64,000 nt of DNA from the NCBI GenBank assembly GCA_046563655.1, contig CM102286.1:12896001-12960000 (forward strand), in the 5' to 3' direction. How positions within the stretch are numbered: position 1 is the first letter of the stretch; every line of letters begins with the position of its first letter. A model generated the notes under the pieces. The model worked only from the letters and a program-made list of their open reading frames with translations, was not told where the DNA came from and did not search any database. The DNA comes from Yuukianura sp. NJ FZ-2021. Lineage: Eukaryota. Shown here piece after piece: positions 1 to 64,000 of this stretch. The translations under genes and the position numbers were made by a program.

Positions 1-541
1 TCCCTTTCAGTCATTGGAGGAAGAAGGGAAAGCCTTAAGCGGATCCATGGACGTGAATTATAACATTTAACTTTTGTCGTCAACTTTTCCTTTTTGGAGT
101 TTGGCGGGAAAGTGACTTGCGCTTAAAAACTTGGGCAGAAAGACTAGTTACTTCTGGCTCCGTTTTTACTTTTGGGACTGGTGGGTTCAGAGCATATATT
201 GAGATTGTTATAATATTTCACATTTAAAAAGTTTTCGCGCCCATCCTGCCAGAACTGTCAGTCGACAAATAACTCAAGTCACGGATTTTTAGGTCTTTTC
301 TTTCTACTTTTAGTCCTTTGGCTCCTAAGCATTTATTAAGTTCAAGTCTCAACTACACTTTTCATGGCTAATGACCTCTTGGCGTCAAGAGAACAGTGTG
401 AGGCTTTCAAGGACTTTAAAAAAAAGTATCAACTTTTTCAAAAATTTTAAATGTACTTTTGTGACTTGTGTAGAATGTGTAGAGACGGACCAGTATCTGG
501 AGATTTATCGTGTGTTTTCCAAATGGAAGAATAAAACTTAC

Positions 542-608
542 CAACGACGTTGAGGTTAACGTAGAAACTACGGTGCGGTTGTGTACTGATTTGACATTCG
601 TAGATTCC
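542..608 (-). CDS. dpr6: dpr exon: end of Ig1 (GIYECQISTQPHRSFYVNLNVV)
   Basis: Acceptor ...ttgCAG at 611-609 and donor GTAAG at 541-537; 67 nt, enters phase 0 and exits phase 1; carries the YEC cysteine. Not in the ORF track. Confidence 0.95.
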
Positions 609-3600
609 CTGCAAAGTATAATTTTAAATTTAAAGTTAATCTCGATAGTGCTAATCAGTTAACTTTCAAATGCAATCACTATAGCGCTAGATTGGAATCG
701 ATATGTGGCATAGCATAATTTACATTTAAGTAAACGATGCTTTAAGAAAGTACTTACGGCGTCACGCTTCTGTGTATATTTGATCTGAAGCGTCCATTCC
801 TCTGTTGCTCTTTGGTGATTGGCTTGAAATCGTTGGTCACTCGTGTATGTGTATGTACCCACCGTTAGGATATGAATATCCCTATGACGCACCCACGACA
901 CCTATAATTAAACAAAACAAATTAATTAATAATTAATTAAATATTAATAAACTTTAAATTAAGAGAAAGGCTGCTTGCCAAATTCAAAGCGCAGAATGAT
1001 TTGCCCAAATAGTAAATTGTACCAAAAAGTTGTGCAGCGTTACTGCAAGTAATTCACACTTCGGCGTAAAAGTTGTGCATACAAATATTTTCACGCCAAC
1101 AAAATTTAGCAATCGTTGTGGTGATATGCACCAAACGTGATTTGTATTCCATTTGATCGTGCATTTTATGAAACTGTTTTAACACAGTTGTTATAGCAAT
1201 CTGCACATTTTTGTGGATGCGCTAATTGTCTGCACCTTTTTTAACGGCATTCATTTTGAGTTGGCAGTTTTGCTTGAGGACGAAGCGTTCTTCAACGAAA
1301 ATGTACAACCGGCAAAGTAAATTGGTGTGTTGCATTTGCTTGCTCAGGAGGCCATTCAAGATTTTGTTGTGCACAACTATGATATGCACAATTGTGCATA
1401 CTGAGAAAACAGAATACCTCCGGAGTTTTGAATTCATGACGTTTGAACCTTGAACTTTTGAACACTGAAGCGTTCTCTATTCGTGGGAGGCAAAATAAAT
1501 TTTTAGTAAGAACCGCTAGCAACATTGTAAAAATGTGTTTGTATGCGTTTTTCCCCCGGATTTTTGTTCCGGATATAAATCCGGATTTTTGACGGATTCG
1601 GATTCTTACAAAACCGGATTTGAAAAAAAACAAACAATGAAATCCGAATTGGACGGATTTTTTTGTCCCAAATTGACGTCGAAAACCGAAAATCTGAGTA
1701 CAAATAAAAAATCTTTTTGAACCTTTTTTTTTTTGAAATTTTGTGCAAGCGGTTTTGCTGTTACCACTGCTTTTCAGGTAAGCTGAATTGGCTTGAAAAT
1801 CTGTGGCTAAAGGTAGCATTCCTGCGGCCCGTTATCAATAATTTTTTTTGGTACTTGATTATAACACCAGTCGTTCATAATTTTGAAAAACTAAAGAAAA
1901 ATTCGTAAGGGAAATCCTACGTATTCTGAACTCCGGATTTGAATCCGGATTTTTTCATGAAAATCCGTCAAAATCTGAAATCCGGATTTTTCCAAAGCGG
2001 CGATGGATTTCCACCCCTATATGGAACAAAAACGGTTCTTTTGTTTCCATAGCGGTTTTTACAACATATGAAAGTTCGAGAATAGAATACGACTACAGTC
2101 GTAATTTGGGTTCAACAGCAGGTTTTCCTGTTGACATAAAAATATTAGTTTCAAAAAACCTGTGTTCATTTTGAACGGTTTTCAAGAAACCGGTTTTGTG
2201 GAATCCGTGTGGGTTATCACATCGGTTTTTTCTTTCCCTTTTTCTTCCAAAAACAGAACTTGAACGTGTATGATTTTGAATGATGCACATTTCCAACTGA
2301 ATTGATTACAAGTTACTGATTTCGATTGCAATGTGGTTTTTGTTCATGCACAAGAAAGATATAAAAATTGTGCACTTAAGCTCAACCAGTGCACAAATGG
2401 TTATGTTCTCAAATTCTATGCACCAAAGGCATGCAAACATGTGCATTGTCTTCTCCACAGAATCAGTCGATAATCTCAATTACTTCGTGTTTTGTGCATT
2501 GTGCACATTTGTTCTGTTTAGTTCTGATCCAGCAGGCAACATTTTTGTATTATACTTTACCGTAATTTTTTTACTTTCGTTCTTCGGATTATCGTCCCCC
2601 AAAAAATAGCTCTAAGAAAATTTCAAAAAACGAAATCAAAAATTTTGTTCTAAACTAATTTACAAGATGCACAATATTACACAAGCATCTACCATCTACC
2701 AGATTCTTGATATGCAACTACCAAACAGTTGTGCACTTCAAAAAATTCAAACCAAACCAGTTTCGTTTCATTTTTTTTTTAGAAATGGAGACTTGCGACT
2801 TGCTTTGCTTCAAAAGCATGTCGAATTTTCTCATTGACCACGCGGAAGCATCCCCGCATTGGGAAACTCGACGTAATTTTTAATGCTCAATTCAATAGTT
2901 CTTTTAACGAGGAACGCCCTTTTGCAGCGTTAATTTTTCATTTTTGCGAAGAATGGTTCAGCTTCATGTTGTAATTATTTTGAAGACGTCCTCTGGGAAC
3001 TCACCTCTCATCATCATCATGTTCCACTCTCAGGGAATTGCAAAAGTGCTTTCTACCTCTCACCCACCTTTTGCAAGAAGATGCCTTTTAATTAGCCATT
3101 TTATGCTATAGAACTTCCACTCACCTTGAATAATTCAATGAATTCATTGAATTAACTCTAGACTCTACTCAAGAGCATCCTAACTCAAGAAGGAGTTGAG
3201 AGTACCACTTAAACGCTCTGTTCTTCCTCCAACTTCGCAATGAATACAAGATTTATTCATTCTTATTAATATTCTCAACCTCTAGGGAACACCGGTTTAA
3301 ACTCCCGCAATTTTACAATGGAAATTAAACATGCTAATCAACTGCCTCACACCTTGAACTGCCACTCCGGAGGCCAAGGGCAGAGGACGCGTGTAGTCAG
3401 GTTAATTCCAAAGTTGGGTTAACCTAGCATAACATTGCTTAGGGTTACAATTTTGTATGAGAATCTACATGCTAAAGACTTTCAAAATAGATAGGTTCCC
3501 ATTGACATCGTATGTTATGTTAGGTTAGTTAAACAAAATTGTGCTGTGTTAGGTTGAACTGAATAGAGTTTCAGGTTTGACGTAGGGTTAGCTTGGGCCT

Positions 3601-6600
3601 TAAGTTTAAGGTTGCATGGCTCTGAGCAATCCTTTTCGCAGTACTAAACCTACTGTGTCGAAATTATATTTCAGTGGTAAGGTGACTAAAGACTAATTTT
3701 AGTATAGTCGTTAGCATCACCGTCACCTTGCGAAAATTAGCACATTAGGCGCCGTGACGAACCCATTTGAAATTTTGGACTAAGGATTCTGAAATTATGA
3801 AAAGTGACGAAAGTGTGACACTTTATGAGAACTACCACGAGAATTCAAGCTAAATGACACAGAACGGAATATAGTCTTCTTCCAAGGAAAGTCAATTAGT
3901 AGAATGACTAATACTAAAGAATCAAATGACTACCCCCAAAGGGACCCCCTTTGTCTTATGAGAACTTTTGTTAAAACGAATATAAAAAGAATCTCTAAAA
4001 CTTTTTTTACTTTACTTTTTTATTATAATAATAATTCAGTTGACAGCTGGAATGCTCAGCTCACTCTCGAAAAAACGAAAATGACAAGAGAAAGTTGAAT
4101 TACTTTTTTCTCTTTTCCAAACTGCAATTTTTTTTAGAACAAAAATGTAGATGAAAATGGCACATTTTCTTACGTTAGACTTGGAAACGGTTCGAATGTC
4201 ATTTCATTCAAGAAAGAAGAAAGTTGCGACTGAATAAAATATTTTTGCTTTTAACTGGCCTATTCTAAAAGTATACAGTGAAAGTTTTTGATTTTTCTAA
4301 ACTTAGGAATGCTTATAAAAATGGGATTCTACAAGAGCGACGTACATTTTCATCAGATTCGAGTTCTTCACTTTTCAAAAGTCTATAAAGAGAAAATAAT
4401 GGAAATGGAGTAAGACGTGCGTGAATTTTCACTTTTTTACAAAAACTAAAAAAGTTTATTTTAGAATGCGACGACGACTTTCACTTTGCGTCTCAACTGC
4501 TTAAGTAACAGTAACCTACTTTTCGTTTTGCAAATATTTATATCAAAATTCTATTTCCAATTCACCCTTCGGAGTTTTCTTATTTCAACCAAAAAATTTT
4601 CTCGACTTTTTTTTTGTAGCCTAGAAATTTAGTATTCCAACATAAGCTGTATCCTGTGTGCAAATTTTCTTTTCTTAAAAAGAACCTTCCTCATTGTCAT
4701 GAAATATTTCAAATCTAAAAAAAATGAAAAGAAAACAAATTGAAATTATGATTCAATCTTTAATTTTGATTTGCTAATGAGCCTTTTGTACTTCAACAAT
4801 TTTTTTGCTAAGTTTAGTTTAAAAATTTTGCATTTAGGTGTGACGTTTTAATTGATTAGCAGAATCAATTTCCATTATAAAGGTTAGGTAAGGTTTCATT
4901 AAGTAGATGAATTTCATTACTTCCAGCTGCTTTCACTTTACGTGAGAACCAATGAATCTTGTGAAGGATGAATGGGAATTCATTCACCTTGAAGTAGCAC
5001 TTTTCACATTACGTTTGCAAAGTGAAAGTTAGACTAGACAAGGTTAGGCCACTGCTAGAAAAAAAGTCTGATCGAAATCTATAGATGTTAGACTCCATTC
5101 AATTGGTTGGGGAAAAAAATTTCATGAGTGCATATTAATGTCAAATAAAATTGGAAAAAAGACTCTGCGTCCTAGGGAATATTTATTCTCTGGCGCCTCT
5201 TCCCTGATCTCAATAGCCTCCACTTTCTCCAATCACCTTTTCCCGCCTTTTTCAAAGGTGGAATACCCTCTTAGCGTAACGAAAAGAAGAAAAGACATGC
5301 AAAGCAGGAGAGCCTGAAGAATAGAAAGTCAGGTAAAGCTTTTCTAGTTCTTAAGATCCGTTTTCCTTTATGGAACCAATTCATGCTCCACCTCCTGTTC
5401 CACAAGATAAGCACCTTTCTCCGCTCTTTTTTTTTTTAGAAAAGCGGGTTTTCAAAACCCATTTTTTGTAAAAACTAAAAAAAAAAGCACCATGCACTTT
5501 CAAAAGAGGTGAAAGGGGATGACTACTCCTCTGATTTATGCGGAAAAACGGTTATGACAAAATGGGCTTCAGCGGAAAGGAAAAGAAGTCTCCAGAGAAC
5601 ATTAAAAATCGAGTTAATGTTGATTGATACGATGAGTTATGAGCATGAATATTCCACGCTAACGTGTGGCACACCCACTCTTGATATATTTGCGTAATAT
5701 GCGTAATTCACCTACGCAGAAGCGTCTTGCATGAACCTTTGTAATTATTAGCTTTGAGTCACAAAGTGAAAGTTCGGGGTACTCAAACAGTTCCATTAGT
5801 AAATTAACTTGGAATGATGAGGGGCGTGGGAGGGATTGAATTTTGGGGAGAAAGCGATTGGTTTCTAAAACTTCTTTTGCCATCGGCATATGAACGCTTG
5901 TAGGCAAGCTTTGGAATTTAATAATCCAGTAACGTTTGAACAACTTTTGAACAAGATTCTCCCTTTTCACCTTTTCCAGCGAAAACCTTGCTGCCCATCA
6001 CTGAAAACCACTTTAATTAATTGGAAAAGCTTTGGTTTTAAACTTAAATCAAAAGCAGAAGGTGTGAAAATCCAGTTCCAAAAGTGTGAAAACTAATCCA
6101 AAAAGACAAACCCCGCGTCTGGACGGAATGCTTTGAAGTATAGCGAGAAAGCAACTCCAGTTTGACACTAAATGATTCTTACAAATCAAATGAAGGATGC
6201 AACAGCGTTGCAAATTAGGAGATGTCACAGTCACTTTGCAAAAAACTACGCGAGACGGAGATTTTTTGGACGTAACTGTCGTTTTTTGCAGCGTGCGCAA
6301 CACATTTCGTAAAAGTGAGGAAATGTTTGAAGGGTAAAAGCGAGGAAGTCCAGTACATCAAGATCCTTGTGGAAGTTTAGGTTTTATTCGTTGGGTGAAA
6401 ACCGAAATGTGTAGAGACAACCTGGACTTACAGAAGTGAAAGTCATGGGTGAATGCATTTCGGAAATGGCACTTTCAACTTTCCAAAAAAAAACTTCATG
6501 TGCTGAGTCCGACTTAAGAAACGATGTCCAGCTTTGAAATTCTTTCAAGACGAAAAGAAAACATGCTGCAAAGCTTAGGATTTTGTTGTGCTAAAGGCTA

Positions 6601-9600
6601 CTCAAGTATTCTTGGTGAGTGTTTTTGGAGTTACATGTGTACAAACACCGAAGCGTCAACACACTTTCCCGCTCCCGCGTCCAATTTTGAACCAAATTCC
6701 TTTTGAAATTGGAGCAAAACTTTAGTGTCTTTCTAGAAAAAGGAAAATCAAGTTGACTCATTGTGATGCAATTTGATTAACTGCGCTTCACAAACTTCAG
6801 AAGATGTCTAAAAAGGAATTCCTGATTTTCCCTAACTTCATTTCCTCTAATCACCACCAGCAGCAGCCTCCTTCATCTTCTGCAGCGCTTTTTCTTCACC
6901 GCTACTGCTCGCGCTTACTTCGCTGCCTTCGCTACTTTTGCTAATGGAACTCCAGTCTTCTTCTTCGTCTTTCTCAGCAATCAGTTCCATAAACTCATTA
7001 CGCGTAGTGGGTCAATAAAGTTTGAGCGGCGGTAGTAGCAGTGGTGGCATTTACTTTCGAAAAATTTCAAAGAAAAAATTCCACAATGAAAAGTTTTTGC
7101 AAAAATTTTAGTTTTGCGAAAGAAATTTCAAAAGAAAAGGAAAGAAGTGTTATTGGCCTAACGCAGGTTTTGGAAAGTTAAAAACGCCGCTGTTTTTGAA
7201 ACTCTCGAGGTCAACCAAGGTTTTTTTACTTTAATTTTCTTTAACAGGTTGGGTAATACCTCATGTTTTTTGATTTTGCAAAAAAAATTGTCTTTTCATT
7301 TCAGGGCATCGTGGTCAGGACAATACAGCCATTTTTTTAAATTTTGCATAGAAATTGGTAACGATTTTTTAGATTGGTACTAAATTGGTACTAATTTTGA
7401 TTTGGTTTTTTAGTCAACGAGCAAGGTAGTACCCAACCTGTTAAAGAAAATTAATTTTTCGTTGTCAAAGAACCTTGAGGTCAACTTTCATAAGTCTCTC
7501 GTGTCTGGAAGTTGTGCGTGAGTGCGTCTCCTTCGTCTGGCCATGCGCAGTCTGAAAATTAAGTCCAAGTTTTCCAGATCATGGATAAATTCAGTCATGA
7601 AATAGAAAGGACGAAACGTGCTGTCAGCAGACTGGTGCCAACCTCTGTCAGGAATGATGAAAGTGCCTGGCAAATCTCCAAAGCCAACTTTCACCCCGTG
7701 AGTCTCCGTGACTGTTTTTTCTACATTTTTGCTAATAATGCTATATGTGCTGCATCATCTGATGACAACTGCTTTCTACAAGAAAAAATTTCGCCGAAAT
7801 TTTTTGAAAAGAGTCGAATTTGAAAAATCCTTCTTCCACAATTCGCTTCCTACTTGGAATTTTTGTGTCCGAAAGTCGAGCTCGGTCGACAGTAGTTCAT
7901 TGATGTGCCAAAAAGTTAGGTCTGAGGGAACTGCTAAACCTCGGATTTAAGATGAACTCTCCGATGAAGAAAAAAAAGTTTCTTATACAGTTCCCAATCG
8001 GAGATTGACTCGATTCTGGTTGGCTGGCTGCTTGGAATTTGTTTCACTTCGAACTGGAAACTACGCCAAACGGAGATGGGTGGAAAGACGAAGATAAGCG
8101 TGAAAGTGTTTCCTCGTCAATGTCAACAGAAAAAAGTAGAGCGCAGTTTTCTCACTCAACCGCCAAAACTTCATTTCAATATCTTCACTTTCACTTTCAA
8201 TTTCCCCAGCCGCAAGAAATTATTACTTATGCATCGCTTCAAACATTTTCTTCAAGCATTGAAGCACTGAAAAAAGTCCCAGAAGAAAACAGATCAGGCA
8301 TGGAACAATTTTTTGGCATGAGCAAGTCAGTCAAATTTGTCACAAATCGAGCTAGCAGAGTAGCAGGTGCTGGTAGCTTATGACAATATAAGTCCCCCGG
8401 GAGAAAAAAAGTGAATGACTGCACTTTTTCAAAAAAAAAAAGTTTCAAATTTTTAAAAGTTGCCGCTTGTCTCGTGAGTCTAAACAGAATCGGTTTTTGA
8501 AAAAGCAGATCAGCGTCTTCAAAGAGCCTCTTTATCATCAGTGCCCAAACCAGATGTGCTGGATTTGTCTAATCTTTTGAAAGTGTTGAACTTTCTCTCC
8601 TCATGATGACAGTTTCCAACACGAAACTCTGTCGCTGATCTTTACCAAACCACATCATAAGACCATCACTTTCGTAACTTTTGGAGGGAGTAACTATGGA
8701 GCTCTCCGTGTTCCATTACAATACGTGCCAGGAAGTAAAGTGACACACACTATAGTGTGTGACTTATATTTCAAATTTAGTAGAGCTGAAAAAGCCACAG
8801 AGTAAAGTTATAAGTGGAGCTGAAATTATAATATCGACTTTTCCTGCCTTTTCGCCTTTCGCGCCACTCAACGAATTCCTTTGGATTTTGCCGGGAAGTC
8901 AGAGAAAGTTAGTTCTTCGCTACCAAAACTTTCTCAAATTCACTCAATATAGTAACTGCATGGTTTGGCACAGGGAATGCAAATGGAGGCCTCCAACCTC
9001 TGTTTACTTTAGGAATGGCGGTTTTTGTTGCCGCTTCGTTTTGAATTCAAAGCCTCTTTGACTACTAACCAGAAAAAATCTAAATCTAGGCACATACAGT
9101 ACCGTCACTTGAAAAAACTTACCGTCCGATTCCCGAGGCTTCTGACTCTGCAAACAAGGAATGCCGTTTTCCCAACCAGGGCCGTCACGTTCCTTGGAAT
9201 TGTGGCATCAAAGAAGGGCTCTCCAGGTGAAATTGGAGAAAACGGACCTGAATTGAGGGAAGTGAAGATGGCGTAGGTTGACTCTGTGGCTTCCAGTGTA
9301 GATTCGTTGGGAGAAACAGAATCTGAAATTTCAAAAAAATTATTGTACAGAAAAAATTTCAGTTTTTTAACTTTAAGACGAAAACAAACATTAGCTACCT
9401 AATTCATTTTAGAACTATTAGACAAATGAATGAAGAAGGGGAGGATGAGTAAAGAGCCTGGAGCGAAAAGTTTTAAAAACTTTCACTTTGAACAAAGTTT
9501 CCTGTTTTTGAACCTGTTTTAAAACTGAGTGCCAAAACTTTGAATTAGTTTTAACGGAAATAGCGGCGGATTGCACTTTAGTATACACAGAGCTGTATTA

Positions 9601-12600
9601 AATTAGTAAGTTTTTAAACAAAAGGCAAAACAGCCCTAAGGGGTGCTTTGAAAAGTGCGTTTAGACAAAAGCAATTCCATCTCCCTTATGCCTCTTATGG
9701 TTTGAAAGTGATTCAAAAGTTTGTAAAATCTAACGACAAATTCTCCCGCACTCGGAACCTTGATTTGAAAAATGGAGCTTCAAGGCTTTTTTGAAGGTCG
9801 CATCACATTACATATTCTATTAAACCTTTTAAAAATTTAGAATCCTCTTGTGCTGAAAAATAAAAGCTTGGGAATGTGAAACCGCCGAAAAGCGAAGTTT
9901 TCTAACTTTTTAGAAAACGCTTTCAGGTCACGGCAGTTGTTTTTCTTTTATATAGAGATTGCAAAAAGAAAAAAAAAATAGCGGAGCTTTCACTACTGCT
10001 GTGGTGGCAGCGGTTGCGTTCACTTTGGGTGAAATATCTTTTTCCAAATCGCTATCAAAATTCAAAAGTCGTTCTTCTCCCGCGCGTTCCCTTGACTTAA
10101 ATCCGTATGCCCTCCCGTCTGGCATGATTGTATTGTATTTCTTTGGATTTACTAGCCCTCCGTGTTCCTTCACAGAAACCGAAAAAGCACAACCAAAGAT
10201 CATGGCTTACATAGAAAACTTGAGTCCTTCGGTTCGTTTTCTACCCCAGGAAATGCCATTTGCCCCATATCTTCAAAAAATCCGCTAACTTCAAACTATT
10301 TCCTTCCCTAATACTTCTGTAGCTACGCGTCTGTTCTTGTTCATTGGTTTTGCAAAAAGAAAACTTGGGTTCTAGAAACAAAAACAGCCTTCGCTACATT
10401 TTCTAAGTAACAAATTTTAGATTTTGGAAAACACAAGTTAGGACTAGCAGACGTCTGTCGAGGGATTTGGTTCTGAGACTGTTGAAAAACCAATGTAAAT
10501 TTCAATTTCAACTTAAACCTTTAGCTACTACTGCTACTTTTTGAAAATACGAAAAACTTTTGGCAGAAAATAGGAACTTGGAGTTGCATTTCAAATAAAT
10601 TGGTTTAGTAAAGCAAAGACGAGAAGCTCAAAGTAGAACACTAGACCACCATAAAGAGTGGGATTTTTTGAAAAAAGAAAAGAAAATGTATGTGTTTGTA
10701 CCATATACGGTTGGGAGTTGGTACGTTGGGCTGACATTTTAATCTTGTCATATCATTTGAATCTTCCACCACTGCAGGGCTTTGGATAACCCGCAGTAGT
10801 GAACACATATGACTCCACAACGAAAATGAAACGAGTATACAAAACCACAGTTTCCTATGATTTTTTTTAGTTTGACTGCCATTTGGTATGCTAGTCGACG
10901 GCGGGAGAAAGTTGAATGGCGTGTTTTGAGAAAATTGGTTTGCAAAAGTCGCTACTTTCAACTCGAAAATTAGAACCCCCTTGGACCCTCATGTTTTGGA
11001 AAACAAATTTCCTCATCTTGTTAACAATTTTGCAAAAAAAAAAAGTTGAAAATAAAATTTGCACAAGGAGGTTACAAAAATACGACCAAACTCATTTCTC
11101 TCGCGAAATAGTACGCGCTAAATTAATATAATCCAAAAAAAATATGAAAAGTGACCAATTTTTTGTATTTCTTTTCCATTTTTTTTGTCGAATATCATGT
11201 AGATGACATTAAAGTAATATGCAAAAAATATTAATATATTAATTAAAGAACTCATCTAGAGGAAACTTTTCAACTGAGATTTTGATAAAAAGAATTCAGC
11301 CCAAACTTTCCTTGCGCGTGTGCTGCGTGTTTTTATTGAAATAAAATGTAAAAGTATGCTGCTTTCCTATGTCTAATTTTCTTTTTATGAATCTGCGGGA
11401 GAAAACCTCAAAAGATTTGTGTGAAGAATCCTTTTGTTGTAAATGTCTAATACATGACTTCCTGCTCTTTCGTTTTCAACAAGAAAAAAATATATCTTAG
11501 GTTCTTATATCTCATTAAGCTTCACTCTCTGTCCCTTAGTCTCTAGCATTGTCTCCAAATTCAAAGACCCATTTTTCAGAAAATGGAGAAAGCACTTTCT
11601 AGAATAAGAAATTTAGAAGAGAGCGGGCTTCTTTTTTAAGAAGTTGAAAGAAAATATCAGCGAGTTGTGTATTAAATGAATGAGAAACTTAGAAAGTCTT
11701 ACTCATTGTCAAAAACTTTTGACTTCCTTTTTTTACTTTTCTAAACAAAAGGGTTTTTTTTCTAAAACATGATTTCTTGAGACAAAAATATTACTCAAAA
11801 GTCATGTTTATTTCTTTGTTGAAAAATTATGGCTTTATTTTCTAATTAAGTTGAAAAATTGTAAGTTCCGACTCGAATCCAAAGTTTATGACTCCTATGC
11901 TAAACAGGGGAGCGAATTTTTGAAAAATAGAAAATCCGGTGAGTTTTTCGTTTCCAATTTTCTTTCCTTTGCTTCCCCAATTTCATATTTTCATTTGTCT
12001 ATAGAAATATTAAATTTGAGAGAAAGGAAAAAGAGTGAAAAACATCTCAACTTTTTTCATTAAAATTTGGAAGCACTACGAATATAAGAGTACTTTTGAC
12101 AAGGTTTTTATTTCAAAGGAAAACGAGAATCATTCGACCCAAATACAATGTAGGGAGAAGTTTTTATTTGATTTTGAAAAGCACTCGCTTTTTACCTTTG
12201 AAAGCAAAAAAAAAGTTGTGAGTGAAAATTATTAACACAACAGCGCATGACGTCCAACTCAAACAGAAAATTCGTCAGAAATTCAATTTGTAATTCTAGT
12301 TCATTTCTTTCATCTTTTAATTTAGAAAACAGATTTAAAAAAACTTTGAATTAGTGCTCAAATTGTAAAGTTGCAAAAAATTTATCCAGCCTTATTTGTT
12401 TTGATGATCATCGTAGCACACATTTTTGGCATTTTGGGCAGATGTGACTGGCGACATCAAAAACAACTTTAAAAAAAGAAATTGGCAGAAATGACTTCAG
12501 TTTGGACAAAAAACAAAGTGTTTGGACTTTCTGTTTCATTCATTACGGTAGCCAATCATTTCCTAGATTGCAGTTTCAACTCAGCATATAAACTTCTATT

Positions 12601-15600
12601 GTTTCGTTCCACGTTGTTAACAAAACGAGCCCGCCACTAGTCAAATTTTCGCGCTGATTTTAAAAATAAACCACCGAAAATGAGTTAATTAGTTTATGTC
12701 ACGGAAGAATTTTCAAATTTGGAGGCAGACTTGACACAGAGGTCAAAACGCTCTAACTCAGCCATGCAAGGTAGCGTAGGTTCACATACTCAAACGAGAC
12801 AAAGTCTTAATTAAGAATCTGAAGTCTTGTTGGTCCTACCTATTAATATTTATGAAAACTAAACATGCAACTGTTGGCGGCCATTTTGAAATCGCTCGGC
12901 CAATGGTAATTGCACAAATTAATTTACCACTTGTCAGGGTGATAACGTCAACTTTTCATGGTTCAGCGATTGTTATTTGAAGTTGGTTTGACTACATGGT
13001 AGGCAAGCTGAGAGAAAATTATTGCAATTACCAACTTCCATGAATAAGAAATTGGGAAAACCGAAAGCAGAGAACTTTCCAGTGCCAACTTTCTAAATAA
13101 TGCCTCCAGACAGGAAATTTCATAATTCAGCAACCGGTGTATGTTTATACTTTCCGCTCCAAATTAGTCACAATAGCGGGAGAGACGAAAGTCTTTTGTA
13201 CTTGGTATGGATTTTTAATTTGTCACGAACGTTTTTTTGTGGTGCGGAATAAAGTAAGAAACTCTACACTTCCACTAGGGAGTTTTTTTTTAAATCAAAA
13301 GACAAATGAGTAGCGACAGGGTCTAGTGTTCCATGTTTTAAAAATAAACCTGTCAAAATTCAAAATCTGTTTTCCTCTTTAAAAAAAGCGAAAAGCGTCT
13401 TTGCTACTTTCCTGTCATGGACTCAAGTGGAGTGGGGGCGGGAATGAGGAATAAAGAAGGCGGGTCCGCTTGAATTTGAAATTAATGTAGGCTCAATTAA
13501 TTAGTATGCAAGACAATGTGTCGAAACCAATAACTCAACTTCAAAAATTCCCGCCTTAAGGAAATGCCCGCCTTCTTCCGTGGTAGAAACGTTAAGAAAG
13601 TTCTGGAAGTGCGGAGAAAGTCAGCAGAGGTTAAAGCACCTTCCGGTGCGTTTTGCATAATTAGACTCGACTTTCACCGAAACATCATCACCGTTTACAG
13701 TAAAGGTAAAACAAATTTTAAGTCCAAAAAACTAAACATTTCTAAAAAAAATGTTAAGCCAAAAAAAAAACGTTTTTCCTTCTTCTTCTTTTTTCCCTGC
13801 AATTTTTGGCCAACTAGCAACCAAAATCTCTTTAGCATTTCTTTGTCTTTACACCAAAATTTGTTTACTTTCTCTTCTGCCGTAATTTATGGCTTTCTCC
13901 TCTTAAACAGAAGGCGAAATTTTTCTTCTTGCGACTGTTGTTTTAGCATTAGCATCTAAAGTCAAGATCTAAAGTTGGAAAAGCAAAATGGGCGCCAAAA
14001 CCTTCCTGTTGTTTTTGCTTCAGGCCTGCATTTGTACTTCGGAAAACAACAAAGTTTAAGTTTACAAACTGAAAATTAATTAACAGAAGAAAGTAGAAGA
14101 AGCAAAAACAGCAGAGGATCACGTTCCGTATTTTCACTAACAATTTTACAGTGTTTTGGTCCTAGAGCCGTTGAATCCTGGGATGCAGTAACGTACGAAA
14201 CCTTGCTTCAAATTCGTAAACAATTAGAATTAGGAAAACAATAGCAAAGTGAACTGTGCAGTTTGACCTAAAAACTTCTATTGAAACCTGAGAAAACATG
14301 GAACAACTTTGTAAACATCCAAATTAGGCAAAAAATAACTCCTGTGTTTTGTTATTGAAACAGAACGTTCCTCTTCGGCTGGAAAAATATTTTTCGTGTA
14401 CTGATACTTACAGCGCAGCCAAACGCATAGACTAAATGATGGGTAAATAAAAATTAAAAACACAAATTTCATAAAGAAACAAGTTCTAAAATTCAAGGTG
14501 ACCTGAATTTTCAAAAACCTGTGAAAAGAATTTCTTTTTTGAAAATTTATTCGACTGACAATGACGTCAATACTTCTCATCTTTGAAGAGAAAAAAAATC
14601 TTCACAAAAGTCAAATTAATTTTCATAATAAAAATTTTCTTTCAGCACTATCTGGAATTTATCATTTCCAGAAACTTTTCATCTTTGTAAAGAAAAAAAA
14701 ACAAAGTTCTTCATTTTAGCAACGAAAGAATTATGTCAAGTCTTACAATTTACTTCTGATGTTGTTTGGATTTAAAAGAATATTACGTCACGAAGTAATC
14801 AAGAAAAAATTTCTAAAAATCCCAACATCATCTCTGCGTGTGTTGAAATGTCAAAATTCGCCCAAAATTTTCCATACGCATGTTGAACCGAAATTGCTTT
14901 AGCTTTTAGTTTTAGGTTTATATAGTTTCTAGTTTTGGAATTTGATATTACCAAAATTTGTCAAAAAGGAACCGAAGTCTCTAGCTAGTGGAATTTCGTT
15001 AATAACTTTTTGCGGTATTTGGCCAATTTATTTACAACTTTTGCTATGCAAGATCCCCGCGCGGTATTCTCCAAGAGAGCATAACTTCAAAATTCAAAAT
15101 GGCCGAGATTCAGCTTTTTGAAAATCAAAATTCCGGAAGCTAACAAGTTATAACCAGTGGATTTATAATGCTCGGAGCAGCGTAGCGTTTCCTGTGCGTT
15201 CTATTGTTATTTTGGGCTACAAACTATCCCAGCACATCATAGTTCCCCGCTTCCAATTGGAATTGGGCCAAAGTTAATGAATTTGAATGTTTTGGAATCA
15301 CTTTGTTAGTATCATTAGAACCGAAATTTCAAATGGTGCACAACTCACAAGTTATTCTTAAGTATCTCTTAACTCTGTCGTGATCCAAATCTACTACAAC
15401 ACAAATCCCCATGTTCTCTTTCATCCTTCCTAGTGCTATTATTATCGATGTCTAAAGAAATGTAGCCTAGAATTTAGAATTTAGTCTAGATCTAGAAGCT
15501 TTTTGCCTAGTATCATTACTTCTAGAACACCAAAAGCTTTAGTAGTAGCCCATTAATTGGTCTTGACTCTTTACACTAGATTTAGTTCAACTAACGACTA

Positions 15601-18600
15601 GAAGCAGCAACTTACAACATCCAGTCACTTAACCCTTTCAACCCTGTTCAATTAAAATTAGAATTCTAGAGGTCTACGCTATTTCTTCACATCTTGCCAA
15701 AAACAAGCTTTAGCTTACACTAGAGATGAAATTTTTCAAAAACTTTTTTTTTGAATTTAGAAAGCCTCTTTTTTCCTTTGTTCTAAACACATCATTTCCG
15801 ATTTGAGTGGGATCAGGTGCTTTTCAAAAAGTTTGGTCGTAAAAGTGCGGCTAAAACACAAAACACGCAAATCTCGTTCTATAAAATATTGCCACAAATC
15901 TATTCCAAACTCGTTTCGGTTTTTTTTGAGCGTGCTTCTGCAAAAATATAAAAACTGCCGAAAGTGAGCTGTTAAATTCCTAACCGGAAATTTCGAAACA
16001 CAAATTTCGTGTCAATACCCGTGCCTACGGTTGTCATAAAGTTGATTACGATTTCCGGATTTGGATGGCTTGCGGTTTCGCGGTTTTTTCAAAAATGGGA
16101 AACTGGCTTAATACAATTCGTTCCAGCTTCCCATGACTTTTCTATTTTTTAGACTCCCATTTCACTGCATGATTAAAGTCGAAGTTAAAAAACCCACCAT
16201 GGTGGATTTTACTTTTATGTTGTCATTTCAAGCAAAGGATCAAAGACTTTCTCGTCTTCCGTGATAATCATTAAACCTAAAACTGACAACTTTTAGTACT
16301 GCTCTTAATTCTTAAAAGAAAAGAACAAATCTATTCATCCAAAGAACACAAATAAGCGAGTAACAAAAGAGTAAAAAAAAGCTCTCAGAAGTTCGAAGTG
16401 AGCCAAATAAAAGACTTGAGCACGCCACAAGTTTTTAGAGGAAGAAATATCATATGAGAGAAGCAAAAAATTAATAATACTAGAAACAGTGAAACAGAAG
16501 GAGAAAGCACAAAACAGAAATCGGAAAACCCGCAGTTACACACAGGAGACTTGGAGAGCACATCATTCGCTTTTTTCTCTACTGCAAATCGGTGGGCCAT
16601 TTCAGAAAATGAAACAGAAAAGAAGTGAACTGTGTAATGATTTTTACAAAGTATTTTTTTAAAGTAAACAACGCGGGAAAAAACCTAACTGAAAAGAAAG
16701 CGAAGACAAGGTACTACCAGCAGCACCGAGAAAAAAACCAAGCTGCTTTCTTTAGCCTAAGTTTAATCTATATATAAATTGAATCCGTTCCGCTTCATCG
16801 TTGAGAGCACATCAGAAAAGTGAATGAAAAGCTATCTTAACATAGAAGTTTCGCATGGGAAAGAGAAACTAACCTAAACCATGTGTCTATTTTGAAAATC
16901 TTCCGGATTCAAAATTTCGCCAAAATGTTAGGAAAAGCACGAAAATAGACAAGTTCTGAATCAGATGCGTCTGGGGTCCCATGTGTTTGTATAGATTTAC
17001 ATTAGGATTAAGCGGATTTGAGCTGCGTTGAACTAGTTTTACGCTAGGTTGTGACGGATTCAATCCGCGTTTGGGTTATCGAATGTTAGAGTGAACGTAA
17101 ACCAAAAATTTGAGCAAGACGATGAGAGATTGATGACAATCAATTAGTTCCAGGTGACTCTCTTCCTGTCCTCACCACGCTTTAATTCGTGTCAAAGCGT
17201 CGTCTCTGCGTATAGTCATAATGCAAAAGCCATTGCCGTTGCTCATCTTCCTCATCGTCAGATTTAATGGCCAAACCGCCTTTGATCTCTATTCCCTAGA
17301 ATATGATTTGAGGTTTTGGCAAAGTACTTAGAGTTTCATCTCTGCCAAAATATTCAAAGTTTCCGCCTCTTCTCCCTGTCTTCTTCGTCTCGATGGTTGA
17401 AATACCTCAAAGATTAAACATTATGTAGGGCAAAGAGCAAAGATCTTCTTAAGATCTTCAGCTAACAATTGTTTGCTCTTCGCCTCCAAAAGCTCTCCTG
17501 CTCTAATTCATTAATCGATTACTTTTCCCAAAGTGGAAACTAAGAAGACACTTGGAGCAGAATTATGAATAAATCCTAGACAAAGTACAAAACAACACGG
17601 TTCCATTTTCCTTTTCTAGTCTTTCTATTATCTTGTTCAACACTTTCTCCAACTACCGCCAACTTTTGAATTCGAATTGTATTGTTCTCGGCGGCGTTGA
17701 TACAATTTTCTCCATTTCTATTCTTCCCTTCGCTCCGGCGCGTACCATCACTACATGTTCATCAATAAAGAACACGCTGGGATAATTATTTCCAAGCGAC
17801 ATCGGCCAAAGTTATTAGAATCAACCCCGGAGCAAAGGATGTGTGGCGACAGTGTAACCATGACAACCGAAAAGTTCTTGTAATCATTTGACAAGATCCA
17901 TTTACACACGTTTGATCAATTCAAACAACTTTTTGTCCTACTAAAAGTATCATCTTTCAGTCCAATCAAAATCAACAATAGGTTATGTGCGCATTGCTCT
18001 TGAAGTTTAGCATGCACGTAGAAGAGAAAATAAGCCTCTTTTGAATTCGAAAATCCCGCGAACACTCTCGTTGAGTCAATTATTCAAATTGGACTGGATT
18101 TATATCCTCCCGCTCCCGCTTACTTCCTGGGATGGAGTTTTCTTTTACTCTATTTTGAATGTTCCACATGTGACAGCATAATAATATTGGATTCGTTGGA
18201 AATTTTGAACAAACGTGGCGCAAACTTTCAAAAATTCGTTTCTGCCTGCGCCTGAGTTTCTTACAATTGTCATCTTTTGTTATGACTGACGTATGGAGGG
18301 AACCAGCTTTCTTTTGCCTAGTTATTTTTTATACAATTTCCTTTTTTCTTTTTGAAAAGATAAATGACATGAACATAAAGTCAGCTTGCAGGAAATGTTT
18401 CAAAAATTTCAACTTTTCCCGGTTTTTCGTATTCCAAAGTTAAAAGAAAAATTTCCAGTCACTTTTTCTTCTCAGTTCTTTTCCGTAAAGGCTCAAAAAT
18501 AAAGATTTTTAGAAGTTCCATTTCCTTCCGTTTTTCTGTTACTTTAGGGCACGGCTTTCCCTTAACCCACTAAAGTGAACAAGCAGAAAGAAAAAGAAAT

Positions 18601-21600
18601 GGTGAATGTAAAAATTTGGAACAAAAAAGAGAAAGTTTGAATGGCGTTCTCCAAACTGCTTTTGAAAGTTTGAAATTTTTAGCTTCGAGGCATACCAAAA
18701 AGGATGAAAAACCAACTGAACATTTTTGGCAGAAAAAGGCGTTACTAAAATATAAAATATACTATTTCGTGAACATTTATATTTTAGCGCTTGAGCCATA
18801 ATCATATTCAAAAACTCCCGCGCTCGTAGAATGTCCGATCTGCGTGTAGTAGCTTTTGTTACTTTGTCTTCACCACCAGAAGTTGAGTTTGGCTTTCTAT
18901 GGAACCCGTAGCAACTTTTAATATCGAAAATCCCCGTTATGTCTATTATGTTCTTCAAATTGAATTACCAGAAGGACTGGATTTGATGGAGAGAAATGGT
19001 AATCGATAGTCCGTATGTTGCATTTCCGACGTTACGAGAAATAGGACTACTAAAGTATGACTATTACACTCAAAACCGTTCCGGAACCATTTTTTCCCAA
19101 AATTTCCCGCCAACGAAAGTCTCCTTGACAAGTCATTTATAATTTTTCATCTTGAGAAATTGACCACTAAAAGGGAATTGACGTTGTTGAGTTATATGAT
19201 ACCACTTTTCTACTAACAGTCTAGTTTCGTACTAACCTCAAACTGATGCTACAAATGGCCGTTTTCATAAAAAAAGGAAGAAAAGTTAAGAAAACTTGGA
19301 AATTTTAAAACCCATGTGAAAAGGAGCAGCTAGTTTTTTCTGAAAAGTTAAAATTTTTATAAATAACGCTTCGTCTAAACGCCGTTCTCTAAAAAATAGT
19401 TAATTTATGTCGAATTTGGCTTTTTTACGGCAGAATTCTTGAGAGATTTGTATTTTTTCTTTGAATTTTTTCGTTTTCTAAATTTAAAATAGTCAAATTT
19501 AGAACAATGGAATTGCATAGCTTCCAGGAAATAAAAAGGATTCGATCGATTGAGTTTCAGTAAAACGGTGCCGTGACACCGCTCTTTCCCAGCATATCGC
19601 TCCCCACGGTGCCATTGTCACACGGTCTAGTGGTAAGAAATATTGACTTTGATTTTCCCCAGTTAGCACCTTATAATCCACACATTTTGTCAATTGCCTT
19701 TCAGCCAAGTTGCCAAGTAGTCACCGTCACCATCAAAATGTTATGGTGAATGAAATAGCGTTCACAGTCCATTTGTGAATATTTTGACACTTTCTCCGCC
19801 TCTTAAACACACTAATCATTCTAGGTGTTAATTAACTCCGTTTTATTTCTAAAATTAATCAACATAAGTCTTAGCTTTTGAATTGGGTTTAACCACACTC
19901 TGTATTTCGGCATGAATAGACTATAATCCAAAGACTCAAATTGAAAGGACCTGGTGAAAGGAAAGGCGTTTGAATTTAAGCTCCAAATGTTCTGGCGTTT
20001 CTGAATTGGCGTGTTCAAATATCTGTTCAAATAGTCAAACAACTTTGGAAAGTTGGAGCCCTTACAAGATAGAAAGTGATCTGCTAATGTTTCACCTCAT
20101 TTCCATGTAAATGGTGTTTTCCCCTCAGAATGTTTCCTAAAAGAACCTAACCTAGCGTAGGGAAAGTAACATAAGGGTATTCTGGTGGGAAAGTGTTTTC
20201 TACCTCTTTCACTTTTAAATTGCTTGTTCCTTGTTTACCACCATTGTTCTCTCCTTGTAATAAAAAATCCAATTGCTTCTGTTTTTAAGAACCAATCTCC
20301 ATTGTCTTCGGCCCTTAAGTGCCTCTGTTCCCTTAAGATCCCGTTTTCTTCCTACTTTTCACTCACTAGAGGCTTGTTTTAGTCACTAGACGCTCCAATT
20401 CAAACACACCCATCACCTACTTCATTTTTTTCACACCTCGGAAAGTGTTTTTTTTTTCTCACCATTTTCTCACACCCTTGTCACACGTCAAGAAGAAGCC
20501 AATAAATTTCGGTTGTGGGATCGAATCCCGGAGAGAGAAAAAAATGACACGTAAGAGGTATACCTATAGTATCTACTATCAGAAAATTCTGGCGATACAT
20601 ACGAAAGATTACGAAGTGAGATGAAAAATTAAAGCTTCTTTTTTTTTGTGGTTGATTCAAACGTTAGAAGAAAACAAGTCTCTCGACTTCACCAGAAGTA
20701 CAAGAACGGGTTTTACCCAAGGTTTGTTGATTTTGATTTTCTTGAGGTTTTCTTTAAGGTTGGGTAATACCTCATGTTTTTTTCATTTTGCAAAAAAAAA
20801 ATGACATTTCATTTCAGGGCAACGTAGTTATAAAAATACGGCCGAATTTTTTAGATTTTGAATACAAATTGTAGCAATTTTTCGGATTGGTACTAAAATT
20901 GGTATCAATTTTTGTTTTTGTTTTTTTTTTCTGTCAACAAGCGAGGTAATACCCAACCTGATAAAGAAAATCTTCTTGTTGTGAAGGAACCTTGGGTTTT
21001 ACACTTTCGGTTTTTCGTATTTTTCTTGCAGTGGGCTGGAAAGGACGCATTAGAGTAAAAGATCTTTGGTTGGCAATTGAAAGTAGGACAAGAATATATA
21101 GAAATCCTAACAGGAATTTATAGGATGACATAAATCAGCGATTCCACAAATAAAATAAAAGGAATGAAATGTGAGGGTAAAGGGAGGCTCTCGTCCTATT
21201 TATCTTACATCTCAAAATCTTACTCCTTAATTCTTAAGAACTTTGCAAAAAAAAAGTATTGGGTATTGGTAGAACCACAGGAAGAAACTTACTGTTTTGT
21301 CTCTGTCGTCGTACAAAAATTTAGACATGCTAAAAAGCCTTAGACGTAAGAAACCACTTTGTTCGAAACGAGAAAAGACAACAGCGATGACAAGTTGGTC
21401 TAATAATATTTTTGTTTTAATTTTTCAAAAGCTAAAACTAAAATTTCAGAGGCAAATTTTTTGCAATACTGGGTAATTTCTGGCACTCAATTTTTCTGCG
21501 CAGCCTCATCTACTAGTTTGGCAAAAATAAAATTGTCATGCTTCAAAATAATTCATAATTTGAAATCACTCGACTGAAACGATGGGATGGTTCCAGAAAG

Positions 21601-24600
21601 CACTTTAGATCGTAATTTTTTGGGCCAATTTCCCACCCATTCTCATGTGTCCTCAAAAAAGCAAAAAAAAAACTTGGAGAAAGCGCGTGGAGAAAGTCAC
21701 AGTTCCACGCGATTGTTACGCATGGAACACTGCAACTTTTTAGTTTTGCTCGCTTTTAGGTTAGGTTTTGTTAGTTTTCATGTTTAGTCAGAAAGCCTTT
21801 ACCTTAAAAAGCTTCGACCTTAACAAATTTCAAGCCATTACGACTACAGGCGCAACCTAAACATAGCAACCGTTAGGTAAATTGGGCATAGAGAACCTTA
21901 TTAGAACAAATTGGAACCAACTTTTGGAAGAAAATTGTATTGCGTCATTTTCTGAAAATTTGTAAAGGCAAAGAACCTATTACGAAGTTTACAAAAGAGT
22001 TTTCTGGAAGTTAGAAAATAAAAAAAAAACTTAACAAACACCTTTAGGTTAACAACCACCACTTTCTGCCATGGTTAGTTCCCTTTTCTTTTCTTTCCGA
22101 AACCTTAATGTTAAAAAAGAGAAAGCGCATCCAATCAAAAACTAGTGTTTGTTAATTTTTGCTTGCGTAATATTAGGTATTCCTTGTATTTGGCGTGATG
22201 AAACCCAAGTCGGCAACGTCAATCGGTCAACTTTGATCTAATCGGAATTTTCCAACAAAAAGTTGGTTCTAGCTACGCCAATCTTTTACTTTGGCTAAAA
22301 TGCTACTTCGGTTTCCACTTTTCATTAATTCTTAAAACATAGGTTTTAGTCTTAGCGCGATGAAAGTGTTTTGGGGAAACCTCTAAGATTGAAATATTAG
22401 TGAAAGCATTCCGATTATCTATACTAAAAATCTGCCGCATGACAAATCGAAAGTTTCTTGTCGAGTGGAAAACGAAAAAAGATGAAAATTTTAACAGAAC
22501 GAATCCTTTTTCTCCAAATCCAGTATGCGCATCTTCATTCTATTGAGTGTGTCGCACTCATGCGTCAACCACATAAGGCGAAAAAAAATTTCCTCTCGGG
22601 CTTCGTCTGGACTGTAATTTTCAGGAGGGACAAAATTTGAATTCAATTATTGGCGGCAATGAATATTTGACAAGTTTCTGTTTACAACGGCCATGCTCTG
22701 GGATTTGGTGAAAGTGGAACAAAATTTGGAAGTAAAAGTGAGGAGCAAAGGAGGAAGCTTTCGACCGCTCAAAATGAAAACGTGCATAACTAACTAAGGT
22801 CGGTTGGTTAATGAGCAATAGGTGAGCCTGTTGTTTGTTTTTCAAACGAGTGTTGGTTGAAATTTTGGACGTTTAACAGCAAATGTAATAACTGGCTACT
22901 ATTCCAGAAAAATTAAATTCTGGAAACTACAAGAATCGAGAAACAAAATCCACTTTTCCAACCACAAAGCAAACGAGAAAAAAAATCAAACGCCATTAAT
23001 TTGGTGGCGTGTCAACTACCATCAAACGTTCAATTTTTTTTTCACCTCTATGTACATAACACTTTACTTGGACTTTTTCTCCCTCAATATTCCACTGACC
23101 TCGAATTCAAATTACATTGGTTTGCATTTTACGTCAATGTTAGGTCAACTCCAATTCCTAAAATTCTCAACAACAAAAAAATTCAATGGATCTTATCGAG
23201 TGAATAAAGCGAAACTTTCACCTACTGCACGCTTTTCTTTTTCAAAATTGGCATTAAGGTAATAGAACAATGGATTCTGTGCGTGGCTTTATGGGTTAGT
23301 TGTCACCTGATAACTGCTCCAAATTTCGCCCACTTCCACTCTTGAGTCCAATTGAGTAATCAATTCTGCCCATTCGCTCATTTTTTTGAAAAAAGTACAA
23401 ATTATGTTCCGAATTTTTGTGTTTCTAATAAAAAGTGTATAACTGTCATTACCACTACCATCCGCACTTTTTATGTTCACGTTGATCACGATGGGTGTGA
23501 TTGCGAACAGCCTAATTTTACAGAATTTGGATTTTCATTAGATTTGGCCTTTTTTTGCCTTTCACTTTCTTCTTCCTTCGCTCGTTTGCTCATTTGAGTG
23601 AAATCGAAGGAGGTTTATGAGGCTGAAGCCTTTACGACCCAATAGAATAGAAATTTACTATCGACGGAGGAGGAAATCCATTGCAGTTTAGGAAGAGACC
23701 AGCACTGAACGATGGAAAGTAGACTTTCTTTGCTTTCTTCTCTATCAGATGCATCTTCCAAAAGTTCTGGAAGGAACCAACAAAGACACACTATGGCTAC
23801 TGGGCCTGACCAAAGTCTATCTAACCAAGACGAATTTCATCCCATTAGGCACAGCCACAACTTACACTTTCTTCGGAGCTTTTACTGCTTTCCCTTCTCC
23901 AAAATATAACTTTTAAATCTTCTCCAGAAAATCTTTGAAAAGTTTCAAAAGTTTTGTCCAGCGAGAGGATTTTCCCTATAGAATGGAAAGCACTATAAAA
24001 TATTCTGTGTTCAAATAACGACTGGAGAAAAGTAGTAAGCGGGAAGAGATGATCCTGATTAAAATTCAAACCAAGTTTTCTCTATTCATGAACCCTCCTA
24101 TACTCCTTCATCTTTACTTTCACTTTAACTGTGGACCAACAATGATGAGTAGCATAGTAGGGCATCTGAGTGAAGCTACAGCTTGGATTAAGGTTTGAGT
24201 TAACTCTAGAGTTGCCCAGCTCAGTAATTAGAATATCGCACAAGATAAATAATATACGACTCTCCGGAGGCCCCTCCGTAATCATTTTCAAAAAGTTTTT
24301 AGTCACATAAAACTATAGTAAAGGGAAAATCCTAAACTTGTTCTTTAGTAACCGCTGCTTTTCCACAGATACAAATTTATTGTTTGTTCTAAAAATTTGT
24401 TTTGAACAACAAAGATTTGGGGTCTTGTTTCCCTTCAACCACAAACCATAGAACAAGTTTCAAGTCATGTTGCTTTACCATTGTAAACGTTACCGCGTAC
24501 ACACCTTACCCTATTGTAAATGTTACGCAACCCTCTCAAGACCAGAAAGGAAAAGTTTTCACCAAACAAAAACTTTTGGAAACGAGAAGAGAGAGCAGGA

Positions 24601-27600
24601 AAATGACAGGTTAATATATGACCTGCACTGGAGAGGTACAAGGGGCCTGGGACTGAAACTGCCAAGTCCCTTGAGAGTACTTGAGTTCACCTGAAGGATG
24701 GAATATTGCAACAAAGGACTAGTTTTCTGGAACAAGAAACTTTGCTTTCACTTGCTTCAGCGATAGCTCCAACGCTGCAGCGACAGCTTCCCAGTCAATA
24801 TTTCAGCGAACTGAAAAGAAGCGACAAATTATCTGTCCGACGTCGCCCGAAGCCCTTCTGGGCAACGTCTATTGTGATCTATAGGAAACCCTAAAACCTT
24901 AAAAGGAACAAGAAGATGAAGAAGGGAAGCAGGAGGCTGGTTGTGCTGGACCAATTGAGCTCCATGGAACCTAACCTAGCGTTCCAGGCACTTGAAATTC
25001 TCAAAGTGTGTTTCCCATAAATTACGTTTTTGGAGATACCAAACTACCCGGGTTTCTACCCGGGTATTTCGGGCTGAAAGAGAAAGTGAACGAAGGAAAT
25101 GACATCTGAACTAAAATAATAGAGCTCATCCATAGTCCGCATGGGGAACGAATTCTAACACAGAAGCTGGTAGTTCTAACCATTTATCCCATTTTCTAAA
25201 ACAGAAACTAATGAACCTCTTTTCACAAAATTTCGAAGTTTGACTTTTTCACTTTTTGTAAATTTTGAAAAAATGTGTGAACAGGCTAACGAGTAGAGAG
25301 TAGAGAACCGGAACGGATGGGCGAAGGAACACGCATGTGCAAAGAATTTGGAATTTTTGGAGCCAAGGATTACTGTCAACATTTCCAAAAGTCAGATACT
25401 AATCTTTTAGTCTTTTTCTAAAAAGCTCCTTGTTCTAAAATTTTAGAACACTCGGAGAATCATTTCAATTAGATCTCTGCACACTAATTTGACACTGATC
25501 CTTTTATCTTATTAGAGACATTTTCAAGCTTGCAAGTACGAAACTTTTAGCTCAACTTTTTGAAATCTGTGTAATTAAATTTACAAAACACTTCTTTATG
25601 CTCTTCCCTTTACAAGGTAATTCACAGCGTGTAAACGAAGTGCTTTTTATAGACTTTTTGGAATTTGGTTTCGAAGAAGTGAATTTGATTTCAATTAGAG
25701 TTACAAAAAGTTTTGCGAAAATTTGAAACTTCCAAATTCTGGGAATCTAAAATACTGGGTGAGAATTTAACTTTCACCAGGCAGAGAGTGGAAGTGTTGG
25801 AAACTCTTTGTGTTATTAAGAGGTTCCAAAAGTCAAAAGTCTTTTTAGCATAATTTCCTGCTGGAATATAATGAAGATTCTTAAAAAAAGAGAAAGTTCG
25901 AGAGCAAAAAGCTGAAAAGCTAGCTAGCGCTTAAGCGTTTGCTGGAGCGGCGCTAACGCTTCAAGTTCTAAAGCTTCTATTAACTTTTTTTCTTCATTTT
26001 GTGCTGGGTCGATAATAATTTGAGAAACTAGTAACTGCTTGGAACGAAGAAGAAAAAAGTGTCTGGAGGAACAGAGTTTTTTAACTAAGTACCTCCAAGT
26101 CCTTTCCAAAATCCAGTTAAGTGTTCTTTTCTAGAAAAAAATGTAGAGAAAAATTTGAAGGAAAAGGATAAGAGTTTAGTCTTCCTTTCTCCATGAGAAA
26201 ATGCATTTTCTCGTTTCTTTTTTTCTTCAAAAATGTCTTAGTTTTCTTCTCGAACTGAAGTAGAAAAGGAGTTTTCTCCGCGACTCTAAAAACTGTATTT
26301 TCGAAATGGAAAAAATGGCCATCATTCCGCGCGTATACTTTTTATCTTATCGTTCAAGCGCGGAAGCCTCCGTTTTTGAAAAAGTTTTTTTGGCGTTCCG
26401 AACGTTAGAGAAAGTTTGAGACTTTCTCTTAAAAGAAAAGAAGAAACGAGCGGAGGATGGATTCGGGAAGAGTCACATTAAGAAACTGTTCACAGAAAAT
26501 GGAAAAATGAATCTTATTCTGTTAATGTCTTCCCTAAACTCCTTCTTAACTTCCTTCAAATGACATTTTCAACATAATCTTTAGACTTTTACTATTCATT
26601 TTCTAACTTTTTAACATTCCTGAAGAAAAAAGTTAGAGCAGCAATTGAACTTAAAAAAAGCAATTTTTTATGTTGTAGACAGATGGCTGTTTAGCTATCA
26701 AGATTTAATTGATTTTGAGTTAATAACTTTGTGCAAAATTACTCAAAAACGCATCAAAACATGAGAAAGTAACGAAGTAATTTAATGCATGCATAGCACC
26801 AACCACAAGTTGTTAAAACAAGTTTGTTTTTGTTCTAATTTTGAATTTTAGAACAAACGTTGCAATGAGGAAGTAGTCGCCCTTGTTTCGTCTACTGAAC
26901 AAATTTGTTGTTGAAAAGTTTGAATATTTTATGTCACATCTTTCAAAGTTTTATGACTGGAGACAACTGGTGCTTTATTTTTGTTTATTTTCTTTAACAA
27001 AAAGTTTATGAAGTTTCTTCAACTTTCTTAGAAAATCAATTTCTGTTTACGTAATATATTGTATGAAAAGGTGGTTCTAGCATTCATATAGGAAAAATAA
27101 AATTTAGTTTTCCTGACAAGGTACTTTGTTTTTGAAAATCTAATGAAAGCAGCACATCAATACTGGTTTGTTTTAGACGCTAAAACTAATTTGAAAGAAA
27201 ATTAGTTGAAACGAACCAAAATGAACTTCTTTGGATTCAATTTGAATAAATAAATGTTTTGCACAAAATTTTGACTGATTTCAACAAAAATGGTGACTAA
27301 TATAAACTGTCTAAACTTGACTTAAAATGAAAAATTTCATTCATTTCAAAGTTTATTATTTGAAAACGTTTAGTTGTTTAACTAAGTAGAAACAGGAAGT
27401 ATAGAATTGCAAAGAATTATGACGTTCCTCTGCTGTAATAGAGAACTTGTTCTATTTTGTTAAAGAAATAGGCTAAAAGCCATTTGGTCTCTTCAATAAA
27501 ACTAGAAAGGAAATAGACTACGTTAGTCTACATTTCCCCAGTTTTTCTTCGTCTTCGTCTAAAAGTGTACTAGTCGTAAGTGTTCCTTGGGAAGTTGGAT

Positions 27601-30600
27601 GGTATAAGAAAATGGGAGCCAAATTTAGGATTGGTGAGCCCTGAAAAGTTTTAGTTTTGACTTGTCAAGACACTTTTTAGATTCACAAAGATGAGAAAAG
27701 TTTTAGAGGGAAAGGGTCCTAGGTTTTTAGTAGTAAAAGAAGTCTAAGGGCCCCATGATCACTGGACCGAAAACGACAGAATAAGACTTGAGTACTACAG
27801 AGAAGAAAGCAGAGTTACTTGTAGTACTAGAGCAGCCAAATTTCACCAATCCCACAAGCGCCTACTTCAAAATGAGCCAAAAAGAAATGGAAAACGACTC
27901 ATTGTTCTGTTCTCTCTGCCTAAATTACTCGCAAGTTGCGAGTCGCAACTCACTTCAGTTTTTCAAAATTTCTAAAACGTCTTTATTCGAATTTTTTTTT
28001 GTATAAGATTTTCGCTGTTAAAGATATTCTTAACCTCATAAACTTTCCACTTTTTGGAAAAAAGTATTTGTCAAGCCTAGGTTTACCCATTAAGCGATTT
28101 TATCGAACGAGGTCTATTTTCTAATTTTTTGGATAAATTTTTCATCAGGATAAGAAAGTTGATAAAAAATTTTCTTTTACAACTTACTCAAATATTCTCA
28201 AGTTTTTCTTGTTTGTTTGAATTTTTTTTAGAAATCCAGGAAACCTTTGTATTTTGCTTACTTGAATGAAGTCACGATTTACGTCAACTTACTCCAAAAT
28301 AAAGTTCAAGCAGAAGGAAAAACGTCTTACCTGAAAATAGAAAAATAGAAATTTTTAGTATATTTTTAGACAAAACCTTGAAATGTATTTTTTTTGTACC
28401 ACTCCACTCTGACTCAATTTATGCCTGAACTACTTTTCTTTTGTCACGAAGTTTAAAACCCTTGGAGAAAGTCTCTTTTTACTAAATGCTTCTCCAACTA
28501 ACTGCCATTATGTTTTCATCTTGACATAAGACTGAAGATGGGCATTTAAATCAGGAACCAACGACAAAAGTTTTTTGAAGTCATATCCGCCTTTCCATAA
28601 GAACCTCAATTGAGATGAAGATGATGGCGTATTCCACTCCCAGTAGAAGAAGTTTTATTACTCTATTTAGAACCACTTGACATACTTTCCAGGCACGCAA
28701 AAAAATGAACAAAAAATCCCAGGCCTGGAAATTGTTTGAAGCAGAGCTGGGCAACGAGTCCAGACTTTGGCTGAACAGTGCCAGTACCTCAAGCTTATGA
28801 CTACTTTTCATTAGAAATGAAGATGGAGGTTCTTTCTTCTTTTTGGCAACTGGCCCACTTTCGACTTTCTTTTGTATCTTTACTAGATTTAGTCCAATTT
28901 CAAAAAAGAAAGCTATTTTCAAAAATTCAAAATTTGAGAATACCATTTCCTTTATGGTCCTGCGAAATTAATACTTCGGCTGAGGAAGTCCCCGCTAACA
29001 AAACTGCTACCACGAAAACCAATTTCATTTTTGCTGAACAAACTCACAGAATCAGATTTTTAAACACTCAATAGCAAAATTTTTCACACTGTGCAAAGTC
29101 ACGCAGTCAATGCAAAGATATTAAAACAAACTAAACTTTTTCTAATTCTAGAAAGTTTCTAGTTCTAATTTTGTCAAATCAAGTAGAGATATTAAATGGA
29201 GTTCCAGAAAATGCGAAGCTCATCCATTATCATAATTTCTTTCCAAGGTTAAGTTGAACACGTAATGAATGGCTCCCTGCAGCTTTTCTGATAATGCCAT
29301 TAAATGTTCATTTTTTAACAAGGTCAAAGGTCAAGGCTATCCTGACTTCCTGTGAAAACGAATTTGAAATAACAGCAAATAAAGAAGTTTTAAAGTTTCG
29401 CATTAGATCAAAAGAAAGGCAAATATTTTGGAAAGGTTTGCCTTTGCATTCGATTAGCTTTACACGAATTTTTTTAAATTCTTGAACTCATATTTTATCT
29501 ATTGCAACAAAAAATTATTAGACGCAGTTTGGCACGAATGGCAGCGTCAAGCTGCTCCACCAAGCATCTTTACTGTTGCCATTCCAAAAAAAAACTAGGT
29601 AAGGCTGCTAATGCTTTTTGTTCGTTAATTTATGTTCATTTGTGTTCTTAATGAAATGTGCTTCTGTGCAGTAAGGAGCCAAACGCTCCTAGTCTTCTCT
29701 AAAAATTTTACAGCCATAATAATTTTTTCTCTGATTTCTTTTTCCTCTATGGAATAATATCCATTCACCAAAAGAACTTTACTACTCTCCACTCTACTCG
29801 CTCGCAGCAGTTTCCTTTGAACATGAAAACAACAACAACAAGAACACACACACAAAAGTTAGAAAAGTGAAAAACTTTTTAGAAGAGAGAGCTAGAAGCG
29901 GAGTAGTAGGTTTCACGGCCTGCCAAACTCCCTGCCCCTGTTCAATATCTCAAGAACAAATGTTGTTTTATTTTCTTTCGTGCCGAAACTGAAAGTGAAA
30001 GTGGAGAAAGCATCATTCTTTGTCTTGCTCTACTTCCACCTCAGCCTCCTGCAACACTCGTGCTAAATACATTATCTATATTAATGACTTCCAATTGCCA
30101 GCTACTCCCTCCAGGAAACAGCACAGCCCCCTTCCACTAGAAGTGTCTTTTGTTTTATTTACAATATCCATCAATGCCGCCCATTTTCTTTACGACCGTC
30201 GAAGGATCGATGGACTTCTCCCGGTTCGCCAATTCAACAAACAAAAACAAACTTGGAAGTCTCTAGTTTAGGAGAAAACACTTTTTCAAAAAACGAGTCT
30301 CGGAGTATAAGTGTGTAGTAAGTGAGTGTTTTAAATTCTGTTCAAATCACCCGCCAAATTTAGGAGAGACCAATTTCTAATTCAGCACCAAACTTGTTAT
30401 TAATGGGCGTTGATCCGGTTCTCAAACTCTACAAAATAAAGTTTCTTCCTTCTGCTTATGTAATGCTTCGCGCCTCTAGCGCGAAAAGGCGCAATGTGAA
30501 AGTTAAAGCCTGTGTAGGGTTATGTTAGACGCATAAAAATACTAGCTTTAAAAATGGCGCGGAAGTGAAAGTTGGTTCATAACCTTATGAATAAGTATGA

Positions 30601-33600
30601 AAGAAAAATAAATATGGCGACTACACCGTAATGCATTTGAGTAGCAGCTTTGGAGAAAGCTGTACCAAAAACTCTCGAGTTTTTTTCGTGTAGAATTTTC
30701 AAAATTCGTGCTGAATCTCGCCAGAATTTCAGCTTGGATTGCACTGAACCACTAAGACTTTTTTTTCAATGTTTCTGGAAGGCTTTGGAGGAGGCTAAAG
30801 GAAAGTCAATTGAAGTGAAGCGAAGGGTTTGAAATTCCCACGGGACGAGAAATAAATTTGGCTGACCAAGGTCTCTTGACCCCATTGACAGGAAAAGTTG
30901 GTGACATGGGAAGTCTCTTGGAAAGCACTTTTGGTCGTCTCTGTACTTTTTTAAAAAGAAAAAAGGGGTAATCGTGCAGTGACAAACATGTCAAAATCCT
31001 TACTCTCTCCTACTTACAAATTGACAACTTGTGTCAAACAAATTTTTCTTTCAAAAAAAATTGCAACAATTTTTTCCTTTTTTTAAAAATACATAAAGGC
31101 TCATGGATTCGTCTTTTGGCTCACACCATTACTTCAACGCATTTCTTGTAATCTGATTTGCTTCTGCTCCAAATTATGAGAAAACAGTGGAGGTGTTTGT
31201 TTACTTTTATTTCACAAGTTTATGCTACTTTGTGAAAGTTACGCAACTTAACGATTTCGCTAATGGTTTGGCATACATAAGGTTTTGCGTAAGACTCTGT
31301 GCCAACAGTTTCAGCTGGACAAAAATAATAAAACCAATAAAAATGAAAATTGATATTTCGAAATAGTTTTTGAAAACCGTCTGGAAGTTGTTAAGAAAAT
31401 GTCAGTGTTAGGTTAGTTAGAATTGGAAATGTTTGGGCTGTTTCGGTTAGGCTAACGTTTGGTTTTAGCCTTCTAGGAAATGCAAATCCAGGAAATTCAA
31501 GAGGAGAGCACGTAACTATGCATTTTAAATCAAGTCGGAATGGAGAAACGTCCTTGAGTGAAACCGCCTCCATGAAACTGCATTTTGTATGTTCCCGCGT
31601 TTCACAATTTATTTTTGGCTGGAGAGCTAATCTTGAAAACGAGGCTATGTAAACTTGAGGTCTGCAGAATGTAATTTAATTTCTGTGGGTCCTTTTGTTT
31701 AGAATTTTAAAGTTCAAAAGTGGACGTTCGTGCAGAGAATAAAGAAGTTAAGAAAAACTGTGGGCATAGCGTTTTTCGTTTTGTTCGGATCGCCAGTTCC
31801 CGCTTTTTTCGTTGTGTGCCTCGTGTTCGCATTTGCCAAAAAACCACTCTCCGCATAGAGACTCTAAATTTAGCAAAAGAATGTCGTGGACAAAGGCCGA
31901 AAAGTTGACAGAGCTTTATCTACAGAGTGACTCTGCTGCTACGCCACGCCCTCACTTTGAAGTCTTCTAGGAAAAGCTAGTGCCTCGTCTACACTTGACT
32001 TATGATGAAAGCAGAATTGTTTGGTCAACCAATCTTCCTGATCTTCTGCAAAAAGAATGCAATACAAAGACCTGTCGTATCCAGCCTTCCAACTCTCAGT
32101 GTTCTCTATTTTTCGTTGCTTTCTCCCGTGTAGCTATAATTCGGCATTTTTGTTTCGCCATAGTCCACGATTCGCGAGTTTCACCTTTCGTCGTTTTCGT
32201 AACTTTTCGCTACAGGGAATCAAAATTTAACGAGAGAAAGTTCTCCCATTTTGTTTTTTCTCGATTTTTTTTTTGGGGACTTGATTAGAGTCAGCAAAGG
32301 ACGTACCGCTTTGTTTGCTCTTCTAAATTCACTTTTGCTTTTAGTTGTTTCCGAGTTGCTCCAATTGCTGTAACTAGAAATGTGTGTATTGGGCCTAAAA
32401 ATTCCATTAGTCGCATGTTTTGGATTTCGTAAAGTATTCATGACACGAAGAAGCACAGTCCCTTCATCGCCAGCAACTGGCGCGTACCTTCTCATCTGAA
32501 TTTATTGTTTCCCGCCAGTTCCCTAATGGATTTAATGGCCGATTCCCAATTGCCGAACCCTAGTTTCACTTTTTACAGTTCGTGTATTCACCTACAGCAC
32601 AGTTTTTAATGGAACTAAAAAGCTTGAGATACTACAGTCTGCGACTAACATAAACCAAAAATAGAACAATTTGAACTGCCATACTGCGGAACTAGGGAAC
32701 TTAAATTATGAGAATTTGCAATATTGGGAAGGCGGAAAGGTAGTTGCACGCAATTGGTTCCACTTGTTAGGCTTTATGTTTTGTATTGACAAAGTAACTG
32801 GAATTGCTCCCAGAACCATGCGAGGTTTGAGGTAAAACGTACACTTGGATTTTGGATTTGGCGCACAAAATCTCCTGGACTGGAAAGTAGTTTATGGAGG
32901 AATTTAGGACAAAAGGAAATGTAGAGGGAGAAAGTAAAAAGACTTTTATTCCATTGGCAGCCGTTGTTGTTGTTTCTGATTTTATCACACTCTGACACGG
33001 CACACGAACAAAATAAGTCCAAAATGGACTTTCTCCTTTGCTACAAAAAGTTCTCTTCGGAAGGACGTGATGCCCAAACTAGTCGGGAACTGAGAACAAT
33101 CGAATGACAAAAGCAGATGATTGCAGTGGAAGTAAATGGTGAGTTACGACGATGACGCTACAAGCCTTCATCGACAAATGCATCATCATCAAAACTTTAC
33201 AAAAACTAAACAGCACTTATTTCCACACATTTCATACTTTATTCCATGCCATTTTTGCTGTTCCAAAGGAAAACAAGGTTGATCATTATAGCAGTTTAGG
33301 CTATACTTTTCAAAAAATGTCGCCTGAGCAAAAACAAATGTAACTTAAAGCAGTTGGAATTATGGTCAAACAAAACTTTCACTTTGCACTCTAAACATCC
33401 CTGCTAAATTTTCTTTGTGAAATGACGGTGTTAAGTTGTGTTTGATTGAAAAAATAGTGCAGCCAACGCAGTATTTCTCCGAGTTTCAACAACATTTTTT
33501 TTTGCTTCAAAGTTCATTTGTTTCTGTCTATTTTTAGACTGAATTTGCTGCAATAGTTTTCCTTCTACAACCGAAAATTTTCTACATAAAGAAAAATCTT

Positions 33601-36600
33601 CTTCTGTCTACGTGATCCGCCTCGTTCAAATTGTTTCTTCTCTTGTTATGCTCCATGCATCTCAAGAATCTCAAATTTTTTATTCCTCCGAAAGATGCAT
33701 CATTACCGACGCACAGGATCTAGGAATTGAACTGTTAAAAAGTTCACATCAATTTTTCACAGGCTTCATTTTTATATTTTTTGTAAGGATTTCAGATTTT
33801 CATCCACAAATCTTTTTTTTATTCTTCCACGTAGCTGCTATATTGACTTTTTTTTAAAGCTGGAAAGAAGCAAAAAGTCTTTCCCTTAAATTGGAAAACG
33901 TGTTCGAAGCTATAAGCGCTCTACTTCAAAAACGCACAGTCCCTCGTCCCCCCTCCGGCTTTCTTAAGCTAATGGGAGCCTCATTTGAGAAGAAAGTTGC
34001 TCATTAAGAAGGGAATGAGGCCATAGACCTCTGCCGAAAGTGAAAGTTCCGAAACTTCCGAGAGGTGAAAGTCTGGATATCAAAAAGGGATATGAGTAAT
34101 TCAAATTTTCGCGCCAACCAGCCTGCCAACCTCCCGCTCCGTTTTTATGTGTTTGCCCGTGGCTTTTCGTTTTAAGTTGCATGATGAAAAGGCATTTATT
34201 GCTCATTTCCTCATTTCCTTTCAGATCGTCCCATTGAGTGACTCATAAAACACTCATTTTCTCCTACTCATTTACATTCACTTCTCCTGAAACAGTTTTA
34301 ACAGTTTGCCTTAAATGAACTTTCTCAAATTTCACTTTCTCCACAACTGTCTTCCGTGTTTTCAAAGTTAGCTTTTCCTACAAAATGAAAATGGCGAAGT
34401 GAAAGTATAAGTCAAGCAAAGAAGTAAATGTACAGGGTGATTCAAATGTAAAGCTATGTTTAAGAAAAATCGGAAAAAAATCTACCACTCTGTATTTGGT
34501 AAGGGTGTGGTAAATTCGTGAAATGTTTTTGCCAACTCCGAAACTTTTAGAACACGTTGTACATTTGCGCGTTCGTAAACATGCACCAGAATGAAACATT
34601 TTTAGTGACCAATAAACTTTCGTCGTCGTCGTCTCTCCTACACCTTGCCGACGACAGGCGCTCCAGTTCTTGTTGTCATAAAAATATAATGGGTCTTGTA
34701 AGGTCATGAAAGCTAATACTGTTGCTGTTCATGCTCGTTTCTTCAAGTCAGCTTCATGTTCGAATCTAAAAATCTAAGCTAATCATTCTCAAATATTCTA
34801 AAACGGAAGAAGCAGCGTTAGTGCCAGTTGTGTCTTTCCTTTTTATGCTGTCACGGGTCTTATAAAATATCCATTCCGTTGCACTTTTCATTCCGACCGA
34901 GAACTCTGCTTCTCCTTCATTTTATCCGCCAGGGAGGATAAACTTCCCTAGACTATTCGTATTATTTATGGCTTTAAATATTCAGGAGGTCCTTAATACC
35001 GAAGCGCTCCTTTCAAACTAAAAGGAAACAGCGACACTTTCCCCATTACTCATCCCTAGTTCTTAAGGCAGGATGGGATCCTAACCTAAACTTTTGGACT
35101 TGCTAAGTTTATAGTACCATCTTTTACTATTTGCATTTTCACCAAAAGCCATTTCGCACCAGATAGTTTGCCATACTGCGAAAAGGCCAAAGCATTTTAT
35201 GCTAAAATAACTTCAGACTCATTGCGCATACCCCCTTTAACCTAAAAGTCGTTTCAGAATATAGGTTCAACGAATGGCAAAATAACAAATTAAAAAAAAC
35301 GGTCCTAAATCGTAATCCGGAGTGCACGAAAGTACCGCAAGATGGCGCTGCATTTGCAAACGGCTATAACGAGACGAACAATGATTATTAACCATGAAAT
35401 GAAAACAGTTGACCTTTGACCCAAAACGAGGTCACTCGGGGTCATGTGATGTAGATGAGACGAACTAGTGAAAACAGATAACAGAAATATTGAGCTGTTT
35501 TCAAGATAATTGCCGCCAACGGCCGCCCAGACAGACAGACAGACAGACATGTTATATGCACAAAGTAGCTTTCGCTACTTAATAGCCCACGCACCCAACA
35601 GAGTGAAAATAGCATAACAAAACCTAACTTGAACAAGGACATAGGACCCTAGGTGAAAGTCTTGGAAGAATAGATTGGCGCAGTTTTCTAGTTGAACAGT
35701 CACCGGAGCTTAATCATCCATACATTAAGGTGGAACTAACCTTAACGGCTCTCATAGCCATTCTTTTCTGAACAAAGTTCGGAGGAACAAAGCTTTAGTT
35801 GAGGAGACTATGTGAGGGTAGGCCCATTTACCAGGACTAATCTAGGCCTTCTATCACCTCTTCCTTACTTCAGTCATCAATCATAATGAGAATTGGGAGG
35901 TAGGATTTGGGAAGATGGGAGCCACTTTGGAACCTGAGACATAACCGTCTTTAGGCTAACTGAGGACTAAGCTTTCCTCTGGAAACGAAGATTCTAGCGG
36001 CAGAAGTGGCATGGTTAGGTTAGTCATAAAGAGAAGGGGATATTTCCCCTTTTCACCTCATGAACTGGTGAGAGTGTGGGAAGAAAAGGAGGCTCGGAGG
36101 AGAAAGTAGTGGTGAAAGTAATAGTAATATCCCAGAACTATTTTCCAGACGAAGGGAGACAAGTAAGGGCCAAAGTCATTCTGCCTCTTCTCCTCATCTT
36201 CTGGGATCGAACAAAGTAAAAGTAAGTGGAGGAAGAAGGTTTAAATGTGATCCTAGTTAACTAGATAGTATCAGTCCCACATCACTTCAAATCCCTAAAA
36301 CTTAAGGAGACACGTCGGAGGGATTGCAAAACCCAAAATGCCACTTTCTTTTCAAAGGTGTAGAACACTCCCGCAATGACTTTCAAACTCTAGCAAAAGG
36401 AATTCAGCGGAAATTGGAAAAAGAACAGAAAAGAAAACCGAATTCCACGAAAGGTGGAAACATATCTAAGATCTACTCTCAGTAAAATTGTCAACAACTA
36501 AATGGTAAACTACAACGTAGGCAACAGATAACAACTAACCTAACACAATATCTAAAATTTGAAAATTTTGAAAAACGCGAATGTCATGTTGTTTTTGTTT

Positions 36601-39600
36601 AGTAAACTTAAAAAAATGATCAAATGCAAAAGTCGTGTTTAAAACTCAGACACAAATTAAAACTAGCTTCCACAATTGATAAACTTAATTCGGTTAAATT
36701 GAATTAATTTTTCATAACGCAAAAGCTTACGCTAACCTGTTTTTCAATATTCTACAAAATATTTTTCAGAATCAACTGTTATTAATTTTTTATAAATTGT
36801 TGAACATTTCGATTTTGAACATATTTGTGTTGACCACTTTGACGAAAGTCAGTGTGGTCAGTTTAGTACTAATGGCGTCAGCGAGGATAATAGTGAAATG
36901 AAGTCAGGCTAAAAGTAGAAGATATTGTCAGTGGTGAGACTTCTTCGAGAATGTGGAGCCAATTTGGAAGAAAGTGTGCTTTCTCCACTGCATTGCTTCG
37001 TTGCCCATCTATAAAACCGACAAGAAGTGCCCAACTACGGGTAAAAACCTGGTGGAAATGATAAAAAGTCTGGATTTCTTTATAGCCGAAGCTGAGAGAG
37101 CAGCTTTCCCCAATACTCCCCTCCCTCAGCTTTCTTCTTATTTCCTGGTACGACTTGCTACCAACCCCAACTTCCGTGCACACTTGAAGGTCATTTTCAT
37201 GAATGGTTTCTTTTGGAAAGTGACTTGGAGCAAAGAGGTCACCTAACCAGATTTAGGCATTGTGTAAACCGAGTATACCTTAGTGCAGCAAAATTGGTTT
37301 CCTGTGACATAAGGGCTTCGGGTGAATAGAGAGTTCCATTTCCATTGATGAGATTTAGATCCATCTTCAAAATGGAGCACAGAATGTTTGAAAGCTCTGC
37401 TGCTGGCTAGCTACTAGTAGCAAAGTACTAAAGAACAGAAAATTCAAAGGTCCGCGGTATTTATAAAATAAACTTTTTTGATTAAATTTAGCCTGGGTTC
37501 TCAGCCTCCTCCTCCTTCGAGAAAGTAATCCATTAGTCGTGCCCCGGCTACTTTTCCTCCCCCACTGGAGAAAGTTCATCTTAATTAACCATTCAGATTT
37601 TAACCTACTTTTTCAGCAACTTAAACTTATCAAAAAGTGATTCACAACTTTCACTTTTACACTAATTTTACACTTTCGAACAAAAATAATTTCCAGATAT
37701 AAAATAAATCCTGAAAATGAAAAGAGGAGAAAATGAAAAACGGAAAACAAAAAATATTATAAAAAATCATTCCTTTTTTTTCAAAAATTTCTGGGTTGGA
37801 AAAAATTTCAATTTTCTTCACCTCGAAAGCAATATGTTGTCGGCCATTCATCATTCGATGGCCGTCGTAACAAAAGAGTGAATGAGGAAAGCATGTAGGT
37901 CACTTTCTCCTCCATCCATTGTTCAAAAACTGAAAGATGAAAATTCTTGGTGATCGAGGAAGACATTCCTGTGCGTCTTGCTAGCCTAATATTTGCGCAT
38001 AGTTTCTCTCTCCAAATCCTTAATTCAGCTGGAAGATTATCTGAGAAGATCTGGGCGACATACCTTTGTGTATCGGTTCGGTATGCACTATAATAACCTC
38101 TCCTGAAACTTTCTCTGCTGAAATACGATGGAGACGAGGCCATGTGGGTCAACAAAATGAGAAATGGCAAAATTCCTGGAATTCCCGAGAGCTTCATTTC
38201 TATTGTTTAGCTTTTCGAGATAGAAAGAACACGGAGCCCCCAGAATATGAGTTGAACTGGAGATAAAATGGAACCTAATTGGATGTATAGCATACACAAT
38301 TGTTCTGCTTTTTTTTTCAAGAACTTTTGGAAAAATTGGAATGAAGGCAGTGGACCGTATAACGATTGTAATTTTCCAAGAATTTCATCGAAAAAAATCC
38401 GAAGACTTCTGCGGAAAAGTTTGAGCAAATCCTACAAATGTTGGGAAAAAAAGCTCTCTTGTTCTAATTTTGTAGAGTTCAATTTACAATCAAGGAATGA
38501 TTTTTCTTGATCTTCACCATTTCTTTTTTTTTCAAAAAACGTACCAAAAATTGAGAACTGAAAAGAAAGGATGGAGTGAGTACAAAGTGGAACTATTAGA
38601 TCAGACACTGAAGGATGTGAAATCAAAATGGATGGAAGTTGGAGAAACCTATTGTACTTTTACTACTCACAACCAGTAATAGGCTTCAGCAAACGATGTT
38701 CGCGTTTCTTACTAGTTTCTACAAAATTTTTAGATCCTGGACTTGCCCAAAAACCGAAAAAATCGAACCAGTCAACTGTGGTTTACAACTTTACTTTTTT
38801 TTGGAGAAAAAAATCCGGGTAAAAGCAATTTCGAGTTGCTTTCACTCCACTTTTTAAGAATTTTTCATCCTCAACCTGATATTGATATATTTTTCTCAAA
38901 AAATCTTTTCTTTTTGGCTGTTACGAACAAAAAGCTTTTTCCTTCTTCTTCAAATGGACCATTTTGTGTGACTTGTAGAGGGACTTAAGGGCCACTTTTT
39001 GAGTTATTGAGACTAAGGGTCATGGGCCTATAACTTATGTTCAGAATCCTTCTTATTTTTTCACAGAACCTGACTTTTTGTGAGGACTCGTAAGTCCTCC
39101 TTCATCCTATTGACTATTTAAAGGGCCCTTGGACAGTTTCCTTTTGTCCAGAAAATGGGGACAGATCAGTATAGTACCCTGGCCTAACCATTTTGTTTTC
39201 TTTGTCATTTAAGACTCTTGTAGGCTCTTCGGCTATTGGCAGAAGCATTAAACTCTTTGCAGAAACTTTGACGTTGAGGAATGGACCAAGAGTCCAACTA
39301 ACAGTAAAGTTTGATGGCTCACTTCCGATCTGGAGATGCTAAGTGACCATTTATCATTTTTTGGAAAACAACCAATTTTCCAGGAAATTTTAGAAACGAG
39401 GAAGACAAATTTTTCAGAATTTTGGGAAAAAAGTTTGCAGCAGAATTTGATAAAAAAATATTCAAGGCTCTGCGTTTTCTTCCTGTCAAATTTCAAAAAT
39501 CACCGCCTCTGCACTATTGTAATTAACCGGCGTTGTAAAAACTTTGTTAGCTCAACTTTTTATAATTGAAATGAAACCTAGGTTTCCTTTCTCTGAGCTA

Positions 39601-42600
39601 ATTAATTAAAAAGTTCAAACTTTCTTTCCTCCTTTTCCTAAAATTAAGTAACTTTTTTTAAATTAAAAAAAAACTGCAAAGTCGTCAAAGTTTTTCAGCT
39701 AAAATTGAATAAAAAGATGAAACCTGAGGAGTCTCAGGTTACCGTTTTACAGTTCAAAGGTGATTGAAGCCAAGGTGGATAAGCCGATGACCTTTCAACT
39801 CGGTAGCAATTTGTATCAGTTCGGAGTTAATCCCAAAGCTAAGCCCCGAATTACCACTTTACCACCAAAGTTAAACCCTAACCTTAAAAAACCTAACCTG
39901 TACAGCTTCCAATGTTTGGCAACTGATACCCTCCCACCTAAGCAGTGTCCCTGGGATATTAGTTTTCCAAAGATTGGTCTTGTGTCACGAACGAAGCGAG
40001 TGTCGGCGGAGAGGAAATGATCTTTACCGATCCATCAGACCTAATACCATTAGCCGAGATGGAAGAAAAACGGAAACCTTAAGAATCTTTTCACGTAGTA
40101 CTGCCATGCCCTAACACTTCCGTCTCCTCCAGTAAAGGCTAACTTAAACCAAACCTATAGTGTTGGTCTCCACTCACGATTTTTCTTGGATCTGTCTAAA
40201 GACGTTTCCCTGCGTTCCAAATTTTGTGGTTTAATAAGATTCCGAAGAAGAGAAAGCTCGCTGTGTCCCATCGTTCACAGGGAAGTAAATAGGATAGTAA
40301 GTGGGTTTGGAAAGAACAAAGGGATCAGAGAAGACTATGAGATTACGTCAACATGGTCAACACAAAATAAATCCTCATCAGCTTCCAACTAGAGTCCAAT
40401 TTTCAAAAAAAAAAGAGAAGATTTTGACAAATTATTTTGAAATAGGTGTTAAATTAAAACAAAGATTTCAAGTTTCATTCCCAAACGAAAAATTTTTCGG
40501 AGAAAACGAGTTTGTAATTTTTAGAATTCTCTTTATTTAATTCTCTTTAGAAAATTTATTTTTGTTGGAAATACATTTGAAATAGCTAAAAGCATTTTTA
40601 ATGTGTTTTGGATGTCAATTTACAAAAGTTTTCGCTTAAAACAGTAAAAGCTATAATAAATTTTTCAGTAGCTGTTGAGTGCTTTCACTCGCCAACATCA
40701 ACAAAACATACAACATTGCTTTAAAAAAAATTGGCTATTTTTTAGGCTCAGTAATTTTTCATAAGTGAAGAAAACATCATTTTCAAAGTAAACAGTTTTT
40801 TCTTGAGCGGTTTTTCCAGTGCTTTTGATTTTGAATGATGTAGATAACGTGCTTATATTTTTTCTGAAAGTGGTGAAAGTGTGGGCTTTTTTGATTTTAT
40901 TTTTTATACCAAAAATACGAAGCGTTCGATTTTTATCTTTTTCTTTAAAGTGCTTGAGTACATTCACGCTTCCTATTTTTTGTTCTTATAAAAATGCGTA
41001 AGGCTGAAGTGGGTTCTGGCTTTTGGGAGGGAAAGTTGAAAAAAAAGCATGACAGGCGGGAGAAATTTTTGAAAAGTTGTTCATTCTTTATCCGCCTCTT
41101 GTTGAACTCTGGGTTGGTTTTTTAGGTTGAAAGTAATTTCTTTTACGACAGAGCACGTAATAAGTTTTAATTTTCTCATGAGCCTAAGATGGATTAAACA
41201 GTCAAGCCTCTCCTCTGCTGCTCTCCTAAAAGTGAAAGTGTAAAAATAATAATGGGTGAGAAATATAGAGCATGTTGGATGTAAAATGTCAATAAAATCC
41301 CATGAACGAAGGAGACCAACTGTGGTGAGAATGATTATTAGGGACTAGAAAGACTTTACTAAAATAGACGAGTAAAAAAACTAACCTAAAGAGACTTTCT
41401 CCCTTATTTCAACGACTGACGGCGGCACATTTCAAAATTGCGCTCCGCTTCATTCCCTTCTCTCTCTTAAGTCTTTATAAAAGCGGAGACAGCGAAAGCA
41501 GTACCTCGGAAATAATCTTTTCTAGAACCTAATCCCCACCAGGCAGCTTCAGCTAAGTCCCGACCGCTAGAACTGCTAGCAGCTAGCTGAAGTCGCTAGC
41601 TATTACATGTAGCACAGCTCTCCTACACATAGTTTTCTAGAGTTGGTTTTGCTCCACCCGAAGACTGAAATTACTTGAAGAGGACGTGATGATGGGCCTG
41701 TCATTTCTACTTTCTTGTCTATCTGAAACACACCACGAAGCCACTCGGAGAGATAGAAGATAGAAGACACCGTGGAATTTCACCGTGGAACCGCGGTGAA
41801 AGTGGGCTGACTTTCCCGGCTCCTGTCTCCAAGGTAATTCAGCGAGCCTTGCCAAAATAAACTTAGCGCGAAAGGGAAACATGGTTGGAATGTTTGGGAC
41901 GCAGACGGACGTTGTGTGTCGATGTTTCGTCGAAACACTGAAGCTGCACAAACCCCGGAAACTTCTGGTCCTCAACCCAGACGGATCATTAATCTCGTCC
42001 GAGTCATTCAAAACTTGCCGCACGTCTGTGTACAGCCTTTTCCGCAAAATATCTTCTCCACAACAGCTTACTTTCTCTACACAATTTCATATCAGCAAAG
42101 CAGAGCACCAACTTTCACTTAAGGATTTTTGACTTTAACTTCCGAAGTTAACCCAAATCGAATCATTCTTCCTCAACTGCTTCATTAATCATGAACAACC
42201 GCAGCCACCAAAGTACCCAAAATTTCTTTCCAAGCTTTTTTCAGCTTTTAAATTCTGTCAAATTTTGTCAATCGTTAGGCATCACAATTTGTGAAAAAAA
42301 ACGTTGACTTTTTCTTTGTAAAAACTCATAAAAAAAATTACTCCAAGGTATCAAACTTGACAAACGCGTGTCTCTTGTTTTGATTTTTTTTTCGAGTTTC
42401 TTCTTCTTTCACAAAAAATAAAAAGGGCATTTGGTGACATTTCTTTTTTTCACGAAGCTTTCACCGCTTTCTTTAGCACTAGTGAAGGTTGCAGCACTTC
42501 TTTTCTTACAAAAACTGACATTTTAGTTGTCTTAATTGGTTTTCGAAAATAGAATTAAGTAGAAAAGGCTGTTAGAAACGCAAGTTGGGGCTTAACCTTT

Positions 42601-45600
42601 GACCTACTCATGCGAATCGACCTCTCCTTTCTTCCAACCAACAACTCAAAAGCTTCACAAAAGCTTATTATTGCATTACCTCAAATCAGCTTCAACTTTC
42701 TCAAGACTTGAAAACTTTCTCCTAAAATAAACTACGCAAGGAAACGTGCTTGAGACACGAACTGATGCTAAAATATTTCGTTTTCTTTATGCCAGTGTAA
42801 TGGTTGCCACTTTTTTCATGAGAATTTTTAAAAGTGTGTATTTTAGCTATTGACAAACTTCAATATTCAAACTGAAACAAAGCTTTAAAAAAAATGACAC
42901 AGATTCAATACTTTGGAAAAAACAGAACACGGAAAATTCCAAGAAGCGAAGCGATGTACGACCTAATGCTACCCATGCAAAACTTTTATTGGAAAAAATA
43001 TTTGTTTTTGGTTGGATTATTCTTGGAACAAATTGGATATGACTTCGTGGTTGTTCTTTTTCCTAATTCTAGGCGGTTAGGTGCTATTTTTAAAATAATA
43101 TTGGTAAAGACGGAGACTAAGAGCGTTCGTTTCGCTCCATTAAGCATTCAAGTGGGAATAAAAGATATTCGGCTAGCAGATTTTAGTGAGGGAAAAACGT
43201 AAAGAAAGCAACGAAGCAGAGCACGACGCATTGGGAACGATCATCATCATTTCAACAGCAGTCGGCACTGGAACTGCATCCGAAGGAACAAAACTGCACG
43301 AAAACGCTTCCAATTCACCCAACCGTCCGTCCGTGTCTTTCTGTCATCAATTCTACGGTGGCTTGTGAAAGTAACGAATTCGAACGGAACCCGCCAAAGT
43401 CTTTTTTAAATTCTCTGCCATACGACACTTCTCCTTTTGTAAAGAAAATTGTGGTAAAAGTGGGTAAAGCTGTAAAAAGAAAGTCCAATTTACGAACGTT
43501 ACGTGTTAGGCTGTGGAACCGCCGTACAGTACACTTTTCAATCACATCAGCAAAAAGGAGTCGATCCTCTTTAATTACTTTTCTCCAATAAACACCAAAA
43601 AGTTGCTGACATGGCTGGAAAGGCTTAGTTTGGCTTTTCTCTTTAGGCCCCGTTCGCGTATACGTCCAAAACCAAAAACTTTTTTTTCTTGGGTCATACT
43701 GTTCTTTTGTATTCCGGAGAGAGCAGCGACAGAAGCTTGGTCGAAGAAAGCAAAAAAAAACTGGTATGCTATATGAGAAAAACTTTTTTTTTGCCCCGAA
43801 AACTTCTCATCAAGACATGCAATGAAACGAAGTTTAATTGAAAAGTCAATCAAGTTTCCAAAAAGGCAGAAGCTGCTGCTCCTGGACATTTTTCAGACAC
43901 GGAACTCTCCAAATCCTGCCATTTCCATTCCAATCTTGCCAAAATCTTTAGAAAAAGTTTTGTGATCGGTGTGAATTTTCTAATTTCGATAGAGCTTGAA
44001 AATGTCATGCTTCAGAGGTCAAGTACCTTACACCTTTTGATTGAGTCCAAAAGCTAACAAAAAGTTATGTTTTTGCTTTCACCAAAGTTGCATTGTTATC
44101 AGATTGTGTGCAAAACCTATCTTGTGTTCAGTGTTTGAGAGCATTTCTAATTTGCGCAGTTTCTGTTAGCCTAGGCGTGCCAAAGTAACTTTTTTGAGTT
44201 AAAGGTTATGCCTTTGCGGTTGAGATTTTTGTTCTATTGTTATTGTGCTAAATTTATGGTAATGTAAATTATTCGGTTATCGTAGTTCTAAATCTTAAGC
44301 CCACTCGATCACCTTCCTTCCGCCGAAAGTGGCATTTAGTTCATGCGGCTTTCTACTGAATCTATTGTTTACCTGTCTTCACGCAATTTAGTTGGTTATT
44401 ACGTTCAAACCTACTTTCCTTATTGGCACACGCCCATTTTAATTCTTCAAGGCTCTCGGGACTTGGTGAGAGTTTAGGCAACCAAATGAGTCTTGGTCTG
44501 AGTCATGGGCAAATTGCCTGAAAACTTCATAAAGTCTAATTCCATTGTTGCTGAAGTACATTTTGGAAAGCATTTCCTAGGTTTCCTGTGATGTGCCGTG
44601 ACATGACAGCTTCAAGCCTAGACGGAGACTGAATAGTGCTGACTTGACTTTTGGCTGCTACTCAACGACCTCTGACTCTCCTGAATTATCCAGTAGCTGC
44701 ATGGAAACAGATCGCTTAAGGTTGAGCGGTACCCGTTTCAAATCGAGCGCATGAAAATCGAAGTTTTCGTTGTCTGTCAAATTTGTGATTAAAATTTCAA
44801 TTTTGCAACTGCATTTAATCAATCAAAATTAACGAAATCAATAACAGGAATTCTGAAAATTTGGAACAACATTTTCCTCAATTCTCTCCAAAAAAAAGTA
44901 TTGCTGTGTAGTTAGGCACTGGCAAGGTGAAAGCAGCGAATTTCGACTGCAGAAATAAAAGGAAAATTATGTTTTTGATAAAATTTTTTGCAGCTTACGA
45001 GTTTTGCTCTCTGCATAACACTTTTCAAAATCTCTTTTGAAATATGTTCTAAAAAGCACTCTTGTGCCTAATTGGGATTAAATTTAGCACATACAAAACA
45101 TCTTAACAAAAACTTTCTCCAAGTCCTTTGATCATTTTTTGCAAATCTACTAATTAGGCCACTTGTATTTTCAGGACTTTTTTCGTCTCTAATTTTGCCT
45201 TTTACATGTAAACTTTGACGTAATTTCAGGTTGTGCCTTTTTTCTTTACGGGTAATTGCAGAACTTTGCGTTTTTTTCAAGTTTTAACGAAAAAGAAAAT
45301 TGGAGGAAAATAGTCCACCACGCTCATATGGCATCAAACGAACCGAAACTTGAAGCTTTCAATTAAGACCTACAACAGGGTTCTTTTAAATTCATTTTTT
45401 ATTCTTTGCCTTTTCGTCAGGGGTTTCAAAATTGCTTTTTTCCTGCAAGGCAAAATGCAGGAGCAACGCTATGACTAAACCTCTGAACTCTTGGAAATTT
45501 TAGACATTCCTTTTTGTCTTGAAGTAAAGTCGGATGCAGAAGTCAAATTAAATATTTTAGTACATAACTCTATTGAAAGGAGAAATTAGTTTGCTCTCTG

Positions 45601-48600
45601 CTGCCTTTAGTCCAAGAGTCTCAGGGTTTAACTTGTCTTTTGTCGTAATAAATGAAAAGGCTGAAAGCGAGAAGCAGTAGGAAAGGCAGAGAGTGTTATT
45701 GAAATTACGACGGCGGGAGTAACTACAGGAACAGCAAAAAGAAAGTTCTGATTTCGACTTTCACGGAAACTTTCTTTTAGCATTTGGTATTACTGCGTTG
45801 TCGTGTTGGAAACATGGACAAGGCAGAGAAAGTCTCAGATTAGAACTGGAACACACAAAATCTAAAAACTTCAGAATTTATTAACAAAATTAGTTTGCAT
45901 TAATTTTCTGGTTACTAAACCAAGCCCAGAGCAGACACAGATTCTGCGTAGAAGTGGAGAAAACCTTTTCCTCTTCTAGTACTTCCTTTAGTAAGGTTGA
46001 GTTTGAAACTGAAATTAGTTTACAAAATAAATTACTGAATGTGTCTACATTGTAAAAGCCTAAAGTGCTTTCTCTAAATAATGGAGACTCCAGAGTACTA
46101 CACCATTGGAGTTAACTTCACAGTTCCCAAATTGTGGCAAATTAAATACTAGTACCCACGAGTCACTTCCTGGAATCTCCTTCAGTTCCGCTAGATTAAA
46201 CTTGTTCTAAAACCAACTTGACACAACTAATTGCCTGATTTAACTTCATTCAACTTTTGTTCAGTAAACATCAAAATCCCTCAAAATTTAACAAAGATTT
46301 GTTTGTCAAAATTCTGGAATATCAACCAAAAATTTTTAATGCACATTCCGCAGTATCTAAGTTTTTTCAAACTTGTTTCTATCTAACATAAAATTTGTTT
46401 TTCCGCTAAATTTTTTTTCAGATCTAACCTTATCTTTTTTGTCAAAATTTCTAAATGGACAAAAATATTTGTGAACCATTAAGTTGGGTTCCTTTCTTTT
46501 AATAATCTGGATTTGTAGAATTAGAGGAGTTAGATATTTAGATGAAAAACAGTTGAAAAGCAGAAAAAAGTTGAAAACAAGAGTTAATTTAAAAAGAATT
46601 GTTTTTAGTTGAATGACAAAAGTTGAAGGTGCTAATTCATTAGACAAAACGAAGGAAAGGAGGTGATAAAACTATTTTGAGCGTCCAATAAAGCAGTTCC
46701 AAAGTGAAGTTTTGGAATGAAAGATAATTAGGTACAAATTGGTGATTCTCTTTGCAAGTTCAAATGAAATCTCCAGAGCAGAGCACAAAGAGTCCTCATC
46801 TCCTGTCTTTCAAACGGTGAAAGTTTAATGATTTTACAAAACTACAAGAGAAAGTTTTCACTCCCGCCTCTGATTGAGTCATTAATTCCTACGCCTCCCC
46901 TCGCGCTACTTTTCAAAACCCGCCTACAGTTTCCGACTTTCAAAATTTCAACAATCACGATTATTATTATTTTGTTAACGTCAAGCCAAAAAGCGCTCTA
47001 ACTGCTTTCACTCTTACTTTTAGTGTACCTACTCAATTGTGAAATTACTTTTAATAACTTTAGTTAACTTTGATTAAATTTCTGTCCAGTTTAGATTAAT
47101 TCTTTATTTGATTCATGTCCAATGTTTACTCAAGGGACACACGGATCTAAAAGTAGGTCAGAGAAAGCTCTCTCTCGTATTTACATTATTACAATTCAGA
47201 AATCCAGAGACTGATCTCCCTACCTAATCTGCGTTCCTTTGTCTCCTGGGAATAGCATTGTGCCTTCGCTTTACATACGTTAGAGTTTTCACTTTAGGCT
47301 TCTGTCAGACTTTCTCTAGTATTCAGTAGTACAACATCAGAATTTACGCTTGATGAAATTCCAAAATTGGGTTAGGTATGGTTGGTTGAAGTGCCCTTAA
47401 TTTCAAAACACTCAAAATTAACACTTTAGGCTTTTCTAAAATGTATAATTGTCAAGATGAGGGGGAGGCTTCATCTCACTCAAAGGGAACCCATCACTTA
47501 CGTCTTTTGTTACTTGGAATTTAGTTGTACTAAGCACAGCGTGATCTAAACACAACGTCACTTCTAATTTACATCCTGTTTAAAACTGAAATGCGAGTGG
47601 GAATATTCAGCGGGGCTTAAGGTTTCACATGCTAAGTTTATTTCAAAAGATTAAGGACGTGGACAAGGATCGGCTGTTCGGATTAAGCTTTCTACAAATT
47701 CAAAACATATTGAGATAGTAGAATTAAATGAACTGTGAAATCAGTCAAAGGCAAACAAAATGACACATCGTTTTACAAAATGGTGGATTTTGGAAAATTT
47801 TGTTTTTTTTTTAAAATACGTTCTTTTTAGACACCGATCTTGAAATCTGGGACGAAGCAGATTGTGATTGATTGCGTGCCACATGAGTGAGGAGGAAATT
47901 GAATTGAAAAAAAAATCCGATTGAAACAGAAACCCAAAAAATTCTTAATAAATCTTGAAACATATGGAATTTGACGTGAATTTGATCAAATCATAGTTTT
48001 AGTCAACCATTGCTTTTTATACTAAGAACCCATTTCAAGTAGTTTACTTAACTTTTTGCATAACTTTTTTTAAGAATATCGAAAGGAGAAAATTTTGACT
48101 CTAAAATAAATGGGATTTCACACCATAAGGTAAACTTTCTCGGTTTGGAAATGAAGGCAATGAACTTCTTATCCTCATCATCAAGCGTATGTCACTTTCC
48201 TTCGTGGTCTAACATCGTCCCAGCTGAACCGTCTCTTTGCCCATAAATAACGCTGTGGGGAACCGACGAGAAAGTTGGAGTGAAAGACTTGAAAAATATT
48301 CAACTTTACGAAGAAAAAAGAACTTAAGGGCTGTGAGACTCGAACTACCTTCCTCGTTTCTGGTAACCGGAGTCCTAAGGTTCCTGGATCAAGGCGACAT
48401 GATGATTTATTGTCAACTTTACAGCGTTAGAATCACAGCACTTGAACATTTTAGTCTCCTTGTTGAGCTCCAGTCTGAGCTTGATGCATGCTCACGTTTT
48501 CAAGCGATTTGAACATAGCATAAGCGCTTGAACACTCAAAACCTTCAAAATCTACTTTTCAAAGATTCTAAATCCTCCAATGCCAATAAATTAACCAGAA

Positions 48601-51600
48601 TTAGGGATTTGCTCAAACATTGTCATTCGAAGGAAAAATTTCAAAAATTCAAAAAAAAATCTCTAGCTGCAGCTGGTGAAAACTTCACATTTGTCTTTTT
48701 GGATTTAGTGAAAGACGGGGATTGGAAAAAAAATTGTGTTGTGAATTTCGAAAAAAAGGAGTGGTGTTTTTTTCCCTCGAAAGTTTTCAAATCAGGCATT
48801 GGAAAGGAGCAGAATTTGATCCAGGGTTGAACTTGAAGTTTTCTATTGTGACTGTCACTTTCGCTTTTTTTGGGAGAGAAAAAAGTAATATAAAAAGTTT
48901 TTTCAAGTTTTTTCTATTCCCACGCCACCATTCCCGTTTTGGAAATTCTTTGGAAATCACTTTTTAAACATTCAAGTAGTTCGAGAGGGTCGCAACACGT
49001 CAAACTGCGACATTGTCTAACTTTCCTTCAAAGTGCAAACAAAAACTGAAAAGTTTTCACTTTTTTCAAAAAATTCACGCGAAGGCGAAGGAAAACTTTA
49101 GTTTAATGTGACCTATGCAAAGTGTCTTGTCACTTTTCCAAAAAGAGAAGAATCAAGATGGCGCTGGACGAGGTCATCACCACGGTATCTTAGTTACTAC
49201 TACTATTTCGAAAAAGTCAAAATACGTTAAAACATTTTTTTTGAATAAAAACCCCATTGGTCCAAAAAAAAGTGTTTTTGAACGTCTGGTTTTTTCTTTC
49301 AAAAAATTGAAAAAGTGAAAGTCAAAGACACTTTTCGCCTTTATTCTTTGTCGTGCCCATTATCATATCATTTGGAGAAAAGTGCGCGGGAAAGTTTAAA
49401 ATCAGAAACAGTTTGCATACAAATTTATCTGCTTTTGCCGTCAACCCAAAGAAAAGAAGAAGAAGAAGTGTGACATTTGCTTTGGAATTTTCCTGCTGCT
49501 GATGAACCAAGATAAAGTTCTTTAGATTAACTTTCTCCACTTTCACTTTCCGCCAAGTCAAGTGCCAAGTTAAAGTTCCGCGCCAAAAGTGAAAAAATTT
49601 AAAAACGAAAGAAGAAAATGTGGAAAGAACGTTCTATTTGAATTCTACCCAAGTTTGTTCTAGTTTTCGAACACTTCTTTCTGTTCACGACCTGTTTCTT
49701 ACAAATGTTAAATTTTTCACTGCAGAAAGAAAACGGAAAAAAAATTGAATTAATTCCTACCCCGACCCTAACAATTCTGATAAAAATCTCAGCAAAGGAA
49801 AACGAAAAATGAGTGAAAATTCAAAAACAAAGAATGGAGAATCAAAAGTGTAGGGTTTTGGTTTTTGTTAAATCTTTTGTGGAAATAGAATAGGAGAGAG
49901 TAATCATAATCCCTGGCGCGTTCTACCTCCCGTCCCAGTTGCAATTAACCGACAGAAAACCGCGGGAGTTCTCGAAGCCATGAATTTGAACTTAATTGTT
50001 CCCGCTGCTGACTTCCATTTGGGTTTCTAATGTTAATTCCCACTCCTCTCCAAAAAGCCGGGACTTTCTCTTCTATTGTGTCTAATCATCCCAAATTGGA
50101 CTTTGGTTTTAATAAGCAACCGGAAAATGACCATGAGAGCCACAGCAGAGGAAAATGCAACGTCTACTTTTGGCTCCCTTTTGGTTCTTGAAGGTTTTCC
50201 AGCGCATGATTGCTTTGAGAGTTTATGACATTGCGCTTGCAACAAACAAAAGAAAGTCTAGCCTCAGCATTTTAGTTGGCGGAGTTCGTCCGAGAGTCTG
50301 CGGACGTTGAATGGGATGCTGCATGCTGACTTCTTGTTAGCCTGTCTAGCCAAAATTCAACCGAGATCTCAGAAAAAAGTCACGAATTTTGGACAATTTT
50401 TGCAAAATTATTTCTAACAGAGCTTACTCATTTTGGAACCTGGAGCGCAGCGTGAATCATGCGCTGTATGCATCGACTTTAACTAAATTGTGACAAGTTG
50501 TTAGGAGTGTTATGAGGATAAGTCGCATGTCGAAGCTAAGGGACCGATGATGTAGGGCTGACGTTTACATTAAGGACCTTCAGTTTTTAGTGCTGGAGGA
50601 ATGGTGTTGGTTGTAGTCGTTTCCAAGTGTCATTTTATGGAGAGTATTTTCTAAAGGGAATTTTCTCGGCTTACAATAAATCTGACTGGAGTAGATGAGA
50701 TGACATTGGCAACAGCACTGCCAGCCGTTCTTTTTTGGCAAAAAAATGTTAAGGCTTTTCAGTTTTTTGCTATAAAAATATTTTTATTTCTTTATTTCGC
50801 CATGGGTGCAAAACGGGACGGAAATGACACAAATCTGTGAACTCCAATTTTGTGCAGTCAAATGTGTTCAGTGAAAGCAACCAGAATATAGCCAAATTAC
50901 CACGAAAAAAACGCAACCAAAATCGATTCAATAAATGTGAAACCAACTTGCACAGTTTTAACATTTCAATTGAAAAGATCTGAATTTTTTTTTATTTCGT
51001 TATTTTTGAAACTAATTGCATAGTAATTTTTCAAAACAGCGTTTCATACAACACAAGTTAATTTCTTTATTCGTGAAATTTTTTAACTAACAAAATTAAA
51101 TTCTGCTCGTTTGAGGAATTTTTGTGTTTTACAATAAAATTTTTTCAGTTTGAGATTCTTTTCTGAAAATTTCAAAATTGAACATTACATTTTTTCAAAA
51201 CTGAAGACTCGAGCCAAGTACCTTAGGAAGTGGAGACTGTAGAAGAAATATGAGTATGAATGTTTCTGGAATCGTTGCTATCCTTATCTCGCAGCCTCCA
51301 GCAAACTCCTCATCTCCGCTTTCCTCCTATTATTCTCTCTTTTATCGAAATGGCTTCCAACTTTCACTTTCGTCTGACTCTAATTCCACCTCTTCAACTT
51401 CCTCCCCTCCCTCTCGACTTAATTTTTAAAGAATTGTTCTTAACTTCCTGCTCCGACCCAACAAACATCACTTCCCTAACGACCACAACAACCCTGCGAG
51501 CAACCGGAAGAGCAAACTAATTTGATGAATACCAACTCTAACCGCACTTTCTCAATTGGATGACGTGCTGCGACGAGAAAGACGGAAAAAAATTTCACTT

Positions 51601-54600
51601 AAAAGAAGACGGAGAAAAATATACGAAAAGGACCAAAAAATTCCATAACAAAAATGAAAACATCATCTCAGAAAGAGACCAAAAACTTCTACTCGACACG
51701 ACTCCTAGAAAAAAAACCAAGCGTATCGACAAACTCCTAGCATAGAAGCAAAATTTCATCTCGACAATACTCGTTTTCAAAATTAAAAACTCAAATTTTC
51801 TGAGACATGTTTAAAACTTACAGTAGTGACCAAATTAATCTGTATATTGAAACACACTTGTATAGATTATGTAAATATTCTAACTAGGACGCAAGGCTTG
51901 TAGATATTGATTTTTTTTAACAGGCTAGGTAATACCTCAGGCTTTTTTTTTTGATTTTGCAAAAAAAAGTGTCTCGTCATTTCAGGGCATCGTAGTCATA
52001 ACAATACAGCCAAAATTTTTAATTTTTCCATACGAATTGGTAGCAATTTTTCGGATTTGTGCTAAAACTGGTACCAATTGTTGTTGTTGTTTTTTCGTTT
52101 TTCTGTCAACAAGCGAGGTAGTACCTAACTTGTTAAAGAAAATTAACTTTTCATTGTCAAGGAACCTTGCTAGGGATGTTCTCATATTCTAGGAATGCGG
52201 ATCGGTTAGAATTCAACCTGTTTCAAAAGAGAGAGAAAACTTTGGAAGAAAAGAAGCGTGGGTTAGCAATGTTTGTTTACAGTTGCCTTTTTAGTCTCTT
52301 TTGAAATAGATCAGTTGATTGAGGACTCCTTTGACACCAAGTAATTAAAAGTCCAAAGTTTACGAGAATCTCTGGAGAAAGTGGAAGTGAAAGCATAAAA
52401 CGAAAGGGAGTCCTTAGCAATATAATGTCTCATTCGCCATTGTAAGACCTGAATTGATTAGCATTAATCTCCTAGCTCTTAATAGGCAAAGTTTCTTCTT
52501 CTTCTTTGCAACTTCTGATGCGTCTGAAAGGTTCCGAGGGGAACAACGACACATTAACTTCTGTCATAATAGGCTTCAAGGCAAAAGTGAAAGTGAAACA
52601 AAAGAGAAAGTCTCGAGAGCCATAATGGGCCTAAATTCCTAACATTGAGGGAACCTTTTATAACTTAGCTTCCAGGAGGCTATTAGCTTACTATGTGGAG
52701 TCCAACACTAGCCAAAAACTGTTGGCCAGCACAAGAAACAAAGGAGGATATCATGACGTTAAATGCTTGCTGGTTGGCTAAGTTTCCAAAATTTAATGTC
52801 CGTAATGTTAGATTTCAAATCCTTCGCCACAACTTATAAGCCAAGGAAAATGTGTATGTGATGTGACGAGAATGGGGAATGGATTTTGGTTTCCTTTTGT
52901 GTCAAACTCTGTGTTGGCTGTTGTTGTTCCATTAAACTAGAAAGAGCGGGAATCTTCAACTTTTAAACTGCTTTCCATTGAAATCGATTGTCTTTCAAAT
53001 GCCAAGGGAATGACAAGGCGGAAATGTAATGGGTAGTCGATTACTTCCTACTCTTGGCAACAACGAAGCAGAGCAGGATACTTTCAGGAACTTTCTCGGA
53101 CGAGAACAAAACTCTGTTAAAAGTTGGCCTAAATGAGCCAAAACGTGAAAGCAGAATCTCTTCCCAAGGAACTTTCACTTTCTTCCAAGGAATCTTTATG
53201 TCACAGTAAAGAACAAACAGGCTTTAAGATCAAATCTTGATGACTTTGTGCTCTTCTTGTTTTTTCAGCTTCTACGCAAACTCTGTAGGTTTAGAGCCTT
53301 GAGCATAAAATCCAATATTTTATTGAATTCCTCAGAACTTGGCATTGTTTTGACCAAATTTGGAATGTTCGAGACAGGCCATTTTTGTTTGAAAAGCATT
53401 TCAAAGGCCGCCGCTATTGTGAGCTTTATTAGGTTCGGTAAATATCAAATCCTGTCAGTATTTAGTTCAAAAGTAGGTCAAAAGTCGCGTAGCTTCAAGG
53501 TAGCCAGCCGTAGAAAACCACAACTATCGTCAAAGGATTTCAAACAAAACCAGTTTTTGAAGATTTTTCTGTTTTTCAAAATAGAGTTACCTTTCCTGTT
53601 GCCCGAAGCCACTTTTGAAGCCTCAGCGTTTTCAAAGCTCAAACTGACTGCGTATAGAAAATTTGTCAAAATTTTGAAAAAAAAAACTAGTAATATTTGT
53701 GATTTTGAACTTATCCCTGATATATTTCCATTTCGAATACCAATTCCACCATTACTGTACCGGCAACGACGTCTGGCGCATATACCGACTATAGTGTATT
53801 TTCATCATTATGATTACGAACTCAAAACATTACAAAAATTGAAAAAATTTGAACCTGATTTTTGTAAAATGAGATGATGCTGATACTCCAAAAACGTCCA
53901 ACTTTTCACAACAGTGTGTTTTCTTCTTTCATGTCCTTTCCAAAAATGAGTAAAAAAAAATACTTGCTTTCCCCGAGTTCAAATTCTCGCGCCTCTATCG
54001 ATCCGACGAGCGTAGATTTCAAAATTTCGAACCGCTGGAAGAATCACATCTTTGTGGAAACTTTTTCTATTGTATTCCGCAGTTCTTTGTTCAGTAACAC
54101 AATTATTTTCAAAAGATTGAAATGTAAGAAATTGGGAAAAGTTGAAATTATGAATCCAAAAAGTTGGAGCTCAAATTCTAAGAAAAATTCAACTTCAGAA
54201 TTTAATGAGGCCTGGCCAGAAGCATAACAAATTAAAATGGTATGAAGGAGACTTTCAGGCTTTTGCACATGCTTCGCTAGACCATTAGGTTACGTTAGCA
54301 TATTGAACCAAGGAGAGAACGAGTGAAAAGCCAGTTCTAGCACCAGGGAAGATGCAATTCCATCATCTATTTCCACCTTCTTCTAAAGGCTTCCAGTAGT
54401 AAAAGTGTTTCAAACCTCTCAACGGAGTCGTTTCAAATTCCAAAAGTCACCATTAGTAAAAGTCTTGTCTGTAGATTGGAGGTAGAAACAACGAAGAACC
54501 TCAGCGCCGTTTGATCAACATTAGGTTAAAGGGAAGAGGGGGCCCTTGGAAGGACCATTTAGAAGTTGAACCAGGGAGAAATTAAGGACCAGCATCTTCT

Positions 54601-57600
54601 TACGACTTGTGAAGACTAAAGACACTCGAGAGACTAATAGGTCCATGTCATGGAAACAAGAAAAGACTTTCTATTGAATCTCTCAGCCCTCATTTTTGTT
54701 TCATTCTCCGCTCTTTCCTTTTTTCTTGAAGAAGAAATGCGAAAGGTGGCAAAAAGAAAGTTTTAAAATGGCGGTTTACTTTTCCCTCTGCACTTGCCCT
54801 CATTTAATTATTTCTCTTTTTAGCATTCTCAAAAGAAATTAAACTTTTCTGCTTTAAATTCTTCCAAATTACGAGTTACGGAACTTATGAATATTTACTA
54901 CAACATTTGCAACTAACAAGGCCCAAGCAATTTTTCAAAAAAAAAAAGAGAAAAAAACAATCCTGAATTATTCCAGAATCTGCAGTGTGAAAATTATACT
55001 GTAGGAAAATTCTGATTTTTTAATCCTGAATTTCATTTGAATGAAATTTCAGCCTTTGAAAAAGTTCGGCGAGTTACTTGCCTTGTGAAACTCTTTTTTG
55101 AGTAATAATATTTTTGTGCAGTTTTTGAAAGTGTCATATTCGGGTGACGTCTCCTCAACTTCTTAATTTGGTTCAAACTAGAAACTAACAAATCAGAATT
55201 TCTAAGAACCGATGTTTTTTTTTCCTTCGTCGGCATGGTTTTCTAAATGTAATGACAGAAGGGAATAGACTGAGTCCCTTAATGAAAGGAAGAAGATGGC
55301 GAATGAATGGGTGAAAGTCTGAAATGGAGGAAGAGGAGAGAAAAAAACGAAGCCCTTGACAGGAGAAAAATTGAAAAGAAATCCAGATTTCCTGCTATTT
55401 TTTGCTTTTCTTCCAAGTCAAGTGACACTTCAATTCGGCTTATAGGTTCGGTTCCCAATTTACCAAAATCTCACCAAACTCTACCTCATTCGACGCTCTC
55501 TTCTTCTCATTAAAAATAACCTCAAAGGAAATCTGTAGATGAAAAGAATAAAAAACTCACCGGGTAGCTTCCTAGTTACCAAAATTCATTTAAATACACG
55601 TTTTTGTTAACCAATGTAACTTTACATTACATACCTGTTTCATAAGATAGCCTTTTTTACATTACCTACCATAAGCTTAACTTAACATACAACATGATAT
55701 AACGCATTTGCCTGCGTAAAATAGCATGACGCTATTGACCAGTAGATTTGAGCAATTTTTGCATAACCGAGACCCCTACGATTAGAAATATTAATGCGTA
55801 TGTAAAACATTGAATCAAAATCCTTTTAACAAATCGTTAATCAGAAACATGTCGTGAATTGCAACAAAAAACTACAATTTTTTTTGTGTATAACTCTTGT
55901 AATTTCAAACTATTTAACAATTTTTTTGATTAGTTGAAACGATTTATTAGAAATTCCAAATTATAATTTTTAAAACCACAAAAATTTCCAGTTTCTTATC
56001 TATTGAGAGCTTCAAATTTTCGAAAAATTAAGACGGAATTTATTTCTGGGAAAATTCTAATCTGAATAAGAATCGACTACATTTGAAGTTTCATTTCACG
56101 GAATGTTTGACTTGTTTAAAAAATAATTGTTGCTTATTTAGATGCAAACTTAAGATATTCTAAGAACTGGTGGTATTCCAGTACGTGTGGAGGAAAAAGT
56201 TCTTTGGCTTTTTTTCTCTCCGTTTTTGAGTAAGCCTTTATGTTTTTTTTCGAAAATAAAATTCCAAGGAGCTTTCTCCTTTTTATAATCTGTCTTACAA
56301 CGAGAAATAAGTTGCGATGCGTTGTAACGCACGTCACTTGCTACGTGCTACTGAAATTTTTGTTCCGTCAATATTTACTTTTTACTTGAAAAATAAGATT
56401 CTAGAGTGTTTTTTTGCTGCGTTGTGCGATATACTTTCCGTTTCAAAACAGTAACCCACTAGTTTACCTCATTCTTTTCTTTTAAAAATATAGTCAATAT
56501 TTTTTTTCGTAAAGCAAAGGAAACTCTTTGAAAATTTTAGTATTGTGCAGCTGTTCCGAAGTGTTTCAAGAAGTTTGTGTAATTAATGTAGATTTTAATG
56601 TGAACTTTGTTTTATTTTGCAACTTTCATATTAGCGTGAAAAGTAGTTTGTCAAGGGGAGAAAGAGATGCATAGTAAAAGTGTCCTATTAAGTATTCTAA
56701 AATAAATTACAAACAAAATTGTTTTTAAAATTGTACATGAGTTTGAAGTTTCAACTAAAAGCATAAAAAACTTTCTACTTTTGAAGTTTCCTCACTTTTT
56801 TTAAAATTTAGAACAGGAACAAAAAAAAAGGAAAAAGAGTTGATGGCTTAAGTGACTCATGTTGAAGTTGTTTGATGCTTTGCTCGAAGTTTTAACATTT
56901 TAACGTTTGAAGCAACATAAAAATACAAGAGAACCATGATTCATGTAAATAATTAATAAACAAGAGGGCTCATTTCCCATTTGACTTTCCCGCACTTTCA
57001 CTTTCCGTTTTATCTTCCTCCATCAACGTTCCATCATTTAAATGATGATATTTGCTACTTCGAACCATTTACATAAAGGAGTGAAGTGCTTTTCTGGTTT
57101 GACGCATGGTGAAAGCATGAGAAAGCTCGTTCAAAAAATATTTTTCTAAAAAAAGAGCAGGAAAAGATGTATTATGCAAAGCCTGGAAAGACTTGCATTG
57201 CTCATGCCAGCTCCAGCAAAGAAAGATTCCATTGAAATTTCAGCTCCTTTAACTTTCTCCACGCGTGATGTCTAAAACCCAAAAATAGAATAAAATTTTT
57301 TCTTTTTTTTCAAATTCTACAAGAAAAAAAGAGAACTGGAACAATCACATCTTCCAGAGCAAAGACACAGAAAGACGCATCTGAATTTAATTTTGTGCGT
57401 TTTCTTTATCCCGGAAGGATTTTTGCTCATTTTTTGCCATTGCTTTCTCCGTAGGAAAGAGTCATTTTCCTTTTCATTTCTCTGTTTCCCTCCTTAATCC
57501 TTTTATCCCTCCTTATTCTTCTTCGTGGTCCATTCATACATAATAACATACTCATAATCTACCCACGTGCTTCTAATACACTTCCATTGTCCCTGTTCCT

Positions 57601-60291
57601 TTGAGCCATCTCTGCTGCTTTCTCTTTTACAATGGTCAAATATCTACTGGAAGGAATAGAGAATACAGGGAATCTTGAAGTTTTTCTTCTCCTTTGCAGC
57701 TTTTCCATTGAACTAAATTTAATAAGAAACCTAGACAGAATACAGAGTTGAAGTAATCCTAAGTTCTAAGCCAAAGAAGTGCGTAGAAGAAAGTTTTCTT
57801 TTTTGCCAACATCGACCAGCTGAGACTGTTACAGCATGAGCTGGTTATGTGATTCGCCGTGGTTGATTATAACAGTGTCCTAGAAATCCTGCTTTCACTG
57901 ATTGCAATTGTTGCAAAAAAAATAGCTTTTTTTTTCACAAAATTGGTTTCTGTTTTTGGCGACTTGGAAAATCGGAATTCTAAGAGCATCTTCTGCCGTT
58001 TCTTTTGAAAAAAAGCTTCTCAGTTTCTCAATTTTTGTTTTCTTTTTTCTAAGAATGAACTTTTTTTGAAAAAAAAAATTAGAGTTTTTGTTCTAAACAT
58101 GAACTTTTCGTGGAAAAGCGAGCGAAAAACGAACTGCAGAAGGTTTGGTTTTGTGGGAGGATGAGCAGGTAACCATTACACTTACGAGGGATGTGAACGG
58201 AAAAGCGTCAATTTTCTCCAAGATTGGTCAAGGAAGAGAAAGCGGGAAAATTAGACCAAAGTAAGTACTCTATTTATTTGAGAAGTTTTCGGGATTGTGT
58301 TCGGCCCCACCCTAAGGTAACAAAGTGGTGGTGGGTCCACTACAAAAACGAACAATATGGTGGGAACTCTAACAAGTGTTGTATGTTGCGAGTTATACTG
58401 AACGTTCCTCCCCTCGTCCTTATTTTATTGCTTCTTACTACACTTTTTCCTTTCCTGGTTAAAATTTTTGTACTTTTTGTGTAAAAAATACATGTGTGTA
58501 CTACGTAAATTGTAAAGGAGAGAAAACGCGTAAAGGAGAAAATATTCTGTTCTATTTGCTTCTTGCTGGATGAAACGGAAATGCTATTTACTCCAATCAA
58601 TCCCCAGAGAGCTGCAGTACATACTTTCTTCTGTGCTTTCTCCGGAACCGTATCCGAATCCTGGATGCTTTCATTTTTCTTGAGAAAAGGAGAAAATAGA
58701 ATAGTATACGCCATAGACTGGTAAAAATTCAATGCAAATCATTGTGTCAGTATCAAAAGTTGTTTTAAGGAAGCTTTTCTTTCCTTTTCTCCAGTGGTGA
58801 AGGATTTGGCGCAACTTTTTCTTGCCTCCCAACTTTCTCCGCCGTTTGGTTTGCTATAACATTCAAAGACTTCCTGATTTTCTGCCTCTTTTTAGGATAA
58901 TATCATTTCCATGAAATCCTGTACCAAATATTCTGTATCTTCTTTTACAGAATAAAATTTTCAAAAAATGAAAACTTTTTGGCTCTTATTTCCTTTTACG
59001 TGAGTTTACACACAGGAAAGCAGCATGGCTTCTACCGCACCGGTAAACCTCTTTTCTAAATTTTCAAAAGCCTTTCATTTTCTCCTTTCTAAAATTTTCA
59101 ACAACTTTTTGTGAACCGTAGAAAGTGCAAGTCTTATATACTTCTGCCAAGGATTTTGAAGCGTGCCGAAGAAAAGGCTTGGTATTTTGTAATTTTCCAA
59201 TATACCTTTATCATCTAAAAAAAAAGTTTGAACAGAAATTTTCAACAAGAAAAATCGAGGTTTCAGAAACATAGACGATGCGTGTTGCCAAATAGTAATC
59301 GTTCACCGCTACAGAAAACTTTCAGTCCAGTTCAGCTACAGTGAAGAAAAATTCGGTTTTTTTTTATTTAAGTTATTTACGGTAGGAATTGGAAGGAAAA
59401 AATGAAGGAATTTCAAACAATAAAAAAATTTATGCAGTGGTATGCATAATATGCCTTCCGGCCTAACGTAACCCTAAACCTTCCAACTTTCACCTGAATT
59501 TGTACACATTCTTAATAGTGCATAGAGTAGGCACAATTTAGTTTTTGTTTTTTGAAAATAATAGCATCGATGTGATATCAAGATTGGCACAAAACATGCT
59601 TCTGGGCAACACACACTACTACTAGTGTGGTGAAGTGTCATTTCTGCAGCAATTTCCGTCACTTATAATGCTCCCGTATCTGAACTCCTTTCAAGTGTAT
59701 TCATAATTTAGATAAATGAATAGCACGAAATGGTCATTTAACTTGGCAAAAGTGCAATCAGCTTTTGACTAAATTGAGGCTACAAGTGCCTAAAGATTTC
59801 TATCGCTCAATTTACCAATACTTTTTAGAAATGTAAACTTTTGATACCATTTTTCTCCTAATCCAGCCCATAAATTAAATTTGAGGTAGAAAAAACAGAC
59901 GCTTCAGAAAAACTTTTGTCGTGGTTATGCTCTTAGCAGGAGGTCGTCCATCCCATTGTCATGGAAACTCTAATGCTTTCAAATTGATCCTGATCACGTT
60001 TTGTTCTTATTCTGGCTGAAGGTGACCTTTGACCTCCCAGAATGCTTTACCGTCGACAGTGGGATGGTTCAAATGCCAAAAAAAGTTCTGGCGATGACAT
60101 TTTTTAAGCACAGGGAGATGACAAGGCTGAGTGTCACGAGCGGAAGTCAAAGATCAAAAATCTGCGTCCATTGTCTTACCTGTTGGTGTCCACAGAGACA
60201 AAGATGAGATCAGAAGGAAGATCAGAAAAGGCTCAGATGTCATTCGAAGTAGGAAAGGGCGTCGACAGCTCACAAATTTGAAAACCTTCAT
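542..60291 (-). CDS. dpr6: Dpr-family Ig-superfamily neuronal surface protein (dpr6/dpr10-like), 5' part; join(60180..60291, 9123..9322, 758..901, 542..608); 3' exons lie beyond the left edge
   Basis: Spliced translation: MKVFKFVSCRRPFLLRMTSEPFLIFLLISSLSLWTPT-D-SVSPNESTLEATESTYAIFTSLNSGPFSPISPGEPFFDATIPRNVTALVGKTAFLVCRVRSLGNRT-VSWVRHRDIHILTVGTYTYTSDQRFQANHQRATEEWTLQIKYTQKRDA-GIYECQISTQPHRSFYVNLNVV. Ig hallmarks are present (C..W..DxGxYEC), plus the Dpr signature VSWxRHRDIHILTVGxYTYTSDQRF. All introns are GT-AG with matching phases (1,0,0,1). Family is secure; the dpr6 paralogue call is from recalled similarity, not a search. Confidence 0.9.
758..901 (-). CDS. dpr6: dpr exon: core of Ig1 (VSWVRHRDIHILTVGTYTYTSDQRF...KRDA)
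   Basis: Acceptor TAG at 904-902 and donor GTAAGT at 757-752; 144 nt, phase 0/0. Matches the N-terminal part of ORF 659..901, whose tail is intron read-through. Confidence 0.97.
970..2540. repeat. Old TGTGCA/TGCACA-rich element, interrupted by younger repeat fragments
   Basis: TGTGCA/TGCACA motifs are dense at 970-1400 and 2280-2540, and the ends are loosely inverted (CTGCTTGCC... / ...CCAGCAGG). The CCGGAT-rich and AACCGGTT-rich blocks lie between. Confidence 0.35.
1555..2019. mobile_element. Truncated MITE-like element rich in CCGGATTT/AATCCGG motifs
   Basis: Clusters of (AAT)CCGGATTT at 1555-1660 and 1930-1995. The right end reads TAGGGGTGGAAATCC on the minus strand, resembling the family B terminus. 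The left terminus was not found. Confidence 0.5.
7216..7477. mobile_element. MITE family A, copy 1 (non-autonomous DNA transposon, hAT- or P-like)
   Basis: Ends CAAGGTT...AACCTTG; perfect 25-bp inverted repeat (7231-7255 vs 7430-7454); perfect 8-bp target duplication AGGTCAAC (7208-7215 and 7478-7485). Confidence 0.92.
9123..9322 (-). CDS. dpr6: dpr exon: S/T/P-rich linker and start of Ig1 (EPFFDATIPRNVTALVGKTAFLVCRVRSLGNRT)
   Basis: Acceptor tttCAG at 9325-9323 and donor GTAAGT at 9122-9117; 200 nt, phase 1 in and phase 0 out, open throughout. Has the Dpr-type PxFD..P.NVTALVGKTA.L.CRV motif. Confidence 0.95.
20718..20994. mobile_element. MITE family A, copy 2
   Basis: Same CAAGG...CCTTG ends and internal sequence (GGTTGGGTAATACCTCATG, CATTTCAGGGCA, TACCCAACCTG). 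Flanked by GGTTTTAC on both sides, with one extra C on the left. Confidence 0.9.
28325..28360 (-). promoter_or_regulatory. Recursive splice site (ratchet point), junction 28331|28330
   Basis: Minus strand reads TACTAAAAATTTCTATTTTTCTATTTTCAG|GTAAGACG: a branch-like CTAA, a long pyrimidine tract, then CAG directly abutting a consensus donor. It is on the dpr sense strand and inside the longest intron. Confidence 0.75.
28581..28882 (-). CDS. Possible exon 2 of a nested 128-aa protein of unknown family (may be a pseudogene)
   Basis: A 61-nt GT..AG intron (28883-28943) joins the signal-peptide exon in frame to ORF 28581..28946 (VKIQKKVESGPVAKKKKEPP...LLLLGVEYAIIFISIEVLMERRI*). No homology recognised. 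Confidence 0.35.
28944..29028 (-). CDS. Unannotated signal-peptide exon (MKLVFVVAVLLAGTSSAEVLISQDHKGN): alternative dpr first exon or exon 1 of a nested gene
   Basis: Start context CAGCAAAAATGAAA; classical n/h/c signal peptide ending SSA; 85 nt ending in phase 1 at ATG|GTATTC, a modest donor. Confidence 0.55.
35292..35583 (-). mobile_element. Helentron-associated (HINE/DINE-1-like) non-autonomous element
   Basis: Terminal hairpin AAGTAGC-TTTC-GCTACTT (35563-35580), adjacent (CAGA)5 microsatellite (35528-35547), a related subterminal motif AGTGCACGAAAG near the other end, and a T-run terminus on the minus strand. This layout matches the known DINE-1/HINE architecture. Confidence 0.6.
51892..52169. 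mobile_element. MITE family A, copy 3
   Basis: CAAGG...GGAACCTTG ends and an interior colinear with copies 1 and 2; decayed target duplication CTAGGACG / CTAGGGATG. Confidence 0.88.
60180..60291 (-). CDS. dpr6: Probable first coding exon of dpr (signal peptide)
   Basis: ATG at 60291 (gaaaATG) with a second in-frame ATG at 60243. Basic N-region followed by hydrophobic FLIFLLISSLSLW. Ends at a strong donor CAG|GTAAGA in phase 1, matching the phase-1 acceptor at 9322 (G+AT = Asp). The link across 50.9 kb is inferred. Confidence 0.72.
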
Positions 60292-60352
60292 TTTCCGAAA
60301 ATAAAAAGCGTTCGAAAAAAAAATCTTCGAAAAAGTTCTCCACTTTTCAAAG

Positions 60353-60723
60353 CTGGAAATTTGAAAGGCTTGACCTCATTTTTCTTCCGGGGGCTTGCAG
60401 ACGAAAAAGGAAAGCCCAACGGATTGTATTACGGTGCCTAATCGGTTAGTTCCGGAAAGTACCGAGAAATCCCGACAGTTGATGCTGAACTGATCGTCAG
60501 ATGCTTGAATTTGGATCAATAGATACTTGGTCAATGTCAAAGACAGGATCACTTCTTCGTTTTCTTAAAAAAAAGAAGAAAAGTTTTGTTCAAATAACAG
60601 AAAAGAGGGAAAGTTTAACATTTTTTCTTATTTTATTGTGTCAACTTTTATATAAATTTTCCTAAACTTTTTTTTTTGGTTTTTCAAACGTACTTTCTCC
60701 CTCGTGTCCCTTGGTTCACTTAC
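60353..60723 (-). other. Candidate 5'UTR intron of dpr (371 nt)
   Basis: Consensus donor GAG|GTAAGT (exon end 60724) and acceptor tttcaaatttcCAG at 60355-60353, 61 nt before the ATG. The upstream sequence is A-rich on the minus strand, as is common in arthropod 5'UTRs. Confidence 0.4.
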
Positions 60724-63544
60724 CTCTTATTTTTTTTGCGTAGAATGAAGATCCGCTCTCTAGGGGCCAAACTTTATTTTTTCGTTAGTTTCACAAACTG
60801 TCAAAATTAGGAAACCACTCAATGGGGGTCTTATTTTCACACAAGTTGAAAAAACAGTACTTTTTGTAGAAGTTGTGTTTGAATAGTACGGGAAAAGTTG
60901 TTTAAAATAAAAGTTACTTTTTGAAAAACTCGAGGGAGAACTACTGTTCTTGTTCAAAGAAGAATAACACAGCCCAGCACCAAAACTTTCTCTTTTCAAT
61001 AGTTTATAGAGAAAGAGATGTCAATAGTTTTCAAAAAATTTTCTTTTTGGAAATAGATACGTTGTTGATCCCTCAACGTGATGGACACTTTGCAACTTTG
61101 ACTGTTGTGATTTTTGAAATTTCAAAAGTTTCAGAATTTCAAAGTTCAAAACACAACTCTTCCCTCCAGGATTGTGTCAGTAGAATCGCTTTTGTTCAAA
61201 GTTATACCTGTTGACGTTTACTAGGTTGATTTTGACGAGTCATTCCAATTCAAAGTTTGAAAACAATCAAGTTTTTGAAACATTACAACAAATCATCCAA
61301 CCTGTTGAAATTCTCTAGAGGTTTTGTTTAACTTTTCAAATGAAGGTTTTTAAAACTCAGCTCAAGTTTTGTTAAATTTTTTGAATTGTTCAAAAAATAA
61401 TAGTTTGTTAGAATTCCAAATTGTTTAACAAGGATGTGCGAACTTCACACTAATTTAAACTCACAGCACAACCACAAAGTTGCTTCAAACTTTTGTTTTC
61501 GAAAATTGAAATTCTCTTGCCTTTGCGAGACACTTTTCAAAATGTGTGTTTGTAATGAACGTCCCAAAAGGAATGTTTTCTTCGTCAAACTTTTTTGTTG
61601 CGTTCAAAGATGAGTCCACAAAAAACTTTGAAGTTGCAAATGGATTGGTCTTCCAGAAAAATGATAGCAAACGACTTTTTTGCTTTTTTGCGAAACTTGT
61701 GTAACTTTGTGTAAAAACTATCTGCAGTTCCTTGGTGGCTTTGTACGTGTGCGTCAGTTGGTTTTTGGCTTAGAAAAGCTGCAGTAGCACTCCAGAACGG
61801 TCTTGCTCCTTCCTCTGAACAAACGCAAATGCTCCCTTTCCTTCCCGTTCTTTGGCACAAAATTCGGGGAGGTTGAACTCCTACCTCCTCTTACTACCCG
61901 GGTATTTCCTCCTCTTTCCAAAGATTGTGAAAAGTCCTCCCGCCCGCCCCAAGTCTTTCGGCAGCGGCGGATCTCGACGACCTCCCGCATTATTAAACTT
62001 GGCTACAATTCTCATCTCTCGCTCTACAGAGTAAGTTCGGTTAGACGCTTTCTCTGCCCTACTCCTCACCTTGGTTCGAGTCCTACAAGCAGCACTTGGT
62101 TCAAACGGAATTAGGTTCCAACCCATCTGGTTTTTTCTGGAGAGGCTACACCATTAGACGGATTACGTAATTTGGCCTCACCGACGTTTTCGACAAGACA
62201 CTACGCTTGTTCCCCTCCTTTACGATTCGAATCAGGCAGAAGAAAGCAGACTTTCATTGACAATGGAATGATTGATCATCTCATCACCAACTAAACCTAA
62301 CTCTAACGTTCAGTTCTTTAAAGTTTCCGCTCCTCGGGGCAACCGAAAATGAAGGCGGAGAGGCTCATCATTAATTTTTTTGGCAAAAGGTTTTCGCAAA
62401 ACTGCACCAGTGTTCTTCAGCGTTTTGTTTCGCATTTCCTTAGATTTCAAAACATACTTTTTCAAACAAAAAACGGTTATTTTTAAGTTTCTAAAAGCAG
62501 TTTGTGTTGTTTTAGGTTGTGTTATACCGAATTAGGTTTGGAAGGTAGGGCATTTTACAATTACGTTGATTGCTAAATTTTTTTAAGCTTGAGAAAGTTT
62601 TGAAAATTTTAGACGTTAGTAATTTTTTCCTGAAAACAATATGGGATAAGTACAGTTCAAAAAAATTGTTAGGTTTTTGCAAAACAAATTTCGGAATTCT
62701 CAGAAGCTGTGAAAAAGTTGTTTAGTTTATGATTTCATTTTCTTTTGCTAAAACCAAAATTCTATAGAAAATTGGGACGCGGCGAAAATTGAGTTTCCGC
62801 TTGAGCTCGAATTCCAACGGGAAATGATCCAAATCCAAAAACTTAGAAAAGCAACAGCGGATTCATTTTGAATTAATAAGGTACAGAGGTTGTTGTCCGA
62901 AGACGTGGTCGTGTGGTGTAGCGTAGAAATTCTATACTCAAAAGGCCAGCATTGGCCTTTGCCTACTCCAGGGACCGAAGTCAACATCCGCAGGCGGAAG
63001 TGCCTTTTTTAGTCCTTACAGCGCATGACTGTAGTAACAGTGCTCCTCTTTAGACGCTTTCCACACTAACCTAACCAAAGCAAAAAGGAAAAGTTCCTTT
63101 CTCTTTTTGTTTTCTCTACATTCCTCGCCTTGCAAAAGACTTAAGTCCTTCGACGGAAGCTCTCTGCTACTTCAGAATCTAAATTCACATGCCCCTTTAG
63201 TATTCCATTGGATTTGGAGCATTTGAACCTCTCTCTGCCTCTGCTGTAAAGTCATTCTCATTCTTTCATTTCACTCGTTCCTTGTATGCAGTTCAGTTCA
63301 CAACTTTCTCCCAGCTCTTTTCTTTTCCGTCTTTTTAAGGAAAGAAGGAAAAAGCTTTTTGGATAGGATGAAAAAGTAGAGACAGAAATAGCTGAAGTTA
63401 TAGTCCTTCGCCTAATGCTTTCCCTCCATTCCCTGATTCACAATTTATCGACTTTGCTAAATTCATTTTTTCATGGAACTGTAGATTTCAAGGCATTAGG
63501 CATTAAACCAATTCAATTTCAGTTTGCCCAAATTGCATTGTGGA

Positions 63545-63907
63545 TAGGGGTCGCAGTATCGATAATCATTCTCGATAATTATCGAAATTTTTCCGCCGTT
63601 GTCGATAATTGTCAATAATATGGGGCATGTTGAAGGGTATGTAATTCAAAGATTTCCATAAATCTATCAAAATTATTGTATCGCAAATTTTTAACAAGAT
63701 CAAGGTTGTTCTAAATCAATAAAATTGAAGTACAAGTAAAAAATCAAGTTTTTCAGGAAATTGCGAGAGTTTTTCACCTGCTTTATATGACCCATACCTT
63801 CTACATGTGAAATTATCGTTATCGAATTATCGATAATGAGAAGCCCAAATTATCGATAACTATCGGTTATGGTTAATAAGAAAATGTTATCGATAATGCG
63901 ACCCCTA
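63545..63907. mobile_element. MITE family B with 21-bp TIRs and TATCGATA subterminal repeats
   Basis: Left end TAGGGGTCGCAGTATCGATAA vs right end reverse complement TAGGGGTCGCATTATCGATAA (1 mismatch). Repeated TTATCGATAA-type motifs at both ends. No 8-bp target duplication is visible; the terminal TA could itself be the duplication. Confidence 0.85.
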
Positions 63908-64000
63908 ATAACCGTGACGCAATTTAATTTACCAAGGCAATTAACTCGGTTTCGTTTAACTTTTGAAGACCCTTTAACCCCAATTTTTTAATTTGACAAG

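Follow-up and report, generated by a model that had tools for sequence, protein, structure and literature searches.

Is the 50.9-kb intron of a dpr-like gene on the minus strand of the 64,000-nt stretch of DNA analysed here (the window) removed in one piece, or in two steps through a ratchet point at position 28330? Zero-nucleotide ratchet points are known in flies in Ubx, kuz, osp, fz, luna and other genes. An earlier note on this DNA had claimed that the dpr gene is recursively spliced as well. All testable sequence features turned out to fit a Drosophila-type ratchet point, and the claim stands as a prediction with good foundations rather than as established fact. We put at roughly 0.6 the probability that the 28330 site is a functional ratchet point that lies in a dpr6/dpr10-like intron and is accompanied by a short cryptic RS-exon.

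A Dpr6/Dpr10-like gene with a 50.9-kb intron

Members of the Dpr family are neuronal adhesion proteins with two Ig domains. The gene model used here was built from sequence alone and is based on an open frame, phase match and consensus splice signals. Exon 1 as modelled (60180..60291, on the minus strand, as are all features below unless stated otherwise; 112 nt) starts with an ATG at 60291, would encode a hydrophobic, signal-peptide-like N-terminus and ends in phase 1 at the donor CAG/gtaagacaat (slashes within sequences mark splice junctions). The intron that separates it from exon 2 is 50,857 nt long (9323..60179), begins GTAAGACAATGG and finishes TTGAAATTTCAG. Exon 2 (9123..9322, 200 nt, acceptor tttgaaatttcag/AT) would encode the start of the first Ig domain (Ig1), exon 3 (758..901, 144 nt) its core and exon 4 (542..608, 67 nt) its end. 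When joined in silico, exons 1-4 form 174 stop-free codons.

Exon 3 matches Dpr6 (5eo9) with an E value of 1e-22 and an identity of ~83%, as counted from the alignment, and Dpr10 (6nrq) with an E value of 6e-20. The best solved-structure matches of exon 2 are Drosophila Dpr10 (2.4e-10) and Dpr6 (2.4e-09). Judged by its predicted Ig1, which is closest to Dpr6/Dpr10, the host gene is Dpr6/Dpr10-like; the window covers neither Ig2 nor the C-terminus. By the same exon 3 identity, the source of the DNA, an arthropod, is not D. melanogaster. Pfam gave no match for single short exons searched alone, and the exon 2 peptide had no match at E ≤0.001 among 5.8 billion proteins. Neither an Rfam family nor a tRNA was detected in the whole window, and the 50.9-kb intron contained no family-like ORF of at least 130 aa, no tRNA and no Rfam match.

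The motif at position 28330

On the minus strand the sequence is tactaaaaatttctatttttctattttcag/gtaagacg; its AG lies at 28332-28331 and its GT at 28330-28329. Consensus 3′ and 5′ splice sites are juxtaposed around this AG/GT (ttttcag/GTAAGA at 28331/28330), and the core of the putative ratchet point, AG/GTAAGA, spans 28325..28332, with the donor at 28330-28325. These letters, together with TACTAAA at 28360-28354, agree with the motif that the earlier note had quoted.

The polypyrimidine tract (28333..28352) contains 17 pyrimidines in 20 positions; the acceptors of exon 2 (12 of 20), exon 3 (13) and exon 4 (11) have fewer (n = 3, the gene's acceptors in the window). Since TTTTCAG occupies positions -7 to -1, there is a TT at -5/-6, as in 196 of 197 fly ratchet points, in which the pyrimidine tract is also more prominent than in ordinary acceptors (Duff 2014 preprint). 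Position -3 is a C. The closest upstream AG is located at -47, and there is none between it and the site. A branch-point-like TACTAAA is found at 28354..28360. Its predicted branch A (in CTAA, at 28355), identified by motif alone, would lie at -25 from the 3′ splice site, inside the window of -36 to -21 published for branch points of fly ratchet points, which are usually A (Duff 2014 preprint). In its very strong tract the site is like the fly ones, and its candidate branch point near -25 would be so too. The donor context, CAG/GTAAGAC, is identical to that of the exon 1 donor in 10 of 10 nt. The RNA around the site shows no unusual folding (z-score 0.00).

A search with explicit criteria (AG/GT, TT at -5/-6, Y at -3, a GTRAG donor and at least 14 pyrimidines in the 20-nt tract) retrieved one site on the sense strand of the intron and none on its antisense strand, in line with the earlier observation, made by eye, that this is the sole strong juxtaposition on the dpr sense strand of the intron. 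One further site in the whole window passes, at position 1777 of the plus strand; it has a near-equal core and a tract of 15/20, lies where no gene is evident, and is lost when at least 16/20 pyrimidines are demanded. The proposed split of the intron (60179..9323, 50,857 nt) into 31,849 and 19,008 nt is arithmetically correct.

Downstream donors and a candidate cryptic RS-exon

A donor gga/GTAAGT located at +38 relative to the site (28287..28292; U1 duplex of -6.4 kcal/mol) would delimit a candidate cryptic RS-exon of 38 nt (28293..28330), whose inclusion would shift the reading frame so that a stop is first met at codon 96. It is followed by a weaker donor gac/GTAAAT at +48 (28282-28277; -1.9 kcal/mol), by caa/GTAAGC at +69 (28256..28261; -4.5 kcal/mol) and by tga/GTAAGT at +143 (28182..28187; -5.6 kcal/mol). 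A 69-nt exon reaching to the +69 donor contains an in-frame stop at codon 53, and every possible RS-exon inclusion, with the +38, +48, +69 or +143 donor, leads to a premature stop. The ratchet donor is the strongest in this set: in register, it forms eight Watson-Crick pairs with the 5′ end of U1 (-11.0 kcal/mol). The 38-nt candidate is, as predicted here, a short RS-exon that breaks the frame and whose own downstream donor is the weaker one.

The 50.9-kb intron holds 39 copies of GTAAG, or 0.77 per kb. Four copies are located inside 148 nt at the ratchet site, with no other copy within 1500 nt on either side; windows of 150 nt with at least three GTAAG make up only 0.35%. The +143 and +38 donors together form a 16-nt direct repeat (88%). 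Both the cluster of candidate donors and the identity of the ratchet donor to that of exon 1 strengthen the interpretation of 28330 as a putative ratchet point.

Chance as a possible explanation

The likeliest alternative is a chance juxtaposition, in which a T-rich stretch that ends in CAG lies next to GTAAGA by accident, the intron being AT-rich and 51 kb long; such a site would be unused or rarely used, and the intron would be removed in one step. Expectations per intron were estimated by 1500 block shuffles per block size, and Markov models (orders 1, 3 and 5; 400 simulations each) gave concordant results. The 11-nt core TTNYAG/GTRAG is not rare, with 0.24-0.28 copies expected per intron, and with both strands counted the window has two copies where 0.48 are expected, a number reached in 7 of 100 shuffles. 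These numbers speak for chance, and so do the similar site at 1777 on the plus strand, where no gene is evident, and the uninformative outcome for a looser pattern with one free mismatch (one found, 0.52 expected; not significant). There is, in addition, a selection effect, since the first search covered the entire window for anything notable.

The expectation falls to between 0.002 and 0.05, however, once the pyrimidine tract is included. For the core with at least 14/20 pyrimidines it is 0.037-0.049 per intron, one or more sites being present in 54-68 of 1500 shuffles, and for at least 17/20, a post hoc threshold equal to the site's own value, it is 0.002-0.004 (3-6 of 1500). The concentration of four GTAAG in 148 nt, compared to 0.77 per kb, is an independent feature at the same spot, and the joint expectation for the core, a tract of at least 14/20 and a downstream GTRAG is 0.006-0.008 per intron (9-12 of 1500 shuffles). 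Furthermore, a 3′ splice site that outdoes the real ones of the gene, and is transcribed 19 kb ahead of the true acceptor, would, we infer, hardly be overlooked by the spliceosome.

A sample of related sequence was obtained by a protein-seeded scan of metagenome contigs, which yielded 52 dpr-like loci. On their antisense strand (300,169 bases) not a single site passes the criteria with a tract of at least 14/20, which also argues against chance. Strong conservation relative to other intronic AG/GT is among the marks by which fly ratchet points are recognised. None of the 52 loci has exon 2 preceded by a long intron in a close orthologue, and blastn of the window against them produced matches only at window positions 16-968. 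An exact 23-mer across the ratchet site had no matches in metagenome, genome and viral contig collections. Overall, we consider chance unlikely.

Less likely: a regulated exon or a wrong gene model

The site could also belong to an exon that is expressed under regulation, as a cassette or poison exon, in which the acceptor at 28331 is paired with the +38 or the +69 donor to give an exon of 38 or 69 nt. Kept in some cells, it would shut down Dpr through nonsense-mediated decay or lead to a truncated product. A strong acceptor, three GTAAG donors in 143 nt and premature stops in all inclusion products are consistent with this scenario. As in poison (NMD-inducing) cassette exons, a short intronic exon is present whose inclusion would introduce a premature stop; unlike in poison exons, which have no donor right at their 5′ end, the 5′ end of the dpr candidate exon is the best donor. 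Expressed RS-exons do occur in flies, where they number fewer than 50 while silent sites exceed 500, and they are the rule in mammals (accessible text of Joseph & Lai 2021). The ratchet donor is, however, the best U1 partner (-11.0 kcal/mol vs. -6.4 or weaker), and the published competition model predicts skipping. We therefore regard a regulated exon as quite improbable; it would be a variant of the ratchet-point explanation and not its opposite, because the recursive first step is still included.

It is very unlikely that the gene model is wrong, such that 60291-60180 is joined elsewhere than to 9322, or that extra exons intervene, and the site falls in another intron or in an exon or UTR of another transcript. 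The model does follow only from consensus signals, phase match and an open reading frame, and neither the 52 related loci nor Pfam yielded a homologue of exon 1, but exons 1-4 remain open for 174 codons, in which a hydrophobic N-terminus precedes a Dpr-type Ig domain, the intron is free of other notable ORFs or RNA genes, and a ratchet would work with any upstream exon having a compatible end.

Comparison with known recursive splicing systems

Fly ratchet sites were defined by junction, saw-tooth, lariat and conservation data, whereas the dpr site is known from its sequence only. Host introns in the fly measure 11.3-132.7 kb and are divided into segments of 2.6-63.6 kb, and neuronal adhesion genes are a class enriched among recursively spliced genes (Duff 2014 preprint). 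As with fly ratchet points, which reside in introns of tens of kb in neuronal or developmental genes, the host here would be a neuronal adhesion gene, and the division of 50.9 kb into 31.8 and 19.0 kb, which depends on the inferred gene model, falls inside the published ranges. According to the sections of Pai 2018 that are accessible, a high-confidence site is present in 63% of fly introns longer than 40 kb, recursive sites are enriched in first introns, single sites tend toward the intron midpoint, and segments are typically 9-15 kb long. Compared to these values, the first dpr segment is longer (31.8 kb), and the ratchet is located 62.6% along the intron instead of near its midpoint. The GTAAGA donor is the one used by the recursive microexons of Ubx (Duff 2014 preprint), and it appears in at least two validated rows in the accessible part of table S1 of Pai 2018.

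In the cryptic RS-exon model, as described in the available portion of Joseph & Lai 2021, the site is followed by an exon of ~50 nt that is usually out of frame and has a donor of its own, and the ratchet donor is the stronger one. The dpr candidate conforms to this description, being short (38 nt), frame-breaking and equipped with its own, weaker donor. It differs from fly cryptic RS-exons, which in that portion have one donor, by three or four clustered candidates (+38/+48/+69/+143). Vertebrate RS-exons are mostly kept in mRNA, with only nine fully suppressed intronic sites (Joseph & Lai 2021, citing Sibley 2015, same portion). The dpr site would share with them a competition between a regenerated donor and an RS-exon donor in a long neuronal gene; its motif, unlike theirs, belongs to the fly type and has a very strong tract.

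Outside Drosophila, the sole insect claim that we found is a motif prediction with U2AF65 pull-down in locust (PMC8892266, accessible part). A prior based on flies may not transfer to a non-melanogaster arthropod. The name dpr and six dpr FBgn identifiers are absent from five text supplements of Pai 2018 and two of Joseph 2021, which says little because those data come from S2 cells. Our literature search found no paper tying dpr genes to recursive splicing.

Proposed order of splicing events

With a putative ratchet point and candidate decoy donors just downstream of it, the dpr intron is probably removed in two steps. Once transcription has passed 28330, the strong 3′ splice site (TACTAAA, the 17/20 tract and TTTTCAG) would be recognised by exon definition, with the donor 38 nt downstream, and also those at +69 and +143, as partner. 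Exon 1 (60180) would be joined to 28330, and a lariat of 31,849 nt would be released. Joining would restore CAG/GTAAGACG, the original 10-mer of the exon 1 donor. This restored donor would be preferred over the RS-exon donors, because among the competitors it pairs best with U1, and would then be spliced to exon 2 (9322). The second step would remove the remaining 19,008 nt, including the cryptic exon, and leave the mRNA without a trace of the site. Use of the RS-exon donors in its place would put a frameshift or an in-frame stop into the mRNA.

Implications

If the site is real, a synaptic recognition gene of the dpr family from a non-melanogaster arthropod joins the recursively spliced genes, and the full fly-type architecture (a strong tract that includes TT at -5/-6, regeneration of the donor and a short cryptic exon that breaks the frame) extends beyond the species that defined it. 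Specialists would hardly be surprised, given that more than 500 fly sites are known and that most fly introns above 40 kb have one.

One can also imagine that the ratchet with its three or four decoy donors is a tunable switch and goes beyond an aid to chopping a long intron, which we consider very unlikely. A neuron-type-specific choice between the ratchet donor, giving productive mRNA, and the +38/+69/+143 donors, giving a frameshift or stop and decay, would then set the level of the Dpr6/10-like protein. Recursive splicing would in that case feed the cell-specific code of Dpr expression that directs how synaptic partners are matched, and its presence in an insect lineage outside Drosophila would mean that the device is old.

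A more immediate consequence of a real ratchet point would concern a single dinucleotide, the GT at 28330-28329, of which ordinary annotation gives no hint. Mutation of the ratchet-donor GT in kuz and Ubx forced a poison exon into the mRNA (cited in Joseph & Lai 2021, accessible text), and mutation of the dpr GT should likewise wreck the gene by forcing inclusion of the poison exon.

A Candidate Ratchet Point in a Long dpr Intron

The first intron of the dpr6/10-like gene on the minus strand probably houses, judging by its sequence, a well-formed and statistically unusual candidate ratchet point of the fly type (a zero-length recursive splice site, in which a 3′ splice site directly abuts a 5′ splice site) and a cryptic RS-exon (a short cryptic exon between the ratchet acceptor and a downstream donor). 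The motif quoted in the earlier note was recovered exactly: on the minus strand, 28360-28325 reads tactaaaaatttctatttttctattttcag/gtaagacg, with AG at 28332-28331 directly followed by GT at 28330-28329. The upstream exon, exon 1, also lies where it had been placed, at 60291-60180, and runs from an ATG at 60291 to the donor ...ccaacag/gtaagacaatgg at 60180/60179. As claimed, the site splits the 50,857-nt intron between exons 1 and 2 into 31,849 and 19,008 nt. Its donor context, CAG/GTAAGAC, is identical over 10 nt to that of exon 1, so that joining exon 1 to 28330 would recreate the donor just used.

Fly ratchet points have a pyrimidine tract more prominent than that of ordinary acceptors, TT at −5/−6 (196 of 197 cases), branch points at −36 to −21, host introns of 11.3-132.7 kb and intron segments of 2.6-63.6 kb (Duff et al., preprint). 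At the site, 17 of 20 tract positions are pyrimidines (12, 13 and 11 of 20 at the three real acceptors of the gene), TT is present at −5/−6 (TTTTCAG), and a CTAA places the predicted branch A at −25, with no AG between −47 and the site; the host intron is 50.9 kb long and its segments 31.8 and 19.0 kb. The GTAAGA donor is used by Ubx recursive microexons (Duff et al., preprint) and occurs in at least two validated rows of Table S1 of Pai et al. 2018. That paper reports a high-confidence site in 63% of fly introns >40 kb and an enrichment of sites in first introns. Compared with the fly single sites described there, which lie toward the intron midpoint, the present site stands at 62.6% of the intron, with a first segment that exceeds the fly-typical 9-15 kb.

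Chance Expectation

A chance motif that is not used by the spliceosome is a rather unlikely reading of the site. The 11-nt core alone, TTNYAG/GTRAG, is not rare: block shuffles (1500 per block size) gave 0.24-0.28 expected copies per intron, and the two strands of the window together hold two against 0.48 expected, a count reached in 7 of 100 shuffles. The second copy (plus strand, 1772-1782; AG/GT at 1777/1778, cttttcag/GTAAGC, tract 15/20) lies opposite the dpr strand inside the second dpr intron, with no evident plus-strand gene, and is a reminder that the core alone does arise by chance. A looser pattern with one free mismatch was uninformative (one found, 0.52 expected).

When a tract of at least 14/20 was added to the core, the expectation became 0.037-0.049 per intron (54-68 of 1500 shuffles), and with a GTRAG at +20 to +100 downstream of 28330 as well, 0.006-0.008 (9-12 of 1500). 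A 17/20 tract, a post hoc threshold equal to the site's own value, gave 0.002-0.004 (3-6 of 1500). Simulations under first-, third- and fifth-order Markov models (400 each) yielded 0.02-0.095 at ≥14/20 and 0.002-0.005 at 17/20. The earlier assertion that this is the sole strong juxtaposition on the sense strand of the intron held: the core with a tract of ≥14/20 matches once there and nowhere on the antisense strand. Among 52 dpr-like loci found on metagenome contigs by a protein-seeded scan (300,169 bases), the antisense strands contained no match to the same criteria; the sense strands contained four, three of them genuine exon ends and one intronic.

Downstream Donors and the Putative RS-Exon

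Four donors follow the site on the minus strand, gga/GTAAGT at +38, gac/GTAAAT at +48, caa/GTAAGC at +69 and tga/GTAAGT at +143, with U1 duplexes of −6.4, −1.9, −4.5 and −5.6 kcal/mol, respectively. The ratchet donor forms, in register, 8 Watson-Crick pairs and a duplex of −11.0 kcal/mol with the 11-nt 5′ end of U1. GTAAG occurs 39 times in the long intron (0.77 per kb); four copies fall within 148 nt at the site, with no more within 1500 nt on either side, and only 0.35% of 150-nt windows contain at least three. The +38 and +143 donors are part of a 16-nt direct repeat (28180-28195 and 28285-28300, 88% identical, CAACTTACTC.AAAT on the plus strand), which could be a small duplication or a convergence on donor sequence. 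The layout of the site agrees with the cryptic RS-exon architecture of flies, as described by Joseph et al. 2021.

We assign a probability of about 0.6 to two-step recursive splicing at the site. The 28331 acceptor would be defined jointly with a downstream donor, and ligation of exon 1 to 28330 would free a 31.8-kb lariat. The recreated donor would then beat the RS-exon donors and join exon 2 at 9322, this second step taking out the remaining 19.0 kb, including the cryptic exon. Inclusion of a 38-nt exon would cause a frameshift and a stop at codon 96, and inclusion of a 48-, 69- or 143-nt exon an in-frame stop at codon 53. A poison exon, expressed or regulated and still starting with the recursive step, appears quite improbable.

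Gene Model and Introns

On the minus strand, exon 2 (9322-9123) is predicted between the acceptor ...tttgaaatttcag and the donor acg/gtaagt at 9123, and exons 3 and 4 at 901-758 and 608-542; joined by script, exons 1-4 give 174 open codons. Exon 1 reads as a hydrophobic, signal-peptide-like N-terminus. Among solved structures, the exon 2 peptide best matches Drosophila Dpr10 (6nrq, 2.4e-10) and Dpr6 (5eo9, 2.4e-09), and exon 3 matches Dpr6 at 1e-22 (ca. 40 of 48 residues identical, as counted in the alignment) and Dpr10 at 6e-20. These matches and the open joined frame thus argue for a Dpr6/Dpr10-like gene from an arthropod other than D. melanogaster; a wrong gene model is very improbable.

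Searches of the long intron for notable ORFs, tRNAs and Rfam families found none. Three copies of a ~210-nt interspersed repeat (7266-7477, 20779-20997 and 51947-52169, plus-strand register), two within the long intron and the third in the following one, share one orientation, are 63-88% identical to the reference copies and resemble a SINE- or MITE-like, short non-autonomous element. The intron between exons 3 and 4 (609-757) is 149 nt long here and 86 nt in L001, the closest related locus. These exons are contiguous in most related loci (L001-L049 compared), with a gap also in L012, L040 and L042, a distribution which suggests that the intron was gained or lost within the family.

Related Loci

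At least 52 dpr-like loci of arthropod type are present among the metagenome contigs, presumably because host-associated samples carried DNA of their hosts, and such contigs are usable as a source of insect comparators. Within the window, only 16-968 is matched by the 52 loci, all of which stop short of the orthologous intron 1; a 23-mer across the site is absent from the metagenome, genome and viral contig collections. The sole intronic sense-strand match in 300 kb of loci (antisense, none) is found in another arthropod dpr-like locus at L033:2886, ~4.2 kb 5′ of the Ig1 exon, and reads tttttttttag/GTGAGACATC, followed 40 nt further on by a GTGAG donor, the same ratchet and short-exon layout as at the site.

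Among the papers searched, none linked dpr genes to recursive splicing, and the searched supplements (Pai 2018, Joseph 2021; S2-cell data) contained neither the name dpr nor any of six dpr FBgn identifiers. Outside Drosophila, a motif-predicted recursive site in locust is reported to be backed by U2AF65 pull-down (PMC8892266).

Downstream of exon 4, 16-86 and 192-275 are 93% and 79% identical to L001:1413-1483 and 1264-1349; on the strand of the gene neither block has a clean open frame, and the two could represent small exons or conserved elements of an intron.

Follow-up and report, generated by a model that had tools for sequence, protein, structure and literature searches.

A short open reading frame with the character of a signal peptide, found on the minus strand of a 64,000-nucleotide stretch of DNA (the window), is probably a fortuitous product of T-rich intronic sequence in a Dpr6/10-like gene. 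The candidate frame would be transcribed within the first intron of this gene, which spans approximately 51 kb (60179-9323), and would be spliced out with that intron, probably in two steps by way of a ratchet-like site at 28331. We infer that it is not used as an exon, and it would likewise not serve as a translation start. That the segment is a real exon feeding dpr is unlikely, and the ways in which it could be one are weighed below.

The host gene, judged by its database matches, belongs to the Dpr6/10 group. Its exon 3 (758..901, minus strand), which encodes the Ig1 core (VSWVRHRDIHILTVG...), matched Dpr6 (5eo9, E = 1e-22) and Dpr10 (6nrq, 6e-20) in the PDB, where six of the eight matched sequences are Dprs. 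A protein database search with the same exon returned 524 candidates, 523 of them at E<=0.001, and among the 120 matches listed the named ones are from arthropods and most carry precomputed Ig-type Pfam domains. These PDB and database matches identify exon 3 as part of a Dpr-type Ig1 domain. The peptide encoded by exon 4 (542..608, minus strand; GIYECQISTQPHRSFYVNLNVV) is identical in gene models of the springtails Orchesella cincta and Allacma fusca. The host is probably a springtail-like arthropod. Exon 2 (9123..9322, minus strand), which provides the linker and the first half of Ig1, is entered in phase 1 and ends with the donor ACG/GTAAGT (a slash marks the splice junction); compared with longer proteins it gave 41 candidates, none of which scored. 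Pfam assigned no family to five exon and reading frame pieces, as expected for half-domains. Farthest upstream is a distal leader exon (60180..60291, minus strand) that encodes MKVFKFVSCRRPFLLRMTSEPFLIFLLISSLSLWTPT plus one G, ends in phase 1 at the donor CAG/GTAAGA, and lies downstream of a TCAGTT initiator at 60491. No other hydrophobic ATG reading frame in the window has a GTRAG donor.

The candidate leader and its expectation by chance

By direct reading and translation, CAAAAATG on the minus strand opens a 28-codon reading frame, MKLVFVVAVLLAGTSSAEVLISQDHKGN, at 29028-28945. The candidate coding segment (28944..29028) runs from the ATG (29028-29026), immediately preceded by the start context CAAAA (29029..29033), through the 28 codons to an additional G at 28944, which is followed by GTATTC at 28943-28938 and thus gives an exon end in phase 1. 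Since the dpr exon at 9322 begins AT/TCT, joining the two would create the codon GAT for D and the sequence ...KGN-D-SVSPNE. The original prediction had described this start, the peptide, and a phase-1 end of the kind that the dpr exon needs, and all of these are present as first read. It had also attributed the absence of the frame from the list of open reading frames to its shortness, and this explanation holds: an in-frame TGA lies upstream (29044..29046), translation past the donor stops after GILKF, and the frame is missing from the list because it measures only 38 codons from stop to stop.

Eukaryotic secretory signal peptides are built from n-, h-, and c-regions and obey a -3/-1 rule for small residues. 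The candidate resembles them in its positively charged n-region (K2), in a hydrophobic core of 10-11 residues, and in the small residues S and A at -3 and -1, with E next. A rule-based scan accordingly parsed it as a secretory signal peptide (MK, LVFVVAVLLAG, TSSA/E). Two other intronic reading frames on the same strand also pass this simple rule. Hydrophobic ATG frames are plentiful on both strands when the threshold is set at KD10>=2.3, with 32 on the minus strand and 21 on the plus strand. A stricter signal-peptide rule is passed by three reading frames, two of which (35642 and 21131) have poor start contexts.

Several features of the candidate count against a chance origin. With a KD10 of 3.46 it ranks at the top of the 610 ATG reading frames of at least 20 codons, and it is the sole member of that set to combine KD10>=3.0 with a [CA]AA[AC] start context. 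Such a context precedes 66 of the 918 minus-strand ATGs, and AAAA precedes 4.0% of them. The 195 nt on the 5' side contain no ATG, and gaps reaching 190 nt make up only 6.0%. When 200 order-3 Markov copies were generated, 0.135 reading frames with KD10>=3.0 and a good start context were expected per sense strand, and 0.075 if a GT in phase 1 was demanded as well, although these criteria were picked after the candidate had been seen. The stricter rule combined with a G/GTR donor in phase 1 yields an expectation of 0.05-0.07 per 128 kb. The nearby acceptor and the phase-1 fit to exon 2 belong with these points. Whether these features together exceed chance is borderline.

The nucleotide composition of the candidate is not coding-like. 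Its position-specific score is -0.03, compared with +0.09 to +0.27 for the four known exons; of 400 open 28-codon frames beginning with ATG, 42.5% scored as high, in a measure whose power is low because it was trained on approximately 175 codons. HMMER, run exhaustively with a 30-residue peptide on 1.84 billion representative proteins, found no homologues of the leader, and its back-translated pattern had no matches in metagenome contigs. These negative searches carry little weight, given the shortness of the peptide, a library clustered at 50% identity, and gene models of the closest relatives that begin at exon 3 and therefore lack any N-terminal exon. JGI-derived matches P0001 and P0003 from the exon 3 search suggest that springtail DNA occurs in metagenomes.

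Two simple explanations for the origin of the region were rejected. The candidate and distal leaders share no similarity in a self-BLAST of 28300-29500 against the window, in which matches are at most 29 nt long, and they are thus not duplicated exons. The same BLAST result, along with the lack of homologues for the overlapping longer reading frame in a protein search, speaks against a repeat or transposon fragment. No tandem repeats were found between 27 and 31 kb, and Rfam gave no matches in the whole window.

Splice sites, promoter motifs, and alternative readings

The putative donor of the candidate (ATG/GTATTC; 28938..28943, minus strand) matches the consensus at three of seven variable positions. 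The original prediction rated it as moderate, a description that cannot be kept, as 38.9% of the 3313 GTs on the minus strand match the donor consensus as well or better. The six other donors checked (those of the distal leader, exons 2-4, the ratchet point, and the cryptic exon described below) all read GTAAG and have scores of 4-6. On this consensus comparison, the candidate donor would not qualify as a 5' splice site.

One way for the candidate to be functional, in line with the original prediction, is that a promoter of its own, at about 29.05-29.3 kb, drives a first exon ending at 28944 and thereby a Dpr isoform whose signal peptide differs and is cut after SSA. The 28944 donor would then be joined to the ratchet acceptor at 28331, regenerating ATG/GTAAGA, before splicing to exon 2 at 9322. 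We regard this as improbable. In its favor are the textbook shape of the peptide (K2, an LVFVVAVLLA core, and S-S-A at -3 to -1) with its top rank in hydrophobicity, the AAAA start context, the ATG-free upstream sequence, the match in phase, and the ratchet-like site, which offers the first strong acceptor on the downstream side (17 of 20 pyrimidines). The gene of Atheta coriaria discussed below (P0059, P0062), annotated with two alternative signal-peptide leaders, offers a precedent, but the leaders here share no similarity, unlike the duplicated Atheta leaders. The random-grade donor and the composition also weigh against this proposal, as does the upstream sequence: neither TCAKTY nor TATAWAW occurs in 29029-29600 (about 570 nt), although TCAKTY averages 2.0 per kb along the strand. 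These consensus sequences are those of Drosophila, and their absence is compatible with a promoter. Only TTTAAAAA at 29064 and TCAGC at 29036 are found there, which would give a leader about 7 nt long.

If the exon is real, it is about as likely to be an internal exon as to be preceded directly by a promoter; on its own, the internal exon is again improbable. It would extend from 29033 to 28944 (90 nt) and use an acceptor-like CAG site (TTTGTTCAG; 29034..29055, minus strand) whose AG ends at 29034, 5 nt on the 5' side of the candidate start context. One version makes it a continuation of an untranslated first exon that is transcribed from a promoter farther upstream, with translation from the ATG at 29028. 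Another treats it as a cassette, inserted between the distal leader and exon 2, that keeps the frame and adds AKMKLVFVVAVLLAGTSSAEVLISQDHKGN. Pyrimidines occupy 13 of 20 positions in this acceptor, on par with the acceptors of exon 2 (12) and exon 3 (13); a CTGAT motif resembling a branch site, spotted by eye against the consensus, occurs 18 nt upstream (29055-29051); and a comparable site lies within 12 nt of only 52 of the 918 ATGs. An exon of 90 nt preserves phase 1 on both sides and leaves the in-frame stop at 29046-29044 outside, and no promoter is required at the candidate. Nevertheless, this exon would share the random-grade donor, and the acceptor and the one-in-three match in frame may both be due to chance. 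For the first version the upstream noncoding exon was not identified, and the cassette version would yield an odd product in which a second hydrophobic segment follows the first signal peptide.

It is very improbable that the dpr intron harbors a small nested gene with the candidate as its first exon and a secreted or membrane protein of about 129 amino acids as its product. A possible 61-nt intron (GTATTC...CTAG; 28883..28943, minus strand) would connect the leader to a second exon (28581..28882, minus strand) in which the frame reopens for 100 codons before a stop at 28583-28581, and AF2 predicts the C-terminal half of this product as a long helix with confidence (residues 51-100, pLDDT 85-98). 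However, the second exon is part of a 128-aa open reading frame (28581-28967), and about a dozen chance reading frames of equal length exist in the window; the single predicted helix, with a pTM of 0.40, is typical of hydrophobic random sequence; and the acceptor at 28883 is weak (10 of 20 pyrimidines). Pfam assigned no family, a search of 5.8 billion proteins produced one candidate and no hits, the composition ranks 49th among 169 reading frames that are at least 70 aa long and presumably noncoding for the most part, and no AATAAA was seen by eye in the approximately 380 nt inspected after the stop.

The ratchet-like site and the two leaders

The site at 28331 (28325..28350, minus strand; TTTCTATTTTTCTATTTTCAG/GTAAGA) has the features of a ratchet motif, namely a juxtaposed YAG/GTRAGT, a strong pyrimidine tract, and TT at -5/-6. 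The original prediction placed it some 600 nt downstream of the candidate, in agreement with the 613 nt that separate the candidate from the AG of TTTTCAG/GTAAGA. According to a preprint by Duff et al. (10.1101/006163), 196 of 197 ratchet points in Drosophila have TT at -5/-6. The window site resembles these zero-nucleotide ratchet points in that a strong acceptor within a long intron directly adjoins GTAAGA. Short, out-of-frame cryptic recursive exons are also described by Joseph and Lai (PMC8605326), and a possible counterpart of 38 nt (28330-28293; 28287..28330 with its donor, minus strand) is present here, out of frame and with the donor GGA/GTAAGT. An exact 21-mer of the ratchet site was found at four metagenome loci, all of them seed-only matches that were taken as chance.

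The antisense strand holds one equally good ratchet motif, at 1777, and chance can therefore yield such a motif.

A related idea comes from vertebrates, where a "binary switch" (Sibley et al. 2015) has been proposed; as summarized in a review (PMC5126111), the upstream exon determines how strong the regenerated donor is, which in turn decides whether the recursive exon is skipped. In the terms of that model, the distal leader would regenerate CAG/GTAAGA at 28331 and the candidate ATG/GTAAGA. Intrasplicing of protein 4.1R, attributed to Parra and colleagues in 2008, is reportedly a related system. There are clear differences. The likeness to Drosophila ratchet points concerns the putative site at 28331 and not the candidate exon, the host is probably not a fly, and, unlike in either of these models, the site, its use by the leaders, and the inclusion of the 38-nt exon are deduced here from sequence.

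Taken to its fullest extent, the resemblance would mean that two unrelated leaders located 31 kb apart converge on one ratchet point and regenerate donors of different strength, such that the cryptic exon is skipped after the distal leader and partly included after the proximal one, creating a promoter-dependent on/off switch. There is very little chance that this is correct. If true, a non-dipteran arthropod would have a switch like the one suggested for long genes of vertebrates, and a constitutively recognized recursive exon could possibly help to activate a weak promoter 700 nt upstream.

Comparison with insect genes of the Dpr6/10 group

Among the 12 insect species sampled, four have Dpr6/10-like gene models whose N-termini differ, and such annotated alternative 5' ends are a further point against a chance reading frame. 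The closest parallel is found in Atheta coriaria, where the "protein sidekick-like" isoforms X6 and X2 (P0059 and P0062) represent one gene with two candidate leaders. Each alternative first coding exon encodes an N-terminus resembling a signal peptide, and both join the same downstream exon, which carries the linker and the first half of Ig1. Homology between the two leaders in Atheta is clear (MNASIFTRILGLCAHLLFSG versus MHTSILSRILGLYAQILISG), whereas the two leaders in the window are unrelated. In the other three species, one model is without a start resembling a signal peptide: in Coccinella it begins with the three residues MHQ, and in Brassicogethes and Aethina it starts inside the region resembling exon 2. 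The insect side of this comparison consists of database gene models.

The preferred reading, a chance frame within the first intron, illustrates how readily T-rich introns generate open reading frames that resemble signal peptides. If the candidate is real after all, it would provide one extra alternative promoter and signal peptide for a Dpr6/10-like synaptic-recognition gene. Because alternative 5' ends are already annotated in insect genes of this type, it would count as an ordinary alternative leader, and because cleavage removes the swapped signal peptide, only about 11 residues at the N-terminus of the mature protein would change. Any wider interest would lie solely in the interplay of a proximal leader with the ratchet-like site and in a hint of recursive splicing beyond flies and vertebrates.

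Reading frame and chance expectation

On the minus strand, inside the first intron of the Dpr6/10-like gene, CAAAA precedes an ATG at 29028-29026 and 28 codons (to 28945) that encode MKLVFVVAVLLAGTSSAEVLISQDHKGN. These are followed by a single G (28944) and then GTATTC, and an exon with 28944 as its last base would thus end in phase 1. Upstream, TGA at 29046-29044 closes the frame, which runs into a stop after GILKF if read past the GT. Because it measures only 38 codons from stop to stop, it is missing from the ORF list, which has a cut-off of 70 aa, as had been recognized when this candidate was proposed as an alternative promoter and leader for dpr. Exon 2 of dpr (9322-9123) begins AT/TCT GTT TCT after a TTTCAG acceptor, and its first codon takes one upstream base; the candidate's G plus AT encodes D, and the join would give ...DHKGN-D-SVSPNE. 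On re-reading the candidate, its phase, this join and the ratchet-like site at 28331, every coordinate and reading of the original prediction proved correct. The distal leader, which is the first coding exon (60291-60180), starts with the ATG at 60291, encodes MKVFKFVSCRRPFLLRMTSEPFLIFLLISSLSLWTPT, and ends in phase 1 at the donor CAG/GTAAGA. A short upstream ORF begins at 60379 (minus) in its presumed 5' UTR, and a second in-frame ATG is found at 60243 (MTSEPFLIFLL...).

A simple signal-peptide rule calls for a basic residue, a ten-residue stretch that is free of charge and hydrophobic at 8 or more positions, and small side chains at both -3 and -1. Three minus-strand ATG ORFs, at 35642, 29028 and 21131, pass it, and no plus-strand ORF of the window does. 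Markov copies of the window (150 simulations at order 1 and 150 at order 3) hold 1.0-1.2 such ORFs per 128 kb; with the further demand for a phase-1 G/GTR donor, the number drops to 0.05-0.07. The ORFs MSLFKLGFVMLFSLCWVRG... (35642) and MSSYKFLLGFLYILVLLSIA... (21131) lie in the same intron as the candidate with poor start contexts and without a good donor, and they show the ease with which signal-like frames arise there. A looser cut-off of KD10≥2.3 admits 32 minus-strand and 21 plus-strand ATG ORFs, of which the distal leader alone has a GTRAG donor.

By hydrophobicity the candidate ranks first (KD10 = 3.46) among the 610 ATG ORFs that reach 20 codons, and it alone combines KD10≥3.0 with a [CA]AA[AC] start context, which is present at 66 of the 918 minus-strand ATGs. 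The number expected per sense-strand copy (200 order-3 simulations) falls from 1.74 for KD10≥3.0 to 0.135 with the start context, 0.075 with a phase-1 GT, and 0.01 with an ATG-free 190 nt upstream; the candidate's own ATG-free stretch measures 195 nt, and 6.0% of such gaps are 190 nt or longer. The candidate truly stands out as a signal-like ORF with a good start, but the criteria were set after it had been seen, and the nominal p of ~0.01-0.1 applies to a single window out of a very large scan.

Splice and promoter signals and the competing readings

The donor consensus is MAG/GTRAGT; this and the other motif consensuses are fly-based and are approximate for a springtail-like host. The candidate donor, ATG/GTATTC, fits three of the seven variable positions, a fit equalled or bettered by 38.9% of the 3313 minus-strand GTs, so the candidate GT adds essentially no evidence. 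The donors of the distal leader, exons 2, 3 (901-758) and 4 (608-542), the ratchet-like site and its putative cryptic exon, directly downstream, are all GTAAG, with scores of 4-6. Judged by sequence, the context of the candidate donor is unlike that of the real donors of this gene.

Neither a TCAKTY initiator nor a TATAWAW box occurs in the 570 nt upstream of the candidate (the strand mean is 2.0 TCAKTY per kb). The sole promoter-like reading is TTTAAAAA at 29064, which is 28 nt ahead of TCAGC at 29036, and a start there would leave a leader of ~7 nt before the ATG. A perfect TCAGTT initiator lies ~200 nt upstream of the distal leader ATG (A+1 at 60491). The GC content of the candidate is 0.417 and its GC3 0.429, compared with 0.43-0.51 in known exons and 0.305 and 0.365 in its flanks. 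Its position-specific composition score of -0.03 is reached by 42.5% of 400 open ATG frames and compares with +0.09 to +0.27 for known exons; this test has low power.

These features were weighed with a low prior, roughly one to two chances in ten, for an alternative leader. The outlier ORF and its start context argue for a real exon, the random-grade donor argues against it, and the missing promoter motifs do so mildly. On balance, the candidate is probably a chance ORF whose frame would be spliced out together with the first intron of dpr. A real exon feeding exon 2 is rather unlikely, and its share is split evenly between an exon with its own promoter and an internal exon. What remains beyond these readings and the nested gene considered below was left unallotted.

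An internal exon could be bounded by the acceptor-like TTTGTTCAG/, which ends 5 nt before the start context with 13 of 20 pyrimidines upstream, matching the real acceptors of exons 2 and 3 (12 and 13 of 20). CTGAT, a branch-like motif, lies 18 nt upstream of this site, and only 52 of 918 ATGs have a comparable acceptor within 12 nt. The resulting exon, 29033-28944, would span 90 nt and keep phase 1 on both sides. If real, it may follow a non-coding first exon, or it may be spliced as a cassette between the distal leader and exon 2 without shifting the frame; the protein from such a cassette would be unusual in having two hydrophobic segments.

A nested gene is very improbable: a 61-nt intron (28943-28883) would add 100 codons before the frame closes at the stop codon 28583-28581, but the acceptor is weak (10 of 20 pyrimidines), the ORF has no Pfam match, its homologue search gave one candidate and no matches, its composition ranks 49 of 169 ORFs, its model is a single long helix (pTM 0.40), and about a dozen ORFs in the window are as long. 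In the region 28581-29074 each strand carries an open frame (128 aa minus, 28581-28967; 99 aa plus, 28775-29074), and this coincides with a local increase in GC, which reaches 0.425 at 28600-28799.

Leaders among Dpr6/10-like relatives

Exon 3 matches Drosophila Dpr6 Ig1 (E = 1e-22) and Dpr10 (6e-20) in the PDB, where Dprs make up six of the eight sequences matched. Of 524 candidates in a large protein collection, 523 reach E≤0.001 and none is 100% identical; the top two matches, at 90% identity, are a protein from JGI and a partial Orchesella cincta (springtail) model, and a model from another springtail, Allacma fusca, is 86% identical. Both springtail models also contain the exon-4 peptide GIYECQISTQPHRSFYVNLNVV unchanged; they begin at exon 3 without 5' exons and are therefore silent on leaders. 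By these matches the source of the window is probably a springtail or a near relative rather than a fly, and its own gene is missing from the collection.

A survey of N-termini covered 32 proteins picked by name, for species with several models, from the 120 matches listed. N-termini differ between models in 4 of the 12 insect species with at least two: Coccinella has a hydrophobic leader versus an MHQ start, the shorter models of Brassicogethes and Aethina begin within the exon-2-like region, and Atheta coriaria has two related signal-peptide-like leaders. In the other eight, models vary only at their C-terminal end or in a cassette that follows Ig1, and leader-only isoforms may be hidden inside 90%-identity clusters. 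By this sample, genes of this group often have alternative 5' ends, and a pair of signal-peptide leaders is rare, yet occurs. The isoforms of Dpr6/10-like genes from different insect orders differ mainly in an optional acidic cassette of 25-50 residues, which directly follows the ...NLNVV end of Ig1 and precedes VPTA... (protein sets P0009/P0011, P0016/P0021, P0019/P0029, P0105/P0108, P0008/P0012 and others).

The ratchet-like site and its implications

The juxtaposed acceptor and donor TTTCTATTTTTCTATTTTCAG/GTAAGA (minus; AG ending at 28331) lies 613 nt downstream of 28944. It is the only one of six minus-strand AG/GTRAG sites with at least 15 of 20 pyrimidines upstream. One of the four plus-strand sites is as good, namely GCTTTTCAG/GTAAGC (1751-1787, site at 1777; 15 of 20 pyrimidines) in the intron between exons 2 and 3, and therefore the motif alone is not significant. 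This antisense motif serves as a chance control, or possibly marks an exon edge of an antisense transcript.

The site at 28331 has TT at -5/-6, a feature shared by 196 of 197 Drosophila ratchet points (10.1101/006163). A GTAAGT donor (GGA/GTAAGT) 38 nt past the site would bound a short out-of-frame cryptic exon, and such exons are described for Drosophila (PMC8605326). With the TT, the GTAAGA donor and the putative 38-nt out-of-frame cryptic exon, the stretch 28287-28350 shows the complete anatomy of the Drosophila type. A second donor, CAA/GTAAGC, is located 69 nt past the site, and its frame meets TGA.

Because 28331 is the first strong acceptor that any used exon upstream would meet, the predicted convergence of both leaders there would be mechanically reasonable. 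If the candidate were a true exon, it would be an ordinary alternative leader of dpr. If the organism is a springtail, the ratchet-like site would represent recursive-splice architecture outside flies and vertebrates.
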